In this document: positions 1 to 64,000 of the stretch, piece by piece
Position numbering within the stretch: position 1 is the stretch's first letter
How the letters are laid out: every line of letters begins with the position of its first letter
From: an uncultured virus (IMG/VR IMGVR_UViG_3300020469_003958)
Taxonomy: Duplodnaviria > Heunggongvirae > Uroviricota > Caudoviricetes
IMG/VR virus record: IMGVR_UViG_3300020469_003958
Length of the DNA stretch: 64,000 bases
Reading direction: 5' to 3' (one strand)
Made by a program: the position numbers and the translations under genes
The notes under the pieces: generated by a model
Told to the model about the DNA's origin: nothing
The model's database searches: none
The model's input: the letters and a program-made list of their open reading frames with translations, nothing else

Positions 1-1052
1 GCGTTGTTATATTCAGTTGATAGAGATACTAAGAAATTACCAAAATCTTTGGTATCTAACTTACCTCTATATTCAGCTACTTGTTCCGATGCTTCAACAT
101 CAATAACGTGAGCAGCAGAGTAATCCGAAGAATCACCTCTAGCAACATCCGCTACAACTATATAAGTTTTTGTATAATCAGGAAATTGCCATTTCCATAA
201 GTTTCCGTCAAAACCACCCCTTTCAACTGGTTCTTGTACATAAGTTTCTTTGTAAAATTGAAGTATTTGTGGGTCAATAACCGAATCACCAGAAGATACA
301 AAATCACAATCACATTCTTGTGCTGCTCCTTTTGGTCCTAATAGAGTTTCTTGCTCATCTCTCCAACTTTGGTCTCTTTCGGGATGAACACTCCAATGTA
401 ATCTAATATTATTAAATCCATTTGTACCATCTTCAGAACCTACCCAAGTTTTGTGAAAGAAGTTACCTACACCATTTGGAGTAGATAAAATAATTGCATT
501 ACCACCCGTTGATAATGTAGATTGAGCCGATACCCAAATCTCTTCAATCTTATCAATGAATGCCGCTTCATCAAATACCAAAAGGGATAATGCTTCAGAA
601 CGTCCAGCATCTCCAGCAGCTGAAGTTGCTTTTATTTGGGAACCATTTGAATATCTTAAAGATAGTTTGTTATCTTCAACTGTTGTTAGTTTTAACCAAG
701 ATGGTAGATAGTGATTCATTACCCTAACCTTAGTTACTAAGTTCTTTGCTACTTCTTGCTTTGTTGCAATTACCAAACAATTAAAATCATCATTGAATAA
801 CATTTTCCACAAAGAAAATCCTGCAGTTAATGTTGATATACCAGTTTGTCTGGATTTAAGAATAACATTATATCTATGATTTTTAAAATCAACTAATGTT
901 TCTTCTTGAAAAGGATATAAGTGAAAAGGAATCTTACCCCTAACAGGATGTTGAATCATACAATACTTTCGCATGAAGTAAATAGGGTCAGATGCACACT
1001 TTTTGTACTCTACCGCTATAATTTCTTTTAATGATGCCTTTTTTTTAGCCAA
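1..1052 (-). CDS. terL: Terminase large subunit (T4 gp17-like), 3' end runs off the window
   Basis: Not in ORF track; translated by hand from TTG at 1052: MAKKKASLKEII..YKKCASDPIYF..LYPFQ..ILKSRQTGIST (Walker A)..LLVFDEAAFI (Walker B)..STPNG..VADVARG..DYS (nuclease). Confidence 0.93.
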   Translation of the reverse strand, partial: MAKKKASLKEIIAVEYKKCASDPIYFMRKYCMIQHPVRGKIPFHLYPFQEETLVDFKNHRYNVILKSRQTGISTLTAGFSLWKMLFNDDFNCLVIATKQEVAKNLVTKVRVMNHYLPSWLKLTTVEDNKLSLRYSNGSQIKATSAAGDAGRSEALSLLVFDEAAFIDKIEEIWVSAQSTLSTGGNAIILSTPNGVGNFFHKTWVGSEDGTNGFNNIRLHWSVHPERDQSWRDEQETLLGPKGAAQECDCDFVSSGDSVIDPQILQFYKETYVQEPVERGGFDGNLWKWQFPDYTKTYIVVADVARGDSSDYSAAHVIDVEASEQVAEYRGKLDTKDFGNFLVSLSTEYNN

Positions 1053-1059
1053 ACTAAAT

Positions 1060-1743
1060 TTATTTTTTTCCTATCTTCCAATACATACCACCAGTAATAA
1101 ATGGTGCTAATTGTGAGGTATTAGAGTTATTCTGAATACCTAAACCTAATTGAAATAAATTATTCTTTTTATTTTTTAGGATTAACCCAGCTCCAACATT
1201 ACTGATTATATCTTCTTTGTTGAAACCACCATTTAATCCCCAATAAAATTCATTCTTTGGTAATTCTTTCACAATCGTTGTATTATAAACAGTTGGTATC
1301 TTAAAAAACCAATCTATTTCTCTAGATTCAATTGAGTTTTGTGAAATGACATCAGTTAGAATACCAAAGCCTAAATCTCCATTTGGTTTGTTACCTAATG
1401 AATCAGTAACTACATCTGGGAAATCATATGTTAAATTTAATGTATCTTTAACTGTTACTTTTGAAAAGTAATCTTTGATAATTGCAAGTGAATCTACATC
1501 TACTGGTATCTCCACTTCTTTAATTACTTCTTTTGTAATATACTTTGGTACATACTTTGTTACCTTAACTTCTTTTTCTACATATATGGTATCTGTTTTT
1601 TGTTCTAACAGTTCGTAATCTTTACCATCTACGTTTATTATTTCTTTTTCTTCTTCTTCACCACCACAACTTCTTAATAACAATACCACACATAGTGCCA
1701 TTATCATTATTGTTTTTAAATCAAATTTCTTTAACAAGTTCAT
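1060..1743 (-). CDS. Membrane-anchored/lipoprotein with C-terminal amphipathic beta strands (possible spanin-like protein)
   Basis: Hydrophobic N-terminus ending LLLRSC; C-terminus EFYWGLNGG..VGAGLIL..FQLGLGI..ITGGMYWKI. Confidence 0.45.
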   Translation of the reverse strand: MNLLKKFDLKTIMIMALCVVLLLRSCGGEEEEKEIINVDGKDYELLEQKTDTIYVEKEVKVTKYVPKYITKEVIKEVEIPVDVDSLAIIKDYFSKVTVKDTLNLTYDFPDVVTDSLGNKPNGDLGFGILTDVISQNSIESREIDWFFKIPTVYNTTIVKELPKNEFYWGLNGGFNKEDIISNVGAGLILKNKKNNLFQLGLGIQNNSNTSQLAPFITGGMYWKIGKK

Positions 1744-2392
1744 AATTCATAGGTTTTAACTTTTCGTAGGCAGCATTTCTTTTTTCTATAACATCGATAA
1801 GTTCTTTTCTACCATTATCAATATCAGCTTCTATTTGTTTTTTTAGATTTTGAACATCTTCGTTTGATGACCACTTTTCAATAGAACCATCATCATTTAC
1901 ATATTTATGAATATTAGTAACTTCATTTAATGCTTGGTTCCATTTTTCTAAAACATCGGTTCCATATGCTGCCATATTAGAGTATATCTTATAATCCTCA
2001 TACTCTTTCCATAATCCATCGACTTTTATTTGCGTTTCTCTTTCAGCTAAACAAGTTGCACAAAATCCAGTTTTATTTATTAATTTTTTATCTGCGGCTG
2101 AATACTTTTTGTTTTTGCTATCATCTCCCTTACACTTAGTTTGTTCTGCTAAGTATTTTCTTACTTTACTAAGTTCATTAGATAATTTAGATTGTTTTAC
2201 CTTACCATATGATTTTTGCTCATAAACAACACCATTTTCTTCCCAAATATCACCAACTTCTCGTTTTGTTGTTTCTTTGATATCCGATAAAGATATTTGA
2301 CTATCTTTTTGGTATTCACCGGTTTGAATCATATTTACCAACTTTCTACGAGTTGGGTGCATATATTTTTTATTGAATTTTTTCTCAGCCAT
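1721..2392 (-). CDS. Hypothetical protein
   Basis: 223-aa ORF in gene-dense context; late-type motif at 2418-2425; CxxC motif. Confidence 0.7.
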   Translation of the reverse strand: MAEKKFNKKYMHPTRRKLVNMIQTGEYQKDSQISLSDIKETTKREVGDIWEENGVVYEQKSYGKVKQSKLSNELSKVRKYLAEQTKCKGDDSKNKKYSAADKKLINKTGFCATCLAERETQIKVDGLWKEYEDYKIYSNMAAYGTDVLEKWNQALNEVTNIHKYVNDDGSIEKWSSNEDVQNLKKQIEADIDNGRKELIDVIEKRNAAYEKLKPMNYELVKEI

Positions 2393-2437
2393 ATTTTGTA
2401 ACTTATATATTCATATATATAAGTATTGGGTTTTTTA

Positions 2438-5400
2438 CTATTCGTAAAATAAACCGAGTATTTGATTAAGGGGTGCAAATGTTCCTGTTAGTTTGAAAGT
2501 CTTTCCACCATATACAAATACGATTCCTTCGTTTGGAACTATTTTATTCTTTCCTCCGATAGAAGTTAATCTTTCCAATTCTAATTTTAGTTTTTTTACT
2601 TTCTTAACATCACCTAATTTTTGAACATCTTTTATTGTCTTGTCCAATCTTTTTTTCATATCCCTAACTGCCTTATCAGGATTTACAGTTAGTGCTGAAC
2701 TCATAAATGAAAGTACTTCAGCCCCTAAACCTAAGAAGATATTTTCAAATGGTCTTATATTATCCTTAGCCATCTTAGCGTGGTCATTCTTATCAATTCC
2801 CTTTGCCCATTCTAATGTTTTTTCATCAGATAAATTTTTCTTATCCAATCTAAATGATTTATCGTAGAATGCCCATCTCTTAACTAACCCCATTAGAGTT
2901 TTGTTATCTAATTTAGATGGTGATTTCTTATTTACAAAATCCATCCAAAAAGCTTGATGGTAATCAGCGATTCCATCATTATCTTTTAATTTAAATTTCT
3001 TTTGTAATTTTGATATTTGTGAATTATACTTTCCTTTAGTTGATGAAAGATTTTTTGATTTTGGTAATTGAACAACTGGTGGTCCTTGAATCGTATATGC
3101 TGATTGGACTTGTTGATTAACTTGTTTAATCATACCAGCTAATATTCTTGCGGCGTCTTGGTTTTCACCAATAGCAACACCATCTTCATTATACTCCATT
3201 GTTCCGTGGAATACTAATAGTGCTTGTCCGTAAGGTATTACATTAACAGAAGTTGGATAGATTACCTCCAAATTCATAAAACATGCTCCTCCTTTGAAAA
3301 TCTTATCTCTCTGCTTTTCACTCAACTTAGATATTGCCTTCGTTAAATCTTTCATTGCGAAGTTATACGCCTTTTCCAATTCTCCTCTTCCAGCAAACTT
3401 CACAGCCACCCCATTAATATCTAATGCACCTTCTCCTTTGTTTTTCAAATGTCCTTTATTTCTCGCTGCAACCAATCTCCCATCTCTCCAACTAACTGCC
3501 AATGCTTGTCCATCTGTTTTTTCTCTAGTGAGTTCTAAATTACCCTCTAAAGCTTTTTGTACTATATCTTTTAATTGTCCAAAAGTTAAATTGATTTCTG
3601 TATCGAATGGGTGATTCATATGTCCATAAGCACCTCCTTCCAAAATCAATGATTCAGTAATACCACCACCTAATGCGTATGGTTCATTATACTGAAGTTT
3701 TTCTTTATCAAATTTCTTTCTTAGTTTTTTGATTTCTTTTTCATGTTTATCCATCCACTTTTGGTCTGGATATCCATGCCCTAATCCTTCTTTAACTCTT
3801 TTATCCTTTATTAACATCTTTAATAATTCACCACCCTTACCTTTGATATCTTTATGTACCATTCTTGAAGTTGGGCCTTGAAATAATTTGATGTAAAGTT
3901 TTTCTAAGTATTCACCCTTTTGTTTATCTGATAGATTCTTAAATACTTTACTTATTTCTCCTCTTCTTTTGTAAACATATGATTTTAAATCATCATAGTA
4001 AAAGGAGTTGATTTTTTCAGTTACAGGTTCGTAACCTTTTTTCTTAGTATTTTTATCGTTTGCTTGATGACCGGGGCTTTTACCATCATCATCAAAATCA
4101 ATTGTATCTGGCTCAGCCATTGAACCTCTCTTTGCATATGATGAATATGTATGGTGGTCATTGAAATCCTTTTCAGCTTCTGAAGAAGGTTTACCACTTT
4201 TTACAGCTTTAAACTTATCAGTAACTTTAGTTGGTAATGATTCAAATTTATATTCTGGGTCTGATGTTTTAAAATCATCCTTTCTCATTATGGTTTTAGC
4301 GATTACTTTATTCGCTTGTTTCATAAATGGAATATTGATTTTACTTCTACTATCTTTTGCTACAATCTGTCCATATAAATCTAAGAAGTTTACAAAATCT
4401 TTTTTCTTCTTTCCTAATCTTTTAAAGAATCCAATTAATTCAGCTTGTGATATTTCTTTTTTATTTCTTGGGTCAGTTAACCTATCGAAGAAATGTTTAT
4501 CAGTTAGAACTATATCTACTGGATTAAGTTGTTTATCAGCATACTTATCAATCTTCACCAAATCAGCCATTGGGATTTCATTAACAGTACCTTCTTTAAC
4601 AATTCTAAAGTTTACTACCTTTCTACCATTTATAGTTGGCATCCCATGCTCATCTTTACCAATTGTTTTGATGATTGTTTTTTTGTTTTTAAATCTACCA
4701 GTTAGAATTGTATCTCCTATTTTTACTGGAAGTTTTATATCTTCACTTACCACATTACCTTGTGGTTTCTTTTCGTTAGATAAATCTTTAGTTGATTGTT
4801 TTTTATCATCCTTTAATTCATCAAAATTTATTATAGAATACCCTACCAATCCAGCAATTCTAGTTACATGTCTAAACCATTTATTATAAGCATCAGTACC
4901 ATAAAAATCCTTTTGGTTAGTTGCGGTTGTTTTACCAGCAACACCTGCGGGATATGGAGTTACTGCTTTTACAGGTCCTTCAGGATAAATTGGATGTGGG
5001 TCTATATCAGTAAGTTCATCACTCATAATTTGTGATAAAACAGTATATCCTACCGCCTCTGCTCTTTTCTTAGAAACTCTATCGAATGTATTATAATTTG
5101 GAAAAATATAATTAGGTCCATCATCAACTGCAGTTTTACCCATAGTGGCTGATGCCTCCTTAATTAAATCATTTCCATAACTAATTAACCAATTTTCTAA
5201 TACTTCTTTTGAAATAGTAAAATCTTCGTTTAATGTATTTGTTATAAAATCAAATATCTTTTTATCAAACTTTGGATATGCTCTTTTTGTAAAAAAGTTT
5301 TTCTTATCTTCTTCTGAACCTGATGATAATCCCTTACGAACTTCAGTTCCACTTACACCACCAGCACCTTCAGGTGCTACATAAACGTATCCCTTATCTT

Positions 5401-5827
5401 CATATCCTTCGAAATCTAAGTTATCTTTGTAAGGGGTAAAGAACTTACCTCTACTACCTAATCTACCAGCATCTTTCTTACCCACAACAGTAATGAATGC
5501 AGTTGTATCTTTATCAAACTTCGTTAGTACCTCAGTTGGTACATACGGATTTTTTACTTGAACAATTTTGTTTTTTGGAATCCCAAACATTTTGGTAATA
5601 ATCATTACCTTTTCTTTGAAGTTGAATGGGGATTTATTATTATCGGTTTTATTGGATGTACCGATATACACATTATTCTTTCCGAACTTTTTTACTAAGT
5701 GGGAATAGGTTGCGTAATGACCTTTATGAAAAGGTTGAAAGCGGCCAGCATAGACTACAACTTTGTTGTCTACACCCTCCGCTTCTCCTAAAATACTTTC
5801 TATTAAGAATTGAGATAATTCGTTCAT
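2438..5827 (-). CDS. Multidomain protein: N-terminal HIGH-family nucleotidyltransferase plus C-terminal RNA-ligase-like domain; probable head-packaged protein
   Basis: AGRFQPFHKGH and VSGTEVR (HIGH NTase); EKTDG, NLEVIY, LVFHG, EGIVF, FKLTG resemble ligase motifs I-V; [LIV]xE sites between domains. Confidence 0.7.
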   Translation of the reverse strand: MNELSQFLIESILGEAEGVDNKVVVYAGRFQPFHKGHYATYSHLVKKFGKNNVYIGTSNKTDNNKSPFNFKEKVMIITKMFGIPKNKIVQVKNPYVPTEVLTKFDKDTTAFITVVGKKDAGRLGSRGKFFTPYKDNLDFEGYEDKGYVYVAPEGAGGVSGTEVRKGLSSGSEEDKKNFFTKRAYPKFDKKIFDFITNTLNEDFTISKEVLENWLISYGNDLIKEASATMGKTAVDDGPNYIFPNYNTFDRVSKKRAEAVGYTVLSQIMSDELTDIDPHPIYPEGPVKAVTPYPAGVAGKTTATNQKDFYGTDAYNKWFRHVTRIAGLVGYSIINFDELKDDKKQSTKDLSNEKKPQGNVVSEDIKLPVKIGDTILTGRFKNKKTIIKTIGKDEHGMPTINGRKVVNFRIVKEGTVNEIPMADLVKIDKYADKQLNPVDIVLTDKHFFDRLTDPRNKKEISQAELIGFFKRLGKKKKDFVNFLDLYGQIVAKDSRSKINIPFMKQANKVIAKTIMRKDDFKTSDPEYKFESLPTKVTDKFKAVKSGKPSSEAEKDFNDHHTYSSYAKRGSMAEPDTIDFDDDGKSPGHQANDKNTKKKGYEPVTEKINSFYYDDLKSYVYKRRGEISKVFKNLSDKQKGEYLEKLYIKLFQGPTSRMVHKDIKGKGGELLKMLIKDKRVKEGLGHGYPDQKWMDKHEKEIKKLRKKFDKEKLQYNEPYALGGGITESLILEGGAYGHMNHPFDTEINLTFGQLKDIVQKALEGNLELTREKTDGQALAVSWRDGRLVAARNKGHLKNKGEGALDINGVAVKFAGRGELEKAYNFAMKDLTKAISKLSEKQRDKIFKGGACFMNLEVIYPTSVNVIPYGQALLVFHGTMEYNEDGVAIGENQDAARILAGMIKQVNQQVQSAYTIQGPPVVQLPKSKNLSSTKGKYNSQISKLQKKFKLKDNDGIADYHQAFWMDFVNKKSPSKLDNKTLMGLVKRWAFYDKSFRLDKKNLSDEKTLEWAKGIDKNDHAKMAKDNIRPFENIFLGLGAEVLSFMSSALTVNPDKAVRDMKKRLDKTIKDVQKLGDVKKVKKLKLELERLTSIGGKNKIVPNEGIVFVYGGKTFKLTGTFAPLNQILGLFYE

Positions 5828-5885
5828 CTGATATAGTACTATTTCCTTTGTACTATATAAATATAGAATTTATTACTTTTACCAA

Positions 5886-6290
5886 TTATACTTTAACAAA
5901 TGGAGAATCTACAACTTCACCACCGTCAACGCCGTTGTTTCCACCTCGTCCACCTTGTTGTGCCTGTTGTTCCATTTGTTCTTTAATAGCTGGGTTATAA
6001 GTAACTGTACCCTTTTCTAAATCTAATTGACCTCTTGGGTAATCTCTTTCTAACTTATTCAACTCTTTTCTAAGCTCAGCGTTAACTTCTTTGAAGTTAG
6101 TTTCAGCTTGAGTGAATGCCTCATCAATTCTTTCTAAATCAGAATGTAATTGATTTTTTCTAATATGCAACTCACCAATTTGACCCATTAGTTGTTGTAA
6201 CTGTCCATTATATCCTTTGATTTCTTTGACCTTATCTTCTGATAATTCAGCCGTTCTTAAATCAATCGATGTTTTTTGTTCTTTTGCCAT
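5886..6290 (-). CDS. Coiled-coil hypothetical protein, paralog of 10859..11137
   Basis: Heptad pattern followed by YPRGQLDLEKGTVT. Confidence 0.7.
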   Translation of the reverse strand: MAKEQKTSIDLRTAELSEDKVKEIKGYNGQLQQLMGQIGELHIRKNQLHSDLERIDEAFTQAETNFKEVNAELRKELNKLERDYPRGQLDLEKGTVTYNPAIKEQMEQQAQQGGRGGNNGVDGGEVVDSPFVKV

Positions 6291-6340
6291 ATGACTATAA
6301 ATTAATTAATTTGTTTTGAATTCGTATATAAATATATAAA

Positions 6341-7096
6341 TTATAAGTTTTCGTAATCTATTGTTGTAACACCTCTCTTTTGTACTACTTGTGCTGAACA
6401 ACGATTTCCGAACTGTATTGATTTTGGAATATCATCAGTATCTAATAACATTTTAACAAACCCTGCTACAAATGTATCACCAGCTCCTGAGATATCCATT
6501 ATCTCTACTTTTTCGGTTGGATATGATATACCTTTGTACATACATCCATCCTTATCTAATGTAATTATTAGCTTTTCTAAAATCCAATCGTTTTTTTCAA
6601 TAAATTCTTTATTATTTTCAAACTCTGAACGATTTAGTTTTATGAATCGTAAATCCTTACACCAATTACCCAATTGCTTCTTTGTATCACAAATTACATT
6701 TGGATGTTTGAATCCGATATATGCTATATCTTCTTCGGTTAGGAATCCCTTATTGTAATCAGAAACTACAATCATTTGGTATTCCCAATAATCTATATCG
6801 GTAAGTAGTTTGTTACCTATCCTATCGATATTTTTTTCTTCATCAATTCTTAATAATAAAGTGTTTGATGATTCGTGAATATGTCTTGTCTTTGTAATGG
6901 GAGATTTTTGATGATGAAAATCCACATCAATACTCAATGATGTTAAGTTAGCTAATACATTCATTCCCATTCCACCATTGAAAACTTCTCTTTTTGGAAT
7001 AAATACAGGAGCAGGTCCTTCGGGTGAAAGACGGGGTGTATCTCCATAAATGAAGATATCATCACATTGTTCTCCTATTAATAAAACTTTACTCAT
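6341..7096 (-). CDS. rfaE1: Heptose-7-phosphate kinase (HldE/RfaE domain I, PfkB family)
   Basis: RLSPEGPAPV, GGMGMNV, KTR, LLRID, SDYNKG, DISGAGDTF. Confidence 0.85.
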   Translation of the reverse strand: MSKVLLIGEQCDDIFIYGDTPRLSPEGPAPVFIPKREVFNGGMGMNVLANLTSLSIDVDFHHQKSPITKTRHIHESSNTLLLRIDEEKNIDRIGNKLLTDIDYWEYQMIVVSDYNKGFLTEEDIAYIGFKHPNVICDTKKQLGNWCKDLRFIKLNRSEFENNKEFIEKNDWILEKLIITLDKDGCMYKGISYPTEKVEIMDISGAGDTFVAGFVKMLLDTDDIPKSIQFGNRCSAQVVQKRGVTTIDYENL

Positions 7097-7472
7097 CTAA
7101 TAATCCAGTTGTTGAGAATCCTTCTACTTTAGGGAAGTATTCTATTTTCTTAGCATGTTTTCTACCAATAATACCTTTCGTTTTGTATTCTTCTCCAATT
7201 ACAAAAATATCTGGTTGGTATTCTTTTATAGCATCAGATAATTCTTTATCGGTATCAAATACCACAATACCATTAACTCCATTAATTTGAAGTAGATTAT
7301 ATATTCTTTGTTTTTCATTATGAAAAGGTCTATTATCTCCCTTTGATTCTTTTACTCTTCTATCAGAATCAATTCCTATCATTAATTTTTCTCCCAATGA
7401 TTTTGCATGTGCAATTAATTGAAAGTGTCCGTGATGAAGAACATCGAAACAACCATTAATCCAAATCTTCAT
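7089..7472 (-). CDS. rfaE2: Heptose-1-phosphate nucleotidyltransferase (HldE/RfaE domain II)
   Basis: NGCFDVLHHGH, GIDSDRRVKESKGDNRP, C-terminal STT. Confidence 0.85.
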   Translation of the reverse strand: MKIWINGCFDVLHHGHFQLIAHAKSLGEKLMIGIDSDRRVKESKGDNRPFHNEKQRIYNLLQINGVNGIVVFDTDKELSDAIKEYQPDIFVIGEEYKTKGIIGRKHAKKIEYFPKVEGFSTTGLLDE

Positions 7473-8618
7473 TTATAAAAACTTTTTTAATTCACTTATT
7501 ACCATATCTGAAGTAATCTCCTTAGTACACTCAAATTGTCTGTTAGTACCCTTATGGTCAGGACACCAATCCCAATCACCAGCATCTAATCCTAATCGGT
7601 TAAAACATCCACTACACTTTCCTTTAGGTGAACCGATTCTTACACAATCTTTCATTTCTGCCCAAAGCTCTGAGAATCCACTAATCAAAACTGTCTTTGT
7701 TCCTAACGCCCAACTTAACCAACTCAATCCACTACCAATACCAATGAATGCTTTTGATTTAGCCATTTCATCCATAACTGATTCTAATGGTCCTTCTGGG
7801 TGTTTTATTATTCCCTTTGGGTGTGTGTTACCCATATAGTTATCACCCTCTTTTGAAAGTAATTTAACTTTATAGCCTTTATCATTTAACCAATCTACTA
7901 CATCCTGCCAACCAGTTGGGTTGTTCCAATATTTTGGTTGAGCAGTTCCATGTATTGCTATTGTGATTAGTTTATCATCTTTCTCAACATTTCTATCTTT
8001 TAACTTTGGTTTTATTTCTTTATATTCCAATCCTAATATGTCAGTTGCCATTTTTTGCATAGTAACTTCTTTTGGGTCTGTTGGATTTTTAAAGTAATCA
8101 ATACTACCATCATTATAAAATAATCCCAAATTGTACATAGCATATAAATTAGGAACAACATCACCTGGCTTCACAAACTCAATATTAGGATATTGTTTTT
8201 TTAACATATCATTATGAAATGTAGATGTAACTATTTTACAATTATGTTGTTTACCAAACTCCTCAACATATGGAAACCATGCCAATGTATCTCCCAATGC
8301 TTTTGAATCTAGTGCAATATAAACTCGCTTATTAGTTGCATTATAATTTTTTTCAACTACAAGTTTATCGTTTTGCCAAACTCTAATTGTCCAATCTACG
8401 AAATATCTAATATTAGATTTAGCCCAATGATTTGTTTTTAGTTCAGTTTCATAATGTATAAAATTTGTTTTTTTATCTATAAATTCAACTCTATATGTTA
8501 AATTCTCTGAACCTAATATTTCAACACATGCACCATTTACATAATCTACTTTTACATAATCTTTTATTTCAACTATGTTATTATTATTTCTTTTTATATT
8601 ATCGTAAATCATTTCCAA
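7473..8618 (-). CDS. Autotransporter-type protein O-heptosyltransferase (TibC/Aah, BAHT family)
   Basis: ALGDTLAWFPY, QPKYWNNPTGW, FIGIGSGLSWLSWA, four-Cys finger CSGCFN..WCPDHKGT.RQFEC. Confidence 0.88.
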   Translation of the reverse strand: MEMIYDNIKRNNNNIVEIKDYVKVDYVNGACVEILGSENLTYRVEFIDKKTNFIHYETELKTNHWAKSNIRYFVDWTIRVWQNDKLVVEKNYNATNKRVYIALDSKALGDTLAWFPYVEEFGKQHNCKIVTSTFHNDMLKKQYPNIEFVKPGDVVPNLYAMYNLGLFYNDGSIDYFKNPTDPKEVTMQKMATDILGLEYKEIKPKLKDRNVEKDDKLITIAIHGTAQPKYWNNPTGWQDVVDWLNDKGYKVKLLSKEGDNYMGNTHPKGIIKHPEGPLESVMDEMAKSKAFIGIGSGLSWLSWALGTKTVLISGFSELWAEMKDCVRIGSPKGKCSGCFNRLGLDAGDWDWCPDHKGTNRQFECTKEITSDMVISELKKFL

Positions 8619-10792
8619 CTTTTATTTGTATTATCTAATAATGATAATCCTTCAGCTTGTTTTGAAAAAGGATAGTTTGTTGTGTATCTTAATCTTTTGT
8701 GATGATAGAATACATGATTGTACCATAAATCAGCTACATCCCATTCACAATCTTCAATCCTATCCATATACCATTGTTTATCTCTATTTGGTATTAAATA
8801 AGCATGAGCCCAATCTTGATTGTAATCAGTTTTTCTAAATGTTTCATCAACTTCCCATCTAGTCCAAGATGGATTATCTCCAAAACTAATAAATGGAACA
8901 TCATCTTTTTCTGAGATAAAACATGCTTTGTTAACTACATCTACAAAATCTATTAGATTAGAATAAATAAACGCATCTGCCTCAAATATCAAAGTATAAT
9001 CGTAATTATCGGTATCTATTTCTTTTAATGCATTTATATGAGCTAAATAACAACCATAATGTCTGCCTGTAATGTTTCCTATACCTTGCTCACCTTTATA
9101 GATTGGAGTATCGGATATATCATCAGGTCTCCTACAAAACTCTGAAGGTGGTGTTCCATTATACACTTCATTAACCATAGGTTTGTAATCAAATCCCCAA
9201 CGTTGAAGTTGTTTTAGTGATTTCTCACTAATTCTCTCTCTAATATCACTTGGGTTTGTCATCATATGGATAATTTGAATACGAGGTCTTTTTCTATACC
9301 AAACCCAACCCTCTTTTGTTTCTACTTGTCCATAAAAATATTCATCAACTGCTTTAGTTAATCCCTCAAACAAATTAGTTCCAAAATCATCTCCACCAAT
9401 TATACCACCTGGTTTAACTTTATAAAACCAATTGTTTATATCATTTTTAACATCATCATATTCATGTCCAGCATCAACCATTATGAAATCTTGTGAATTG
9501 TTTAGGAAAAGATTTTTAGCATTATCTGATGTATCCTTTATTATTTGTATATCATCGAAGTTATTTGATATAATTGAATTATTAGAAAACTCAGTATATA
9601 AATCATTATCAAATGGTTTTAACATTGTTCTATGTAATAAGTTATCATATCCAACCGAACCCTTAAATGTATCAATAGCAGTAAATCTTACATTCTTATT
9701 TGTTTCTTTTAGTTTAGTTGCAAAATAGTTAGTTGATTTTCCCATCCAAGAACCAAGCTCTATTACGTTTGAATTATTTGGTAATTTTTCAATTACTTCA
9801 TCATATAATTTTTGATAAGAGAACCAACCAGGAATTTCATTGAACTCTGGTTGTAAGGTTTCTAATAATAAATTTTTTGTTTTATGAATATCATCATCGA
9901 TATAAGTTACCAAATCAGTATTATCATATGTATCTAAAAATGTATGTAATCTTCTAAATATAGATGGTAAGCCGTATGAAAGGGCTTCTTTGATTGAAAG
10001 TGGATTAAGTTCTAATGTTGAACTAAAGTAAAATAAATCAGATGCTTTATAGAATTTATCAGTATCATTTCGTTCACCCCATACAACACAATTTTTAGGT
10101 TTGAAATCCATAAGTGGTTTCCAATAATCTTCAAAATTAATTGCTTGATTTCCTACAAAGTGAAATTTAATTTTATACTTCTCTAATAATCTAGCTACAT
10201 CAAATATTTCACTTTGGTTTTTACCAACTGAAAATAAACCAACCATAAGAACATGTTTCCAATCTTTTTCAAAACCTAGTTCTTCTTTGGCTTTATCTTT
10301 ATCATATTTAAAATCTTCAATAGGATATTGCCAAACTTTAGTATCTATTCCCAAATGTTCGAATCTTTGTCTACTCCACTCTGATACTAAAATGTATCTA
10401 TCTGGATGATATTTAATTTTATCCGGATTTGTAAAAGAACCATGTGTTGAACAAACTATATCAAACTTTCTCTTTTTGTTTCCAAAAATTTTATCTAATG
10501 TTGAATGGTCTATGAAATGTTCTGGTATTTCAGTAAAATGAATAATATCGGGCTTTATATCATCTATAAGCTTTATAAATGAATTTCCTTTATCTTCATA
10601 TAAAGTATGAAGAGTTACTAAATCACCGATTTGATTTTTTTGAACTACAAATACACCACCACTATGGTCATTGTATTCTACAACTTGAATATCAAACTCA
10701 TTATTAAAAGTTTGTATTTGTTTAAGAAGATATTGTGGCATTCCACCCGTTGAAAGATGAGATGCTACATAAAGTAGTTTTTTCTTTACCAT
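8609..10792 (-). CDS. Fusion: GT4-like glycosyltransferase + class I SAM methyltransferase + GT25-like domain
   Basis: HLSTGGMPQ..KNQ..ELNPLSIKEAL (GT-B); IELGSWMGKS..VDAGHEY..KPGGIIGGDD (MTase); GCYLAH..LIFEADA (GT25-like). Confidence 0.8.
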   Translation of the reverse strand: MVKKKLLYVASHLSTGGMPQYLLKQIQTFNNEFDIQVVEYNDHSGGVFVVQKNQIGDLVTLHTLYEDKGNSFIKLIDDIKPDIIHFTEIPEHFIDHSTLDKIFGNKKRKFDIVCSTHGSFTNPDKIKYHPDRYILVSEWSRQRFEHLGIDTKVWQYPIEDFKYDKDKAKEELGFEKDWKHVLMVGLFSVGKNQSEIFDVARLLEKYKIKFHFVGNQAINFEDYWKPLMDFKPKNCVVWGERNDTDKFYKASDLFYFSSTLELNPLSIKEALSYGLPSIFRRLHTFLDTYDNTDLVTYIDDDIHKTKNLLLETLQPEFNEIPGWFSYQKLYDEVIEKLPNNSNVIELGSWMGKSTNYFATKLKETNKNVRFTAIDTFKGSVGYDNLLHRTMLKPFDNDLYTEFSNNSIISNNFDDIQIIKDTSDNAKNLFLNNSQDFIMVDAGHEYDDVKNDINNWFYKVKPGGIIGGDDFGTNLFEGLTKAVDEYFYGQVETKEGWVWYRKRPRIQIIHMMTNPSDIRERISEKSLKQLQRWGFDYKPMVNEVYNGTPPSEFCRRPDDISDTPIYKGEQGIGNITGRHYGCYLAHINALKEIDTDNYDYTLIFEADAFIYSNLIDFVDVVNKACFISEKDDVPFISFGDNPSWTRWEVDETFRKTDYNQDWAHAYLIPNRDKQWYMDRIEDCEWDVADLWYNHVFYHHKRLRYTTNYPFSKQAEGLSLLDNTNKSWK

Positions 10793-10826
10793 AACCTATT
10801 TAGATGCTTAGATGCACTTTACAATG

Positions 10827-10858
10827 TAAAGATACGAAAATAATTTTAATTATCCAAA
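10827..10858 (-). promoter_or_regulatory. Bacteroidota housekeeping-sigma-type promoter upstream of the glycosylation cassette
   Basis: TTTG-N20-TATCTTTA on - strand. Confidence 0.7.
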
Positions 10859-11137
10859 TTATTCTTCAACAGTTATCGTACCTTTATCTAGGTCAATCTG
10901 TCCATTCTTGTACTTTTTATCTAATTCTCCCAATTTTTCTTCTAATTCGTATATGTACTTATCATTCATTGCTCCGTACTTTTCCTCATTATCAGAAATC
11001 TCATTTAGTTTTTTATTGAGAGCTCTTTTCTGAACAGCCATTTGTCCTAAAAAGATTACAATCTTATCAGTTTCATCTCTAAGGAATTTTAATCTTTCTA
11101 AAATTTCCTTATCTAAGTTTTCTGTTTTTTGTGCCAT
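10859..11137 (-). CDS. Coiled-coil hypothetical protein, paralog of 5886..6290
   Basis: YKNGQIDLDKGTIT motif. Confidence 0.7.
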   Translation of the reverse strand: MAQKTENLDKEILERLKFLRDETDKIVIFLGQMAVQKRALNKKLNEISDNEEKYGAMNDKYIYELEEKLGELDKKYKNGQIDLDKGTITVEE

Positions 11138-11191
11138 TGTATTTCTTTGTTTATATATAAGTATATATAAGTTTTGTTTTACGAAAAATTA

Positions 11192-11458
11192 TTACCAATT
11201 TGGTGGTGTATCTAAAGATGATGTAGGCCAGTATGCTTTTAACTCATCAAGTGTTGAAAATGAATCTAAAGTAATGGTAGATGGAAAATTTCTTAAAGTA
11301 TTTTTTTGTAAAGTTATAGAATGTTGAGTATCCGTATCATACGTTTCTAATGCACGCATAAATTCTATATCCAATTGTTTGAATTTTCGTTCTCTATGTT
11401 CACGAAAAACTTTTAAAAAGTTTTCCAATGCTTTTGTTTTATCTAATGACCAACTCAT
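11192..11458 (-). CDS. Putative tail fibre assembly chaperone
   Basis: LDIEFMRALE..K..LR.FP..TLDELKAYWP pattern; downstream of giant fibre gene. Confidence 0.55.
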   Translation of the reverse strand: MSWSLDKTKALENFLKVFREHRERKFKQLDIEFMRALETYDTDTQHSITLQKNTLRNFPSTITLDSFSTLDELKAYWPTSSLDTPPNW

Positions 11459-11748
11459 AATGATGTATTTTCTGTTAAAAACTCATCCCAACTTTGAGTA
11501 AATGAATTTTGTAAACCAATACCATCATTGTTGGTGTAATCCCAAGCATAATTATCAAAATCAGGTGGGAATTGGGATTCTGATATTATTTGGTATCTAC
11601 AATTTTCAGAAACTGATTTTTTAGCACACCAATTAATTCTATTTCTATAAACATCATTTGATTCACTTACTTTTTGTTCGGTAATTGAACCAATTCCCGT
11701 ATCAGAAAGTGATTGTGAAGTTTCAAATATAAAATACAACTTATCCAT
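11455..11748 (-). CDS. Hypothetical tail-fibre-associated protein
   Basis: Directly follows fibre gene; 4-nt overlap with next gene. Confidence 0.55.
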   Translation of the reverse strand: MDKLYFIFETSQSLSDTGIGSITEQKVSESNDVYRNRINWCAKKSVSENCRYQIISESQFPPDFDNYAWDYTNNDGIGLQNSFTQSWDEFLTENTSL

Positions 11749-11765
11749 AATTTTTCTTTTAATTA

Positions 11766-14700
11766 TTAATCTGAGAATAAAACAAAATATACAATATTTG
11801 GGTCTCTATCCTGGTCTCCGTTATTATCTTTAACATTTATTTCAACATTAGAAGTTTTTACCTTTACACCAGTATTAAAAGAGAACTCATTATCTCCCAA
11901 ATTTGTTCCAGGTCCATTATCAGTACTACCATTTCTACCATATCCATTTGCAAATCCCAATCCACTTGATAAACTAAAACCAGTTGTACTAGTAAGTGTT
12001 ACCGTAAATTCTCCCTTTGATGCCCTAGTTACACTCGAAACATTATGGTCATTGTAAGGTCCTTCAATATTTCCAGATGTACTTACACCAAAATAACATG
12101 CTGCAACTAATTGCATTGTACCAATTGGAGTTCCATTTAATTCTCGCATCCACCCCTCTCTAAAATAGTTAGAGCTGGCACCTAAGTTCCATCCAGATGT
12201 ATCTCCATATGCAGCGTGAGGTGTAGGTTTAATATTACCAGCTATTGAAAGAGCCATTTTATCATTAGTGCTTGTACCACCTGATATTTGATTTCTTGAT
12301 TCTATTTTTATAGCACCATCAACTACTTCTACTAATTCAACTTCAGTTGCATCTTGGTCTCTTCTATGTAGTCTAGTGAATCTACCTGTACCAGATACTA
12401 CTTGTATTCCCGCAGGAAGTATTTCAATAAAATTATTATTTTTTTGAATACTAATAGTATCTTGGTATGGAACAACAGTACTTTTGCTTCCATTGTTTAA
12501 ATAACCCTTTGCACTGGTGTTATCTGAATCAAAGACAAAATTGGATACACCATAAGTTGTAGTTGTAGTTGCACTAGAATTAGCAGATACTGTTACACTT
12601 GTAGATGCTCTTGACCTAAGATTAATTCTAAATCTAACTTTATAATTACCAGTATTAGGTATTTCTACATCGAAATTGCTAGTACCTCCAGCTACAGTAC
12701 GAAGTCCTTGATTTGACTGACCATAACTGAAATTTTGCTGATTCCATGATAAAGAACCAAATACGTTGTGAGAAATAATATTATTTGAAATATAGTTTAC
12801 ATAGTTTGGTACAGTAAAAGTTATTACCTCTTCTTCTTTTTCAATTTTTCTAATATTAGTTATAGCAACTTTCTTTTTAGAATCACCATCCTTAACCCAC
12901 AATTTTAAATGATCTTGTGTCATTGGATTGCCAGCTAATTTATATTTATATAATTCTGATACTATTATTTGACCTGAATTTTTTTGATTACCAAACAACC
13001 AAAATTTATGAGAATCTGATACTTCAATTTCGTTACCATCAATAGTTACTTTATAAATTTCACTTACATTTGATTTTTTAATCTTAGATATTCTTGCCGA
13101 TACCCACTTATCAGTATCACTATCCCATGCTAAAATTTTATCATCTAAAGTAATATCTTTTGCTAACTTTGTATTACCATCTTCTAAAGTAATTTCAGTA
13201 GTACCAACTACGGAATTAATTCCCCCACCACCACTACTTGAGGCTTGCCAAAAATAGAATGCTTCGTTAGCTCCATATACATTTAAAGCGCTTAAATATT
13301 TGGTAGCTACTAATGTACTTGTATCATCATTCCATAATTCCAAATACTGATATATTGCTCTAGACCCATATGAATTTCCACCGAAAATTTGATTTCCACC
13401 ATGAACTTGGCCTTCAACTGATGGTGAATAATTTGGTGATGGTGAATTAAATTCTCCTTCAACAATACCAGTAGCATCTAAATGCAATGATGGATAATCA
13501 ATATCAGTAAGTAAAACTGGTCCTGCATCTAATGCCACATTGGCTGAGAAAATTGAATTTTGGTCCTCACTAGCATTTTCTAAAAAACCATATTGACTAG
13601 TAGTACTAATTCCAATCACATTTTTATAAAAATGCTGTGAGGTCGATTGTGCAAATGTAAATGTACCGCCACCAGCATCAGTCTCTGTAAATGCATCTTG
13701 GCTTCCAATTGTTACTCTTTCAGTATATTCAGGAACACCATCATATGCAAAACCATCATTATAGATATAGGTTCTATTACCCATACCAACGTGGTTTTCA
13801 CAATAGTACCAAAATTCCATTGAGGATGGGTCTCCAACTAATCCGTTACCACCAGCCCACGGAGATTCCATACTAGCAGATGGAATAATTTGAATATATG
13901 CACCAGCATTACCAGGATCAGCACTACTTGTTATAATTAAGAAAGGTTGCTGATATTCAGATGTAGTCAATGTTGTTGATTTATTGTATCTTCCACCATA
14001 TGTACCTATTCCATTTTCCCTCATTGAAAAACTAAATTCATGAGTATCCAATGATGAATCTGATAAATCAAAGTAGTATCCTCTATTTTGAACTGTACCA
14101 CCAGTACCAGTATCTCCATATGCACTTCTTTCCAAATAAATTACTGGTGCCTCTTCTGCACCATCACCATAATCTATATAAAATTTACTATTTTGAACTG
14201 TAACTGAGGATGTTGCTGGATAATCTAAACTTTGAGTAACAAGAGATGCACTATAAATTTGGATTTCCCCTACGTTAGGGTCAAATCGTATTTCACCATC
14301 ATCATCTTGCAAGATACCACCAGTTCCATCAATTGGGTTACCATTAGAATCTAACTCACGTGGTGTAATTACCCACTGTCCTATGTTACCATCATTAGCA
14401 TCTATTGTTCCTTTTATAAATGCATCAACTGCATTTACAATACCATCTTTAGTAACGGTGAAATTATATGAACGATTATCAACTTCAGTATATTGTGTAG
14501 TTAAATCATATCCTATTTGAAGACCGGGTCCTCTTATTATTGAATTTGAACCTGTACCTAACAGTGCTGCATTTGATAATGCAATTACACCATCATTATA
14601 TATCATAAAATCTGAACCACTTACCAGTGATAATACAGGCGCAGCTGAGCCACTTGGGTATCCTATGAAGATACCATCTTCTTCAAATGATTGAGTTGCC

Positions 14701-17700
14701 TGTCCAATTGAAATAAATGGAGAAGCACTACCATTTTCAGTATCAGCGTTAAGTGATATAACAGGTTTATTATTTTCACCCGTACCAACATTTATTGTTC
14801 TATTAGCATAAACATCTTCAGCAAAAAGGATATCAGTTGCAACTGAAGTAAATTGTGCTCCAAATATTGCGAATGCATCATCACCATCTAATTGTAATCC
14901 ACCACCACCATTCATAGGTACTAAGTTTGATGCAGCACCTAAAGAAGTCCAAAGAGAGCTTGCTTGTGGGTTTGTTGTTCTTGATTGTCCAGTTATTGAA
15001 CTATTAGCCACATAATATGTATTATCAGAACCATTTGTACCTACTGGGTTAAATATGATATCATTTATAGCATAATCTTGTGTGTTTGCAACCCAATCTC
15101 CTCTATGATAGTGTTCTATTTCCGTAGTATAAAACCTATCCCCGCTTCCATCATTATATTTAACTACATATTTTAAATCACCAGAAAGATATTCGGTTGG
15201 ATTATTATAAGTGTTATTTGTACCAACTTTCCAAGCCCCAGCATATACAATACCAGATGCATCCCCATCAGCACCATCTGTACCATCTTTTACTTTGGTT
15301 AAAGTTTGTGTTGTTGTTGCTGTAAACGCATCTCCTAAAAGTCTTATACCTGAAATATTATAAGTTATGGTAACTGTATCTTCATTGTTATCCATAGAAG
15401 TAAAATCAGCAACCGTTGCAGTAGTTGTACCACCACCACCAAAAGATGGTGTATTCATAGTAGATGCTGGACTTTGAGTAGCCGTAATTGTATATACACC
15501 TGTACCAGCTCCAATTGAGGATACTTTTGTTAGTGCAGTTACACCTTCAAATACTCGTATCTCCGTACCACTATTAGTATATGATGAAACCACACCAGCA
15601 GATGAAGCTGGTAATGAGTGTGCTTGGTTTGTATTAATTACAGTAATTCCATCAACACCATCTGCTCCATCAGATATAATATAGAATGTTTCGTTTATTG
15701 TGGTTGTTTGAGAAGTAGCAGGGTCAGTAAATACTGCAGTTACTACAACATCTTTAGTATCGGTATAATTTGTATCTCCAAGAGTCATTGAAGTACCATC
15801 CCCATCATCGGCTGTAATTGTAATTTGAGATGCACCCGTTGCAGTACCTATTTTCATTTGGTCTACTGTACCACTCCAATTTGGTGTTATTGTTACGTTC
15901 TTTGTATATTCAGTTCCAGACGTATCATAGAAAGATGCCTGAACAGTTAATGTAGTTGGAGTATAGATATTAGTTATCGAGTCTCTTGATGTTTTTAAGT
16001 TTGATGCGATAAATGAACCACCACCTAATCCATCGGTTACATCCAATAATGTTATTGAATCTAATACCTGTGGAGTTGGGGTACTGCCATCTTTTAGTAA
16101 AAGTGTTTTAGTTCCATTAATGAAGTCTTTGTCAATGGTTGGATTATAAACTACACCATTACCAGCATCAGTAACACCAGTTTGTACAGCAAGTAATGTA
16201 TTACCATCATAAATTCGTGCATCAGTACCAGATGTTATATTAGCTACTCCATTTAAATCTGCTTTTTGAACTTGTAGTGTAATATTACCACTACTATTTT
16301 TTATTTGAGTACCACCAGCAGTTGGAGTAATAAAGAAATTTGGCTCAGTATCCGAACCTGGTTTAACACCAAATATGTTAATTACATCACTAATTAGTTC
16401 GGTTTGGTCTTGTCCACTTAATCCACCATCAGCTACACCAACTCTAAATTGAAGAGGCATATCTGATATTGTTGTTCCACTTAAATCAATACTACTTACA
16501 ATATCATTGTTAGTATCAGAACCATCAGTAAATGTAGTTTCATCAGTAAAGTTAGTACCACCACCAGTAAATTTAAAATAAGGGTCTATGAAGTTAGATG
16601 ATGATGCAAATACGTTAATTGAAGATGGTGATGGATTGTTACCATTTTGGTCATATGCAATTACAAAAGTATTAGCTGATAATGAAACAGTCTTACCAGT
16701 TCCAGATGCAGCAGTCCAAGGACCTACTGCTGGAGGTCCATCGGTAGCATCACCACTTACATCAGATGTATGTGCTGAATTTGCTGTCCAACTTTGTCCG
16801 TTATAGATAACCAAATCATCAGCGGCATAAACTGTAGCAGTAGCCCATATACCTCTTAATGTTGGTTCTGTAGCACCAGCAGATGTTTGTCTTATGGAAC
16901 CTCTAATTGTTAAAGTTTCACCATCCCATTTTAATTGGTTATAACTTCCACCATTATTTGTACCCGTTAGTGAAAGTATCCCAGATGTACTATTGGTTCC
17001 AGCACCTGCTCCACCCATATCATTGGTTACTCCTAAGAATGCACCCGGCTGTCCGAATCCTTGAGTACCAGTTTGTCCAACCGCTATGTAAGGTTCATCC
17101 GTTCCACCAACAATTGCTATATTTGCGTTAACGTTTCCAGGAGGTGGTTCACCAACATTGATTGTATTTTTTACAAATGATTCTTCGAAGATTGCTAACT
17201 TAGCAGCAACGAAGAAATCTTGTTGACCTAAATATTGCCATCCCCCAGCATCAATATCACCTTCTTGAGTTGCAGGTGGTCCAGCAGAGTAAACAGGTTG
17301 AGCAGTATAAATACCATCATCATTACCCAATCCATCAGATTCTTCAGTATATTCTGATTTGTTTATTAATTCTTCAGTAGTTGCCCAATAGTGAACCTCA
17401 TCACTAATTTCTCTAAATACAGCATCTCTTCTTTTTTGAGTTAAATCGAATATATATGCTATTTCCTCATCCCATTCACCCCTCACAACAATACCAGGTC
17501 CAGTTGCTCCTTCAAAAACAGTTGAGAATGATTGTTGTACAAATTGTTCACCCCTACCATTTTCAAAATCAATTTTAAATACAATAAATCCTTGTGTATT
17601 TTGTTGAGGTGAATTCCAATTAGTTACAGCAGATGAACTAGCATATAATTCACCAGAAGAAGATACTATTTCTTTTGAATCTCTTAAAGTACCTTGTGTT

Positions 17701-20700
17701 AAAAATGATGATATCTCATGTATAGATGCTGAAAATTGTCCGAATGTACCTATTGGTAAAAATGTTACTGGGTCAACTGCTTGTTCATTATATTGTTCAA
17801 CATATTGTAATTCCGTTCCACCTTTGTATGCTCTGAGTAAAGTTCCAGCATTATCAAAATAAGTTGTACCATCAACTTCAACAGTTACTGAAGATGCTGG
17901 ATTTGATAATACTACTGAGTATGCAGCTGAACCTTCTGCTATACCAGATAGAGTTACACTATCAGTATCCACTATTGTTCCAGCAGAGTTACCATCTCTT
18001 AATTCAACTGTAAATGTTTTTGTTGAACCAGTAGCTGGTAAATCACCAACAGTTGCTGTATTATTTGTAGATGATGCCTGTACCGTAGAACCATCAACAT
18101 TTAAGAATTTAAAGAAAGCAGAACCAGTTACATTTATTGCGGTTGCTGATAATACAATATCACCCGAAGGTGCTACTTTAACACCATCACCATCATAAAT
18201 AACAGTATCACTACTAGCTACTAAACTAACCTTTCTTGCAGCAGTTCCATCATTTACTTTTGAAAATGTTTGTGTTTTTGAAACTATTCTCGGAACACCA
18301 GCTACACCAGCAGTCAATGAATAAGGATAAACCTTAAAGTTATATGTAATACTAGCAGATGGTTGGTTGTTTGCCAATCCACCAAATCCTTTAAAGTGTA
18401 ATACTTCTCCACCAGATGAAGATATACTACCAGATACACTTAAATCTCTAAATGAAGATGATAGTTCACTAAATTCTATGTTTGATGCTGATATGGATGC
18501 AGTTACGAATGTACCTGGTCTACCACCATCGTATTCATCATAGAAGAAGAACTCATCGTCTTGTTTTATAAATACTTCAGTTGTTGCGCTTGAATAATCA
18601 GAAACAAATCCTATTTCATCTGCATTTAATGCGTTAGCAATTGGGTCTAATGTTACTTCAATTGGACCACCACCATCTACTATCTTTGTAAACTTTTGTA
18701 TTTTACTTGCAGTTACTAATGATGCAGTAAAGTATGGAAATATATTAAAATCAAATTGTACACTTGCACTTAGTGCTGACATTGTTTCGAATCCAGACAA
18801 ACTCATTGTTGTTGTTGAATCACCAACTAAGGTTTCGAAAACTATATTAGTAGGTACAACCGATGTTGTTGTAAATGTACCAGGATTACCACTACCAGTA
18901 TTTATTAAAAATAAATCACCTTGTGTTATTTGTACATCGGTATCAGCTAATCCATAGTTGTAAACATCACCTTTATGATTTGAACCCAATGCTATTGGAT
19001 TTGGGTCTATATCAATAACAATAGAATCTTGACCAGGTAAACCATCAGGCGTAATAAAGAATGTTTTATTTGCAGTTACAGATGCTGAAGTAATTGGTTC
19101 AGTATATGTAAATTCAAAGTTTAATTGTTTTGTTTGAGTAGCAGTATAATATGGAACACTATCTCCAGGTACACCACTATCTATTGAATCACCAACAACA
19201 TTAGTAACAGCTACTGTTATTGTATCATCAAATGCACCAGTATCATAAAATACAAATAACTCAGGTAGTTCAGTTAAAGGTTGAATCGATGCCGATGGTT
19301 TTACAACCAAACTAGCAGTTAACGGATTCAACGTACTACCTCTTTGTTGGAATGATGATGTTACAATTATCTGAGTCGGGTCAAATGAGAATGCTTCTCT
19401 TGGTTTATACTTTATATTAAATTGGTCTGCGGTTGAGGTTACCAAACCAGGATTCAAACCATCTTTTAAATCAGTTAGAATTTCAGATGTTAAAATAGAT
19501 TCGGTTGTTGGTCCATCCATAAGATAAACTGTCAACTCATTATCAATTGCATCTCTATCAAAGATAGCATTATAATCAATTTCACCACTACCAGTTTCAC
19601 CAGCGGTTACACCTTCTAAGAAATCAGGATTTGTGATTGCTTGTGAAAGTGATACATATGTATTTACTTCAGTTAATCCATCTAATGAAGATGAAAGTAC
19701 ATGAAGTTTAGCTTCAGAAAAATCTTTTTCTAATCCACTTCTTAAATTTATACGATTTATACCATCAACCCTTACTGCTTGAATCTCTAATGTTTTTGAT
19801 TCTTTGTTTTTAATTTGTAATCCTCTAAATGGTACTATCTCAAAACTAACTCCACCTTTACCATCTTCAACTCTACTAATTATGAAGGTATCAGAAACAC
19901 CTTCTATGGCACCAGTATATCTAATAAATTGTACTGAGATATCATCTCTTGAACCTGTGAAATCTTCTACTCTCAAAAATGGTTCTCTACCACCATCTAC
20001 ATCCCAATTAGTTAAGTAACCAGGATAAATACCACCAACATATTGTGATGATGATAATAAGTTACCAAATGAATCAAACGCACCAGATGTATAAGTTATA
20101 GAACCAGTTACCAATGTAGTCTCAACATCAATTGCTATTGTTAGAGGTGGTACTGCGTTAGCTGGATTTGATGCTGAATCAAATGAGAAATATAAATTAT
20201 CAGGTGTAATTTCTATATCCTTTTCAAATAAGTTTGTGTTACCACCACTAAATGTTTTTGTATCTTCAACTCTAACAGGAATAAAATTATTATTGATATC
20301 ATAAAATTCAAATCGATAATCAAATGTTTCGGTTACTAAGAATTTTGGTACTTGTTGAACGAATGTAATTTCATCAGGCGAAAATGAAGTTTCTTGAGAT
20401 GCTTTTAAACTAACATTGTTTACATACCAATCACTACCACTTACTTCAAAGTATAATCGTGCAGAATCAAAAGTATCTGCTATAATATTTTCATTGATAT
20501 TTGTTTTTTGTAAAATACCATTTGATGAATTAATTGTTGTTATTGTTTGTGATGTTGGTGTACTACCATTAGAACCACTTAAAAATACTTTTAAATAATC
20601 ACCAGAAGTATTTTCTCCTTTTCTTACATTAAAATCTAAAGTATATTCTACACCATTCTGAATTGAAAAACTTTCAGTAGTAAAGAAAAAGTTATCAGGT

Positions 20701-21839
20701 GATGAATTTAATTTTGCTGAGTTATATAATACATCTTGATTAAATGTTACATTAAAATCATTTGATGATGTTACCCAATATTCATCTATTACTGGTTGTG
20801 TGAAGAATCCATAAGGTTCTTCTTTTTTAGCGAAGGTTGTTATATCTCTTAATACCTCATTTGATTCTAATTGTATTTCTTGCACAAATTCGAAATCAGT
20901 TAAGTTTGATTGAGACCTTCTAAATACTTTTACTCTTGCAGCATCACCTACAAAAGTTTTCATATCAGTAATACTAATCTTAGCAAATGAACCAGTTAGT
21001 GCAGTTGCTAAATCAGCTACATTTTCTATATATGGAAATTCTAATGAATAACTTTCATTTGTAAATGATGTTACAATATTGTTTTCCGCATATGGAGGAG
21101 ATACAATTATTTCATTTTCATTTACAATTTCTTTAATTTTTGGAGCATAATTAATATTATCAAATGTAATGATTTCCTCATCAATTGAACCTGTCCATTT
21201 ATTTCCACTCTTAATTTTTAATCTATAATTTGTAGGTAATGTAAAATTACTTAAATCAGTTCCTGCGTTTGGAACCAATGGAATACCATCTACTACTCCA
21301 GTTTGTGTTACTACTGGTGGATTACCACTAAAGATTGGTTTTACTATTTCATCTATGGTAACCTCAGGTCTACGATAGAATCTAACTTTATCTTCGTTAG
21401 CTAATAGTTTATTGATTTGAAAGGTTCTTTCCCACTTAACATTATAGGCACCTTTCCATTGATTTGGAACTTCTCGTTTTACACCATTATCATCATACTC
21501 CTTTAGTTCACCTAAAACAGTAATCTTACCCAATCCAATTGGAGTATCATTATAAATGTAAACAGCTATTAGTTTAGATATACCCTCATAGTATTCTGGA
21601 ATACCATTACCTGGTTCAAAATAGATTGGGTTTCCAGCAACATCTAAAAGTTCAATCTTTATTTCAGTTGATTCTTTTAGGTATTCTGAACCCTCTATTA
21701 AAAATCCATTCTTACCACCAGTAAATGTATCCTTAAATTCGGTTATTCTAAAGTAATCCGAATTTGGAGTTTCATCTTCTATGAATGTCTGAAATGATGA
21801 TAAGTTTTGTTCGGGTGAATATTTTTTTATTCTTGCCAT
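11766..21839 (-). CDS. Giant tail fibre/host-attachment protein (3357 aa) with Ig-like repeats, CBM-like repeats, cupredoxin-like module and Hint domain
   Basis: S/T/G-rich beta-type composition, repeated modules, RGxW..Y repeats, YYCENHVGMG, Hint ending SHN. Confidence 0.8.
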   Translation of the reverse strand: MARIKKYSPEQNLSSFQTFIEDETPNSDYFRITEFKDTFTGGKNGFLIEGSEYLKESTEIKIELLDVAGNPIYFEPGNGIPEYYEGISKLIAVYIYNDTPIGLGKITVLGELKEYDDNGVKREVPNQWKGAYNVKWERTFQINKLLANEDKVRFYRRPEVTIDEIVKPIFSGNPPVVTQTGVVDGIPLVPNAGTDLSNFTLPTNYRLKIKSGNKWTGSIDEEIITFDNINYAPKIKEIVNENEIIVSPPYAENNIVTSFTNESYSLEFPYIENVADLATALTGSFAKISITDMKTFVGDAARVKVFRRSQSNLTDFEFVQEIQLESNEVLRDITTFAKKEEPYGFFTQPVIDEYWVTSSNDFNVTFNQDVLYNSAKLNSSPDNFFFTTESFSIQNGVEYTLDFNVRKGENTSGDYLKVFLSGSNGSTPTSQTITTINSSNGILQKTNINENIIADTFDSARLYFEVSGSDWYVNNVSLKASQETSFSPDEITFVQQVPKFLVTETFDYRFEFYDINNNFIPVRVEDTKTFSGGNTNLFEKDIEITPDNLYFSFDSASNPANAVPPLTIAIDVETTLVTGSITYTSGAFDSFGNLLSSSQYVGGIYPGYLTNWDVDGGREPFLRVEDFTGSRDDISVQFIRYTGAIEGVSDTFIISRVEDGKGGVSFEIVPFRGLQIKNKESKTLEIQAVRVDGINRINLRSGLEKDFSEAKLHVLSSSLDGLTEVNTYVSLSQAITNPDFLEGVTAGETGSGEIDYNAIFDRDAIDNELTVYLMDGPTTESILTSEILTDLKDGLNPGLVTSTADQFNIKYKPREAFSFDPTQIIVTSSFQQRGSTLNPLTASLVVKPSASIQPLTELPELFVFYDTGAFDDTITVAVTNVVGDSIDSGVPGDSVPYYTATQTKQLNFEFTYTEPITSASVTANKTFFITPDGLPGQDSIVIDIDPNPIALGSNHKGDVYNYGLADTDVQITQGDLFLINTGSGNPGTFTTTSVVPTNIVFETLVGDSTTTMSLSGFETMSALSASVQFDFNIFPYFTASLVTASKIQKFTKIVDGGGPIEVTLDPIANALNADEIGFVSDYSSATTEVFIKQDDEFFFYDEYDGGRPGTFVTASISASNIEFSELSSSFRDLSVSGSISSSGGEVLHFKGFGGLANNQPSASITYNFKVYPYSLTAGVAGVPRIVSKTQTFSKVNDGTAARKVSLVASSDTVIYDGDGVKVAPSGDIVLSATAINVTGSAFFKFLNVDGSTVQASSTNNTATVGDLPATGSTKTFTVELRDGNSAGTIVDTDSVTLSGIAEGSAAYSVVLSNPASSVTVEVDGTTYFDNAGTLLRAYKGGTELQYVEQYNEQAVDPVTFLPIGTFGQFSASIHEISSFLTQGTLRDSKEIVSSSGELYASSSAVTNWNSPQQNTQGFIVFKIDFENGRGEQFVQQSFSTVFEGATGPGIVVRGEWDEEIAYIFDLTQKRRDAVFREISDEVHYWATTEELINKSEYTEESDGLGNDDGIYTAQPVYSAGPPATQEGDIDAGGWQYLGQQDFFVAAKLAIFEESFVKNTINVGEPPPGNVNANIAIVGGTDEPYIAVGQTGTQGFGQPGAFLGVTNDMGGAGAGTNSTSGILSLTGTNNGGSYNQLKWDGETLTIRGSIRQTSAGATEPTLRGIWATATVYAADDLVIYNGQSWTANSAHTSDVSGDATDGPPAVGPWTAASGTGKTVSLSANTFVIAYDQNGNNPSPSSINVFASSSNFIDPYFKFTGGGTNFTDETTFTDGSDTNNDIVSSIDLSGTTISDMPLQFRVGVADGGLSGQDQTELISDVINIFGVKPGSDTEPNFFITPTAGGTQIKNSSGNITLQVQKADLNGVANITSGTDARIYDGNTLLAVQTGVTDAGNGVVYNPTIDKDFINGTKTLLLKDGSTPTPQVLDSITLLDVTDGLGGGSFIASNLKTSRDSITNIYTPTTLTVQASFYDTSGTEYTKNVTITPNWSGTVDQMKIGTATGASQITITADDGDGTSMTLGDTNYTDTKDVVVTAVFTDPATSQTTTINETFYIISDGADGVDGITVINTNQAHSLPASSAGVVSSYTNSGTEIRVFEGVTALTKVSSIGAGTGVYTITATQSPASTMNTPSFGGGGTTTATVADFTSMDNNEDTVTITYNISGIRLLGDAFTATTTQTLTKVKDGTDGADGDASGIVYAGAWKVGTNNTYNNPTEYLSGDLKYVVKYNDGSGDRFYTTEIEHYHRGDWVANTQDYAINDIIFNPVGTNGSDNTYYVANSSITGQSRTTNPQASSLWTSLGAASNLVPMNGGGGLQLDGDDAFAIFGAQFTSVATDILFAEDVYANRTINVGTGENNKPVISLNADTENGSASPFISIGQATQSFEEDGIFIGYPSGSAAPVLSLVSGSDFMIYNDGVIALSNAALLGTGSNSIIRGPGLQIGYDLTTQYTEVDNRSYNFTVTKDGIVNAVDAFIKGTIDANDGNIGQWVITPRELDSNGNPIDGTGGILQDDDGEIRFDPNVGEIQIYSASLVTQSLDYPATSSVTVQNSKFYIDYGDGAEEAPVIYLERSAYGDTGTGGTVQNRGYYFDLSDSSLDTHEFSFSMRENGIGTYGGRYNKSTTLTTSEYQQPFLIITSSADPGNAGAYIQIIPSASMESPWAGGNGLVGDPSSMEFWYYCENHVGMGNRTYIYNDGFAYDGVPEYTERVTIGSQDAFTETDAGGGTFTFAQSTSQHFYKNVIGISTTSQYGFLENASEDQNSIFSANVALDAGPVLLTDIDYPSLHLDATGIVEGEFNSPSPNYSPSVEGQVHGGNQIFGGNSYGSRAIYQYLELWNDDTSTLVATKYLSALNVYGANEAFYFWQASSSGGGGINSVVGTTEITLEDGNTKLAKDITLDDKILAWDSDTDKWVSARISKIKKSNVSEIYKVTIDGNEIEVSDSHKFWLFGNQKNSGQIIVSELYKYKLAGNPMTQDHLKLWVKDGDSKKKVAITNIRKIEKEEEVITFTVPNYVNYISNNIISHNVFGSLSWNQQNFSYGQSNQGLRTVAGGTSNFDVEIPNTGNYKVRFRINLRSRASTSVTVSANSSATTTTTYGVSNFVFDSDNTSAKGYLNNGSKSTVVPYQDTISIQKNNNFIEILPAGIQVVSGTGRFTRLHRRDQDATEVELVEVVDGAIKIESRNQISGGTSTNDKMALSIAGNIKPTPHAAYGDTSGWNLGASSNYFREGWMRELNGTPIGTMQLVAACYFGVSTSGNIEGPYNDHNVSSVTRASKGEFTVTLTSTTGFSLSSGLGFANGYGRNGSTDNGPGTNLGDNEFSFNTGVKVKTSNVEINVKDNNGDQDRDPNIVYFVLFSD
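12765..13214 (-). other. Hint (intein-like) domain, residues 2876-3025 of the tail fibre
   Basis: Starts SVVGTTEITLEDG after a Gly linker; block B-like EVSDSHKF; ends NYISNNIISHN followed by Val; no endonuclease. Confidence 0.8.
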
Positions 21840-21864
21840 TAAGAAATAGTTCCGTTAATTCCAT

Positions 21865-21901
21865 TATAAATATTTGAAAAAATTAATTTAGAATATTTAT
21901 T
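21865..21901. promoter_or_regulatory. Back-to-back late-type promoter motifs for the tail fibre (-) and the RHH gene (+)
   Basis: TATTTATA on - strand at 21865-21872 (25 nt before ATG 21839); TATTTATT on + strand at 21894-21901 (28 nt before ATG 21930). Confidence 0.6.
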
Positions 21902-21928
21902 CTAAAGAAAACTAAAGAGTTCTAAAGA
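21887..21928. repeat. Inverted repeat plus three 10-bp-phased CTAAAGA direct repeats (putative operator)
   Basis: TTTAGAATA-tt-TATTCTAAA at 21887-21906; CTAAAGA at 21902, 21912, 21922. Confidence 0.65.
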
Positions 21929-21929
21929 A

Positions 21930-22097
21930 ATGAATAAAAAATATGCAATGTTACAAATTGATGCTGAAGTTCATCAATTATTAAAGTCCTTTTGTAGAGA
22001 TAAAGGATACAAAATGAATGGGTTAGTAGAATCTCTTATAAAAGAAAAAGTATCACCAAAACAAACTCAACCACAAAACATTTTAAGGTCTAGCTAA
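21930..22097 (+). CDS. Small ribbon-helix-helix-like DNA-binding protein (55 aa)
   Basis: Not in ORF track; MNKKYAMLQIDAEVHQLLKSFCRDKGYKMNGLVESLIKEK.. fits a strand-helix-G-helix pattern and fills an otherwise empty gap. Confidence 0.7.
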   Translation: MNKKYAMLQIDAEVHQLLKSFCRDKGYKMNGLVESLIKEKVSPKQTQPQNILRSS

Positions 22098-22920
22098 CCG
22101 CTCTACCTTTCATTTGTTCCCAATCTCTATTATTTCTAACCTTATCATTTGTTTGTTTGACTGCTTCTAAAACATTTGTAGTTGTTTTAAATCTATTTGC
22201 TAAATGAATTAGTGCAGATAAATCTTTTGGGAAACAATGCCCACCATAACCAAAATCACCATCGTGACCAGGAACCATCCAATGTGATTTTCCTAATCTT
22301 TCATCATAAGTTGCATATTCTACAACCTTATCATAATCTATATTTACCTTTTCACATAATTGATAAATTTCATTAGCAAATGATACTTTAGTTGAGAGGA
22401 ATGTATTAGTTAAATATTTTACCATCTCAGCGTGGGTTGAATCGGTTTTAATTATATCTGCTTTAGGAAATACTTTTGAAAAGATTCGTTTTAAAGTTGT
22501 TGTTGCTGGTCTTGGTCCACCCAATATAATTCTTTTTTGATTATTATAATCTTCAACTGCATTTCTTTCAGTTAAAAACTCTGGATTAAATACGACTTGT
22601 ATATGTTTAGGTGTTATCTTATTAAAAGATGCAACTGTTAATGGTGGTACTGTTGATTTGATTACAACCACCTTTCGTTGGTTTAAGTTAATTATTTTTC
22701 CTAAGATACTTGCTACAATTGAAATATCACATTCACCTGTTCCCATATGCATAGGTGTTGGTAAACAAAGGAATAGTACATTACAACTTAATACTTCTTC
22801 TTCGGTTGCTGTTGCTTTTGTTTCATCTAAATCATATGTTAATATTTGATAATATTTTTTAAACTTCTGATAAACTGCATTACCAACAAACCCTTGTCCT
22901 ATTATTCCTATTTTATTCAT
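22090..22920 (-). CDS. ugd: UDP-glucose/GDP-mannose dehydrogenase family protein (short form)
   Basis: GIIGQGFVG, CLPTP, IKSTVPP, NPEFL, AEMVKY..N, GYGGHCFPKD. Confidence 0.88.
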   Translation of the reverse strand: MNKIGIIGQGFVGNAVYQKFKKYYQILTYDLDETKATATEEEVLSCNVLFLCLPTPMHMGTGECDISIVASILGKIINLNQRKVVVIKSTVPPLTVASFNKITPKHIQVVFNPEFLTERNAVEDYNNQKRIILGGPRPATTTLKRIFSKVFPKADIIKTDSTHAEMVKYLTNTFLSTKVSFANEIYQLCEKVNIDYDKVVEYATYDERLGKSHWMVPGHDGDFGYGGHCFPKDLSALIHLANRFKTTTNVLEAVKQTNDKVRNNRDWEQMKGRAVS

Positions 22921-22922
22921 TA

Positions 22923-25900
22923 CTAAAATTTAATGTTACTGAATCCATTTACTTTTTTAATTTCCATAAGGGAATCTACCACATCTCTCATTGAATCAAT
23001 ATGTGATATAATCATCACAAAATCAAATTGTGTTTTCAAATATGCAAACAACATATACAATGATGTTAGATTCTCATTATCTAATGTTCCAAACCCTTCA
23101 TCAATTACTAAGAAGTTAGGGCGAGGAAGATTACATACATTGATTAGAGCGATTCTAATGGCTAATCCACTAATGAACCTCTCCATACCACTACACATCT
23201 CTAAACTCCATTTCTGGTCATCATAAACGATGTTAGCGTTAACGTTCTTACCATCCATCTCTAATTGTAATCCAAACTCTACGATTTGACCTAAGATATT
23301 GTTTACTTCACCTTCAATCATTGGTAATGCTTTGGAAATCAGTTCATACGATACACCATCTTTTCCTAAAGCGTTCAGATAATATTCGTACAATCCAAAT
23401 TGTTCTTCTAACTTAGATACTTCATCTATTCTATCTTCGATAGTTTTCTTTTGATTCTTTAAAGAAGATACTGAACCATTTAGTACTAATATATCTGCTT
23501 CACTATTTGATAAGATTTGTTTTGATTTGCCTAACTTATGTCTTACATCAACAATCTCATCTCTAAGTTCTTTATTCTTATTAATTTGTTTTTCATTATC
23601 CAAATAATCCTCAATAAGTTGTGTAACTTGAAGAAGTTCGTTATTTAGTTTGATTTCTTGAGTTTCGAATGTTGATAACTTGTTGATAAGTATGTTAATA
23701 TCTCTACTTACTTTGTTTTCATCTTCTTTAAGTTTATTCAACTTTTTATATTCTAACTCAAATGGAGCTAACTCTTTTCGTTTAGATACCAACTCAGATT
23801 GTTTGTTTTCTAAATCACTTAGTTCTGATTTGATGGTTTCCAATTCACTCTCTACCTTTTCTTTTTGCTCTAAGATAGTTTGTGAGTTCTCCATACAAAT
23901 ATCACAATCTTCATTGTATTTGTGGGAATCCAAATGTTGTTTTCTCTCATTAAAGGATTCACTCTTTATAAGGTGTTTTTCAATATTGTTTTCAACGAGT
24001 GTAAGTTCATATCCCACCTCATTATATTCCGCTAGACCCTCATCAATTTTATCCTCATCAAATGAATCTATTTTTTCTTCTAATTGGATTTGGGTTTCCT
24101 CAAACTCTCCAATCTTAGATTGTATCTTATCTCTTTGAGATAACAATTCGGTTAACGAAGTTTCCGAAGTCGATTTTTTGTTTTGTAATTCTTCTAAAGA
24201 ATAGTTATCGGATTTAACTTTTACAATCTTTTCGTTGAGAGAGATTAATTTCTGATTGTGCTTTTCTACTACTTCTTTAGCAGTAGTTAAACTAACTTCT
24301 TCTAATTTGTATTCAGCTTCTGCTCTCTTTAAATCAATTTGTATATCAGCTAATTGTTGAGTAAAATCATCTCTCTTAAACTTTCGTATTAAGGAAGCGT
24401 TATCTCTATTCTCATTATAAGCATGTGAGTAAAGTTTATCAAAGATATCCACACCCATAAATTGAGCAAGGATTTCTTTTCTCTCACTTTGTGATTTATC
24501 AATGAATAGGGAATTGTTACCTTGAAGTGAAAGTGTAGTTAGTACAAAATCTTCATACGTTCCTAAGTATTGTTGAATGATGGAGTTGGTATCCCTCCGT
24601 TGCTCTCCATTCAAGGAGTGGATACCACCCTCATCCTCTCTCCAAAAGGATACATCTACTTTTAGATTTTTCCCTTTGTTGATTAACTTTGCTCTTCTCT
24701 CAATAAAGTAATCTACATCTTCTATTTGAAAGTGTAATTTACAATAGAAGTTACCCTTTCTATTATTAAGAATGTTCTTTGCTATATAGGTTCTACTTGT
24801 TTTGTCGAATATACAAAAGGATAGTGCATCGAATAAAGATGATTTACCTGAAGCATTAGGAGCGAATATACCTACTATACCATTAGTGTTTTCAAATCTT
24901 ATCTTATTGTTCTCACCATAGGAAAACATATTAGAAAATTCAAATTGCTTAGGAACCCATTGTATATTAGGTGTTACATCATCATCAACCAACTTTGTGT
25001 TGATTTGTCTGTTGATTTGTTTTATCTTATCAATAGTATCATCATCTGCCAAATATTGTCTTTCCAAATAATCTTTAATCAGTTCATTTTGGAATTCAAC
25101 ATCTCTCACATTTCCAATTGCTAACTTATCATCAAAGTTACCAGTCTTTTGTTTAGATAAAGTATCCATTCGAGTAACAGTGAACTCTTGTACTTTATAT
25201 TGTTTTTTAATTTTTGTTAATGCCTTTTTAATCTGAGAAGGGTCAGTATTTGAAACTCTAACTCTTAATCTAGGTTTCTTTGGCATATTAGTAACTGTTG
25301 GAACTACACCATTGTTTACATCTAATGTATAGAAACCATAATCGTTTGGTAAATCAACCTCTTCGAATGTTCTACTTTCAACATCCCATAATAGATAACC
25401 ATGCTTCTCTAATGATTCGCCGTGGTTTTGTTGAATCATAGAACCAGCATATGCAATGGTTGATGAACCTAATGTTTGTCTTTTATGGATATCACCTAAC
25501 ATCACCATATCGAATCCTTCAAACATATCAGTTGTGAAAGAGTTAGATGATACAGTATATCCTATATCAGTTTGTGCTAAATTAACGGGTCCGTGGAATA
25601 AACAAATAGTATTCTCACCTTCTACCACTTCTGCCTTTGGCCAATTCTCTTTGTTATCGAGTATCGAATAAACCACAAAAGTAATGTTATGGAAGGGATA
25701 CACACCAGTATCTTTGAGGTAGTGGATTCTATCATTTTCTAAGTTTTCTACAATTGGAGTGAGTACATCCAATCTATAATTGTTGTTTAAGTTACAATCG
25801 TGATTACCAGTGATTAAGAATGTATGTTTTCTATTTGCACACTCAGTTAAGAACCAACTGATTTCTCTGATTAACTCAGGACTCATTTCAGTTTTTGCAT

Positions 25901-26054
25901 GTGCAATATCACCAGCTAAATAGATAACTGAATTCTCAATGTTATCTTTATCTACGTTGTTTAAGAATTTTTGGAATACTTCTCTATATTCCTTATGTCT
26001 TTTTAGATTACGAATATGTAAATCCGCTAAATGGTAGATTTTTTCTACTATCAT
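22923..26054 (-). CDS. Fused Mre11/SbcD nuclease - Rad50/SbcC ATPase (T4 gp47+gp46-like)
   Basis: DLH, GDIAH, GNHD, GDIH; APNASGKSS, coiled coil with CDIC hook, CSGME, IDEGFGTLD, ISH. Confidence 0.92.
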   Translation of the reverse strand: MIVEKIYHLADLHIRNLKRHKEYREVFQKFLNNVDKDNIENSVIYLAGDIAHAKTEMSPELIREISWFLTECANRKHTFLITGNHDCNLNNNYRLDVLTPIVENLENDRIHYLKDTGVYPFHNITFVVYSILDNKENWPKAEVVEGENTICLFHGPVNLAQTDIGYTVSSNSFTTDMFEGFDMVMLGDIHKRQTLGSSTIAYAGSMIQQNHGESLEKHGYLLWDVESRTFEEVDLPNDYGFYTLDVNNGVVPTVTNMPKKPRLRVRVSNTDPSQIKKALTKIKKQYKVQEFTVTRMDTLSKQKTGNFDDKLAIGNVRDVEFQNELIKDYLERQYLADDDTIDKIKQINRQINTKLVDDDVTPNIQWVPKQFEFSNMFSYGENNKIRFENTNGIVGIFAPNASGKSSLFDALSFCIFDKTSRTYIAKNILNNRKGNFYCKLHFQIEDVDYFIERRAKLINKGKNLKVDVSFWREDEGGIHSLNGEQRRDTNSIIQQYLGTYEDFVLTTLSLQGNNSLFIDKSQSERKEILAQFMGVDIFDKLYSHAYNENRDNASLIRKFKRDDFTQQLADIQIDLKRAEAEYKLEEVSLTTAKEVVEKHNQKLISLNEKIVKVKSDNYSLEELQNKKSTSETSLTELLSQRDKIQSKIGEFEETQIQLEEKIDSFDEDKIDEGLAEYNEVGYELTLVENNIEKHLIKSESFNERKQHLDSHKYNEDCDICMENSQTILEQKEKVESELETIKSELSDLENKQSELVSKRKELAPFELEYKKLNKLKEDENKVSRDINILINKLSTFETQEIKLNNELLQVTQLIEDYLDNEKQINKNKELRDEIVDVRHKLGKSKQILSNSEADILVLNGSVSSLKNQKKTIEDRIDEVSKLEEQFGLYEYYLNALGKDGVSYELISKALPMIEGEVNNILGQIVEFGLQLEMDGKNVNANIVYDDQKWSLEMCSGMERFISGLAIRIALINVCNLPRPNFLVIDEGFGTLDNENLTSLYMLFAYLKTQFDFVMIISHIDSMRDVVDSLMEIKKVNGFSNIKF

Positions 26055-26989
26055 ATATTATTTAGTTTTGAAAGGATTAAATCATCCCAACCGGTTTCTT
26101 CGGTTTCTTTTAACAAATTATTGATTTTATCAAATCCCAAATCTCCAGCATCACCACCTTCAGGTATAACATTCTTTACCTTTATACCATTTTTGATAAA
26201 ATAGTTTGCATGTTTGGTAGAATCATCTACTGCATCGGAATCTAACAATATGTTGATTTCCTTTACACCCTTCTCTTTAATTTTGTTTTGTAAACTTCGA
26301 GGTATAAACTTTCCTAAAATAGGAATCACATTTCGTTTAACTGAGAATGAATCAAAAACACCTTCTACTAATGTAATAGGTTCTTTCCAATCGATTTGAT
26401 TATCAAATACAATTACATTCCTACTAACAGGTGGATTCTTATATTTCATCTTCTCATCTTCATAAAAAGAACGAGCAATAAAATAGTTTAATTCACCATC
26501 TTCATTATAAGATGGAATAATTATTCTACCACTATACAATCCTTCCTCACAATAACCAATGTTATATTTCAAAACCTCATCCATAGAAATACTTCTTTGT
26601 TTGAGATAATGAATTGCTTGATTATAAATCGGATTAATTGATTTAGGTTTTTTAGAAAGTGTTTTGAATTCTTTTGGAAGTCTGAGAACTATCTTCTCTA
26701 CTTCTAATTCGTTTCGTTTTGGTTTATACTCACCATATATAGAATGAATTCTTGCTAATTCACTCTTATCAACATTTAGTTTATAAAGTAAGGATTGAAT
26801 ACTCCTACCCTTAGAATCACATACCCAACAATGCCAATATTGAGATTCTAAATTTATTTGGAGTTTCTTCTTATGGTGATGACAAAAAGGACAATGATGT
26901 GCTTGTTCATTTCCTTTCATTGATGTACCAACACCTAATGTAGAATCCAATACGTTTATAACAACTAACTTATTTCTTGCGGAGAGCAT
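26051..26989 (-). CDS. DNA primase (Zn finger + TOPRIM)
   Basis: CPFC..HCWVC, GRIIIP, LVEGVFD, LDSDA, DAGD. Confidence 0.88.
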   Translation of the reverse strand: MLSARNKLVVINVLDSTLGVGTSMKGNEQAHHCPFCHHHKKKLQINLESQYWHCWVCDSKGRSIQSLLYKLNVDKSELARIHSIYGEYKPKRNELEVEKIVLRLPKEFKTLSKKPKSINPIYNQAIHYLKQRSISMDEVLKYNIGYCEEGLYSGRIIIPSYNEDGELNYFIARSFYEDEKMKYKNPPVSRNVIVFDNQIDWKEPITLVEGVFDSFSVKRNVIPILGKFIPRSLQNKIKEKGVKEINILLDSDAVDDSTKHANYFIKNGIKVKNVIPEGGDAGDLGFDKINNLLKETEETGWDDLILSKLNNI

Positions 26990-27004
26990 AAATTAAATTT
27001 TAAG

Positions 27005-27036
27005 TAAATATACGAAAAATTTTTTAATTATCCAAT
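27005..27036 (-). promoter_or_regulatory. Bacteroidota-type promoter for primase/Mre11-Rad50 genes
   Basis: ATTG-N20-TATATTTA. Confidence 0.6.
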
Positions 27037-27231
27037 TTTTGAATTAGAAACTTCGTTTAAAAAATTTCCTAACTTCTTTGTTGCTTCAATAAAATCAGTG
27101 TCAACTTTTCTATCTTCCATACCCTTTACTAGTTGTTGGATAGATTTTACAGCTACTTTTATTGCATCATCTTTTGCGTTTAACGAATTTTTGTTTATGC
27201 CATATCTTTTGGCTATTTGGTCTAAAGTCAT
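27028..27231 (-). CDS. Hypothetical protein
   Basis: 67-aa ORF with its own promoter. Confidence 0.6.
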   Translation of the reverse strand: MTLDQIAKRYGINKNSLNAKDDAIKVAVKSIQQLVKGMEDRKVDTDFIEATKKLGNFLNEVSNSKIG

Positions 27232-27264
27232 AATATTATTTTTTATGTATATACAATTTGAGTA

Positions 27265-27296
27265 CTAATATACAAATAATTTTTTAATTATCCAAA
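27265..27296 (-). promoter_or_regulatory. Bacteroidota-type promoter
   Basis: TTTG-N20-TATATTAG. Confidence 0.65.
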
Positions 27297-27748
27297 TCTT
27301 TTTTATAAAATTTTCCTAAAATATTACCATTTAAACAATTTTCATCGGAAAGTACATCATATTTGAACTGATATTGTACTTCATAATAAGATAAGGATTT
27401 TTTTGAATAGCAGAATTGTAATACACTTCTTTTAAACTCATCTTCTTTACCTTCTGAGATTTGTTCTTTAATCCAATCGTTTGATGAGTAGTATTTCTGC
27501 CAGTCAGAAGATTTTCTAACTTTTTTCTTTTTGGGTAGTGAACCTCGTATACCAGCTAACTTTCGTTCTTCTTTAATACGTTGTAATTCCCTTTTTCCAA
27601 TTTTTACATTACGAACACTTTGTAAGGATTTCTTACCAATGTAGTATTTGCCAGTTGGAATATGTTCTATTAGATAAACAAATCCTACGGCATTTTCGGG
27701 TATAACATCTTCGGTAACATCGTTACCATTCCATAACCAATTTAGCAT
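27284..27748 (-). CDS. GIY-YIG nuclease (T4 endonuclease II-like)
   Basis: GFVYLIEHIPTGKYYIGKK, SDWQKYYSS, YYE..Q, NGNI. Confidence 0.8.
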   Translation of the reverse strand: MLNWLWNGNDVTEDVIPENAVGFVYLIEHIPTGKYYIGKKSLQSVRNVKIGKRELQRIKEERKLAGIRGSLPKKKKVRKSSDWQKYYSSNDWIKEQISEGKEDEFKRSVLQFCYSKKSLSYYEVQYQFKYDVLSDENCLNGNILGKFYKKDLDN

Positions 27749-27754
27749 TAAATC

Positions 27755-27961
27755 TTATTTAAATGTATCAGAGTAAGGTTTTCCTGGTTTGAATCCTGCA
27801 CTACCTTGTCCTAACTTTCCACCACCAGCTTTTTCGATAGCCTTCTGGTCTTTAGATAAATCCAATCCACCATCTGCTTCTAATTTAGTTTTATCTCCAC
27901 CTTTAAGGTTTGCCTTTGATTGAGCAGGTGCGTTATTTTTTAATCTTTCTTCTAAAGTCAT
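27755..27961 (-). CDS. Hypothetical protein
   Basis: 68-aa ORF with late-type motif at 27982-27989. Confidence 0.6.
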   Translation of the reverse strand: MTLEERLKNNAPAQSKANLKGGDKTKLEADGGLDLSKDQKAIEKAGGGKLGQGSAGFKPGKPYSDTFK

Positions 27962-27994
27962 AATTGTGTTCCTTTATATATTATAAATATAACC

Positions 27995-28933
27995 CTATGT
28001 ATCAAAACGAACTATGAAGTTCACTGGATAATCGGGTAATGATTTAATTGGTTGAGGTAACTTTGCTACACCCACCATATTGTTATCATTATCATATAAA
28101 CCTATTGTTGTAATAAATGGTGCTAAATAAGAACCTGTTTGGTCAGTTGAACCACTTACTTCATAATCATCAAAACTTCCTACACTTACACCATCTATTG
28201 ATGATACGATAGGATGTGATTTTCCTTTTACATATTTAGAACCTGGTTGATAAAATGATTGAGAAACATATTCTTGGTCTATCAATCTACTACCTGGCTT
28301 TGTAATACTAATAGTATTTTTTACACCACCAACTTCATGCACTGCCGTTGGGTTTTGTGATACGTTAAATTCGTTTTCATTTACTGATAGGAATATTTCA
28401 TTTTCGTAAATAGTCATTGTAGACCTATATGAAATATCAAAAGTTGTTAAAGATGTATTATCAACAATACCATCAGTTAAAACTATTAACCCCCTATCGT
28501 AAAAAATATTTCCTTTTATATTAGATGCAGAATCTATTAGATTAGAATTACCATCATCTGTTAAATCAATTGTACCATATTCAACTTGTAATGAACCTAT
28601 CTTAACCCCCTCACCAAAATATTGTTGTGGAATTGAAAGTACTCCTATTGTATCACCAATAACTCTTTCATTAGTTGATGCATATGATTCTCTTTTCCCA
28701 ACCTCCGTTAAAATAGATGATGTAGCTGGGTTTAGGTAGAATTGTGCTTTTACCGAATCATATAAAGTTCTTTTAGAGATTCCATTTGAATTTTTTACAT
28801 CAGTATTCACATCATACAAGTCCGTTTGATTCGTACCATATAATGGTGTAATATCATCCTCATCCAAAGTCCATTCTTTATAAACTTTGAAAGGTCTTAC
28901 TACAATATCCGATTTTGGAATTTCTTTTAGCAT
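27995..28933 (-). CDS. Virion structural protein (baseplate/tail), paralog of 29014..30210
   Basis: DDG..GNIFYDRGLIVL; EFNVSQNPT; FITTIGLYD..VAKLPQPI. Confidence 0.65.
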   Translation of the reverse strand: MLKEIPKSDIVVRPFKVYKEWTLDEDDITPLYGTNQTDLYDVNTDVKNSNGISKRTLYDSVKAQFYLNPATSSILTEVGKRESYASTNERVIGDTIGVLSIPQQYFGEGVKIGSLQVEYGTIDLTDDGNSNLIDSASNIKGNIFYDRGLIVLTDGIVDNTSLTTFDISYRSTMTIYENEIFLSVNENEFNVSQNPTAVHEVGGVKNTISITKPGSRLIDQEYVSQSFYQPGSKYVKGKSHPIVSSIDGVSVGSFDDYEVSGSTDQTGSYLAPFITTIGLYDNDNNMVGVAKLPQPIKSLPDYPVNFIVRFDT

Positions 28934-28965
28934 ACAGAAATACTTTTATATAAATATTAAGAAAC

Positions 28966-28990
28966 AAAAAACCCCACATTTAGTGGGGTT
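28966..28990 (-). terminator. Rho-independent terminator
   Basis: AACCCCAC-TAAAT-GTGGGGTT followed by a T run. Confidence 0.8.
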
Positions 28991-29013
28991 CTTATAAATA
29001 TAAGTCTATTTGA

Positions 29014-30210
29014 TTAGAATGAAAGTTTAACTTTAATTAGAACTTCCTTATCAAATGATTTTTCAATAGGTTGTGAAGTTTTTGCTACTGCAATCAATTC
29101 ATTTGCATCGTTCAATAAACCAACCGTTGTAATATAAACTTTCGGGTCAGTTTCAAATGATGTTTCTGCAAACGTTCCGTTAGCATTTACATACGTTGGA
29201 TTGTTTGAGTAGTTAAATTCTCTATTCGTTGCTCTTACGAAGAAGTGTCTTGTAGATACATTTTCAGTTCTTCTTGCTTGGAAATCAGCACCTAAATCAA
29301 TTGAGTTATATAATAACTTATGATTTTCTTCCTCAACCGTTACTAATAGTGAACCTGATACATTACCTTGTCCATCAATATCTCCAACAGTTTCTCCAAT
29401 TGCATCTGGGTTAAGAACTATAATTCCTTTATCAGGGTAAAATAATCCAAATCCTTTATCATCCGATGAAGTTGTACTATTAATAATTGCTGCGCTTTCA
29501 GTACCTAAGTTAAGTGAACCACTTACTACTTTAAATACTCTACCAGCTTTTCCTAAAGTATCTCCAAACTTCTTACCACTATCATCAATGAATTGATACA
29601 ATCCTTTAGAACCTGATAGATTTAATGACCAGTTTCCTGGATCCATTTTTTCTCTATATCTAGCTCTATTGATGTTAACAGCGTAAATAGCATTTGAATC
29701 AGCTGCTATACCAGCTCCATTCTCAAAAGAGAACTTAGAATCAGTTGGGTCTAAAAGAACTGATTTGTACTGAGCGTAAGTTGCTTTTGAAGCAAGTAGT
29801 GCATCATCTGAGTTTTGTAATGATACCGAACCACTTCCGTTTACGTGTCCGTATGCTACACCAAACTGAACTTCTGCTGAAGTATCAGATGCTGGGTTAG
29901 CGTTATATACATTGTAGTAATAATCACCACTGGTAGCTGCTACCTGAGTTGATGAGGTGAATGCTGCAGTTAAAGAACCAGTATCACCAGTCCATAAACC
30001 AGTTGTTACTACTTCTACTTTTGCATTTACTTTATCAAATTCACCAAATCTTTTATAGATACCAGATGATACTCCGGTTGTTGATGAAATTTGTTGTCCT
30101 GCAGGAAGTGCTGAATTTAAAAGGGCTACAACATCACTACTGTCGATTGTTCCGCCACTAGCTAAATCTTGTAGTTGAGCGGTTATGTCTGCGTTATTTA
30201 TAATTGCCAT
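29014..30210 (-). CDS. Virion structural protein (baseplate/tail)
   Basis: GLFYPDKGIIVL; EFNYSNNPT; YITTVGLLND..VAKTSQPI. Confidence 0.65.
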   Translation of the reverse strand: MAIINNADITAQLQDLASGGTIDSSDVVALLNSALPAGQQISSTTGVSSGIYKRFGEFDKVNAKVEVVTTGLWTGDTGSLTAAFTSSTQVAATSGDYYYNVYNANPASDTSAEVQFGVAYGHVNGSGSVSLQNSDDALLASKATYAQYKSVLLDPTDSKFSFENGAGIAADSNAIYAVNINRARYREKMDPGNWSLNLSGSKGLYQFIDDSGKKFGDTLGKAGRVFKVVSGSLNLGTESAAIINSTTSSDDKGFGLFYPDKGIIVLNPDAIGETVGDIDGQGNVSGSLLVTVEEENHKLLYNSIDLGADFQARRTENVSTRHFFVRATNREFNYSNNPTYVNANGTFAETSFETDPKVYITTVGLLNDANELIAVAKTSQPIEKSFDKEVLIKVKLSF

Positions 30211-30225
30211 ATCTAATATCCTTTA

Positions 30226-30858
30226 TTAATTGTTGCTTCTATAAGTTACAGTTACAGGAATAGTTTGTGAACCACCTGTTTCATTTCCATATACCGTTAT
30301 TGTAGAAGAAACATTAGATGTTAACGCTGGATTAGGAGTAAATGTAAATGCTAAACCACTAACAACTTGTGCCGTAGTTGTGATTTCCTCTCCCAAGAAA
30401 ACAGGAACCGAACCGGCTGCTGTTGCTCCTTGCGTTACTGCTAATGTACCAGCTCTCTGGTCTGCTAATACAACAGTGTATCCAGCATTTGTATTTCCTT
30501 GCGGTGAAGTTGTTGGTGAGAGAGCAACTTGCCCCTCATCTTGAAAAACTCCTACACCTCCAGTAATACCCAATGCTACCACTGGAATCTGAGTTGTACC
30601 TTTTGGTAATGTAACTATCTTGTATCTTAATACTTGAGTTTCGTCTGGACTAGCTTCCAGAATTGGTATCGCCTTAATTGCCGAATCATAATACGCTGAA
30701 CCCTTTGGGTGCGCTGGTTCGTACAATGTATAATCAATCTCATCATCTCCTAATGCGAATTTGGAAATGCCGAGAGCTTGACCAGATGCCAACTTCTGTC
30801 TACCTTTTTTGGTTAGGATGGCATCGACTGTAATTGATGTATTGTCTAAATATCCCAT
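30226..30858 (-). CDS. Virion structural protein
   Basis: DAILTKKGRQKLA..ISKFALGDDEIDY resembles N-termini of baseplate-attached tail proteins. Confidence 0.6.
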   Translation of the reverse strand: MGYLDNTSITVDAILTKKGRQKLASGQALGISKFALGDDEIDYTLYEPAHPKGSAYYDSAIKAIPILEASPDETQVLRYKIVTLPKGTTQIPVVALGITGGVGVFQDEGQVALSPTTSPQGNTNAGYTVVLADQRAGTLAVTQGATAAGSVPVFLGEEITTTAQVVSGLAFTFTPNPALTSNVSSTITVYGNETGGSQTIPVTVTYRSNN

Positions 30859-30922
30859 AATTTGTTTTAATTTGCCCTTTTGTTTATTATGTACTAATAA
30901 ATATAACTATTTTAAAATTTAA

Positions 30923-33900
30923 TTAATCTACCTCTAAGATTGGTTCTCCACTTCCTCTACCAGTATCCGCAACTCTTAAAATGTTTGGATTAGTAGTAAA
31001 TATTTCAACAGGTGATAACCCATCTGGGGTTGTATCAGCTGATTGTTTTGAACCTTCAAAGAATGAATTCTTCAATCCTTGTGATAAATTATTTTTGAAT
31101 CTATAATGGGTTGGGAAATATCCATTTAATGGAATAACTTCAGTTATTTCATTCCCAACCGATGGTGGTGTTGAACCAATCGGAAGTATAGTAACTTTAC
31201 TTCTTGTTCTAATTACATCTTGCAATTCATATTCAACTTGTTCGTTATTTGAAGTTGCAGGGTATCCTTTGGTTTGAACACTAATTTTTTCTATGTACTC
31301 TTCTTTAGTTTTAAATATTAACTTTCTGGATGAAGTTACATTTCCTCTATAATCAATTGTATTTAATGAACCAGTTCCAGCTATTGGTGCGTATAATCCA
31401 AATCCAGCATTTGATAATGAATTCGGGTCCATACCAACCTGTTGGAATGAATCACCCTCTACTAATGCTTCTAGTTTAGAACCATCAGGTACAATTATTT
31501 CACTAAGATACGTTGGATAGTTTCCAACTAAGTTTGTATCCTCATCTACATCTATTGATGAATCATATTGTGGGTTGGTAGATGTTAATACTATTTCTTC
31601 CTCTTCATTAATAATTGCATCGTAGTTATCATATTGATGTGAAAGGTTTGCATCCTTTTCTACATCCAATGTTACACTAAATTGATTATTATCTCCAACT
31701 AAGTTTGTAGTTTCATCTACATCTATTGTAATATCTATACCTCGATTTACTGATTTTGGTTGTTTCCACTTAGTTTTACTTCTTTCTAAATAATGTGGTT
31801 CAATTAATAAACCTTTAGAAACCTTTGCTCTAGCAGGAACTAAATCTTCTAATACATCGAATAAAGATTTATCAATGTATCTGATTAATCTGATATATTC
31901 GTAGATATCTCTATTTAATCTTTGGAAGTAATAATCTCTTACATCTTTTAATTCAGTATATTCATCTTTGTATTCATCAGCAGGTGCTCCAATATAATTA
32001 TCTATATTAAAGTTACCAAGTGATTTGATAATATCCATATTCAACTCTTTAATTGGTGAGAAGAATAATCCTAATCTAGATGAATCAATTGGTGCTCTAT
32101 CTAATGATTTTTTAGTTGCCCTTACTTTGTATGATAAATCACTAACTAATGTTTGAGATTCAAATCTAATTTTATCAGCTTGATTAAATCCTAATGAAGG
32201 AACCTGAGCCGTTACACTTCTTTCATATACCTCATAATTATAAGGATATGTGGATTGATTACTGAATCCAAATAGGGATGCCGATGGTAAATCATATTCA
32301 CTACTAATAGCAACATTTAATATAGAAGAATCTACAAATCTATTCTTTGGATATTCAAAGTCAAATCTAACTAACATATCTTCAGATGAAGCAGTATAGT
32401 TATTTCCTACGATTGAATCAGGCTGTTTTGTATGAGTTGTAATAATATTATCATCCAATGAATCTTTCCAAATTCTAAACTCATCTAAACTAATATAAGA
32501 TGAACTACCAACTAATAAAGTATCAAACGAATCCCATTGTAGTGATTCACTAATTATTGATGATGTATAATCATTTATTATTAATCTATTGTTTAAAGAT
32601 TCTTTTACATACAAACCTAAAGATGCTGATGAGTTTGTATCCAATTCATTAGTTAATGCTATTGTTTTATAATTTTCATCAAATAATTTTATTTCGGATG
32701 ATTCGATTTCATAGGTATTTGAACTTGATGATACAAATACTTTAATTTTACCAAATGAACCTGTTGTTTGTGTTGCTTCTAATTCAAAGAACGTAGTTAC
32801 ACCATCCCAACCTTTAACTAAATGTTGATTTCCAGTTGAATTGAATTTAACATTCATTTCAATAGTTTCTAAAGAATCAGATATTTCAGTTTCTTTCCAT
32901 GGAAGTGTAATGTATTGGCCTCCTTCAAATTTTAAAGCAGATGTTCTATCTTCAAAGGTAAATGGTTGTGTACCCCCATCAGTTGGGTCAGTTGGTCCTC
33001 CAAACTCCATAATTGTAAGGAGTGATTGTGGAACACCATAACAAGCCATTACTGCCTTTAGTGAACGAGAAGTACCTTTATGTTTTAGTAAATAAGGTAA
33101 GTTATTAAGTATCCTTCTCCAAATTTCTTCGTTTGCAGATTTAAGTGATTGTTGATATTTTTGAGTACCATCTTTATGTTGTCCTAATGCGTATTCCCAA
33201 AGGAACTGAGAATCATAAGCTTTTTTACCATCCCATCCTAAAGATTCTAACATCGTAGAAACTAATTCATTTGAAAAACCTTTATTTGATTTATGTTTTG
33301 GATTTCTTAATTCATTCAATGTATTTATGTATGCCCAAATAACATCGAAATGATGTCCTAACATATCCATAAACAACATAAAGTCCTCATTCTGATAATC
33401 TTCCGTAATAAATTCTGGTAGATTATTATTCATATAATCAACATTGTTTCTATCAAATATTGCTCCAGCATTTACAGCTCCATTATACCAAGAAATAGCA
33501 GTTGAATCAGTTGTTGCTACGATTGAATTACCAACTTTTGGATATGCTAAATCATCGGTTGATGTATATAAGAAGTTTTCAAATCCATCAAATGAGCCAA
33601 TTAAATTGTTAATGTTGTTTAATTGTTTGTTAGCTTGAATAGTGGTTATAGCAGTTACAACAGTTCCATCTAATTGTATATTATCATCATCTTCAGATAT
33701 GATAACATAACCATCTTGCCCAGCACCTTCTGCTAAAACATATCCTAATTCAATATCAGTAGTTGTAAGTTCGGTATATTTAGATTGATACGATTCTAAT
33801 AGTTCTATCTTATACCAAAAGTTTTTAATTCTTTCTTCAGCTGAACCAAAGTGTATATAGTTTTGGAAAGTGTAATCAGAACCTGTTACATACTCTATGT

Positions 33901-35071
33901 TTAATTTTTCAGTATTGATACCATTTTGATTTGCATACTTTCTAATTAAATCAGTATTGGTAGCTGAACCACTAGCTAATAAATCTTCATACATTTGGTA
34001 ACCAATACCAGTATCAACCTCTAAAGAGAAGTTAGGTCCTTGTAATGGTGGGCAATATTTTTCATCACCACCAAATATGTTTATCGTATCAATAATTGGT
34101 TTAGATTGAATTTTCGTAATCCAAACCTTTTGATTTGTTGTTACACTGGTAGGTAATGGTTCATATAGTTTTAAAATTAAACTATCTTCACTACCTAACC
34201 AAGTTGTAATTACTTTGTTATCACCATCACCTAAATGTAATAAGTGAGTTAAAAAATTTGATTCATCAAATTCACAATTTGAAAACTGAGATATAAACCC
34301 TTCTGCAAATCTATTGATTGCTACTTGTCTTGGTATATTTAAATCACCTTTATCAAATAAGATAGGTATATTTTCAGTTAATCCCTCAACAACTTTTTGG
34401 CCTTCTGTGTTTACTGGAATTAATTTTAGTGGTATTTTTACTTTATCACCTTCATCAAATACTTCAACATTATATCTCTCAATTAAATCTTTTACATTGA
34501 ATGATTGTGTTCCTCTTACTGATAATTGTACAAAATCAGTAGAATTACCTACAAATAGTTTTACATAATTTGCATGTATTGAATCCCAACCAATATTGAA
34601 ATCAACATCATATCCTATAAAATCAGCACCTCTAACTACTTTAGGATATTCTATACTTCTAATATCAGGTGTTGTTACTGATACCTCATCAACAACATTA
34701 ATTACTAAATCAATAGCTCTATCTAATACATTTACAGTTTCCGAATCTTGTGCTCCTTCATTTAATTTTGTTACAATATCTTTTTGTTCCTCATTAACTT
34801 TAGCTTTATCAGATACGGATTCTTTTGGTAAATTAGATTTTAAACCTAATTCATTTACTGATACCTTTGGTTTGGTTTCATTGTTAATTGGTTTAGTAAT
34901 ATCAAACTTTGGCTGAACTCTACCTTTTTCTTTTTTTAGATTTTTTAATCCACGTCTAGCAAACGCATTTAAAGGACTTGCGTTTCTATTACGATTACGA
35001 TTATCCGCACGTCTTTTTAGGTTAGCTCTTAACCTAGCAAATATACCTCTTCTTTTTCTTCTTTCAGCCAT
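30923..35071 (-). CDS. Large baseplate wedge-like protein with LamG-like domain
   Basis: NLPEFI..F..MLGHHFD..LPYLLKHKGT..L..YG (gpI/gp7-like); LDEFRIW (LamG-like). Confidence 0.65.
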   Translation of the reverse strand: MAERRKRRGIFARLRANLKRRADNRNRNRNASPLNAFARRGLKNLKKEKGRVQPKFDITKPINNETKPKVSVNELGLKSNLPKESVSDKAKVNEEQKDIVTKLNEGAQDSETVNVLDRAIDLVINVVDEVSVTTPDIRSIEYPKVVRGADFIGYDVDFNIGWDSIHANYVKLFVGNSTDFVQLSVRGTQSFNVKDLIERYNVEVFDEGDKVKIPLKLIPVNTEGQKVVEGLTENIPILFDKGDLNIPRQVAINRFAEGFISQFSNCEFDESNFLTHLLHLGDGDNKVITTWLGSEDSLILKLYEPLPTSVTTNQKVWITKIQSKPIIDTINIFGGDEKYCPPLQGPNFSLEVDTGIGYQMYEDLLASGSATNTDLIRKYANQNGINTEKLNIEYVTGSDYTFQNYIHFGSAEERIKNFWYKIELLESYQSKYTELTTTDIELGYVLAEGAGQDGYVIISEDDDNIQLDGTVVTAITTIQANKQLNNINNLIGSFDGFENFLYTSTDDLAYPKVGNSIVATTDSTAISWYNGAVNAGAIFDRNNVDYMNNNLPEFITEDYQNEDFMLFMDMLGHHFDVIWAYINTLNELRNPKHKSNKGFSNELVSTMLESLGWDGKKAYDSQFLWEYALGQHKDGTQKYQQSLKSANEEIWRRILNNLPYLLKHKGTSRSLKAVMACYGVPQSLLTIMEFGGPTDPTDGGTQPFTFEDRTSALKFEGGQYITLPWKETEISDSLETIEMNVKFNSTGNQHLVKGWDGVTTFFELEATQTTGSFGKIKVFVSSSSNTYEIESSEIKLFDENYKTIALTNELDTNSSASLGLYVKESLNNRLIINDYTSSIISESLQWDSFDTLLVGSSSYISLDEFRIWKDSLDDNIITTHTKQPDSIVGNNYTASSEDMLVRFDFEYPKNRFVDSSILNVAISSEYDLPSASLFGFSNQSTYPYNYEVYERSVTAQVPSLGFNQADKIRFESQTLVSDLSYKVRATKKSLDRAPIDSSRLGLFFSPIKELNMDIIKSLGNFNIDNYIGAPADEYKDEYTELKDVRDYYFQRLNRDIYEYIRLIRYIDKSLFDVLEDLVPARAKVSKGLLIEPHYLERSKTKWKQPKSVNRGIDITIDVDETTNLVGDNNQFSVTLDVEKDANLSHQYDNYDAIINEEEEIVLTSTNPQYDSSIDVDEDTNLVGNYPTYLSEIIVPDGSKLEALVEGDSFQQVGMDPNSLSNAGFGLYAPIAGTGSLNTIDYRGNVTSSRKLIFKTKEEYIEKISVQTKGYPATSNNEQVEYELQDVIRTRSKVTILPIGSTPPSVGNEITEVIPLNGYFPTHYRFKNNLSQGLKNSFFEGSKQSADTTPDGLSPVEIFTTNPNILRVADTGRGSGEPILEVD

Positions 35072-35074
35072 TTA

Positions 35075-36448
35075 TTAAAGGTAATTTAAGTTTCTATTAG
35101 GTCTGCCTGGTTCTTCACCAGCGTTTGGTCCACCAAATCTATCGATGTAATCAAATGAATCATCAGAAATAATTTCTTCTCGGCCTCCACCGCCTCCTCC
35201 TCCACCACGTGGTGGGTTATATGGATTCTTTACAGGTTTTGGTTTATCAACTGGTTTTTCTGTTTCGATACCCTCAAATTTTGGTTTAACTTCTTTTGGT
35301 TTTATTGTAATAGGTTCTTCCGCTTCTCTAACTTGATTTTCATAATCATTAAATGAGAATGGGAATAATTTTATATTATATTGTCCTATCTTACTAAATA
35401 CTTTGTGTGGTATTGTTATACCAATGATATCCGAATCATCTAATTCATCAAACTCTAAGATATCATCACCAACGATGATTGTTATAGCTTGTACATCTTT
35501 ATTCTTTTGTATAAGTAATGGAACACCAGATTTTTCATTTATGTTATATTTTCTTGGGTCAGTTTTTACTAAAGATATTTGTGGGTCTAAGTCAGCATCA
35601 GGTACAGGAATTTGTTGTATTGTAATTGATACTTCATAATCAGTATTTAAAGTTATAGTTGTTTCTAATGTTTCATTAGCATCTGCTTCTAACACCGTTG
35701 GAGTATTACCATCCTTACTTATTGTCATACCACTAATTCTATATAGAGTGGTATCTGATGACCTTATTAGATATTTTGTATTATCTAAATCTTCATATAC
35801 AGATTGTCCTGTTTTTGGAAAAAATTCTGCTGAAGTTTTTGAATTCTTAACAACACTAACAGGCGCCCCTTCTACTTCCCCTATATTGAATTTAATTGTA
35901 AATAAAGAAGTTCCTACTGAAACTTCACCCTTTGTTAAGTTAAATGTTAAAGTTTTTGATGTTATATTTCTAATAGATACTGGAAGTTGTTCTTCACCAT
36001 TTACGAATTTTTTAAGTACAATATCTTTAGTAGATATTCCTAATGGTGTATCACTAACATTTTTATTTTTTATAAGTGGTAAATCATCATCAACCATTGT
36101 AACTACATAATACTCATCACACTTATATCCTTTCTTAGCTATTTTTATAAGTTTATCTTCGGTTGCTAATGATTCTCTTGATATCCTAACACTTTGATTT
36201 GTAGGAACAGGAACATTATTTACCGAAGTTGTAAATCCAGTTTCGTTTGATGTTATTGTAAAAACAAAAGTATTAGTTGTTGTTGGAGTTACTACACTTC
36301 CACCAGAGGATGAACCACCTCCAGTTCCACCAGCATCGATAAAAACATCACCACTTTCTGGTCCACCAGGTCCACCACCTAAATTCTCATTTTGGTTTTG
36401 GTTATTGTACCCCCCTTGCTCATCAAATCCTTTTATTTTTACTGGCAT
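35075..36448 (-). CDS. Hypothetical structural protein
   Basis: Within tail/baseplate operon; beta-rich core, Gly-rich termini. Confidence 0.6.
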   Translation of the reverse strand: MPVKIKGFDEQGGYNNQNQNENLGGGPGGPESGDVFIDAGGTGGGSSSGGSVVTPTTTNTFVFTITSNETGFTTSVNNVPVPTNQSVRISRESLATEDKLIKIAKKGYKCDEYYVVTMVDDDLPLIKNKNVSDTPLGISTKDIVLKKFVNGEEQLPVSIRNITSKTLTFNLTKGEVSVGTSLFTIKFNIGEVEGAPVSVVKNSKTSAEFFPKTGQSVYEDLDNTKYLIRSSDTTLYRISGMTISKDGNTPTVLEADANETLETTITLNTDYEVSITIQQIPVPDADLDPQISLVKTDPRKYNINEKSGVPLLIQKNKDVQAITIIVGDDILEFDELDDSDIIGITIPHKVFSKIGQYNIKLFPFSFNDYENQVREAEEPITIKPKEVKPKFEGIETEKPVDKPKPVKNPYNPPRGGGGGGGGREEIISDDSFDYIDRFGGPNAGEEPGRPNRNLNYL

Positions 36449-36450
36449 TG

Positions 36451-37647
36451 TTATAGTGTTTTTGGTTTTTGATTAAAATAATCATCTAATCCATCTAATG
36501 GTAATCTTGAAATATCTTTATTTCTAAACATATCTATAAATCTATCTTTATTAAAACTCTTAATTGGATTTGGTAATTTAAAATCAGGAATAGGAAGTTC
36601 TATTGGAACTTCTTTTTTAATTGCTATATCTAATTTCTTTTTCTCTTCTTCAACTTTTGGTTTTTCCTTTTTTACAGTTACTTCAGGAACTTTAGCTCTA
36701 ATTATAACATCCGATTCTCTACTTTGAATTACTGTATTTACTTTATCTACACTAGCATCAAACTCTTTATCAACTTCAGTTTCAGTTTGAATAGTTCTTT
36801 TAGGAAGATAAATTTCAACCAACTCTATAATGATTTTCTGAGATACTTTATAAACATCTTCTTTTGAAAATGCTAAAGATGGTTTAGTCTTTTTTGGTTT
36901 ACCATAGTTTACACTTGTTACAGATGATTCCCTATTTGCAAATTCATTGTAAACTGCTTTTGTAAATTCGTTATATATTTTGGTTACTAATGTTTCAAAT
37001 CCACCTATACCAAATTCCGATACAAAATTATTGTACCACTTTTCACTATATGTTTTTTTAATAAAAAAACTAACCTCTTCGGGTTTTACTGTTTCTACAA
37101 AATTAGCAACATATGGAACAACATCATCTCTAAAATTTGAACCCCTTTTAAATAAATCATATCTTTGTAATAAATCAGTTTTTTTCGATACTTCATTTCT
37201 AATTGGTAATAATCTTATTTCAGTTCTTGATGGTGATATTTCTTGAATCCATAATTTTTCATTTGGATTATCATACCCAACTCTTTTATTAAGAAGAGTA
37301 ATTTCAGTTTTAAAAATACCATTGTTATACCCAGCTTCTCTAATCAATCTTTCCGCATCTATAAAATACTCATTTGGAAATTGAAACGCTTGAAGTTTAG
37401 TACCATCTGCTATTAAAAAATAATCTTTTATATTTTGTGAATTTAATGGTACATATCTAACTAACTTACCATCATCACCTTGAGGTAGTTGATTTTCATT
37501 AGCATCATAAACAATAAATTCAATCATATCAGAATCAGAGAATCCGAAAAATGATTGCAGGTTTCCTTCTTCGAAAATCTCTCTATCTTTAGTAGAGATT
37601 CGATACCCTTTGTTATCTATTATTTCTTTAAATGTTTTAATTGCCAT
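36451..37647 (-). CDS. Hypothetical structural protein
   Basis: Operon context; IQEISPSRTEIRL. Confidence 0.6.
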   Translation of the reverse strand: MAIKTFKEIIDNKGYRISTKDREIFEEGNLQSFFGFSDSDMIEFIVYDANENQLPQGDDGKLVRYVPLNSQNIKDYFLIADGTKLQAFQFPNEYFIDAERLIREAGYNNGIFKTEITLLNKRVGYDNPNEKLWIQEISPSRTEIRLLPIRNEVSKKTDLLQRYDLFKRGSNFRDDVVPYVANFVETVKPEEVSFFIKKTYSEKWYNNFVSEFGIGGFETLVTKIYNEFTKAVYNEFANRESSVTSVNYGKPKKTKPSLAFSKEDVYKVSQKIIIELVEIYLPKRTIQTETEVDKEFDASVDKVNTVIQSRESDVIIRAKVPEVTVKKEKPKVEEEKKKLDIAIKKEVPIELPIPDFKLPNPIKSFNKDRFIDMFRNKDISRLPLDGLDDYFNQKPKTL

Positions 37648-37649
37648 TA

Positions 37650-38723
37650 TTAACCTTTTCTATTTTTTCTTAAATCGGTAGTAAGTTTTACTTCATCAGT
37701 TGAACCATCAGCAAACGTAACTTTAACTTTTAGTGCCAAGTCAGTATAGTTTCTAGCTTTTCCTTTCCAACCAATTCTTCTTCGTCTTGGTTGAATACCA
37801 CCACGTTTTCCTGCTTCTGTTCCACTTCCTCCAATTTTCCTTTGGTTATATTCACATTGATATGTTTCAGAAGTTTCAGGTTCAATTGAAGTTGCTCCTG
37901 ATTTAACTGTGAACCATGCTGGTTTACCTTCAAATACAAATGCAATATCAGTTATTTTATTATCAGTAGTAACATTACTTACTTCTATTGTATTTGTCAT
38001 TTTTCTATTACCACCTTGATTATGACTTGTTTTAGCCCATAAGTTTGCAGATTGTTGTCCAGCATCCCCATCTCCATTATTTACTTTAACAGTAAATCCA
38101 TTATCACCTCCACTAATAGCACCTTCACCAGTTTTAGCAGATAATCCAAATAATTGTTCTCTTAATGATTCATTCTCTTGCAACAATGCTTCAACTCTAG
38201 CAGTTAATGATACTCTTTGAATTGCTTCATTAATTGAGTTCTGAATTGCGTTTTGTAAATCAATTGTTGTTTCACCGATTTGTACATTTGCTATATCAGC
38301 TTGTTCTCTAGCTATATCAGCTTTTAACTTTTCATTATCAACTTCAATTTTTAGTACGTCTACTACACTTTCTAATTCAGCTATAATACTATTTAAATCA
38401 CCTATTGTAAGATTAGCTTGTTCTAATTGTTTTGTTAAATCATCAATTCTAGCTAATGCCTCATTATACGTTGAACGAAGAACTGTATCAGGTAAATCAG
38501 GTGCTAAATTTGGTAGAAGTTCAAATATATCAGTATCAATTGATTTCTTTAACTCTTTTGTATTGTATTTAGGTCTTATTAATTTACCACTAATAATACC
38601 ATCAGTTAAATCGGATTCTTGAAAAAGACGTATCCCACTTTGGTTAGGTGCTTGTATAGCATCTGAACCACTTACAAAGATTTTTGCAACTTGTGCTTCG
38701 TTTTTTAATCCGCTGTTTTTCAT
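37650..38723 (-). CDS. Coiled-coil structural protein
   Basis: Long heptad region followed by a beta domain. Confidence 0.6.
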   Translation of the reverse strand: MKNSGLKNEAQVAKIFVSGSDAIQAPNQSGIRLFQESDLTDGIISGKLIRPKYNTKELKKSIDTDIFELLPNLAPDLPDTVLRSTYNEALARIDDLTKQLEQANLTIGDLNSIIAELESVVDVLKIEVDNEKLKADIAREQADIANVQIGETTIDLQNAIQNSINEAIQRVSLTARVEALLQENESLREQLFGLSAKTGEGAISGGDNGFTVKVNNGDGDAGQQSANLWAKTSHNQGGNRKMTNTIEVSNVTTDNKITDIAFVFEGKPAWFTVKSGATSIEPETSETYQCEYNQRKIGGSGTEAGKRGGIQPRRRRIGWKGKARNYTDLALKVKVTFADGSTDEVKLTTDLRKNRKG

Positions 38724-38726
38724 TAT

Positions 38727-39809
38727 TTATGAAATTAAACTAAATGTGTAATCGTTATCAAAGAAATAATCAACTCCACCAATAGTAATCTTAAATTCTA
38801 TATTGTACACCCTATCAACTTCCCAATTAGATAAATTCAAATTGAAATAGTTACCATCGGTATCACAACTTAATTTTGTGTAATTACTAAATGGAATAAT
38901 TGTTTCACCTGAATGATAATCACATATTTGGTAGTATGATGTTGTTGGTAAAAATTTACTAATACCATATTGTGCCGTAGATGAGAATGTTTTTGTAGGA
39001 TATAAATCTCTACCAACTACTCTCAACTTAGGTGTTGTATTTACTTTGTAATGCTTTTTAAAGTTTCTAATTCCAACTTTTATTTCTTCCGATGTTAGTT
39101 CAGTTAACGAACCAGTTGAAAATGATACATCATTCCATGCAATTCTAACTTTTGGTTGGTGAATAGTATTGGTTTCTTTACTAAAGAATTTTAACATACC
39201 ATAATCATTTGAATCTTCCTCAGATGAATTTTCGTGCTTTACTATCAATCCTTCATTTTCAATTGAACCACTTAACCAACTTTGGAAAATTGTAGTTATA
39301 TCTGCGTTTATATCTTCTGTTTTGTATGAGAATACTTGTGAACCACTTAAATTAGAATGCCAAACTCCTCCTCTACCAGCAAACGAGCCAGTTGAGTTAG
39401 TAGCAAATACAATATTACCACCTACTACGTTGTTTACCCATCTAAGTGATGAATCACCTTCTCTATAATTCCAAGTTACACCAGCGGTTTCTATTTCATC
39501 AAATCGAGTACCTTTACCCATTTCCCAACTTTGAGATACTGGATAAATTTCAATATTGAACTCTAAGGGTATTTCTTCAGATTCAGTTTCTCTCATTATA
39601 AGTTTGGCCTCTTCAAACCCTACACTACCAGCTGATAGTGATGATGAGAAGTTCATTACGTCAAATTTAAGGAGTGCTCTGGATACATCTTTGATATTAC
39701 CATAGTAAACCTTACTAACCTCTAATACCTCATCTAAACCAGCGTTTTGGTCAGGTTGTTGTAAGTACACCGATGCATCTTTTGATGCTGTTAAAAAATA
39801 GTATGCCAT
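38727..39809 (-). CDS. Structural protein with DNRLRE/CBM96-like domain
   Basis: ASKDASVY..PDQNAG..LEV..SRALLKFD..W..G..TWN..FSKE..PK. Confidence 0.55.
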   Translation of the reverse strand: MAYYFLTASKDASVYLQQPDQNAGLDEVLEVSKVYYGNIKDVSRALLKFDVMNFSSSLSAGSVGFEEAKLIMRETESEEIPLEFNIEIYPVSQSWEMGKGTRFDEIETAGVTWNYREGDSSLRWVNNVVGGNIVFATNSTGSFAGRGGVWHSNLSGSQVFSYKTEDINADITTIFQSWLSGSIENEGLIVKHENSSEEDSNDYGMLKFFSKETNTIHQPKVRIAWNDVSFSTGSLTELTSEEIKVGIRNFKKHYKVNTTPKLRVVGRDLYPTKTFSSTAQYGISKFLPTTSYYQICDYHSGETIIPFSNYTKLSCDTDGNYFNLNLSNWEVDRVYNIEFKITIGGVDYFFDNDYTFSLIS

Positions 39810-41842
39810 TATCTTGCCCTTCCTTTTATATCCGAATCTGGAAATTTAATTTCGAAAACCGATGGGTCTAAAGATGGATATAAAATCTTATCTTTAATCG
39901 CCGCTTCTATATTGTATGAATTGTTTGCATATTGCCCACCACACTTATTTATAATTTTTAATTTTGGTACTGAACTAACTCCATCAACATTTGCTATAAT
40001 TAATTCTAATTCAGAAATGTTAACTGTGTTATTAAATGTAAAATTATCTATATCAAAATATTCTTTTAGTTCAGATATACAATCAGATAATACTTCACTC
40101 TTATTGTAATTTTTTAATGTAATGATTTCAAACTCAAGTCCTATGTTAATAATAAAACCATCATTTATGTTTATACCATCAGTTAAAATTTTGTATTCTG
40201 AAAGATATGTTTTTAAATTTTCTTTTATTGCTCTATTTAGATTTGATAATTTTTTATTTGAATCATATCCTAATAAATAAAGATTAATAGCAAATGGATT
40301 ATTCTTTTCATTATTATTAGAAGTTTTACCTAATAAGAATTTTTGAAGTTCATCTTTTATTGCTTTTCTATTTGGTTCTTCCTCTTCAGGTTTGTTAACA
40401 AATGATTCTACTAAATCAGTAAACTCATTAAGAACGTTAGGTGAAGCTAATATAGAAGCTGGTGAGTTATTATCCAACTTACCATCTGCCGTAGCGTATG
40501 CTTTTGCAATCGAACCAAATTTGGTTGGCATTGATAGAGCTCTTACTTGATAATCTTTAGCAGTTACTGCTCTATTTTGTGAACCAAAGTTAGCCAAAGC
40601 ATTTTGTCTAATCTCTTCCATTGTATCACCACCCTTACCACCAGTTGCAGGAACCTCATTATCTACTGCGATAGAGTTTTTAGCTGCATTGTATAATCCT
40701 AATTGGGTATCTGAGAATTTTGTTGTATCTTCTTCATACTCTACCCCATTGATTTGAGTAATACTACCTTTCTTTACATTTGATTCTACACCACCACCAA
40801 CTAAATACTTTACAGTTATAGTTGTATTAGATGGAGAGGTTCCATATGTTTTAGTTTTTAAGAAGTTCGTAGGGTCGAAAGATTCTTCTAATTTAGAAAT
40901 AGAATTAGGTAATCCTAATCCAACATTTTTAAATGAAGGAATAATTGTTTCTTCACTAACTGTTGGGTCACCACTACCAAACTGAATAGTTGTTGTACTA
41001 TCTGGATTTACTTGCTTAACAAATCTACGAGATGTTTTAAGTGTATTTAAAATATATGGAGTTGTTTCTTTAAATTGAAATAAATCAGGATCATTATTTT
41101 CAGTATTTGGATAATCAACAAACACCAACTCTTGTGCTAAATAAGGTACTTCATAAAATTTGTTTCCATCCGAATCTCTTACATCGTAAATATCAATAAT
41201 ATTAGTATCACCTAATTCAATACTTTGAAATTCTTTATATGACCCAAAAGTTTCTTCTTCAATTTTTACATCAGCTGAAATAGCTTGTACAAATTTCTTT
41301 ACTAAATAAAAAGTTGCTTCTCCACTAATAGAATCAGTTTGATATATTGTTACTTCTCTATCAGACTCATCTGAAAAATCAACAACATCTTGTGTAACAA
41401 ATTGTACACCATTTGTTGATTCAGCTCTCATACCTTCTTTGATTCTTAAAAAATAAGTTTCATCAAACGTATTATCAGCGCCAGTTCCAATTGATGGAAC
41501 TAATTGATAAACCGAAAGTGTTGTTACTGATGGAGATGTTACTTTTGGTTTGTATCCTAAATATTGTGAAAGTGCTATTACATTTTCAATATCATCGGCA
41601 TGAACCATTAATGATTCTTTTAAAGTATCATCAACATAATATGAAAGTGAATCACCAATATAAGATGCCATTTCAATGAACATCATACCTGGTGATGATT
41701 CATTAAAGTCTGAATATGTTTGTGGGAAATAAGTTTTAGCAAACTCAATAAGATTACCTCTGAATTGTGTAAAATCCTTATTAAGGTACTTTATATCTTT
41801 ACCCTTATTTTTAAAGTTCTTTGATGTTTTTGTTATTGCCAT
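39809..41842 (-). CDS. Baseplate wedge protein (T4 gp6/baseplate J-like)
   Basis: DFNESSPGMMFIEMASYIGD, LGYKP, IQFGSG, ATGG..EEIR..QNRAVTAKDY. Confidence 0.85.
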   Translation of the reverse strand: MAITKTSKNFKNKGKDIKYLNKDFTQFRGNLIEFAKTYFPQTYSDFNESSPGMMFIEMASYIGDSLSYYVDDTLKESLMVHADDIENVIALSQYLGYKPKVTSPSVTTLSVYQLVPSIGTGADNTFDETYFLRIKEGMRAESTNGVQFVTQDVVDFSDESDREVTIYQTDSISGEATFYLVKKFVQAISADVKIEEETFGSYKEFQSIELGDTNIIDIYDVRDSDGNKFYEVPYLAQELVFVDYPNTENNDPDLFQFKETTPYILNTLKTSRRFVKQVNPDSTTTIQFGSGDPTVSEETIIPSFKNVGLGLPNSISKLEESFDPTNFLKTKTYGTSPSNTTITVKYLVGGGVESNVKKGSITQINGVEYEEDTTKFSDTQLGLYNAAKNSIAVDNEVPATGGKGGDTMEEIRQNALANFGSQNRAVTAKDYQVRALSMPTKFGSIAKAYATADGKLDNNSPASILASPNVLNEFTDLVESFVNKPEEEEPNRKAIKDELQKFLLGKTSNNNEKNNPFAINLYLLGYDSNKKLSNLNRAIKENLKTYLSEYKILTDGININDGFIINIGLEFEIITLKNYNKSEVLSDCISELKEYFDIDNFTFNNTVNISELELIIANVDGVSSVPKLKIINKCGGQYANNSYNIEAAIKDKILYPSLDPSVFEIKFPDSDIKGRAR

Positions 41843-41848
41843 ATCTTA

Positions 41849-42277
41849 TTATCCCTGTACTGTAAATGTTAGAGTTTCTAAATTAATATCTTCTCCTATT
41901 CTGAATTTAATTGAAACATTTAATTTATTGTTATCTCTTAATTCATCAGTTGATTCAATATCAATCTCCTCTGCTGTAACATAAGGTAGCCATTGTTCTA
42001 AACTTTCGTTTATAGTATCTTCTATTCTACCTTCTAAATCATCTACGTTTTGTTCAAACAATAATGATTGTAAACCACTACCAAATTGAGGTTGTAAAAT
42101 ACGTTCCCCCTTTTTAGTAAGTAGAAGATTTTTAATATTTGATTTAACTTGGTCTTTGGTTTGGAAAGATTGCTCGAATGTATTCTCACCAAATGTTAAT
42201 GGTAAGGTAATACCAATTGCATAACTTGCAAACTCTTTGGTATCTTTTACAATTCTTCTTCCTAACTCAATTGCCAT
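41849..42277 (-). CDS. Baseplate protein gp25-like
   Basis: NIKNLLLTKKGERILQPQFGSGL..LFE..WLPYV. Confidence 0.88.
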   Translation of the reverse strand: MAIELGRRIVKDTKEFASYAIGITLPLTFGENTFEQSFQTKDQVKSNIKNLLLTKKGERILQPQFGSGLQSLLFEQNVDDLEGRIEDTINESLEQWLPYVTAEEIDIESTDELRDNNKLNVSIKFRIGEDINLETLTFTVQG

Positions 42278-42283
42278 CTTTTA

Positions 42284-42769
42284 TTACATTCCTGGTCTCC
42301 AAGGACCTTTCTTTTTATCTACCGCTTTCATTAATTGTCTATAATCTTTACTTAACAATTTATTCATTCCAGCGTTTCCAGTTTGAACTGGTTGTGTGTA
42401 ACCCATATTTTGTTGGATACTTTGTGCACCCAATGTATGTGTATCATTAGTGTTAAAGTTCATAGTTCTATAATCTTCGCCACTTGTTGCTTGTCTTTGT
42501 TGTGAGTTAAAAGGTTGTGTTTGTGCCAATACCTCATTTAGTGCTGCATTCTTGCTAAATGTTTTTTGTGGTTGAACTGGTTCTTCCACAACATTTGAAT
42601 CCATAAATGTTGGTTCTTTTGGTGTAATAGCTTCTTTAAGTTTTTTGTTTTCTTTCAATAACTTAGCCATTTCTTTCTTAACACCCTCTTTAACGAGTTT
42701 GGGAAGAATCACTTTGATTTCCTCCTTAACTATTATTTGTATTGCTTTTACTAATTTATCAGTGTCCAT
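42284..42769 (-). CDS. Hypothetical protein
   Basis: 161-aa ORF; late motif at 42793-42800. Confidence 0.65.
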   Translation of the reverse strand: MDTDKLVKAIQIIVKEEIKVILPKLVKEGVKKEMAKLLKENKKLKEAITPKEPTFMDSNVVEEPVQPQKTFSKNAALNEVLAQTQPFNSQQRQATSGEDYRTMNFNTNDTHTLGAQSIQQNMGYTQPVQTGNAGMNKLLSKDYRQLMKAVDKKKGPWRPGM

Positions 42770-42823
42770 TGTATAAAATGTTTTCCTTTCTATATAAATA
42801 TTTGTTTTAGGTTTTTTCGTTTT

Positions 42824-43672
42824 TTACTTACACTTTGTTCCACCCATTTCTAATTGTGATATAAAATCAGGTAGAATATTTTCTAAATCATCATCTAATA
42901 CATCCGATGGTATGGTTGTATCAATAACATTTTGAAGTGATGTATCTCCTTGAATTAGAGATGTTCCATCAGAATCCCCACTTTCATCATTTTCATATTC
43001 TTGAATAGGTCCTAACTGAGATATAGGTTCATCATCTTCTTCTAATAACATTGCTGGTTCACTTCCATCTTCAGATGGGAAGTTTATATTTGGTATAGGA
43101 ATAGCTGGTGGGATTAGATATGCTGTCCAAGCTATTACTGCTGGAGCTGGTACTGGTGATGGTGCTGATGGATATAATGATGTTGTTTGTATAAACCCAC
43201 CTACTGAAAATAAATGTACAATAGCCGCAAGTATAAACATATTAACCATTATCTCTTGCTTAGATGCAGGTTTTATAGGTGGATACATAGGCCAAGTACC
43301 AACATTACTAGCTATATTTGAATTAACTGCTATGTTTTGAATTGTACCTGGTGCTGGTATAAGTGGGATTGGGAATGGGTTCATTTGAGCACCAGCCCAA
43401 TATGCCTTTACACCATTTCCAAATTCATTTACCAAAGAAAAGTTTTGACCCGGTGGAGTTGCTAATCCTTTTAATAATGCTACTTTAAAAAGAGTTTCCA
43501 TTATTGGTTTATTACCTCTATTGATTGATTCTTGATTTAGTAAATCCCTACCCCTCTTAACACACGCATCATATTCATCGGCCCAAATCTTTGCAACTTT
43601 ATTTACATCTAAAGTGTTATAGTTTGGATTTGTTTTCCTTAGTATGTTTCTTTTGAATAATCCCCAAGACAT
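42824..43672 (-). CDS. Hypothetical (spike-associated?) protein
   Basis: Start reassigned to ATG 43672 (MSWGLFK), immediately after the stop of 43674..44039. Confidence 0.6.
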   Translation of the reverse strand: MSWGLFKRNILRKTNPNYNTLDVNKVAKIWADEYDACVKRGRDLLNQESINRGNKPIMETLFKVALLKGLATPPGQNFSLVNEFGNGVKAYWAGAQMNPFPIPLIPAPGTIQNIAVNSNIASNVGTWPMYPPIKPASKQEIMVNMFILAAIVHLFSVGGFIQTTSLYPSAPSPVPAPAVIAWTAYLIPPAIPIPNINFPSEDGSEPAMLLEEDDEPISQLGPIQEYENDESGDSDGTSLIQGDTSLQNVIDTTIPSDVLDDDLENILPDFISQLEMGGTKCK

Positions 43673-43673
43673 T

Positions 43674-44039
43674 TTATGTAAGTGTTGAAATTGGTGAAGG
43701 TGGAATTTTTGGTAATCCTTTTTTTCTTTTTGGATTTTCTTCCAGCTTCTTTTTTCTAAATTTTGGAAGAGATGGTAATTTAGGTAATTTGATTTTAGGT
43801 AGCTTTGGTGGTTCTTTTGGCAATTCAAGTGTTTTAATAGGTATTCTTTGTGAATACCCACCAAGATCTTGAGAATTAACAACATCACCAACGTTTCCAG
43901 TAACATTAGATAGATTACTAACAACATTACCAGCTGCACTGGCTACCCCACTTACAGCACCAGTGGCTGAAGCTGCAGTAGTACCAGCAGTATCTTTTAC
44001 TGAACCCAATCTTCCTTTTAAATCATTGTTTATTGCCAT
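43674..44039 (-). CDS. Low-complexity hypothetical protein
   Basis: Ala/Gly-rich then Pro/Lys-rich; abuts both neighbours. Confidence 0.55.
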   Translation of the reverse strand: MAINNDLKGRLGSVKDTAGTTAASATGAVSGVASAAGNVVSNLSNVTGNVGDVVNSQDLGGYSQRIPIKTLELPKEPPKLPKIKLPKLPSLPKFRKKKLEENPKRKKGLPKIPPSPISTLT

Positions 44040-44040
44040 A

Positions 44041-45255
44041 CTATTTTAATTGAACATTATTACTTAACATTGTATTTAGTTTACTTTTTAATGTTGTAAA
44101 TTGTGCTACATTAGTTGGACCAGGTGAAGATGGACCAGCTGGTGTTAAGTATATTTGTTGTGCTATTAAATCTATCATCTCACTCAACAATTCAACCAAT
44201 GTTTCACCTTTAGGAGCTGCTTCCAATGTACCATCCGTTCCTAATGCTATTGTACCATTACCAATATCAATATTAAAATCTCTATTTTTAGTATCAACAA
44301 ATATGTGGTCATTGACTGTTAAATTCATTCCTCTATTACTATCTAATGAAAATTGACCATCGGTTATCATACCAATATCACCCTTACTAGCTAAAATCAT
44401 TTGAGATGTTTTTGCTGAAAGGATAATTCTATCAGAATTTAATAATATTTGATTACCCCTTAATTCATTTGGATAATCGAAAAAAGATTCTTTTTTGTTT
44501 TCTACTGGTAGTGTGTATTCTAGTAAAGCGTTTCCTCCACCCAAGAATATAATATTACCATCACCATTAATATCTTCTTCTACCAATACACCATCTTCTT
44601 TCTGCCTATTTTCTGGTGATTCTCCATTTCTTAAAATTAAAGAAGGAGAAAATTCGTTATCAGTATTATTGTACGCACTAAGTCTAATTGATTGTCCAAA
44701 TCTACCTTGAAATAAAGTATCTCCTTCATATAATTTAAGTTTGTGAATACCTTCTTCAATACCAAAGTAATCACCAAAACCATCAAAATCATTTACACTA
44801 TTTGTGTTTGAACGAGTAATCCCAGTACTACTTACTTTAGAATAATTTTTTGATTTATTTCCAGTATCAGTTTCTTGAGTAGCTGGAAATAAACTTGATA
44901 TTAAGTTTTCAGCGTTAGATGTATTTGGTGATAATCCCTTTGAAATCTGAGTATAAATGTATTCACTACCTAACTTTTGAATAAAAACAGTTTGATTTCT
45001 AAGTGGTAGTATGGTAACTGATGAATCTAATGGTCTAGCAAATATTAATTCATTATTCTGAATATCACTTACTAATCTACATTGAATAGAACCAACATCT
45101 GCTATTGTTCTTCTACCCTCTTTTATTTCAGGATGGTTTTCATCTAAAATAACAGAATATACAACAGCTATATCGCTCTGCTTTTCAAATGCATCAGCAA
45201 CAGAAGAAGCTGCTTTAGCTACATTCCATAATAAGTTACCACCAAAAAAACTCAT
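44041..45255 (-). CDS. Baseplate central spike-like protein (gp5/gpV-like)
   Basis: EGD..QGRFGQSIRL, QILLNSDRIIL beta repeats, GETLVELL..TPAGPS. Confidence 0.6.
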   Translation of the reverse strand: MSFFGGNLLWNVAKAASSVADAFEKQSDIAVVYSVILDENHPEIKEGRRTIADVGSIQCRLVSDIQNNELIFARPLDSSVTILPLRNQTVFIQKLGSEYIYTQISKGLSPNTSNAENLISSLFPATQETDTGNKSKNYSKVSSTGITRSNTNSVNDFDGFGDYFGIEEGIHKLKLYEGDTLFQGRFGQSIRLSAYNNTDNEFSPSLILRNGESPENRQKEDGVLVEEDINGDGNIIFLGGGNALLEYTLPVENKKESFFDYPNELRGNQILLNSDRIILSAKTSQMILASKGDIGMITDGQFSLDSNRGMNLTVNDHIFVDTKNRDFNIDIGNGTIALGTDGTLEAAPKGETLVELLSEMIDLIAQQIYLTPAGPSSPGPTNVAQFTTLKSKLNTMLSNNVQLK

Positions 45256-45651
45256 TTAACTTTCTATTTTTTGTTTTACTTCTTCTATTTCATTTTGTAA
45301 ATCATCTACCCTACTAACTTCATCTTGAACTTGTTCAATCTCTGAAAGTAATTGTTCTCTTTCTTTATCAGTAAGGAAACCAGTATCTCCTTCTGATTTT
45401 TGACTTGATGCTATAATTCTTTGTGCGATAGTTGCTAACTTAACCAATTGGTCATCATTACGAACTGATGTATCAATTAAGTCTTTGATGACTGGACCTA
45501 AGATTCCCATATCACCATTGTGTCTTATCATTTTTCTGATTTCAAAGATGACTTCAGAAATATGTTTCTTTTTATTTATTTGATTATTATAGATATCCTC
45601 AAACAACCCACTAAGGTTTTTGCCTGGGAATAATTCGAAATCTGTTGACAT
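45256..45651 (-). CDS. Hypothetical helical protein
   Basis: 131-aa ORF; late motif at 45676-45683. Confidence 0.65.
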   Translation of the reverse strand: MSTDFELFPGKNLSGLFEDIYNNQINKKKHISEVIFEIRKMIRHNGDMGILGPVIKDLIDTSVRNDDQLVKLATIAQRIIASSQKSEGDTGFLTDKEREQLLSEIEQVQDEVSRVDDLQNEIEEVKQKIES

Positions 45652-45706
45652 AGTTTATTGGTATTGCGTTCAATATATAAATATCAATAAACAAAAAAGT
45701 ATAGGA

Positions 45707-45841
45707 TTACCTACCCTGTCCTCTATATGCCTTTTTGTAGTTTCTACTATTTTTAGATTTTGAGGTCTTACACTTAGAGTGAATTCCTGGTCTCTTTTTT
45801 TTAGAAGTTCCAAAACGATTTGATGTAATTACTTTTGCCAT
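45707..45841 (-). CDS. Small basic protein (44 aa) ending YRGQGR
   Basis: Not in ORF track; MAKVITSNRFGTSKKKRPGIHSKCKTSKSKNSRNYKKAYRGQGR; late-type motif at 45861-45868. Confidence 0.7.
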   Translation of the reverse strand: MAKVITSNRFGTSKKKRPGIHSKCKTSKSKNSRNYKKAYRGQGR

Positions 45842-45894
45842 AATATATTTAGATTATACCAATAAGTATATTATACCAACCCAAACAAAAACAA

Positions 45895-46425
45895 TCACTT
45901 ATTCTTATAAAAAAATTCTAATATATCTCTTTCTAAAGTAACATCCATTACGAAGTTGTTACCATACATAATGCTGGTAAAGGTTTCTTCCTCTTCTTCT
46001 GCTATTTCAATAACATAATCTATCTCATCAAATGTTACTTTATAACTTTCACTTTTTTTGATTCTTTGTATGTTCTTATGTTCTGTTGTTCTTTCTATAA
46101 CTTCCTTACCACTTATATCAGGTACATTTAAGAGTTGAGTTACACATTTAGCATAGTTTGTTTTAAGGGTATCTATAAAGAAGATATCATCCATCTTACT
46201 CATTAGATACAATCGTTGTTTTTTATCCAAACCACCCGCTTTAAAATCACCAGTGTATTGTACGATTGGTAAAGATAGTATTGCTTTTTGGGAATCTTCT
46301 TTTAATTTTTTAAAATTTACTTTAGATTTTATTTGATGTGGATGATTAATATCTTTATCACATGGTAGTGCTAAAATATCATAGAATGTATTTGTACCAA
46401 AGTGTTCTTGTATTAGAGGACTCAT
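45895..46425 (-). CDS. Hypothetical protein, last gene of the two-component operon
   Basis: Starts 2 nt after the stop of the previous gene. Confidence 0.65.
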   Translation of the reverse strand: MSPLIQEHFGTNTFYDILALPCDKDINHPHQIKSKVNFKKLKEDSQKAILSLPIVQYTGDFKAGGLDKKQRLYLMSKMDDIFFIDTLKTNYAKCVTQLLNVPDISGKEVIERTTEHKNIQRIKKSESYKVTFDEIDYVIEIAEEEEETFTSIMYGNNFVMDVTLERDILEFFYKNK

Positions 46426-46427
46426 CG

Positions 46428-47000
46428 TTATTCTTTTTCAGTAGCATATTTTACACCCATAATTGTACCAACGATTGAGAATGCGTTAGTAAGGAGAATA
46501 CCAAACATATTACTCCAAGTAGAACCAATGATTTGAGTATCAGTACCAGACATAAGTGCTAATCCATACATAACAGTTGTAAGAACACCAACACCAACAA
46601 TTACATAAAGTGCAACTTTTACAATTGTACTGATTAATTCGAATTGGGTTTTCTTTTGCATTACTTCCAAATCTTCCAATGCCTTATCCTTACCTTTTTC
46701 AGCTTCTTCTCTTAACTGATTGGATTCTTCCAATGCTATTTGGAGTTCTTCCATCAGTTCATCATTTTCTTTTTGTTTATTAACAAGTTCTTTATTTTGT
46801 TGTTGAACTTGTTTAGTTACCTTTAATCTTTTTCTTCTTGATTCGGAATCCTTTTCCTTACAAAGTTTTAGATACTCTTCGAACTCAGTATCACCCTCAG
46901 GCGCTTTAAGAATCTTTAAGAAGTTTCCTTCTATATAAATTCTATTCTTTTTAGCAACACCTAAAAGAACATCTCTTGTATGTTTTGTAACCTCAATCAT
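46428..47000 (-). CDS. Coiled-coil protein with two C-terminal transmembrane helices
   Basis: Q/E/K coiled coil, then VALYVIVGVGVLTTVMYGLAL and MFGILLTNAFSIVGTIMGV. Confidence 0.7.
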   Translation of the reverse strand: MIEVTKHTRDVLLGVAKKNRIYIEGNFLKILKAPEGDTEFEEYLKLCKEKDSESRRKRLKVTKQVQQQNKELVNKQKENDELMEELQIALEESNQLREEAEKGKDKALEDLEVMQKKTQFELISTIVKVALYVIVGVGVLTTVMYGLALMSGTDTQIIGSTWSNMFGILLTNAFSIVGTIMGVKYATEKE

Positions 47001-47006
47001 TATAGG

Positions 47007-47453
47007 TTACTTATAAACTTTGAATGGAGCAGTTTGGTTTAGATATCCATCATAATCTTTTCTGAACTCTTCTAATCGAGGTTCAATATCATCTGATTTA
47101 ATAATCCAAAATTGAGCACCAGCAGCTTTTGCTTTTTCAATTTCTTGATTATCATCTGATGAAGATATAATTCCGATTACACAACCATTACCATATTCGA
47201 AATTGATTTTACGAATCAACTCAATCCCATCAAAGGATGAACCGATTATATTTAAATCAACGAATACACACTCAGGTCTATCATCATCATTGTTATCAGG
47301 AAACCATTCTTTAAATTTTTTATCAGCTTCATCGGAAGAGTTAAGCGCTTCCAAAGATAAAGTGATATCTAAGATACTACAAGCATCTTCAAATACTAAG
47401 TGGAATAAATCCTCATCATCCACCAGTAAGATTGAGTTAATCATTTCATTCAT
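47007..47453 (-). CDS. Stand-alone response regulator receiver (CheY-like)
   Basis: ILLVDDE, CVFVDLNI (phospho-Asp), DGIELIRKI, ISSS, GA..WIIK. Confidence 0.9.
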   Translation of the reverse strand: MNEMINSILLVDDEDLFHLVFEDACSILDITLSLEALNSSDEADKKFKEWFPDNNDDDRPECVFVDLNIIGSSFDGIELIRKINFEYGNGCVIGIISSSDDNQEIEKAKAAGAQFWIIKSDDIEPRLEEFRKDYDGYLNQTAPFKVYK

Positions 47454-48682
47454 TTTAAATTAATTCTTAATTTAGTGCCGTTATTTAATTTTTCGGCTGT
47501 TATTCCAAAACCATGTTCATTCAGAATTGCGATACAAATATTTAATCCCAATCCAGAACCTCCTTCTTTTTGTCCTTCTTTTCTTGTATATGGTTTGGAT
47601 AACTCAATGAACTCTTCATTAGTAATCCCCCTTCCATTATCTTCCACACACATTGTTGAATTATTTTCCATATAAACTCTAATCACCTTTGTACTACTAT
47701 CGTTATACTTTAATCCGTTTCTGATTAAGTTATCTATTGCCGTACAAAATAATGGTTCGTTTACCATTGTGGTTGGTAATCTCTCTATCTTAACTTGTGA
47801 AATGTAAGATGTAGAAGATAAGTAGTTTCTAAGTATCTCAGCAAGATTACACTCATTCATATCTAATTGTGCATCTTCCTTAACTAAGTTTGTAAATTCT
47901 TTTACACCCGAATATACTTTCTGAGTGTGTCTTAATCCCTCCTCTAACATTCGTAGTGGAGAACCTATTTTTAATTCTTTGATTTTTTCTTCTGATAATC
48001 TTCGCTGTAAGGATGATAATCCTCTTGGCATGTATGTGTTGATACCACTATGCATATCATGTCGGAGAATCTTTGCAGCGTGTTCTAAGTAAGAGTTTTT
48101 CTGATTAACTTCTACTTCTGCTAGGTGTTGTAATGTTGTATCGGTTGCTATCTTTAGAACTTTATCGTAACCACCCTTTATACCCTTAATAGGAGTATAG
48201 TTACCAAATAACCAACGAGATGTTCCATCCTTTGCTATTCGTTCAAATTCACCACTTATATTTTCTCCTCTTTTTAATCTCTGCCAAAACTCTCTATATT
48301 CCAAACTTTCTCCATATTGCTTTGGAACCATATTCTTATGTGACTTATGTTTTAATTCCTTTTCGGTAAACTTAAACGTATTACAAAACTTTGAATTTGC
48401 TTCTAATATGTATCCATCCATATCCAACATTACAACTAAGTTTGATTTATCAATTGCTGCTAATTGTAAATCAATATTCTTTTCTTTGAGTTTTGTACTT
48501 TTGATGAAATCATATATGACATAAGAAAATGGTGGTATAAATAGAATTATACAACCATATCCAAATTCGGCTAAAAGATAAGAAGGTTCAAACCATCTAA
48601 ATATAATACAAGTTTGTACTATAAAAAAGATGAATATAATAGAACCCGCTATGCCTAAACATATTTTTGCGAACTTATTCAA
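47450..48682 (-). CDS. Membrane sensor histidine kinase with PAS domain
   Basis: Two N-terminal TMs; PAS (ANSKF..FWQRLKRGE..GEFER..KDG..W..YTPI); LRHDM H-box, NLIRNGLKY, EDNGRGI, GSGLGLNIC. Confidence 0.92.
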   Translation of the reverse strand: MNKFAKICLGIAGSIIFIFFIVQTCIIFRWFEPSYLLAEFGYGCIILFIPPFSYVIYDFIKSTKLKEKNIDLQLAAIDKSNLVVMLDMDGYILEANSKFCNTFKFTEKELKHKSHKNMVPKQYGESLEYREFWQRLKRGENISGEFERIAKDGTSRWLFGNYTPIKGIKGGYDKVLKIATDTTLQHLAEVEVNQKNSYLEHAAKILRHDMHSGINTYMPRGLSSLQRRLSEEKIKELKIGSPLRMLEEGLRHTQKVYSGVKEFTNLVKEDAQLDMNECNLAEILRNYLSSTSYISQVKIERLPTTMVNEPLFCTAIDNLIRNGLKYNDSSTKVIRVYMENNSTMCVEDNGRGITNEEFIELSKPYTRKEGQKEGGSGLGLNICIAILNEHGFGITAEKLNNGTKLRINLK

Positions 48683-48777
48683 TTTATAAAATATCGTTCA
48701 AATTATATTATCGGGGAGATAACTGTTTGAACTTTTTGGGGTGTGAAGTAATGTAACCTATTTAGAATAAATATACA

Positions 48778-49503
48778 CTAATATGAAAAGAACTCATCTT
48801 CATCAGAATCATCCTTTAACTCGCCATAATCTAAGTAATCATTTAACATTTTTTTCTGCTGAACTTTCATTACATTTACAACTTTAGTAATGTAGTGAGT
48901 TTTACAATCTGTCATTTCTCTGATTAAAAGATAGAGATGTTTTTTGTTAAAGTTTTCTATGTATTGACTTCTTCTAAATAATTCTAAGATAGCATCTGCT
49001 ATTTGTATATCTCTCTTTTTTGTGAAAACTTTTGTTAAATTTTTATCCCAATATTCTAACATTAATTCTTTAAATTCAGAAAACTCATTTCCTTTCTCTT
49101 CATCATAGAAGTTATCTGAAGGATTCCAAGTCTCAGGCATTTGAGATAATAAATCAGTTTTCTTATATCGTTTATAGTTTGAGTTATTGGTTAAAATTAA
49201 ATAGTTTTTTGCAACAATAGAAAAATAAGAAAATGCCCTACCTTTATCTTCTTGAAACATATGAATCTTTTGTATCAACATTGCAACAACTTCTTTTTTT
49301 ACATCTTCCTTAGATACATCGAAGTATGAAAACTTAAATGTGTTAAGAATATTTTCTGCTAATTTTTCAAATGGAAATTTAATCCTTTCAGCATATATTT
49401 TATTCTTCTCTTTTGGGTCAGTAGATTTGTTATATTCTATAATTGCTTCTTGAGCTGCTGAACCGAAGTATATTTTGGATTTCTTTTTTCTAGGTCTTGG
49501 CAT
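48778..49503 (-). CDS. Phage sigma factor (gp55-like, sigma70 region 2)
   Basis: YF..AIIEY..FEKLAENI..F.Y..EDV..F..DKGRAFSYFSIVAKN. Confidence 0.65.
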   Translation of the reverse strand: MPRPRKKKSKIYFGSAAQEAIIEYNKSTDPKEKNKIYAERIKFPFEKLAENILNTFKFSYFDVSKEDVKKEVVAMLIQKIHMFQEDKGRAFSYFSIVAKNYLILTNNSNYKRYKKTDLLSQMPETWNPSDNFYDEEKGNEFSEFKELMLEYWDKNLTKVFTKKRDIQIADAILELFRRSQYIENFNKKHLYLLIREMTDCKTHYITKVVNVMKVQQKKMLNDYLDYGELKDDSDEDEFFSY

Positions 49504-49506
49504 ATT

Positions 49507-49779
49507 TTATATGTTATTTTTGTACTTTTCAATAGTATCCTTTAACTCTTTGAAAACTACACCAACTTCATCATCGGATTCGAAAGAACCTCTGATATCA
49601 ATTTCTTTCATATCCTCCAACATTTTTTCTAAAGTAGCAATGGATAATTCATTTAAGTTATCCATATCGTTAGCGATTGTTTCAACCTGTCTAACTAACT
49701 GAGTACCTCTCCAAATAAAAAATATATTTGATATTGTAAGTACTCCTATGATAATGTATAATATGTAGATTAATTCCAT
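49507..49779 (-). CDS. Small membrane protein
   Basis: N-terminal TM helix; FESDDEVG. Confidence 0.6.
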   Translation of the reverse strand: MELIYILYIIIGVLTISNIFFIWRGTQLVRQVETIANDMDNLNELSIATLEKMLEDMKEIDIRGSFESDDEVGVVFKELKDTIEKYKNNI

Positions 49780-49795
49780 TTAGATAATATTTTTA

Positions 49796-49827
49796 CTAAT
49801 ATACGAAAAAATAATTACAAATCCAAA
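49796..49827 (-). promoter_or_regulatory. Bacteroidota-type promoter upstream of the sigma-factor transcription unit
   Basis: TTTG-N20-TATATTAG. Confidence 0.65.
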
Positions 49828-50043
49828 TTATGCTTCACCTTTTTCTCCCCAGTAAGGAAAATCAATAATTTCAATTTCTCTTTCTTCTTTTATTTCTTTG
49901 TTTAAGTTTTTTATTTTTGTTAGAATTTTATTATCCAATTCTATTTGGTCTATCAATTCTTGGTCAATTAATTCATCAACTAAAGCTTCTAATATAATTT
50001 CTAATGTTGATATCTTTTGTTCTAATAAGTAAATTTTATTCAT
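49828..50043 (-). CDS. Hypothetical protein
   Basis: 71-aa ORF in gene run. Confidence 0.55.
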   Translation of the reverse strand: MNKIYLLEQKISTLEIILEALVDELIDQELIDQIELDNKILTKIKNLNKEIKEEREIEIIDFPYWGEKGEA

Positions 50044-50051
50044 TCGTTGGT

Positions 50052-50303
50052 TTAAGGTGTAAGAGAACCTGTAAGCTGATTAATTGCTTCCATAAATTCT
50101 TTGAAATCTCTATCAGATTCGGTTTCGTAATTTAAACTACCAAACGCTTTCTTAACAGAATTGTGATGATAACCCATTGCATGTGCCATTCGAACACACA
50201 TAATCTTATACTCATAAATATTCATATCATCAGGAACATCGAATGAAATGTTCTTAGCTTCCCTATTATGGGAACTTTCTGATTCGTAGTTTAATAATCC
50301 CAT
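50052..50303 (-). CDS. Hypothetical protein
   Basis: 83-aa ORF in gene run. Confidence 0.6.
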   Translation of the reverse strand: MGLLNYESESSHNREAKNISFDVPDDMNIYEYKIMCVRMAHAMGYHHNSVKKAFGSLNYETESDRDFKEFMEAINQLTGSLTP

Positions 50304-50305
50304 AA

Positions 50306-50881
50306 TTATACCAATTTATATCCTTTATCTAAAAGAGGTTGTGCTTTTTTATATTTAACAAACTCCATTTCTCCTTCTGGTGATTGTAACATCACTCTTT
50401 CATTTCTACCTGGCTTCTTTTCTTTTTTAATTTCTGCACTATATCTTCTGATTGGGGATGTTACATCAATCCCATCAATTGAATCAATTAATCTTTGTGC
50501 AGTAATACATTCAAATAATCCTAAATCATTCATATACTCATCTTGATTTTCCCAATTATCCTTATCAGATGAAAATTCTACAACACCTAAATTATCAGTA
50601 TCTACTTTAAATGATTTATGTCTTGCCGTTTTTCTTGTCTTTTGTTTTACACTATCTTTTTCGAAGTAAACAACCATCTCTTCTGATGTTTCAGTTACTA
50701 TTGGATTTACCAAAGTTAAATCATCATAATCACCTCCAAACTTAATAGTAACTATACGTTTATCTATTCCAACATCAGATGCATTTACAGCATATTCGTT
50801 TTCTAATTTAGATATTCTTTCTTTATATTCATTTAACTCTTCGTTTGTAACAGGAGTTTTTTTAATTATTTTTACTATCAT
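50306..50881 (-). CDS. Degenerate peptide deformylase homologue
   Basis: AVNASDVGIDKRI, LVNP.V, R...V and QRLIDSIDGI follow PDF layout but catalytic motifs are altered. Confidence 0.6.
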   Translation of the reverse strand: MIVKIIKKTPVTNEELNEYKERISKLENEYAVNASDVGIDKRIVTIKFGGDYDDLTLVNPIVTETSEEMVVYFEKDSVKQKTRKTARHKSFKVDTDNLGVVEFSSDKDNWENQDEYMNDLGLFECITAQRLIDSIDGIDVTSPIRRYSAEIKKEKKPGRNERVMLQSPEGEMEFVKYKKAQPLLDKGYKLV

Positions 50882-51038
50882 AGTACTTTTCTATTTCTTT
50901 GGTTAGGTAATCTACTGCCTCTGAACTTCCAATAAATGCTCCGTATTTTGCGTAATACTTAATCCACATATCTCTGTCAGATTCAATTTGTTCTTTTAAT
51001 TGATATCTTTCTGGTAAGTGGGCTTTAATATAACTCAT
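50862..51038 (-). CDS. Hypothetical protein (58 aa)
   Basis: Not in ORF track; MSYIKAHLPERYQ..DSKNN fills the gap and overlaps both neighbours. Confidence 0.55.
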   Translation of the reverse strand: MSYIKAHLPERYQLKEQIESDRDMWIKYYAKYGAFIGSSEAVDYLTKEIEKYYDSKNN

Positions 51039-51423
51039 CTAATAAATCTTCTGGTGTTTCTCTATAAACTCTATAACTATCTTCATCGAAGTGTTCAGTC
51101 GAAACTTCAAATACAATTGAGTTATCTTCCAATGCAATTAATTGATGAGGTAATCCTCTATCAATTAAAACACTATCACCCTTTTCTAAAGTTTTACCTT
51201 CTAACTTTCCATCTTCCACATTCAACCAATTAAATTGGAATCTACCTTCTTGTACATACCAACTTTCTTTTTTCTTAATATGGTAGTGCATTGAGAATCG
51301 GTTTCTATCCTTTGTGAATACTAATAATTTTCCACAATACTCTTCATCGTTGTGAATCCATAGTTCATATCCCCAATTCTTTTCTACTCTCTTAGGAGCT
51401 TTAATATCTACATCTATAATCAT
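51025..51423 (-). CDS. Cupin (sugar-isomerase-like)
   Basis: VEKNWGYELW, SMHYHIKKKESWYV, PHQL..EVST. Confidence 0.75.
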   Translation of the reverse strand: MIIDVDIKAPKRVEKNWGYELWIHNDEEYCGKLLVFTKDRNRFSMHYHIKKKESWYVQEGRFQFNWLNVEDGKLEGKTLEKGDSVLIDRGLPHQLIALEDNSIVFEVSTEHFDEDSYRVYRETPEDLLDELY

Positions 51424-52373
51424 TCTGCGTAACTTTGTGTGTTTAACAATCCACTATATGCACATGCATTAAATTTTCCCATGTGTGGTAGGATAGCAAG
51501 TTCTTTTGCTTTTGCCTCTACCATTACATCAACATCCTCTCCATGTAGGTTTGGTAATTTGTTGATATAATCTGAATGTGCTTGTGGTTTTAATTTATCA
51601 TTCTCTTCATGCAATGCTTTACTTTCAGAGTAATGAACAATGGGTTTAATATTTTTTGGCCAAGTTGAGATTGCTAACCTTAATGCCTCTGCTTCACTCA
51701 ATCCACCTGTATTGAATTTGTGGTGATGATAATCAAATACAATAGGAATACCAATTCTTTCATGTATGTACATCAAATCTTTTACTGAGTACATAGATGC
51801 TTTATCATCGTTCTCAACTGTTAATCTACTTTTTACTGAATCAGATAATCTCTCAAAGTTCTCACAAAATCTATCCATAGCTGATTTCTTATCTCCATAA
51901 ACACCATTACAATGAATGTTGATTTTATTGTAATAAGATTTTTCTAATCCTAACAAATCAAAAATCTTACCATGCATTTCTAAATCAGTAATTGTGTTTT
52001 CTACAACATGCGGTCTTGGTGAAACCAAAACATTAAATGGACCAGGATGTGAAGTGATTCTAATTCCATTTGTTTTTGCGTAATACCCACATGCTTCTAA
52101 TATTGTTTTAATTCTAAGATAATGTGGAGATTTCTCTATTTCATATTCAGAACCCCAAGGAAACATTTCGGAAGATAATCTGAATAGGTTGATTCCATTC
52201 TCATTGTTCCATTCCAAAATCTTATATAAATCTCTAGCGTTTTGTAATCCCAATTCCGTTGCGTATTCAACACCCCTTTCTAAGAATGTTCTTTTAATCA
52301 TTGAACGATTGGTAGTTACTTTTGGTTTTTGACCCGATAGAGTCATATTAATACAAGCGTATCCTAAATTCAT
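51420..52373 (-). CDS. uvsE: UV damage endonuclease
   Basis: LGYACIN, FRLSS, HPGPF, LTVENDD, FDYHHH, HYSES, AHSD, MVEAKAKE. Confidence 0.93.
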   Translation of the reverse strand: MNLGYACINMTLSGQKPKVTTNRSMIKRTFLERGVEYATELGLQNARDLYKILEWNNENGINLFRLSSEMFPWGSEYEIEKSPHYLRIKTILEACGYYAKTNGIRITSHPGPFNVLVSPRPHVVENTITDLEMHGKIFDLLGLEKSYYNKINIHCNGVYGDKKSAMDRFCENFERLSDSVKSRLTVENDDKASMYSVKDLMYIHERIGIPIVFDYHHHKFNTGGLSEAEALRLAISTWPKNIKPIVHYSESKALHEENDKLKPQAHSDYINKLPNLHGEDVDVMVEAKAKELAILPHMGKFNACAYSGLLNTQSYAE

Positions 52374-52402
52374 CTTTTATATGATTTCTTATTTGTTATA
52401 AA

Positions 52403-52434
52403 CAAATATACGAAATTATTTTTAAAAAACCAAA
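52403..52434 (-). promoter_or_regulatory. Consensus Bacteroidota promoter
   Basis: TTTG-N20-TATATTTG (exact TAnnTTTG). Confidence 0.75.
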
Positions 52435-52440
52435 TTATTT

Positions 52441-53766
52441 TTAATAAGTTTTTGAATCGAAATCAGTTGGGTAAGAACTATCCTTTTCATTTTTAACGTA
52501 AGTCAACCAATAGTTTACAGCATTTTGATTATTAATCCACCTATTTTTATCTCCCCAATTAAAGTTAGGTCTAGCGTAAAATGGTTTTTCGTTCATTACA
52601 TATTGTGCTCTTCTAGAGTTTGATGCGGCTGGTTCATCTATTAATCCATCACCAGTATTATCAAACCCATCTATTTGACCATCCCCATCAATATCAATCG
52701 CTCTACGATTTGTATCTTTTGTTAGTGGTTTAGGTTCTTCAACTTCAGGTTCTGGCTCAGGTTCTATTTCTGGCTTTTTTGGTGAGAAATCTAAATCATC
52801 ATTATCAAAATCCCCATTTGCTAATTCATCTTCAAAGGATGAACCTAACTCATTTTCTGAATCATATTGGTTTTTAAAATCTGCCATTTGTTCCTCAGTC
52901 CAATAACCATCATCTTCTTCTGGTTCTTCATCATATAGTTCTCTCTTACGAATTATTTTTTGTTTATCTACAATTCCCTTATCAACTTTTAATGCGTTGT
53001 TAAATGCGATTACAAGTGCAACTGCAAGAGGGTCGAATACAAATATAATAATAAGAATAAACCAGTTAATAATTTGGTCCATCGGTTTATCTAATAATCC
53101 ACTAAGATATTGTAGAGGACCTAATTCAGATGATACTCCTTCTGATGATTCAACATCCAATATCTTTAACTGAATTGATTGTAATGAATCTGCAGCTACT
53201 TCCCTTTTCGCTTGAACACCTTTACGATTCTCTTCTTCAACTGATATTCTTTGTTGTGATAATCTTAATTCAGTTGTTGAGATTGTTTGTCTAAATCCAG
53301 TTGTTGATGATGTATCTCTAACTTGAATAGAACTTGCTTTAGCGTTTGAAAGTGTTGCTATGTTATCTGATATTCTTTCTAATTCAGTATCATATCGTGC
53401 AACATCATCTCCCCAAAACTTTTCTTTTTGTTGTAGAAATGCTAATTGTTTTTCTTGAACACTAAATTGATTAAATGTATCTTGAAATGCTGATGTTAGA
53501 AATCCATAAATACCCAATGATGTAATGAGTATTAGAATAACTACTGCTCCACTTAGGTAGATTCTAAATGTTTTATTTATCTTTTCCCAATAGTTGTAAA
53601 GATAACCAGCAGTAATTAATTTAGCTAATTCTAAAGAACTTGCCATTATCATAACGGAAAATGCAGCTCCTGCAAATAGTTTAGATAAACCACTTACGGA
53701 GAAGAACGCTGCGTTGAATGCCACAAACAAAGCAGATAACCCCAATAATAATGTTCTAAATTTCAT
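52441..53766 (-). CDS. Membrane protein with coiled coil and acidic DxDxDG tail
   Basis: Three N-terminal TMs, coiled coil, IIFVFDPLAV TM, DIDGDG. Confidence 0.7.
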   Translation of the reverse strand: MKFRTLLLGLSALFVAFNAAFFSVSGLSKLFAGAAFSVMIMASSLELAKLITAGYLYNYWEKINKTFRIYLSGAVVILILITSLGIYGFLTSAFQDTFNQFSVQEKQLAFLQQKEKFWGDDVARYDTELERISDNIATLSNAKASSIQVRDTSSTTGFRQTISTTELRLSQQRISVEEENRKGVQAKREVAADSLQSIQLKILDVESSEGVSSELGPLQYLSGLLDKPMDQIINWFILIIIFVFDPLAVALVIAFNNALKVDKGIVDKQKIIRKRELYDEEPEEDDGYWTEEQMADFKNQYDSENELGSSFEDELANGDFDNDDLDFSPKKPEIEPEPEPEVEEPKPLTKDTNRRAIDIDGDGQIDGFDNTGDGLIDEPAASNSRRAQYVMNEKPFYARPNFNWGDKNRWINNQNAVNYWLTYVKNEKDSSYPTDFDSKTY

Positions 53767-53786
53767 TTTAGCTTGAAAACGTTACT

Positions 53787-53960
53787 TTACTTTATTAGAT
53801 TACGAGTAAGTTGTAATAACCTATCTATCTTTTTTGTTAACGTTAAGGCATTTTCTTGGTTAGCTGGTGCTTCCCCCTCTAACATTTTTTGGATTTGCTT
53901 GTTGGAATTTTCAATTCCTTCTAAGTGCGATAATGCCTTTTCTATGTATTCAAATTTCAT
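53787..53960 (-). CDS. Hypothetical protein
   Basis: Start reassigned to MKFEY, 22 nt after the late motif at 53983-53990. Confidence 0.55.
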   Translation of the reverse strand: MKFEYIEKALSHLEGIENSNKQIQKMLEGEAPANQENALTLTKKIDRLLQLTRNLIK

Positions 53961-54000
53961 AATAACTTTATTTGTTGATATATATAAATATCTAAAAATC

Positions 54001-54030
54001 AAAAAAGGGAGATTTTTTACAACCTCCCCT
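54001..54030 (-). terminator. Rho-independent terminator after hsp20
   Basis: GGGAG..CTCCC stem followed by TTTTTT. Confidence 0.7.
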
Positions 54031-54052
54031 AACTAAACTAATACTAACAATA

Positions 54053-54439
54053 TTAATATTTAATCTTAACTTTTTTTGATTTTCTTTCCTCCTTTTTATC
54101 TAAAAGAATAGTTAGTAAACCATTTTCAATAGATGCTTCAGCTGAAGCTCCATCGTAATCTTTTCCTATTTTAAATCTTAGATTCACATCACTAACTACT
54201 GCATTTACTTTTTCAGCTTCTGCTTTAATTGTAATTACATCCTCAGTAACATCTAATTCCACATTTTTTGGGTTATGCCCTACAACATTGATTAGAAGTT
54301 TTTGTTTATTATCTTCATTTGTAATAGAATACTGCCCCTTTTGGTGATTAATTTGAAGTGGTTTGAATCCTTTTTCAAACACATCATCAAATATGTTGTC
54401 AATTGTATAAATCATATTTTTTATTTTTAAGTTAAACAT
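54053..54439 (-). CDS. Small heat shock protein (Hsp20)
   Basis: VVGH....VELDV..ITIKA..F....D...A.IENGLLTI. Confidence 0.85.
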   Translation of the reverse strand: MFNLKIKNMIYTIDNIFDDVFEKGFKPLQINHQKGQYSITNEDNKQKLLINVVGHNPKNVELDVTEDVITIKAEAEKVNAVVSDVNLRFKIGKDYDGASAEASIENGLLTILLDKKEERKSKKVKIKY

Positions 54440-54500
54440 ACAATGTATATATTACCAATTTCATACCAATTGAAGTTATATGACTATTTGTCAGTTTATC

Positions 54501-55187
54501 TTAAAAATTAACTGAAAAATTGTCATATATACCCATCTTTTGTTTGTACTCAGAGTTTTCTATAACTGTACTCATATGGTCTGCCCAATGTAAAATCATT
54601 GGTAAGTTTGTTTTTAACTGAAAATCTTCGTTGTAAGAAATCCAATATTTCTTAGTTGCTTCATTATACAAACCATCAGCCATATGAATACCCAGTTGTT
54701 CTTTCTGAGTATATGTGATTCCATATTGATTTAATAACCAAAATGCTCTATCAGTTACATCAAAGTATTGTAACTTTGGGTTATGAGTAAAATACTCTTT
54801 TCTATTTTTTTGATGCCATTCTGATTCTTGTGGGATATAATATGGTTCTGAACCATCTCCTAATTTACCTAAATCGTGGTGGAATGCAGCAAATAATAAT
54901 TCTTCATCAGTAAAGTTTACAATTCCTCCACCCTCTTCAAACATCTTTTTTAGTTTGTAAGAATTTCTAGCTACATTTAAAACATGGTCTATGTAACCAC
55001 CAACATAACAACTATGGAAGTTCAACTTACCACTCGCTGGAGCTATAGCTAATTCAGTTCCTAATTCTTCTGGGGAATACATATGGAGAAGTTTTTCTAA
55101 TCGTTCTCCAGTAAAAACTTTTTTAATAGCTTCTATAAACTTATTATAGTTTTCTTCTATTTGTTTTTCAGTATAATTTCTAATCAT
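54501..55187 (-). CDS. HD-domain phosphohydrolase
   Basis: APAS..H..GGYIDH, HHDLGK, HWAD. Confidence 0.8.
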   Translation of the reverse strand: MIRNYTEKQIEENYNKFIEAIKKVFTGERLEKLLHMYSPEELGTELAIAPASGKLNFHSCYVGGYIDHVLNVARNSYKLKKMFEEGGGIVNFTDEELLFAAFHHDLGKLGDGSEPYYIPQESEWHQKNRKEYFTHNPKLQYFDVTDRAFWLLNQYGITYTQKEQLGIHMADGLYNEATKKYWISYNEDFQLKTNLPMILHWADHMSTVIENSEYKQKMGIYDNFSVNF

Positions 55188-55558
55188 TCTTCTATATATT
55201 TTGATGTTAATGCTCTATATAATACTTCTAATTCTTCTTCGGTTGTACAAAACCCCAATCCATCGAAATCTAATATTTCAACAAAATATTGGTTTGGCTT
55301 TAATCCCATATTTCTTAACTCCATATCATCATCAGATGAGTTAGTTACAAAACGTGCTGCATATTTATCAGTTCTTTCTTTTGGAATGGGTAGTGTCCAA
55401 AAATATGCTTTATCTAATTCATCACCATCCTCTATATCTTCTCTGTTATCTATGAAATCAGGTGTACCATTATAATCATTAGAGATATGTTTTGACCAAC
55501 CTTGCCTTTTGAAGGTTTCATCAGTTAGTGGTGTTGCTTGTAACTTTACCTTTCTCAT
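55184..55558 (-). CDS. Hypothetical protein
   Basis: ATGA overlaps with both neighbours. Confidence 0.6.
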   Translation of the reverse strand: MRKVKLQATPLTDETFKRQGWSKHISNDYNGTPDFIDNREDIEDGDELDKAYFWTLPIPKERTDKYAARFVTNSSDDDMELRNMGLKPNQYFVEILDFDGLGFCTTEEELEVLYRALTSKYIEE

Positions 55559-56118
55559 TCTAATATGATTCTGATAGTTTCTTCTATATCTTCAAATCTT
55601 GCTTTTACAATAAGTGTATCACCAACCATTTCATCTATTGGTGCAATTACTGTATTTATTTCTCCACCATCTCCACTATAAGAAAACTCATTAATAGTTG
55701 GTACAATACTTCCAGCAAATCCAGTTACATATGTAGTATCTACATCTACCCAATCACCTAATACATTTATGGTTCTTCGAATGAATACATAAGCAGTATC
55801 ATTTAAAGTCCATTGATGAGATGATTCCCATTCAACTAATTGTGGATATGGTTCTTCACCATTATTTAAGAGTTTACCTGTAATTCTATGGATTGTTTGA
55901 ATAGAATTATCAGTTGAGTTTAATTCTAATTTATATAAACCATCATTGGTTGTATCTAATCTACCATCTAACTCCATTGTGTAATTATCAGGTAAATCTG
56001 ATAATGGGTCAGTTGTACAAGATGTGAGAAATGAGAATAATACCAATACTACAAAGAGTATTCCACAAAAAGCCAATCCGTTTATTGCAAATTTTTCTGT
56101 TTGTTCTTTTCTATTCAT
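55555..56118 (-). CDS. Putative lipoprotein
   Basis: Hydrophobic segment ending LFSFLTSC; start taken at MNRKEQ. Confidence 0.55.
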   Translation of the reverse strand: MNRKEQTEKFAINGLAFCGILFVVLVLFSFLTSCTTDPLSDLPDNYTMELDGRLDTTNDGLYKLELNSTDNSIQTIHRITGKLLNNGEEPYPQLVEWESSHQWTLNDTAYVFIRRTINVLGDWVDVDTTYVTGFAGSIVPTINEFSYSGDGGEINTVIAPIDEMVGDTLIVKARFEDIEETIRIILE

Positions 56119-56603
56119 TATAATAAGTAATTTAAAATTGAATCCCAATCAGGGTATTCGTTTGGTTTGTTATCATTTTCCCAATCATATCCGAATCTCA
56201 ATAACTCTCCACTAAACTCACCAGCACCATTTTTCAATCTATCATCGATAAGGTAATCACCCATCAACAAATCTTTTCTATGTGTTGTGAACAATCTTTT
56301 GTGGAAGATGTTATCAAAGTAATCCTCTAACCAAAATCTTTTATCAGTAAGGGATTGTGGGTTACCCCAAGGGGCAGAAGTAGCAATAAATAATTCATAC
56401 TTACCACTATCATTTAATTTCTTAATAGCATCGATAGCCCCCTTAATAGGAGGTGCGATTCTAAATAAACCTTGAATGTGGTCAGGGTGAGTTTTGTATC
56501 TTTCTTCTAAATGTGGATGTTTAACGAACCAATCTTTGATTGCTTTACCGAAGTCAACGATTACTCCATCCATGTCAATGTAAACTATTTTCTTTTTTAT
56601 CAT
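56118..56603 (-). CDS. 5'(3')-deoxyribonucleotidase (HAD/NT5C)
   Basis: YIDMDGV, ATSAPW, K..WL, LIDDR; start moved downstream of the promoter. Confidence 0.88.
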   Translation of the reverse strand: MIKKKIVYIDMDGVIVDFGKAIKDWFVKHPHLEERYKTHPDHIQGLFRIAPPIKGAIDAIKKLNDSGKYELFIATSAPWGNPQSLTDKRFWLEDYFDNIFHKRLFTTHRKDLLMGDYLIDDRLKNGAGEFSGELLRFGYDWENDNKPNEYPDWDSILNYLL

Positions 56604-56619
56604 ATCACTCATTAGAGTA

Positions 56620-56651
56620 CTAATATACAAAATTTATTTGAATCATGCAAG
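56620..56651 (-). promoter_or_regulatory. Bacteroidota-type promoter
   Basis: CTTG-N20-TATATTAG. Confidence 0.55.
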
Positions 56652-56662
56652 CTTTTTCTCAA

Positions 56663-56890
56663 TTATTTTAACCATAAATTATACACATAATCATAGGGAG
56701 CATCAAGTATTTCAGCAAGTTTTGAGAACAATCTTTCTCTTACTAAACTATCGTAAACTCCGATGTATCTATAAACATCATTTGCTGTATATAGGTTGTT
56801 TAACAAACCTGTAAAGTTTGTATCATCTCTAAGTTCAATTCCCAACTCATCAGTTGGATATTCGTTTAAATAAAATTCTTTAATATTCAT
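56663..56890 (-). CDS. Hypothetical protein
   Basis: 75-aa ORF. Confidence 0.6.
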   Translation of the reverse strand: MNIKEFYLNEYPTDELGIELRDDTNFTGLLNNLYTANDVYRYIGVYDSLVRERLFSKLAEILDAPYDYVYNLWLK

Positions 56891-56906
56891 ATCGTTTAGG
56901 GTTTAA

Positions 56907-57218
56907 TTATACTAAATAGTTTGGTCCGTAATAACTCCAACTAGCGGTTCCATCGAAGATGTTTCCTCTACTATGTTTGGCAGGTGTTTTCCAACCAGCA
57001 GGTTTCAATAGGTCTCCTTTTTTAATTGGTGATTGTTTTAATTCACCATCTACCATAGAAATGAATCCCCAACAAGAAGTTCCATCCCATAATCTAATGT
57101 ATTTTCTACCTTTATCAACTGTTAAAGGTTCGTAGGGTTTGTAGGAAAATTTCTCATCCCAATACTCTTTTCTTTCTTTATTAACTTTCTCAAGCCACAA
57201 ATCAAATTTACTTTTCAT
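56907..57218 (-). CDS. Hypothetical phage protein
   Basis: GRKYIR..GFI..GDLLKPAGWKTPAKHSRGNI. Confidence 0.65.
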   Translation of the reverse strand: MKSKFDLWLEKVNKERKEYWDEKFSYKPYEPLTVDKGRKYIRLWDGTSCWGFISMVDGELKQSPIKKGDLLKPAGWKTPAKHSRGNIFDGTASWSYYGPNYLV

Positions 57219-57261
57219 ATTTTAGTGTTTTAGGGTTTAACTCTTTAACTCAATTACAGTA

Positions 57262-57293
57262 CTAACATACGAAAAAAAGTTGAGACTACCAAA
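57262..57293 (-). promoter_or_regulatory. Bacteroidota-type promoter
   Basis: TTTG-N20-TATGTTAG. Confidence 0.6.
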
Positions 57294-57312
57294 TGTTTTC
57301 TCAACTTTTTTT
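57272..57312. repeat. Inverted repeat downstream of phoH (possible terminator)
   Basis: AAAAAAAGTTGAG-N15-CTCAACTTTTTTT. Confidence 0.55.
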
Positions 57313-57333
57313 AATAAATTTTACTAAATTTTT

Positions 57334-57996
57334 CTATTGATATGCGCTCAATAATCTGAGTAATTCATCCAATGCTTCATGCCTATGATTATCCATTAGA
57401 TTGGTGTAGTAAACAAATTGTGAATCCTTTAATTTAGGAACTTCATGTATTGCTGAATCATTAGCAAACTTTAAATCAATTTGTTGTGGGTCTCCAGTTA
57501 GAATCATTGTGGAACGTTTACCCAATCTACCTAATACCATTCCTAATTGAGATTTGGTTAGGTTTTGAAATTCATCAACTATTACAATAGAGTGTTCAAA
57601 TGTTCTTCCTCTAAAGTGAGATAACGATACTAATTCAATGTGCTCATCCCTTTCCATCTTTTCTAAAATGGCTGGTTTGTTATAAACCTTTCTCATATTA
57701 GAACGAATTGGTACTAACCAAGGCTCCATCTTTTCATCCAAAGAACCAGGTAGAAATCCATTATCTTCATTTGATATGGTTGGTCTTGTTATAACTATCT
57801 TATTTACTTGCCGAGTAAAAAACATATCTAATGCTATTTGTACTGCTAATAACGTTTTTCCAGAACCAGCTTTACCTTGAATAAAATTGTAGGGGTGATA
57901 AAGTATTGCCGTTTTTGCTAACTTTTGTTCATCTGATAAAGATAAGTTAAATTTAATCTTACCTTTGGGTGGAACCTTATTAATGTTCTCTGCCAT
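57334..57996 (-). CDS. phoH: PhoH-family ATPase
   Basis: GKAGSGKT, ITRP, GFLPG, RGRTF, VDEFQN, GDPQQID. Confidence 0.93.
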   Translation of the reverse strand: MAENINKVPPKGKIKFNLSLSDEQKLAKTAILYHPYNFIQGKAGSGKTLLAVQIALDMFFTRQVNKIVITRPTISNEDNGFLPGSLDEKMEPWLVPIRSNMRKVYNKPAILEKMERDEHIELVSLSHFRGRTFEHSIVIVDEFQNLTKSQLGMVLGRLGKRSTMILTGDPQQIDLKFANDSAIHEVPKLKDSQFVYYTNLMDNHRHEALDELLRLLSAYQ

Positions 57997-58000
57997 ATTT

Positions 58001-58360
58001 TTAATTAATAGTTGTTATCTTATGCGATTTTTTAGTTAGAGAGTTTCTTTTTGGTTTAATTGTTTTTTCATAATTTACAATCTCTGCGCAAATTTCATAC
58101 TTCTCCATTCGTTCACATAAATGTAATAATCGATGTAATGCTGACATGTAATCCTTCTTTTCTACTACCGCAACAATATCGTGAACAGTAAACTCAATCA
58201 ATATAATTGATGATAAACTTTGTTTATGTGCGTTGATAAGAAGGGCTAGGGTTTGATACAGAAAGGCATCTCCGTAATCATACAAATACTCATTAAGTGT
58301 GGTATTATTGAGAGAGATATATTTTCTCCAATCAACATTTGCTAATGGTCGTTTCTTCAT
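58001..58360 (-). CDS. Hypothetical protein
   Basis: Late motif at 58389-58396; EKYEICA. Confidence 0.6.
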   Translation of the reverse strand: MKKRPLANVDWRKYISLNNTTLNEYLYDYGDAFLYQTLALLINAHKQSLSSIILIEFTVHDIVAVVEKKDYMSALHRLLHLCERMEKYEICAEIVNYEKTIKPKRNSLTKKSHKITTIN

Positions 58361-58413
58361 AAAACCCGAAATGTTTAAGCGTTACTATTATAAATATAAG
58401 AAAGGATGAGTTT

Positions 58414-59556
58414 TTAATCCATATATGTTGGTCTCCCAGTACCAGTACCAGGACTTCCACCAGTGTTACCATTCGAGCCATCACCATCAGTTGGTGGGTT
58501 ACCTTGACCTGGTGTTGAACCATCATTAGGGTTTTGACCATTATTACTTAAATCAATTACCCACTCTTCATTAACAGCATCCCACTCCCAATATTTACCA
58601 TTGAAAAGTACAGTCTCACCTGGCTGAACTCCTCTTCTACCAATTGGTAAGAAGGTTTTTGGGTTGGGGTCTTTTGGATTGCCATTATCATCAGTTTGTG
58701 TATCCTTTTCATTTGATGGTGAATCAGTATTAGTATCTGCTTCTTTTTCTTCTTTAGTGTATCCATCATAATCACCCAATTCATTAGTTGGTATTAATCT
58801 ATCATCATAGTTTGCCGCTGGTTTGCTTACTACCCAAGTTATGTATTTAATTAATTCGTTTATATCATATGTGGGATTTGCCTCTAATACTCCGCCAGAC
58901 CCTACTTGATAATTAGAATATACAAATAAGTTTTTTCTAACTTCAACTTGTCCGGATATTTCGTTTCTATTTAGATTAATACTAAGTTCTTTTGCTCTTA
59001 ATTCTTCAACTTTTTCTTTTATGGGTTTTATATCAACTACCACAATGTTCTTTTCTTCTATAATATCGTTTACAGCAAATGGACTACCATCTACTCTATA
59101 TTCTTTCATTAGTGTTTGAAAGAAACGAGCTGATGCATATAATTGAGGTTCGGAATCTGCTCCCTCTTTTAAACAAAGTATAAAATCAAATTCAATATCT
59201 TGGTCTAATAGTACATTTACTTTGGATAAATCGTATCTTGGGATATCTACAAAGTTTTGTGGATATTCACCATACAATCTTATTTGAGCTATCTCTGAAA
59301 AATTACCTACTCTTTGTTTTTGGACCTGTTCCTCATCTTGATTGTATATTTCTCTAATGGATATAAATTCATCATTAGATGATGTGTTCGATTCTCCTAC
59401 TGGTGTTGATTGGGTTGTAACACCATCTGATACTTTTTCTGGAGGAGATGTGATTGCAGATAGGGTTTTGGATTGTTTAGCTGCAGCTGCGGCATTTCGT
59501 TTTCTCCTTTTCTCTCTTCTAGCTTTTCTTCTTTCTCTGGCTTTTTTACCGAACAT
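58414..59556 (-). CDS. Hypothetical protein, Arg-rich N-terminus, Gly/Asn/Pro-rich C-terminus
   Basis: 380-aa ORF; late motif at 59572-59579. Confidence 0.65.
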   Translation of the reverse strand: MFGKKARERRKARREKRRKRNAAAAAKQSKTLSAITSPPEKVSDGVTTQSTPVGESNTSSNDEFISIREIYNQDEEQVQKQRVGNFSEIAQIRLYGEYPQNFVDIPRYDLSKVNVLLDQDIEFDFILCLKEGADSEPQLYASARFFQTLMKEYRVDGSPFAVNDIIEEKNIVVVDIKPIKEKVEELRAKELSINLNRNEISGQVEVRKNLFVYSNYQVGSGGVLEANPTYDINELIKYITWVVSKPAANYDDRLIPTNELGDYDGYTKEEKEADTNTDSPSNEKDTQTDDNGNPKDPNPKTFLPIGRRGVQPGETVLFNGKYWEWDAVNEEWVIDLSNNGQNPNDGSTPGQGNPPTDGDGSNGNTGGSPGTGTGRPTYMD

Positions 59557-59596
59557 TATAATTCCTTTCTATATAAATATTGGAATTTAAGAAAGA

Positions 59597-60064
59597 TTAT
59601 ATTCCGTTATGTCCTTCATCGTAGAATTGAACATTTACACCAGCTTCTTCAAACATAGTCCAACTACGTTCAGCTGATTCATCCCACTTCTTACCTTCAG
59701 CACCATAACCAGCCTTTTCACAAAAAATACGAGTAATTCCAGCATTGATAATTCCTCTAGCACAATCGGAACAAGGGATACCACAACTTAGATACATCGT
59801 ACACCCTTTGGTGGAAACTCCAATACGAGCTGCATTATAGATAGCGTTTCTTTCAGCATGTTCGAACCAAAAATACTTTTCAGGTCTTTCTTGTCTTTCC
59901 CTTATATTATCATCGATACCTCTTGGGAACGAATTGTAACCAGTAGATACAATCTCTTTATCTTTACCAACGATTACTGCTCCAATCTGAGTTCTCTCAT
60001 CTTTGGATTTAAGTTTAACTTGGTGTGCTAAGTTTTGGAAATATACTACCCATCTCATACTCAT
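59597..60064 (-). CDS. dCMP deaminase
   Basis: SKD..TQIGAVI, TGYN, HAERNAI, PCSDC. Confidence 0.92.
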   Translation of the reverse strand: MSMRWVVYFQNLAHQVKLKSKDERTQIGAVIVGKDKEIVSTGYNSFPRGIDDNIRERQERPEKYFWFEHAERNAIYNAARIGVSTKGCTMYLSCGIPCSDCARGIINAGITRIFCEKAGYGAEGKKWDESAERSWTMFEEAGVNVQFYDEGHNGI

Positions 60065-60082
60065 AAATATGTAACTTATAAA

Positions 60083-60430
60083 TTACTTTGCCCACTTATC
60101 TCTTTGGACAAGTTGAGAGATTATGCCATATACGGATAAATCCTCATAGGTATCTTGAATGTTTTCACCAACCTCATCTGGTTGTCCTTTAACAACTAAC
60201 TGAAGTAATCTTTGGATTTTATCATTCTTTCTGAACCATAATCCAGTTAAAGCAACCTTCTTATCATCATCAGTTTCTAACGTTGAACCAACTGATATAT
60301 TACCAGGTCCATAATTTCTTTGTTTTTTACAAAAGGTAATATACATCTCATCTAAAATCTTTTTAAATTCAGATGTTGTTTGAGGATAAGTTTTTTCACA
60401 AAACTCAACTGCTGTTTCTTTCTTTGCCAT
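60083..60430 (-). CDS. Nucleotide-modification-associated domain 1 (DUF1599-like) protein
   Basis: KKQRNYG..NI, RKNDKIQRL, E.IQDTYEDLSVYGII. Confidence 0.7.
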   Translation of the reverse strand: MAKKETAVEFCEKTYPQTTSEFKKILDEMYITFCKKQRNYGPGNISVGSTLETDDDKKVALTGLWFRKNDKIQRLLQLVVKGQPDEVGENIQDTYEDLSVYGIISQLVQRDKWAK

Positions 60431-60453
60431 AATTATACTTTATTGTTTACCAA

Positions 60454-60485
60454 CAAAGATACAAAAAATATTTTTAATATCCAAA
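60454..60485 (-). promoter_or_regulatory. Consensus Bacteroidota promoter
   Basis: TTTG-N20-TATCTTTG. Confidence 0.75.
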
Positions 60486-60739
60486 CGTTTTCAACTAAAT
60501 TTAAAAAAAGTCAAAAAAGTTTAGATTTTTTTTACGTTTGGGGAATGTGGTGTATATCTATATATACTCACATAAGATACTCTAAGGTGATGCTATGAGT
60601 TTAAACGCATCTAAACTTCAATCAGAAACGATTGTTGGACCGAGCAAATATTCTTTTTGATTTTTCAGACACAGTGACACGGTGCAAGACAAGACAAGTG
60701 TTAAATAAAAAAATTAAAATAAAAATTTAGACAAGACAA

Positions 60740-60973
60740 CTAAAGCACTTCATAGTTAAATTGGTCTATTCTTCTTACTACCCTATATACTCTTTGTGTC
60801 GGGTCGTTAGAATCCAATTCATCTCTTTTACTTTGCGCTTCAGCTTCGGTATCAAATTCATCTAAGGAATCTTCTGAATTTAATTTATAAACCCAAATCT
60901 GTCTTTTTGCCCAATTAGGGTCAGTTCCATTATCAACAGGAACTAATTGTTTTTGTACTGCAAATTCTTTCAT
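60740..60973 (-). CDS. Hypothetical protein
   Basis: 77-aa ORF, ATGA overlap. Confidence 0.6.
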   Translation of the reverse strand: MKEFAVQKQLVPVDNGTDPNWAKRQIWVYKLNSEDSLDEFDTEAEAQSKRDELDSNDPTQRVYRVVRRIDQFNYEVL

Positions 60974-61170
60974 AGTTGTACTCCTCTTTTTTGAAGTTCT
61001 CTTTTAATCATTTGTTTTTTCTTTTTATAGGAAGGTGTGCCATATAACTTTATCAACTCATCTGTACTCTCTCCACTTAAAGTATAATGCTTCCAAAACC
61101 ATCTATTGGTCATTTTACCATTCTTATCTCTAAGATATTCTTTTGTGCTTGGTTTTAATTTTGCTGGCAT
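60970..61170 (-). CDS. Hypothetical basic protein
   Basis: 66-aa ORF, translationally coupled. Confidence 0.6.
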   Translation of the reverse strand: MPAKLKPSTKEYLRDKNGKMTNRWFWKHYTLSGESTDELIKLYGTPSYKKKKQMIKRELQKRGVQL

Positions 61171-61826
61171 TATATTAATTTATTATCTTTTAAATAGTTG
61201 AACATATCGTTTCCAATCGATTTACCTAAATCTACATCTGATTGATAATGTACTTTTGCTATTACCCTACTCTTAGCTATATCCTTACCTAACTTCAAAA
61301 ACTCCCACTTATATTCAGGATATTTGTGAGCCATATAGTTTGATATTAAAATACCTTGAGCAGCATGACCAGATGGATACGATGGTGAATCCGATGTTGT
61401 ATCTTCAATTTTGTTAGTATCCAATTCTATATTAAGTAGGGGTGCAAGTTTGTAAGGTCTGGGTCTATTGAAGTGATATTTTAAATCTAACACAACTCCA
61501 CTAGCAGAATTTTTTAATTCTTTTACCATTTTCTCAGGGAACTTTACATCCAACTCTTTACACAATTTATTAAAAGAATCTCTTACCTTATCCATTTCAT
61601 AAGAAAATTCATCATTAGTTGGAATTTGTGATAATCTGATTAACTCTGTCATTGTTCTCAATGATTCGTTTCTATAAGGTTTTAAAGTCTTATACCCATC
61701 ATATTTGAATCCAGCTAAGATAGAATCAGATACTTCAGCAATACGTTTAGCATGTTTTGGTTCAACCGAATCATTATTGGTTAAATCATATATCTGTCCT
61801 ATATTTTTGTAATCATATACTAACAT
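61170..61826 (-). CDS. PAP2/haloperoxidase-superfamily phosphatase
   Basis: KYHFNRPRP, PSYPSGH, SRVIAKVHYQSD. Confidence 0.88.
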   Translation of the reverse strand: MLVYDYKNIGQIYDLTNNDSVEPKHAKRIAEVSDSILAGFKYDGYKTLKPYRNESLRTMTELIRLSQIPTNDEFSYEMDKVRDSFNKLCKELDVKFPEKMVKELKNSASGVVLDLKYHFNRPRPYKLAPLLNIELDTNKIEDTTSDSPSYPSGHAAQGILISNYMAHKYPEYKWEFLKLGKDIAKSRVIAKVHYQSDVDLGKSIGNDMFNYLKDNKLI

Positions 61827-61839
61827 ATCTATAAATATG

Positions 61840-62181
61840 TTAATCTACAATAATAATAGTTTTTTTGATTTCCTCTTCAGATAAAATTAAAATTAAGTTT
61901 AATTCTCCTTTAGGTAAAGACTTTGTATAAAGTATTTTTGTGTTTAATCCTACTATTGGTGTGAACAATTCTTTTGCTATTACCGAATTGTTTAGATGAG
62001 ATATAATTAACATATGTTCATCAGTAGATGATACTTCAAATGAAAACTCTTGTCCATCAACTACATTAGATATTGATTCCTCAAATATCATTTCGTATTG
62101 TGGCATAGGTTCTACAACCATTAACTCTTCTGGTTGACAAGATAATATAACGAATAATATTAATACTATATACTTTCTCAT
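61840..62181 (-). CDS. Putative lipoprotein
   Basis: MRKYIVLILFVILSC signal peptide II pattern. Confidence 0.65.
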   Translation of the reverse strand: MRKYIVLILFVILSCQPEELMVVEPMPQYEMIFEESISNVVDGQEFSFEVSSTDEHMLIISHLNNSVIAKELFTPIVGLNTKILYTKSLPKGELNLILILSEEEIKKTIIIVD

Positions 62182-64000
62182 TTTATTTTATGGTCTATTC
62201 CACCTCCATTTTGTTTTACTAATTCTGATTTTGTAACTGATAGTAATCCTAATATAGATTCAAAAGTTTGTTGTGGTGAAAAGTAAATCTTATATTGTAC
62301 ACCACCATTTAGATTTTGAGAACCATCAGTAGATATAGAACCTAACTTTATGTAGTTTGTTCTTTCAGCTGAAAACGATTGTAAGCTAGAAGTAGTTTCT
62401 ATTCTATCAAACTCCACTCTAGTGTTATCATATCCTATTCTAAACTCAGAACCTACAATGTTATGATTGTTTTGCGGCACATCTAATGTTACCACAAATT
62501 TATCTTCTTCCTTACTGATATCCAATAACACCTCTAATTCATTTGATTTTTGAGAAGATGATTTTCTAGCTGATGTTGATTGTACACCGGGTGAATTTGT
62601 TGATTGTGGTGCAGAATGTGAAAGATTTACATCACCTATAAATGAAACTTTATATTCTAAGGTTTGTATCGTATCTATAATACTAAAGGTAAAATTTGTT
62701 GATGGTGATTTATTTGTTTGTGTTTTCCAATTAGAGGTTGTAGTATTATCATATTCTGATTTAGGAACTATTCTCATTATCTCAGACAAAGTTCCATTAA
62801 ACGGAGTATCTCCACCATTTAAGAAAGATAATCCTATCTGACTATCTTGAAAATCAAAGTTACCATCTTGATTCACATCGGAATTTTGTAATTGAACCCC
62901 ACTCAAATCTCCCTTATATCCTCCATTAATTCCACCACCAGCTAATTCATTAAATCCTGCAACCACATCTGCAACTGTAATATAATCATCCATAAATTCT
63001 TCAGCTGTCCACCCCTCTATATTATCAGATGGATTATTAACAACTATTCTATGTCCTTTATATATTTCAACATCTTCAAATGAGAACTCTGCTTGTAATC
63101 CATAATACCCATTAGCATCTCTGATATTAGATGAAAAGTTTGAGTTTGTGAAATCAAGTTCATCATCAGTAGTAATGTAATAGTTTGCCCAATATGAATC
63201 ATCTGATACATAAGTTATAGTACCATCCCATAAATCAAATAATTGTAATTTTTTCAAATCGGTAAAAGTAAATCCATTTGGAAATTCTCTTTTATCAATA
63301 CCAACTTGATATCTTTTATTAGTATTATCATAATCATATAATACACACCACTCTACCGAACCACCAGTTGTAGTTGCCTTCTTACCATCACTCATCGTAA
63401 CTAAGTTTAAATAATCAGTTATATCTTTACTCCCATCATCATCTAAATAATATTTTGAATTCATTGTAGAAGTATTGTAATATGTTGAACCATCTTGTTC
63501 ATTTGATGCATCATAATACACACCAAATCTATATTGTTCTGGTGATAATTGAGAATGGAATTCTAAATCTAAATCAACTTCAGGTTCTGTTGTAGTAGTT
63601 CCACCACTTGGGTCTACATTTGTCCAAGTTCCAAATTGATGATTGGAACTTATCCAATTGTAATTTGGTGAACTTGAATTTGCTGGTATTGAATAACCAA
63701 AATAGTAATAATCCCCTCCACCATATTCTTGGTATCTAAATTCAAATTCATACCATTTAGTATTATCTAAATTTGCAGTACCATATCGATTAGAACAACA
63801 ACCCCATTGAAATGTAATTGTTTGCCAAGTAGTAGTTCCTACTTCTCTATATCTAGTTTCTGATGAATCATCTGCATAAGTTTTGAAATTATAAGTTCCA
63901 TTTTTATTTGGTTTGAACCAACCCGAATAGACTATTGCAAAAAATGAATTACCCCATCTCGGTGGGTGTCCTCCATTTAAACCACCTGAACTCCATGGTG
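62178..64000 (-). CDS. Large surface-type protein (5' end outside window): PA14-like, dockerin-like and cohesin-like domains
   Basis: Frame is open from 63998; FAIVYSGWFKP..GTYNFKTYADDSS..YQEYGGGD (PA14); DVNQDGNFDFQD and GDVN; IVGSEFRIGYDNTRVEF. Confidence 0.7.
   Translation of the reverse strand, partial: PWSSGGLNGGHPPRWGNSFFAIVYSGWFKPNKNGTYNFKTYADDSSETRYREVGTTTWQTITFQWGCCSNRYGTANLDNTKWYEFEFRYQEYGGGDYYYFGYSIPANSSSPNYNWISSNHQFGTWTNVDPSGGTTTTEPEVDLDLEFHSQLSPEQYRFGVYYDASNEQDGSTYYNTSTMNSKYYLDDDGSKDITDYLNLVTMSDGKKATTTGGSVEWCVLYDYDNTNKRYQVGIDKREFPNGFTFTDLKKLQLFDLWDGTITYVSDDSYWANYYITTDDELDFTNSNFSSNIRDANGYYGLQAEFSFEDVEIYKGHRIVVNNPSDNIEGWTAEEFMDDYITVADVVAGFNELAGGGINGGYKGDLSGVQLQNSDVNQDGNFDFQDSQIGLSFLNGGDTPFNGTLSEIMRIVPKSEYDNTTTSNWKTQTNKSPSTNFTFSIIDTIQTLEYKVSFIGDVNLSHSAPQSTNSPGVQSTSARKSSSQKSNELEVLLDISKEEDKFVVTLDVPQNNHNIVGSEFRIGYDNTRVEFDRIETTSSLQSFSAERTNYIKLGSISTDGSQNLNGGVQYKIYFSPQQTFESILGLLSVTKSELVKQNGGGIDHKIK

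Follow-up and report, generated by a model that had tools for sequence, protein, structure and literature searches.

The locus

The window analysed here is a stretch of 64,000 nucleotides from an uncultured virus (IMG/VR IMGVR_UViG_3300020469_003958). Its source is a common marine T4-like phage, whose host is probably a member of the Bacteroidota. Positions 6341-10792 hold four translationally coupled open reading frames on the minus strand, at the coordinates the initial annotation gave for its four coupled genes. The features that matter to our argument are these:

6329..6340, minus strand: -7-like element TTTATATATTTA, immediately past the kinase stop and ahead of the next gene
6341..7096, minus strand: gene for a 251-aa HldA-like (rfaE domain I-like) PfkB-family sugar kinase (rfaE_dom_I, phrog_8133)
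7089..7472, minus strand: gene for a 127-aa HldC-like (rfaE domain II-like) sugar-1-phosphate nucleotidyltransferase (rfaE_dom_II, phrog_7878)
7473..8618, minus strand: gene for a 381-aa BAHT/TibC-family protein O-glycosyl(heptosyl)transferase (TIGR04414, match to TibC 4rap, residues)
8609..10792, minus strand: gene for a 727-aa GT4 / methyltransferase / GT25-like fusion (ORF check, Pfam, AF2)
10828..10858, minus strand: promoter-like element TTTG-N20-TTCGTATCTTT, 35-65 nt upstream of the first cassette gene
10859..11748, minus strand: three short conserved ORFs, 92, 88 and 97 aa long, separating the cassette from the giant gene
11766..21839, minus strand: gene for a 3357-aa Ser/Thr/Gly-rich giant protein upstream of the cassette, with CBM5/12 and Hint/intein-like domains
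22090..22920, minus strand: gene for a 276-aa NDP-sugar dehydrogenase-like protein (TIGR03026, motifs)

The coupling is tight. The TGA stop of the fusion gene and an ATG of the BAHT gene share ATGA (the listed TTG start of the latter gives a 10 nt overlap), the BAHT stop directly abuts the ATG of the HldC-like gene in TAAATG, and the HldC-like and HldA-like genes overlap by 8 nt. The -7-like element at 6329..6340 probably marks the end of the unit. The 88-aa ORF upstream matches phrog_20196.

A host-type promoter had been claimed for the cassette. What stands is a conserved motif at 10828-10858, of the general form TTTG...TAnnTTT, found upstream of the homologous first gene in 20/20 distinct relatives; by its consensus it resembles a Bacteroidota-type -33/-7 promoter. 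A scan of 5700-12000 for the sigma-70 consensus, on the other hand, stays at chance level (38 sites vs 40.7 expected). The full TTTG motif recurs before other minus-strand genes, for instance at 52404-52434 and 60455-60485 (4 matches, 0.86 expected), and its -7-like part alone is found 15 times (7.3 expected). The primase and UvdE genes share the motif, whereas no such sharing is visible for late structural genes. That the motif is common to non-structural genes speaks against our preferred reading and favours an alternative we consider unlikely, namely that the operon remodels the host surface by altering LPS, capsule or a surface adhesin, for example against superinfection.

A protein transferase of the BAHT family

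The 381-aa protein is a bona fide member of the BAHT/TibC family, judged by its sequence. It scores 294 bits (E 1.4e-87) against TIGR04414 hepto_Aah_TibC, where the cut-off is 200, compared with 26.7 bits against the LPS heptosyltransferase I model and at most 27 bits against WaaC-type models. The HMM comparison proposed with the initial annotation thus groups it with BAHT/TibC and not with WaaC/WaaF. It matches the TibC structure 4rap (E 2.3e-49) with the four iron-finger cysteines and Asp110 aligned, so the claim of an intact four-Cys finger holds (Cys335/338/352/364). Asp110, Thr225, Lys229 and Trp300 are retained, leaving the catalytic and iron-finger residues intact. This family assignment argues against host-surface remodelling: BAHT enzymes are cytoplasmic and act on proteins, according to the TibC paper (PMC4358343). 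None of the four cassette proteins has a membrane-span-like segment (maximum KD19 = 1.19), and a family scan of them found no flippase, ligase or Gtr-type partner.

The identity of the donor is less secure. We took the residues of TibC as reference and surveyed 79 viral BAHT loci. Asp110, the equivalents of Lys230 and Trp305, and each of the four iron-finger cysteines are kept in 79/79, and the Thr226 equivalent in 78/79. Arg286 behaves differently. It is Val281 here (Pro300 is likewise replaced, by Gly295), it is lost in 78 of the 79 viral homologues, with Arg in just one, and it is retained in 12/14 matches on bacterial contigs. The TibC paper reports that Arg286 touches adenine N1 and that its Ala mutant loses activity, and that Thr226, Lys230 and Trp305 contact the beta-phosphate and the sugar (PMC4358343). 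Because Arg286 is replaced, ADP-heptose is insecure as the donor, which may carry another nucleotide.

The kinase, the nucleotidyltransferase and the supply of heptose

The two small enzymes were annotated as a heptose-1-P nucleotidyltransferase and a heptose-7-P kinase, and as HldC-like and HldA-like proteins they agree with this, if below the family cut-offs. The best family of the 127-aa protein is rfaE_dom_II (98.5 bits, cut-off 181.5) and that of the 251-aa protein is rfaE_dom_I (111 bits, cut-off 345). The former has the HxGH motif, and its PDB neighbours include ethanolamine-phosphate and glycerol-3-phosphate cytidylyltransferases. The latter has the GAGD and NxxE motifs, is covered over its full length by phrog_8133 and has HldA 4e84 as its best solved structure (E 6.9e-11); its N-terminus is shorter than that of bacterial HldA.

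These scores are one reason to weigh a second reading, in which the same protein-glycosylating machinery uses another NDP-heptose or a different sugar and the two enzymes make a phage-specific donor. The loss of Arg286 also favours it, CDP- and UDP-heptose exist without a known role (PMC11573728), and there are BAHT phages without any heptose gene. Several facts point the other way. The top profile matches remain HldA and HldC, the residues that touch the beta-phosphate and the sugar (Thr226, Lys230 and Trp305) are retained, and the nucleotidyltransferase does not show the STTR5 hallmark of NTP promiscuity (its C-terminal EGFSTT departs from the motif (F/L)xxGRSTT). Phages of the sister clade that carry the same Val have neither an HldA-like nor an HldC-like gene, so a host donor suffices there. 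We give this second reading perhaps one chance in five.

The idea that the phage makes its own NDP-heptose is half right. The phage encodes two of four steps, but a Pfam/NCBIfam scan found no gmhA or gmhB among the scanned window ORFs, as the initial annotation had said, nor in the nearest record (G001), so these activities must be supplied by the host or by an unseen part of the genome. Supply by the host is plausible: in a sampled Bacteroidota class, gmhA scores above cut-off in 49/81 genomes and rfaE_dom_II in 62/81. No HldC-like gene was found in the sister clade or in two complete BAHT-bearing phage genomes. Both rfaE_dom_II and gmhA are missing from these two genomes, so the clade as a whole may not use heptose.

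The fusion enzyme

The claim of a GT4-MTase-GT25-like fusion is upheld by Pfam and by fold comparison, although the GT25 score lies below cut-off. Residues 2-317 are a GT4-type GT-B glycosyltransferase (Glycos_transf_1, E 4.8e-10), residues 344-470 a class I SAM methyltransferase (Methyltransf_24, E 1.2e-16), and residues about 500-727 a GT-A GT25-like glycosyltransferase (Glyco_transf_25, E 4.7e-4, 20.5 bits, cut-off 24) with an ExD motif, E105/D107, that is invariant across our alignment of this domain (A3). The AF2 model of the whole protein has pLDDT 85, and the third domain modelled alone has 89. The top Foldseek match of that domain is human COLGALT1, a GT25 enzyme (E 1.7e-9, Z 14.5-15), and its fold neighbours also include Mimivirus R655/R699 and PBCV-1 A64R. 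The first domain gives Z 24.5 to HepE and about 22 to SdgB/GtfA. SdgB and GtfA glycosylate Ser-rich repeat adhesins.

T4 alpha-glucosyltransferase is a further fold neighbour of the GT4 domain (Z 19.6), which raises the idea that the cassette puts a heptose-containing glycan on modified bases of the phage genome. One preprint describes phage clusters of a kinase-like protein, a cytidylyltransferase and a GT-B enzyme that place heptose on 5hmC (bioRxiv 10.1101/2023.12.21.572611). We consider this very improbable for our cassette: the BAHT is a protein transferase that keeps its acceptor-binding iron finger, the scanned window ORFs contain no match to a hydroxymethylase, a TET/JBP-type enzyme or a cytosine methyltransferase, and it is fibre genes, not genes of DNA metabolism, to which the cassette is linked.

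The 276-aa dehydrogenase-like protein might provide the GT4 and GT25-like domains with a second donor sugar. It scores 201.6 bits against TIGR03026 (cut-off 189.8) and keeps the GxGxxG and catalytic-Cys motifs, without the C-terminal domain.

Giant proteins and gene neighbourhoods

The cassette had been described as lying beside the tail fibre. The 3357-aa gene does lie upstream at 11766-21839, and we regard its product as a candidate virion fibre and a candidate acceptor. Ser and Thr make up 20% of it, it is conserved in the N-terminal half and mosaic in the C-terminal part, and a homologue lies upstream of the cassette in every relative whose flank extends that far. Family searches assigned it to no family, and it contains no AIDA repeat and no run of at least four Gly-X-Y triplets. 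Across the whole window, in any frame, there is no run of at least three Gly-Ser/Thr-Ser/Thr/Asn/Ala/Asp triplets. Repeat-rich (GSS/GTS)n giants do occur in related contigs (G001, G095, G096), 44-55 kb from the cassette and so outside the range of the window.

Relatives of the BAHT gene occur on at least 164 viral contigs, where they nearly always adjoin other glycosyl- or methyltransferases and giant fibre genes, the latter often proline-free (Gly-Ser/Thr-Ser)n "collagens". For 79 IMG/VR loci we fetched the flanks. A homologue of the fusion lies upstream of the BAHT in 48/79, the HldC- and HldA-like pair is present in 27/79, and the giant homologue in 24/79, which is every close- or sister-clade locus with a long enough flank. 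In 60/79 the fetched flank contains a homologue of the giant or else an ORF with at least 10 consecutive Gly-X-Y triplets. Among 13 distinct long ORFs of collagen type, eleven have proline-free GSS/GTS/GST/GTN repeats and the other two contain GPT/GPQ. Around eight representative loci the enzymes are GT4, GT2, GT25, FkbM/CmcI methyltransferases and 2OG oxygenases, and the structural genes encode collagen-repeat fibres, in one case carrying an S74 chaperone, as well as tail sheath, tube, baseplate, terminase and portal proteins. Mel-JY01, which has a fused BAHT, gives 7 collagen matches; immuto, a relative without BAHT, has the backbone in common but lacks the giant block and any collagen match. 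In the canonical bacterial layout the enzyme adjoins its giant acceptor, as at locus L088, where two BAHT genes immediately precede the gene for an AIDA-repeat protein of 2229 aa or more. The phage layout mirrors it.

Because the BAHT travels with fibre genes and other sugar-tailoring genes within structural modules in divergent phages, we take phage proteins to be likelier acceptors than host LPS. The initial annotation made the same choice; the enzyme family and the fibre linkage support it, but the adjacent giant lacks acceptor-type repeats. The host surface has arguments of its own. The products of bacterial HldA and HldC feed LPS cores, and PMC7029224 describes rfaE, UDP-glucose dehydrogenase and glycosyltransferases in the tail-fibre 'host recognition cluster' of pelagimyophages, read there as O-chain modification. 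Against this, the linkage to fibre genes holds in very different phages.

A proposed function

We believe the operon probably encodes a cytoplasmic O-glycosylation system for the phage's own fibres. The HldA-like kinase and HldC-like nucleotidyltransferase would boost two steps of NDP-heptose synthesis during infection, working on heptose phosphates that the host's GmhA and GmhB would derive from sedoheptulose-7-P. The BAHT would then move the sugar to Ser (or Thr) hydroxyls of the giant fibres, either ahead of assembly or while it proceeds. The GT4 and GT25-like domains would extend the glycan, and the methyltransferase would add O-methyl caps. As acceptors we expect the Ser/Thr-rich giants of the lineage: the adjacent 3357-aa protein and, by analogy with many other phages, the distant (Gly-Ser/Thr-Ser)n collagen-like giants of the relatives. 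If this is true, one could speculate that a glycan coat stabilises the long fibres, shields them or tunes their adhesion. Our literature search found no paper on a phage TibC-like fibre glycosylation operon.

Comparison with known systems

Long Ser/Thr repeats are O-glycosylated by soluble GT-B enzymes in the bacterial SdgA/SdgB and GtfA adhesin systems, and the collagen-like filaments of the Bacillus BclA type carry Ser and Thr and are O-glycosylated. The sugars in these cases are GlcNAc or rhamnose/anthrose, not heptose. Among phages, mycobacteriophage glycosyltransferases reportedly modify the virion's own proteins, at the C-termini of capsid and tail-tube proteins (Freeman et al. 2023, 'Virion glycosylation influences mycobacteriophage immune recognition'); the enzyme families, hosts and targets differ from those of the present cassette.

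Chlorovirus PBCV-1 and Mimivirus decorate their own structural proteins, the fibrils in the case of Mimivirus, with virus-encoded cytoplasmic multi-domain GT/methyltransferase proteins. PBCV-1 capsid glycosylation employs GT-GT-methyltransferase proteins, as in the domain order of A064R. A64R and R655/R699 are fold neighbours of our third fusion domain, but these are eukaryotic giant viruses in which other GT families prime the glycan and there is no BAHT.

The HldE or HldA + HldC pathway provides the best profile matches of the two small enzymes and shares their GAGD/NxxE and HxGH motifs. Unlike HldE, the phage enzymes are separate, shortened, below cut-off and in reverse order, with the nucleotidyltransferase first, and neither the scanned window ORFs nor G001 yielded the isomerase and phosphatase of the full HldE/GmhA/GmhB pathway.

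The closest relatives are TibC-TibA and Aah-AIDA-I of E. coli (TIGR04414; PDB 4RAP/4RB4; PMC4358343), whose transferases belong to the same sequence family as the phage enzyme. Like these, the phage BAHT is soluble, and its gene lies close to that of a giant Ser-rich protein, secreted or structural. Unlike them, it comes from a lytic-type phage with no autotransporter or AIDA repeat nearby, and it has Val in place of TibC's Arg286 and Gly in place of Pro300. It is also coupled to GT4, methyltransferase and GT25-like domains, and fused to such domains in other phages, which implies a longer, methylated glycan.

The phage and its four-gene unit

Every long open reading frame in the window lies on the minus strand, and the G+C content is 30%. 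The frames include a T4-type large terminase, gp25-like and other baseplate wedge proteins, a primase and an SbcCD-like nuclease, together with PhoH, Hsp20, peptide deformylase and UvdE. Judged by these genes the window is therefore a portion of a large tailed phage. The nearest record compared, G001, is a 102-kb viral contig that has 78% of sampled words in common with the window. By comparison of terminases, the cultured phages nearest to it are Flavobacterium phage immuto, with 61% identity, and Microcystis phage Mel-JY01, with 60%. In 14 runs from 10 studies, of seawater, marine or viral-metagenome origin, at least 97% of sampled window words are present; these runs are possibly the DNA's own sources. 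A megablast search of the operon against the phage collection gave zero matches. The phage also carries a two-component pair at 47007-48682 (minus strand), a PAS-domain histidine kinase of 410 aa and an adjoining response-regulator receiver protein of 148 aa. Our argument concerns three features:

6341-10792, minus strand: the cassette, four genes for a 727-aa fusion, a 381-aa BAHT (bacterial autotransporter heptosyltransferase), a 127-aa HldC-like nucleotidyltransferase and a 251-aa HldA-like kinase
10828-10858: promoter-like site before the cassette
11766-21839, minus strand: the giant, a 3357-aa candidate fibre protein upstream of the cassette

The four frames were found exactly where the initial annotation had placed them. 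They are joined without spacers: start and stop of the first pair overlap at ATGA, the second pair abuts at TAAATG and the third overlaps by 8 nt. That annotation also proposed a host-type promoter. A sigma-70 promoter has no support, with a consensus scan of 5700-12000 at chance (38 sites, 40.7 expected), but the site itself stands as a conserved and recurrent motif. It reads TTTG-N20-TTCGTATCTTT, and the same composite precedes two other minus-strand genes (4 matches, 0.86 expected). The -7-like half is also found before the primase gene, two more genes and the gene after the kinase (15 matches, 7.3 expected). All 20 distinct relatives examined, with proteins 56-98% identical, keep the motif before the homologous gene, and in several of them the -7 position reads TATATTTG, which we take to be the Bacteroidota TAnnTTTG consensus. 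We accept a predicted promoter at 10828-10858 and a second directly after the kinase gene, and this pair of promoter-like elements delimits the four-gene unit. No intrinsic terminator was found in a scan of 5700-12000. Contigs from the RNA libraries of four metatranscriptome runs lie, at 95-99% identity, on parts of the kinase, BAHT and glycosyltransferase genes and across the promoter region, with none on 11275-12500. Such contigs reveal neither transcription, strand nor level, DNA carry-over is possible, and we exclude them from the evidence.

The BAHT-family transferase

The hallmarks of BAHT enzymes include a dodecameric ring and the transfer of heptose to serine. The 381-aa protein scores 294.1 bits against the BAHT model TIGR04414 (cut-off 200), over residues 20-379, versus 26.7 bits against the LPS heptosyltransferase I model TIGR02193. 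The TibC structure 4rap matches it at E 2.3e-49. The N-terminal beta-barrel model PF21129 (TibC_1st) gives 24.5 bits (E 2.8e-5), under its cut-off of 27. According to the TibC study (PMC4358343), Asp110 is catalytic, Thr226, Lys230 and Trp305 contact the beta-phosphate and sugar, and four cysteines form an iron finger. The catalytic base and the three donor contacts align with D110, T225, K229 and W300 of the window protein, and their equivalents are retained in 78-79 of 79 viral homologues. TibC Cys339, Cys342, Cys358 and Cys370 align with C335, C338, C352 and C364, a putative iron finger of which each cysteine is retained in 79 of 79. The transferase had been described as TibC/Aah-like with an intact four-cysteine finger, and both descriptions hold, with iron binding itself predicted. 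On the strength of its sequence the protein is a true BAHT. PHROGs assigns a family to neither the BAHT nor the giant.

Two other uses of heptose have to be weighed. LPS modification, a less probable reading of the cassette, has been offered for similar genes: a study of pelagimyophages (PMC7029224) reads rfaE and glycosyltransferase genes in fibre clusters in this way. None of the four cassette proteins has a membrane-span-like segment (the highest 19-residue Kyte-Doolittle mean is 1.19), and none has a Pfam match to Gtr-type membrane-embedded transferase or flippase families. Because the four proteins have no such segments, cytoplasmic protein glycosylation of the TibC type would fit the cassette and envelope modification of the Gtr or Wzy type would not. 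Heptose hypermodification of DNA is known in other phages, but those phages use another type of transferase (bioRxiv 10.1101/2023.12.21.572611), and the idea has no support here.

The fusion protein

The 727-aa protein has three domains by Pfam, and its match to Glycos_transf_1 reaches 39.7 bits (cut-off 26.4). Its AlphaFold2 model has a pLDDT of 85, and residues 2-317 are predicted to adopt the GT-B fold of GT4 enzymes. The best structural match of this modelled domain is HepE (Z 24.5, rmsd 3.2 over 296 residues), and the Ser-repeat adhesin glycosyltransferases SdgB and GtfA match it at Z of about 22. The C-terminal 228 residues were modelled alone with a pLDDT of 89. "GT25-like" is a reasonable name for this predicted domain because its best Foldseek match is the human collagen galactosyltransferase COLGALT1 (GT25, E 1.7e-9), followed by Mimivirus R655, vaccinia H3 and PBCV-1 A64R, yet by VIA Z COLGALT1, GnT-I and R655 tie at 14.5-15.0. 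Against the GT25 model PF01755 (cut-off 24) the window protein scores 20.5 bits, and its homologues at two other loci score 24.5 (L052) and 27.7 (L076). A phmmer search of the whole protein against the PDB gave nothing under E 0.2.

Donor sugar and nucleotide

The two remaining genes had been called a heptose-1-P nucleotidyltransferase and a heptose-7-P kinase. The best families agree with these names and the motifs are kept, but both proteins fall under the curated cut-offs. The 127-aa protein scores 98.5 bits against rfaE_dom_II (cut-off 181.5) and 60.5 against the TagD type, retains the HxGH motif as HHGH, and has assorted other cytidylyltransferases as its top PDB matches. The 251-aa protein scores 111 bits against rfaE_dom_I (cut-off 345), at profile positions 98-310 only. 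It retains the PfkB catalytic motifs GAGD and NxxE, and its best solved relative is HldA (4e84, E 6.9e-11).

The claim that the phage makes its own NDP-heptose survives in part. It has genes whose best families are HldC-like and HldA-like, but the pathway has four steps, and GmhA and GmhB, reported missing from the window, are indeed absent among the window ORFs scanned and from G001 at E ≤1. No support was found for a cupin (51025-51423) and an NT5C-type HAD protein (56118-56630) as stand-ins. Supply of the missing steps by the host is plausible, since among 81 sampled genomes from the class of the Bacteroidetes MAG G007 gmhA exceeds its cut-off in 49 and rfaE_dom_II does so in 62. This MAG includes a contig of a distant BAHT phage, and the link from its class to the host of the window phage is indirect. 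Among five larger BAHT-phage records, two of them rated complete, none has rfaE_dom_II; a gmhA-like gene occurs in one, next to genes of the SDR and NeuB-like types. At L108, a locus of a distant BAHT phage (G006:C1:62859-66314), a GmhA-like isomerase (180 bits) is flanked by an SDR oxidoreductase and by a NeuB-like sugar-acid synthase, a gene set that suggests a modified-heptose or nonulosonic-acid pathway.

Two other sugar-related candidates lie near the cassette. The protein encoded at 22090-22920 (minus strand, 276 aa) resembles NDP-sugar dehydrogenases, with 201.6 bits against TIGR03026 (cut-off 189.8). It has the GxGxxG and catalytic-Cys motifs and lacks the C-terminal nucleotide-sugar-binding domain. 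The 1129-aa protein downstream of the cassette (2438-5827, minus strand) was considered as a cytidylyltransferase-like member of the sugar pathway and rejected, its best matches being weak NMN adenylyltransferase models to its N-terminus. The remainder is long, and DUF5661 is found in one homologue. In 36 of 79 loci its gene is retained between the cassette and that for the terminase, and immuto and Mel-JY01 share part of it. Part of it matches the immuto backbone, and immuto also has a gene for a NadR-type adenylyltransferase.

One departure from TibC is systematic. Arg286 of TibC hydrogen-bonds N1 of the adenine of ADP-heptose, and the alanine mutant loses activity (PMC4358343). TibC has an adenine-reading arginine, whereas almost all viral homologues have another residue at this position: Val in 54 of the 79 viral loci, Ala in 12, Thr in 8, Leu in 3, and Ile and Arg in 1 each. 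The window enzyme has Val281. Arginine is found in 12 of 14 matches on bacterial contigs, the exceptions being a phage-like contig in a MAG and a Methylomicrobium gene. At the position of the stereoselectivity residue Pro300 the viral set has Gly (43) or Ser (36). The (F/L)xxGRSTT motif is the hallmark of NTP-promiscuous heptose nucleotidyltransferases (PMC11573728), and the 127-aa protein ends in EGFSTT, without its arginine. The sugar in the window's clade is probably a heptose, carried by ADP or by another nucleotide. One proposal, which we regard as doubtful, is that the phage clade dropped the adenine-reading arginine and uses a virus-private donor that the host LPS pathway spares, such as a CDP-, UDP- or other NDP-heptose made by the phage HldC-like enzyme, with which it would start a methylated oligosaccharide on the Ser/Thr residues of fibres micrometres long. 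If true, a donor other than ADP-heptose would give non-ADP heptose nucleotides and viral heptose-biosynthetic enzymes their first physiological role.

The acceptor

Ser, Thr and Gly are abundant in the giant (S+T 20%), which has a CBM5/12 domain, a Hint-like domain, a conserved N-terminal half and a mosaic C-terminal part. This make-up would fit a host-recognition fibre. TibC/Aah systems adjoin an acceptor with AIDA-type 19-residue repeats, whereas the window cassette has no such neighbour: neither the giant nor the neighbouring ORFs match AIDA or autotransporter models. PHROGs and NCBIfam give the giant no family name. It contains neither an AIDA repeat nor four or more Gly-X-Y triplets in succession. 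NCBIfam recognises no O-heptosylation target repeat in it, and its first 900 residues match only unnamed viral clusters in the ESM Atlas. No frame of the window contains three or more consecutive Gly-Ser/Thr-Ser/Thr/Asn/Ala/Asp triplets.

The relatives do have such repeats. Two giant ORFs of G001 contain 131 and 332 triplets of the GSS/GTS type, and a third ORF exceeds 5600 aa; the BAHT gene of G001 is 44-55 kb away from them, and colinearity puts these giants past the low-coordinate end of the window. The giant beside the cassette has none of these repeats and the repeat giants of relatives are 44-55 kb off, so the acceptor is probably one or more of the giant Ser/Thr-rich proteins of the lineage. 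The view that the phage glycosylates its own virion proteins rather than host LPS is favoured by a transferase that is not of the LPS type and by linkage to fibre genes, but the acceptor is not pinned to the adjacent giant.

Two further contigs of the clade agree with G001: G095 has 33 collagen matches, in frames of 3735 and 3560 aa, and G096 has one, cut by the contig end. A third, G097, stops short of that region and has none. Mel-JY01 has both BAHT and collagen matches, and immuto has no BAHT, no collagen match and no giant block between its nuclease and terminase regions. With n=2 this co-occurrence is an anecdote.

Several observations on these regions stand apart. In G001 (G001:C1:1-56000, L101-L103) the three giant ORFs are consecutive. 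Long (GSS/GTS)n tracts occur in the first, of at least 3123 aa, and in the second, of about 3585 aa; the third is longer than 5600 aa. The Hint-like domain of the window giant, at residues ~2870-3030 (window 20370-21900 region), matches Pfam Intein_splicing at E 1.1e-6, under the cut-off. It ends in SHN followed by Val, not Cys, Ser or Thr, and many homologues share it (HSPs ~2870-3025); instead of a true intein it may represent a bacterial-intein-like module for autoprocessing. Between the dehydrogenase-like and giant genes, a 63-codon frame (21906-22097, plus strand, open from stop to stop) on the otherwise empty plus strand looks, by eye, as if it may encode a small DNA-binding protein of the ribbon-helix-helix type. 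In Mel-JY01 (1-2300, L001) the collagen-repeat matches fall in a 1016-aa plus-strand frame, where the deposited annotation has two minus-strand hypothetical genes; the strand may have been mis-called.

BAHT loci in phages and bacteria

BAHT homologues are rare among deposited phages and common in metagenomes. In the deposited-phage collection they occur in 4 of 50,697 records, Mel-JY01 and three uncultured huge phages. In IMG/VR a relative is encoded in 164 of 173 candidate stretches (at least 164 viral contigs). Among 5145 candidates in the protein collection, 3864 are BAHT-related at E ≤0.001. Across the 79 fetched viral loci a homologue of the 727-aa fusion is directly upstream in 48, and the HldC-like and HldA-like pair is directly downstream in 27. 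A homologue of the giant is upstream in 24, which are all the close- and sister-clade loci with a long enough flank. A sister clade (L028, L030-L035) combines the BAHT with the fusion and lacks the two heptose genes. More distant phages encode proteins of 693-1527 aa in which BAHT, GT4 and methyltransferase domains are fused, and Mel-JY01 has the fused form.

Pfam annotation of 109 ORFs at eight representative loci gives a recurring set of neighbours. Besides GT4, GT2 and GT25 transferases there are methyltransferases of the FkbM and CmcI types and 2OG-Fe(II) oxygenases. There are also collagen-repeat proteins, of which one carries an S74 fibre chaperone, fibre modules of the laminin-G and beta-helix kinds, and genes for tail sheath, tube, baseplate, terminase and portal. 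In 60 of the 79 loci the fetched flank contains a giant homologue or an ORF in which at least 10 Gly-X-Y triplets follow one another, and many of the other 19 end at a contig edge. Among 13 distinct long collagen-like ORFs, 11 are proline-free, with up to 881 triplets, nearly all of them GSS, GTS, GST or GTN; the other two also contain GPT or GPQ.

Virion glycosylation is textbook knowledge for eukaryotic viruses. Among phages it is reportedly found in mycobacteriophages, and to our knowledge in few groups only. Full-text searches of the literature, which also covered collagen-like and glycosylated phage fibres, gave no paper on a phage BAHT and none on Mel-JY01. If true, BAHT-based glycosylation would be a new and very widespread phage route, with effects on the host binding, protease resistance and recognition of fibres. 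The discoverers of heptose-biosynthetic enzymes in viruses call their role unsolved (PMC11573728), and the route would be a concrete answer to why viruses carry these cross-kingdom enzymes.

The bacterial control locus, L088, has the canonical order, with two BAHT genes right before an AIDA-repeat protein of at least 2229 aa. Our verdict is that the annotated cassette is confirmed and its reading supported in part: the phage system is probably this same combination of BAHT enzyme and putative giant acceptor, moved into phages and joined to domains predicted to extend and methylate the glycan.

Follow-up and report, generated by a model that had tools for sequence, protein, structure and literature searches.

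The moment of lysis is the main life-history trait of a lytic phage, and the controls known to us are either clock-like, set by holin accumulation, or responsive to superinfection, as in the lysis inhibition of phage T4. In the latter, which involves the holin T and the antiholins RI and RIII, superinfection is sensed by a periplasmic domain and acts through direct protein binding. In Staphylococcus, the two-component system LytSR controls the holin-like and antiholin-like CidAB and LrgAB, murein-hydrolase access and cell lysis; LytS is a sensor of the 5TM-Lyt type, and LytR acts by transcription via a LytTR DNA-binding domain. LiaFSR comprises an intramembrane-sensing kinase with an accessory membrane protein, receivers of the RssB or PhyR type control sigma factors, and sensory rhodopsins are found in haloarchaea, together with a transducer and CheA/CheY, and in Anabaena.

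Here we describe a signalling operon in a 64-kb stretch of DNA from an uncultured tailed phage (hereafter the window). Three of its genes, encoding a histidine kinase, a receiver and a membrane protein that we call cc190, make up a conserved, widespread and phage-only module with a new effector family, which had been missed in the preliminary description of the window. We consider the chances even that the module is a phage-owned pathway leading from the kinase through the receiver to cc190, an effector that would most likely set or gate the time of host lysis.

Operon structure, integrity and spread

Four tightly packed minus-strand open reading frames occupy positions 45895-48682 in the order kinase, receiver, cc190 and u176 (Table 1), and their junctions, a 4-nt overlap between kinase and receiver, a 6-nt gap and a 2-nt gap, bear out the coupled four-gene operon proposed earlier. 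No tRNAs were found across the 64-kb window, and no terminator-like sites on the coding strand between 45000 and 50500.

Table 1. Coordinates of the operon, its domains and predicted key residues, and its neighbours in the window
Feature	Position	Strand	Basis or remark
Wedge protein gene	39809-41842		Downstream of operon
gp25-like baseplate gene	41849-42277		Downstream of operon
u176, 176 aa, optional fourth gene	45895..46425	-	ORF; present in 17/45 fully flanked variants
cc190, 190 aa, coiled coil ending in TM hairpin	46428..47000	-	ORF; AF2; hydropathy
cc190 TM hairpin, residues 119-188, proposed effector module	46437..46646	-	Alignment; AF2; hydropathy; fusions to sensors
cc190 coiled coil/signalling helix, residues 46-118	46647..46865	-	AF2 helix; length varies, indels in alignment
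cc190 N-terminal domain, residues 1-45, proposed input/docking domain	46866..47000	-	AF2; fusions to HisKA+HATPase_c
Stand-alone receiver, 148 aa, without output domain	47007..47453	-	Response_reg; receiver structure 3ilh
D66 codon, predicted phospho-accepting aspartate	47256..47258	-	Invariant 20/20; aligned to 3ilh acceptor position
Sensor histidine kinase, 410 aa, TTG start	47450..48682	-	ORF; Pfam PAS_3, HATPase_c
Catalytic ATP-binding domain, residues 312-409, N/G1/G2 boxes	47456..47749	-	HATPase_c 51.8 bits
H208 codon, predicted phospho-accepting histidine	48059..48061	-	Invariant 20/20; role predicted from DHp position
PAS sensor domain, residues 82-185	48128..48439	-	Pfam; PDB sequence matches; alignment
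Kinase membrane region, residues 7-60	48503..48664	-	Hydropathy; homologue alignment
Upstream intergenic region	48683..48777	-	TATTTATT (48773-48766); sigma-70-like TTCAAA-18-TATAAT (48731-48702); consensus matches only
241-aa upstream neighbour, putative sigma factor	48778..49503	-	Backbone gene common to immuto, Mel-JY01, LR756508

The operon is real and is neither a host fragment nor a chimera. Two features could point to a host fragment of recent origin, a chimera of the assembly or functionless, decaying cargo: a related record (G001; 102 kb, 51% complete) stops within cc190, at window position 46895, and DNA run X9 has many loose ends in the operon region. This explanation is already contradicted and keeps a very small probability: a contig of X9 crosses position 46895 with zero differences and an even depth of about 46-48, and two zero-difference contigs of the same run, overlapping by 30 nt, jointly span 44500-49667. 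About all sampled words of the region occur in 14 DNA runs from 10 studies (some of which may be the source sample), the GC content of the operon (0.30-0.31) is that of its flanks, and the unit recurs at hundreds of phage loci, none in a cellular context, under purifying selection (dN/dS 0.09-0.20 across the unit).

Parts of all four genes are also covered by contigs from three RNA libraries of two studies, at 95-99% identity, which hints at expression of the operon, although contaminating DNA could be the source of these contigs. The flanks (44500-45788 and 48916-50000) are without cover in the three RNA-library runs in which the operon is covered, an absence that is given no weight.

Of 93 variants of the unit, the 45 that are fully flanked were used for neighbourhood counts. 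In every one of these 45 distinct variants the kinase, receiver and cc190 genes are colinear on viral contigs, with differing flanks; u176, present in 17, is an optional accessory. Viral contigs hold at least 635 confirmed relatives of the kinase and 309 of the receiver. A scan of 185,579 species genomes recovered six true loci, all on MAG contigs with GC of 39-67% and all with the kinase-receiver pair; the flanking ORFs match phage families at four of them and at neither of the other two (L154 and L156), and no cellular genome context of the unit was found in the scan. The residence of a genuine kinase-receiver pair in a phage, asserted in the preliminary description, is supported. Searches for cultured phages yielded no match to 45000-50000 by megablast and, by tblastn, only two partial matches to the kinase, in uncultured fragments at <35% identity; the receiver had none. 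Relative to the cultured Flavobacterium phage immuto, in which the cassette is missing from the syntenic site, the cassette is an insertion into a conserved backbone.

The baseplate genes said to adjoin the operon were found downstream of it (gp25-like and wedge protein). The sigma factor said to lie upstream could not be confirmed: searches of Pfam, PHROGs, NCBIfam and PDB sequences yielded nothing for the 241-aa neighbour, and hhalign of its 8-sequence profile against T4 gp55 gives an insignificant result (probability 1.7%, E 0.029), in which the likeness is colinear (residues 10-88 against 9-91). Were this protein a gp55-like late sigma factor, the receiver might regulate phage transcription by binding it. 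The cassette lies directly downstream of the 241-aa gene in the window's clade (8 of the 45 variants), the likeness to gp55, though weak, is colinear, and the receiver has a weak match to RssB (E 0.0047, far below the cut-off). We nevertheless hold this reading to be very improbable, as the adjacency is seen in a single clade, in which the cassette was inserted into a conserved backbone, the neighbour is not confirmed as a sigma factor, and the obligate cc190 would be left unexplained. In gene orientation, the proposed late-type motif upstream of the operon (48766-48773) reads TATTTATT, one mismatch from a recurrent TATTTATA; the latter recurs 11-45 nt upstream of many window genes, whereas the TATTTATT copy lies 91 nt upstream. 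As a whole, TATAAATA is not over-represented (found 18 times, 16.5 expected).

Kinase and receiver

The kinase consists of an N-terminal membrane anchor, a cytoplasmic PAS domain, a predicted DHp domain with H208 and a catalytic ATPase domain. Pfam PAS_3 scores 41.4 bits (cut-off 25.6), ahead of PAS_9 (36.3 bits) and PAS_4 (34.3 bits), and HATPase_c (PF02518) scores 51.8 bits (cut-off 26.4). No match to Pfam HisKA was obtained for the window kinase at E<=0.01; the PDB histidine kinase 8f71 aligns over residues 192-395, H-box included. H208, the N box (N318/N322), G1 (D348-G352) and G2 (G375-N381) are unchanged in 20 of 20 aligned homologues, and dN/dS of the gene is 0.12-0.13. The PAS domain and the intact N, G1 and G2 boxes claimed for a 2TM-PAS histidine kinase are present, and its membrane topology is less certain: by hydropathy and alignment TM1 alone shows strong hydrophobicity, a further segment at about residues 41-59 (with P50 and F52 invariant) is weaker, and "2TM" is thus inferential. 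The two segments are linked by a short loop, with no periplasmic sensor domain. The PAS domain is the variable part of the kinase among relatives, being poorly conserved, missing in one locus (L134) and swapped in another (L138). Its top PDB sequence matches are the flavin-type PAS domains of MmoS (3ewk, E 3.5e-11) and Aer (8dik, E 2e-8), which makes it a candidate for the flavin-binding Aer/MmoS/NifL type.

Response_reg (PF00072) matches the receiver with 31.0 bits, marginally over the cut-off of 30.2. A profile of 20 receiver homologues matches the receiver structure 3ilh (E 6.6e-5), with the key residues aligned to their 3ilh counterparts, and D12/D13, D66, S97-S99 and K119 are invariant in all 20, in agreement with the stand-alone receiver with acidic pocket, Asp, Ser and Lys originally described. 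The Pfam search likewise agrees with the claim that it carries no output or DNA-binding domain. Neither kinase nor receiver reaches an NCBIfam equivalog cut-off. In three clusters (P0271, P0272 and P0273) the receiver is fused to the C-terminus of the kinase, which could reflect read-through at the 4-nt overlap caused by a single base. Given the overlapping genes and the three fusion clusters, we take kinase and receiver to be partners, with phosphotransfer predicted between them.

Within the unit, conservation is highest in the receiver, whose mean column identity is 87% (kinase, 66%; cc190, 60%) and which remains 64-73% identical between phages with GC contents of 39% to 67%. Such extreme conservation, in a protein devoid of an output domain, would be accounted for if the pair manipulated host signalling, the receiver either drawing phosphate from host kinases, as a decoy or sink, or binding some conserved machine of the host in the manner of CheY. 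A single shared target is, however, unlikely for hosts spanning GC 30-67%; genes for a kinase and cc190 invariably accompany that of the receiver, which in some cases forms one polypeptide with the kinase; and no host partner has been identified. We regard this explanation as improbable, and nothing was found in support of the earlier suggestion that the phage intercepts host signalling.

cc190, its domain swaps and its lysis-gene neighbours

The third gene had been described as encoding a coiled-coil 2TM protein, a picture that the AF2 model (pLDDT 81) and hydropathy refine to a small N-terminal domain, a single long helix (residues 38-151) running into TM1, and a TM hairpin in which TM2 spans residues 156-188. 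TM2 is nearly invariant, with a face of polar and small residues that is rich in glycine, and the membrane region of the kinase is far less conserved. cc190 matches no Pfam, PHROG or NCBIfam family and nothing in GenBank phage records; an Atlas search with it matched solely its own viral clusters. No holin family is matched either (Pfam at E<=1, PHROGs at E<=0.1), which makes cc190 less likely to be a known holin and does not lower the case for a role in lysis control. As a spanin, cc190 was rejected on by-eye assessment: its two TM segments leave both termini in the cytoplasm, and a lipobox is not apparent. When the receiver was modelled in complex with residues 1-120 of cc190, the prediction scored 0.26, against a mark of 0.32, and is evidence neither way.

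The N-terminal half of cc190 is fused to HisKA and HATPase_c in three clusters (P0258, P0259 and P0264; P0248, with HisKA only and under the cut-off, is a weak case), and at one locus (L156) a protein that joins this half to a second kinase occupies the usual cc190 slot, directly after the receiver. The coil and TM hairpin are in turn fused to GAF (P0152) or to PAS (P0165 and P0169). The form with two PAS domains occurs at 253 confirmed viral loci, and neither a receiver nor a kinase core was found with it in any of 63 distinct variants. These swaps point to a wiring from kinase to receiver, then to the N-terminal domain of cc190, its coiled coil and its TM hairpin, in which cc190 would be the third component of the pathway, with an input domain, a coil and a TM output. 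Of the outputs considered in the preliminary description, a membrane output is the one best supported by the domain swaps, the third gene encoding a membrane protein.

The same protein could instead be an accessory membrane partner of the kinase, as LiaF is for LiaS, with the receiver acting on some other phage or host protein. As the kinase has almost no extracytoplasmic loop, only a short one between its hydrophobic segments, cc190 would then help it to sense the state of the membrane. Its co-occurrence with the pair in 92 of 93 variants is compatible with such a role, as is the presence in relatives of other small membrane proteins that join the cassette (a 62-aa 2TM protein in 20 of the 45 variants, a protein of roughly 165 aa in 9 and a rhodopsin in 2). 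We think this rather unlikely. The hairpin also exists, fused to PAS or GAF, where there is no kinase or receiver, which is hard to reconcile with a role confined to assisting the kinase; the kinase membrane region is far less conserved than TM2 of cc190; and the N-terminal half of cc190 heads a second kinase located after the receiver.

The output is suggested by the neighbours of the family, a connection that had escaped the first inspection of the window. In 27 of 42 fully flanked PAS-hairpin variants, a homologue of a holin or an endolysin lies no more than about 2.6 kb away, and GH19 endolysins (Pfam) in two more bring those with a lysis neighbour to at least 29. Lysis genes also flank 20 of the 45 three-gene variants, in at least 8 arrangements; the other 25 have no recognised lysis gene nearby. 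The variants are related to one another, so these counts do not represent independent events. The neighbouring endolysins are of the Amidase_2, Peptidase_M15_3, GH19 and Phage_lysozyme types, and a Phage_holin_4_1 holin is found as well. In the window's clade the cassette is not beside lysis genes, and no holin or endolysin homologue was found in the 64-kb window. Amidase_2 is matched once in a complete relative of 252.6 kb (G002), some 120 kb away from the cassette; Peptidase_M15_3 was not matched in G002-G004, and searches with the PF05105 holin in G001 and with the L019 holin protein in G002-G004 came back blank, which is uninformative. Taken over the family, the TM output module of cc190 appears to be genetically linked to lysis cassettes.

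The product of u176 is a soluble protein of mixed alpha/beta structure (AF2 pLDDT 80; dN/dS 0.15-0.20). With Foldseek, no structure in the PDB matched at E<=0.001, and the best VIA-align Z (5.0) is within noise, with Atlas scores of <0.8.

Proposed pathway and comparison with known systems

Drawing on the observed gene structure, conservation, phage restriction, purifying selection and domain swaps, we propose that the module is most likely a signal-gated lysis clock. The membrane-anchored kinase would read a cytoplasmic signal through its PAS domain, autophosphorylate on H208 and hand the phosphate to D66 of the single-domain receiver. The receiver would act on the N-terminal domain of cc190, the product of the next gene, and the signal would run along the long coiled coil to the conserved polar TM hairpin, the presumed effector. 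Acting as a holin, an antiholin or a holin regulator, cc190 could set lysis time and so tie lysis to the energy or redox state of the host.

A broader reading, which we find possible yet doubtful, is that the cc190 TM-hairpin module represents a new class of lysis effector restricted to viruses, a holin or antiholin that is "sensor-gated", whose firing would be set directly by fused PAS or GAF domains, or by a phage-encoded kinase-to-receiver relay as in the window, or in a few phages by a sensory-type rhodopsin wired into the cassette, which would result in light-timed lysis. The last case is suggested by four related phage contigs whose kinase-receiver cassette includes a 7TM rhodopsin, beside small TM and coiled-coil proteins. 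This rhodopsin has a Schiff-base lysine context, and a glutamine is aligned to the helix-C glutamate of proteorhodopsin, the position of the proton donor. The 64-kb window itself contains no rhodopsin; a search of G001 with Bac_rhodopsin came back blank, which is uninformative. In the open full-text literature no phage module of kinase, receiver and membrane protein was found, nor a rhodopsin inside one, and the main texts of PMC7824862, PMC12619734 and PMC9123017 describe neither. As far as this literature shows, the rhodopsin-bearing phage cassettes would be an arrangement not described before.

If correct, viruses would monitor the physiology of their hosts, and act upon it, in a novel manner, by a phosphorelay, or a one-component PAS or GAF form, that feeds a dedicated membrane effector. 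Aquatic phages of the T4-like and jumbo kinds would then actively time lysis by host energy, redox state or light. The data suggest that T4-like marine phages with the cassette sense the state of the cell to time its burst. Given its abundance in viromes from the sea and other waters, the module could influence when cells burst, the diel pattern of viral lysis and the release of carbon. Should the output be other than lysis, a conserved, virus-restricted three-gene signalling module with a new effector family still offers a testable model of virus-owned signal transduction.

In its parts, the cassette resembles cellular two-component systems. The predicted DHp histidine and the N, G1 and G2 boxes of the phage kinase correspond to those of EnvZ/CpxA/PhoR-type cores, the acidic pocket, Asp, Ser and Lys of the receiver are those of CheY and Spo0F, and the two genes are translationally coupled; unlike bacterial systems, it is confined to phage contigs, has an obligate third gene of a virus-only family and lacks a DNA-binding output. 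With LiaFSR it shares a kinase with a minimal external loop and a co-encoded small membrane protein, and it differs in that the TM module of cc190 also exists without a kinase, fused to sensors of its own. The four rhodopsin-bearing contigs, with a rhodopsin beside small TM/coiled-coil proteins and a kinase-receiver cassette, recall the sensory rhodopsins of haloarchaea and Anabaena; unlike the haloarchaeal systems, they have no HAMP/MCP transducer domain and a kinase other than CheA. In the proposed reading the cassette, like T4 lysis inhibition, would belong to a T4-like phage and bring a signal to a membrane lysis protein, whereas its sensing would be cytoplasmic (PAS/GAF) and, in the window, relayed by phosphate, and no sequence relation to the T4 proteins was found. 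From cellular LytSR it differs in being viral, in its PAS kinase and in a receiver without the LytTR DNA-binding domain, and it has in common with LytSR-CidAB/LrgAB the coupling of a two-component system to a small membrane protein.

The kinase-receiver operon and its phage setting

The operon at 45895-48682, which the preliminary description presents as a complete two-component signaling operon in a phage genome, is essentially that. The kinase and receiver ORFs overlap by 4 nt, and the overlap is followed by gaps of 6 nt and 2 nt along the four ORFs. The kinase contains PAS_3 and HATPase_c domains above the Pfam cut-offs; no Pfam match to HisKA was obtained, and residues 192-395 align with the histidine kinase structure 8f71. 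Among 20 aligned homologues, the predicted phospho-accepting H208 and the N, G1 and G2 boxes are invariant, and the variable portion is the PAS domain, which is absent from one homologue (locus L134) and substituted in another (L138); in the window it is closest to the corresponding domains of MmoS and Aer. The earlier reading of the kinase layout holds for the PAS domain and the catalytic boxes, but the two-TM topology is only putative because the hydropathy profile includes one strong TM segment and a second, weaker one.

The receiver passes its Pfam cut-off narrowly (31.0 bits against 30.2) and can be aligned to the receiver structure 3ilh; its acidic pocket, Asp, Ser and Lys were correctly recognized, with D12/D13, the predicted phospho-acceptor D66, S97-S99 and K119 all invariant. 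The coiled-coil 2TM protein, cc190, is likewise borne out: its model (pLDDT 81) consists of a small N-terminal domain and a single helix (residues 38-151) that runs into TM1, followed by TM2, which is near-invariant and has many Ser, Thr, Asn and Gly residues. The product of the fourth gene, u176, is modeled confidently (pLDDT 80), and structure comparison of the model gave no fold match. The dN/dS values of all four genes (window versus relatives) are 0.09-0.20, with synonymous sites close to saturation.

The window belongs to a T4-like phage. It has a low GC content (about 0.30), carries all sizeable ORFs on the minus strand, and encodes a T4-type large terminase, gp25-like and wedge baseplate proteins, a primase, a fused SbcD/SbcC-like nuclease, PhoH, Hsp20 and dCMP deaminase. 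In T4, the gp47 and gp46 counterparts of the fused nuclease are encoded by two genes. The nearest record is G001, a fragment of 102 kb with identical sequence and an estimated completeness of 51%; a second relative, G002, comes from the same clade and is complete at 252.6 kb. Among cultured phages, the baseplate wedge protein is closest to those of Microcystis phage Mel-JY01 (42% identity) and Flavobacterium phage immuto (39%), both of which lack the cassette.

Features of the window and of related loci (L-numbered viral or MAG loci)
Feature	Position	Remarks
Kinase	47450-48682	410 aa
Receiver	47007-47453	148 aa
cc190	46428-47000	190 aa
u176	45895-46425	176 aa; optional, 17/45 fully flanked variants
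62-aa 2TM protein (62-66 aa)	L041:5781-5966, L027:5770-5967, others	directly upstream of kinase; 20/45 fully flanked variants
TM plus coiled-coil protein		roughly 165 aa; optional, 9/45 fully flanked variants
Rhodopsin	L059:7547-8122, L068:8165-8743	also L066/L101/L104, L071/L160; optional, 2/45 fully flanked variants
Two kinases around receiver	L152:3923-7507	2xPAS kinase and second kinase
Two kinases around receiver	L156:5709-9087	3xPAS kinase upstream, kinase with cc190 N-half downstream
Cohesin-domain phage protein	L134:9944-11917	type IX secretion C-terminal sorting domain; 187-kb cassette-bearing genome
241-aa gene	48778-49503	upstream neighbor of cassette
TATTTATT	48766-48773	gene orientation
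TATTTATA, example copies	5856-5863, 21865-21872, 28949-28956, 42793-42800, 45676-45683, 59572-59579	gene orientation
44-aa ORF	45707-45841	very basic; just downstream of operon; no family match
Two tandem TGGTATAAT	45845-45885	extended -10-like; precede 44-aa ORF
Fused nuclease	22923-26054	1043 aa; Metallophos (SbcD/gp47-like) and SMC/AAA_23 (SbcC/gp46-like) parts
Giant ORF	11766-21839	3357 aa; weak Intein_splicing (below cut-off) and CBM_5_12 matches; otherwise unannotated
Sugar/LPS-type cluster	1060-10792, 22090-22920	cytidylyltransferases, PfkB kinase, heptosyltransferase-like GT9, GT1+methyltransferase+GT25 fusion, UDP-glucose dehydrogenase fragment
Auxiliary genes amid backbone genes	50306-52373, 54053-54439, 57334-57996	peptide deformylase-like, cupin, UV endonuclease UvdE, Hsp20, PhoH

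Viral origin, spread and composition of the module

A recent host fragment or an assembly chimera is contradicted by several lines of evidence: the GC content of the cassette equals that of its flanks, the dN/dS values are low, viral relatives exist, and four of six loci on MAG contigs have phage-type flanks. In addition, two zero-difference contigs of the DNA sequencing run X9, with a 30-nt overlap and an even depth, jointly span 44500-49667, and the end point of G001 is bridged by one of the two. Essentially all sampled words of the stretch were found in 14 DNA runs from 10 studies, some of which are possibly the source sample. The G001 record ends at window position 46895 and the X9 contig boundary lies at 47088-47117; independent assemblies tend to break within the cassette, where X9 has many partly fitting contigs, which suggests strain-level variation.

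For the kinase, at least 635 relatives were confirmed in viral contigs, and for the receiver 309. A search of a large protein database yielded 5037 proteins at E<=1e-5 (8000 candidates scored); among the matches listed (the best 120 of 5037), identity is 75-99% and the sole meaningful name is "PAS domain S-box-containing protein". The receiver and cc190 have no matches among 50,697 GenBank phage records. A pattern search of genomes, one per species for 185,579 species, revealed six true loci, all on MAG contigs with five phylum labels and GC of 39-67%. In four of these loci the flanks hold phage-family ORFs (T4-type topoisomerase II, a virion protein, a baseplate wedge protein or strongly matching phage-only families); the flanks of the other two, L154 and L156, have no PHROG match. 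All six retain the kinase-receiver pair; cc190 is complete in four and takes a kinase-fused form in L156, and locus L154 stops at the receiver.

When loci were grouped by receiver DNA into 93 distinct variants, the kinase and cc190 were each present in 92, and the order kinase-receiver-cc190 was kept in all 45 variants with full flanks. The four-gene composition proposed earlier is valid for the coupled ORFs of the window, but not for the module at large, in which u176 is optional. The flanks are diverse, from ribonucleotide reductase to tail fibers, the gp23 capsid gene and glycosyltransferases. In phage immuto, a homologue of the 241-aa gene is directly followed by baseplate-module genes; therefore, the window cassette has been inserted into a backbone that is otherwise conserved. 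As a whole, the unit is a genuine signaling module, widespread and confined to viruses; no account of it was found in openly accessible full texts or in the main text of selected papers.

Several relatives differ in gene content. The small 2TM protein has a conserved C-terminal Cys-Pro motif; phages close to the window (84% kinase identity) are among its carriers, and it is missing from the window itself (48683-48777) and its nearest relatives. The Cohesin-domain protein of L134 hints at a Bacteroidota host for that phage. A compact 7TM microbial rhodopsin (192-193 aa) is encoded within the cassette on four related phage contigs, including a genome of 297 kb that is 99% complete. It matches Pfam Bac_rhodopsin with E values between 4e-12 and 4e-14, and among solved structures proteorhodopsin and the viral rhodopsin OLPVRII are nearest (E about 1e-8). 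The helix-C Asp/Thr residues and the context of the helix-G Lys are preserved, and Gln occupies the position that corresponds to the helix-C Glu of proteorhodopsin, the proton donor there; this residue pattern suggests a sensor rather than a pump.

Upstream region and transcription

The upstream neighbor, taken earlier for a sigma factor, is at most a putative one: the 241-aa protein has no family or PDB match, and a colinear resemblance to T4 gp55 falls short of significance. Conserved homologues exist in immuto, Mel-JY01 and an uncultured phage of 484 kb, under the annotation hypothetical. The late-type motif reported ahead of the kinase reads TATTTATT, one mismatch away from TATTTATA; it lies 91 nt from the kinase start codon, and a sigma-70-like TTCAAA-18-TATAAT sits nearer. 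TATTTATA corresponds to the T4 late-promoter octamer in reverse complement. Copies of it stand ahead of many start codons in the window, at distances of 11-45 nt, and it is a candidate phage promoter element; the octamer count over the whole window is not above chance. Parts of all four cassette genes are covered by contigs from three RNA libraries, a weak sign of transcription.

Proposed wiring of the module and linkage to lysis genes

The receiver is fused to the kinase C-terminus in three protein clusters, P0271 (574 aa), P0272 (580 aa; on a 190-kb contig) and P0273 (377 aa), although these could instead reflect read-through by a single base where the two genes overlap by 4 nt. The cc190 profile retrieved only 245 clusters among 1.84 billion representatives. 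In some of the longer members, the coil and TM hairpin half is joined to GAF (P0152) or PAS (P0165, P0169) domains; in others, the N-terminal half is joined to HisKA and HATPase_c (P0258, P0259, P0264 and, weakly, P0248), and in L156 such a gene lies immediately 3' of the receiver, in the usual position of cc190. These domain swaps and this gene position suggest that cc190 consists of an input domain, a signaling helix and an output: the receiver signal would be taken up by the N-terminal domain, with the TM hairpin as the putative effector.

The related 2xPAS-hairpin protein was confirmed at 253 viral loci (63 distinct variants), none of the 63 with a receiver nearby, and the sole kinase similarity at these loci is that of its own PAS domains. 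A holin or endolysin homologue lies within about 2.6 kb in 27 of the 42 adequately flanked variants, and a Pfam run on six of the 15 remaining "blank" ones added GH19 endolysins in two more; the neighbors comprise PG_binding_1+GH19, Phage_lysozyme and Peptidase_M15_3 endolysins and a Phage_holin_4_1 holin. For the three-gene unit, lysis genes (with Amidase_2, M15 or GH19 endolysins) occur in the flanks of 20 of the 45 variants, in at least eight arrangements, upstream or downstream, and recognized linkage is lacking in 25; since the variants are related, these counts are not independent.

Against a role in lysis, this linkage is missing in the window and its clade: no lysis-gene homologue was found within the 64 kb, and in the complete G002 the sole Amidase_2 match is about 120 kb from the cassette. 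Nor does cc190 match any known holin family in Pfam or PHROGs. Its polar, glycine-rich TM helix is compatible with a pore-lining or holin-binding role. The cassette would most likely control a membrane effector tied to lysis, although the gene neighborhood in this phage lends that role no support. A lasting association with endolysins that vary in type typically marks holins and holin regulators in genomes; given such linkage, together with the polar, glycine-rich TM helix, we favor signal-gated control of lysis.
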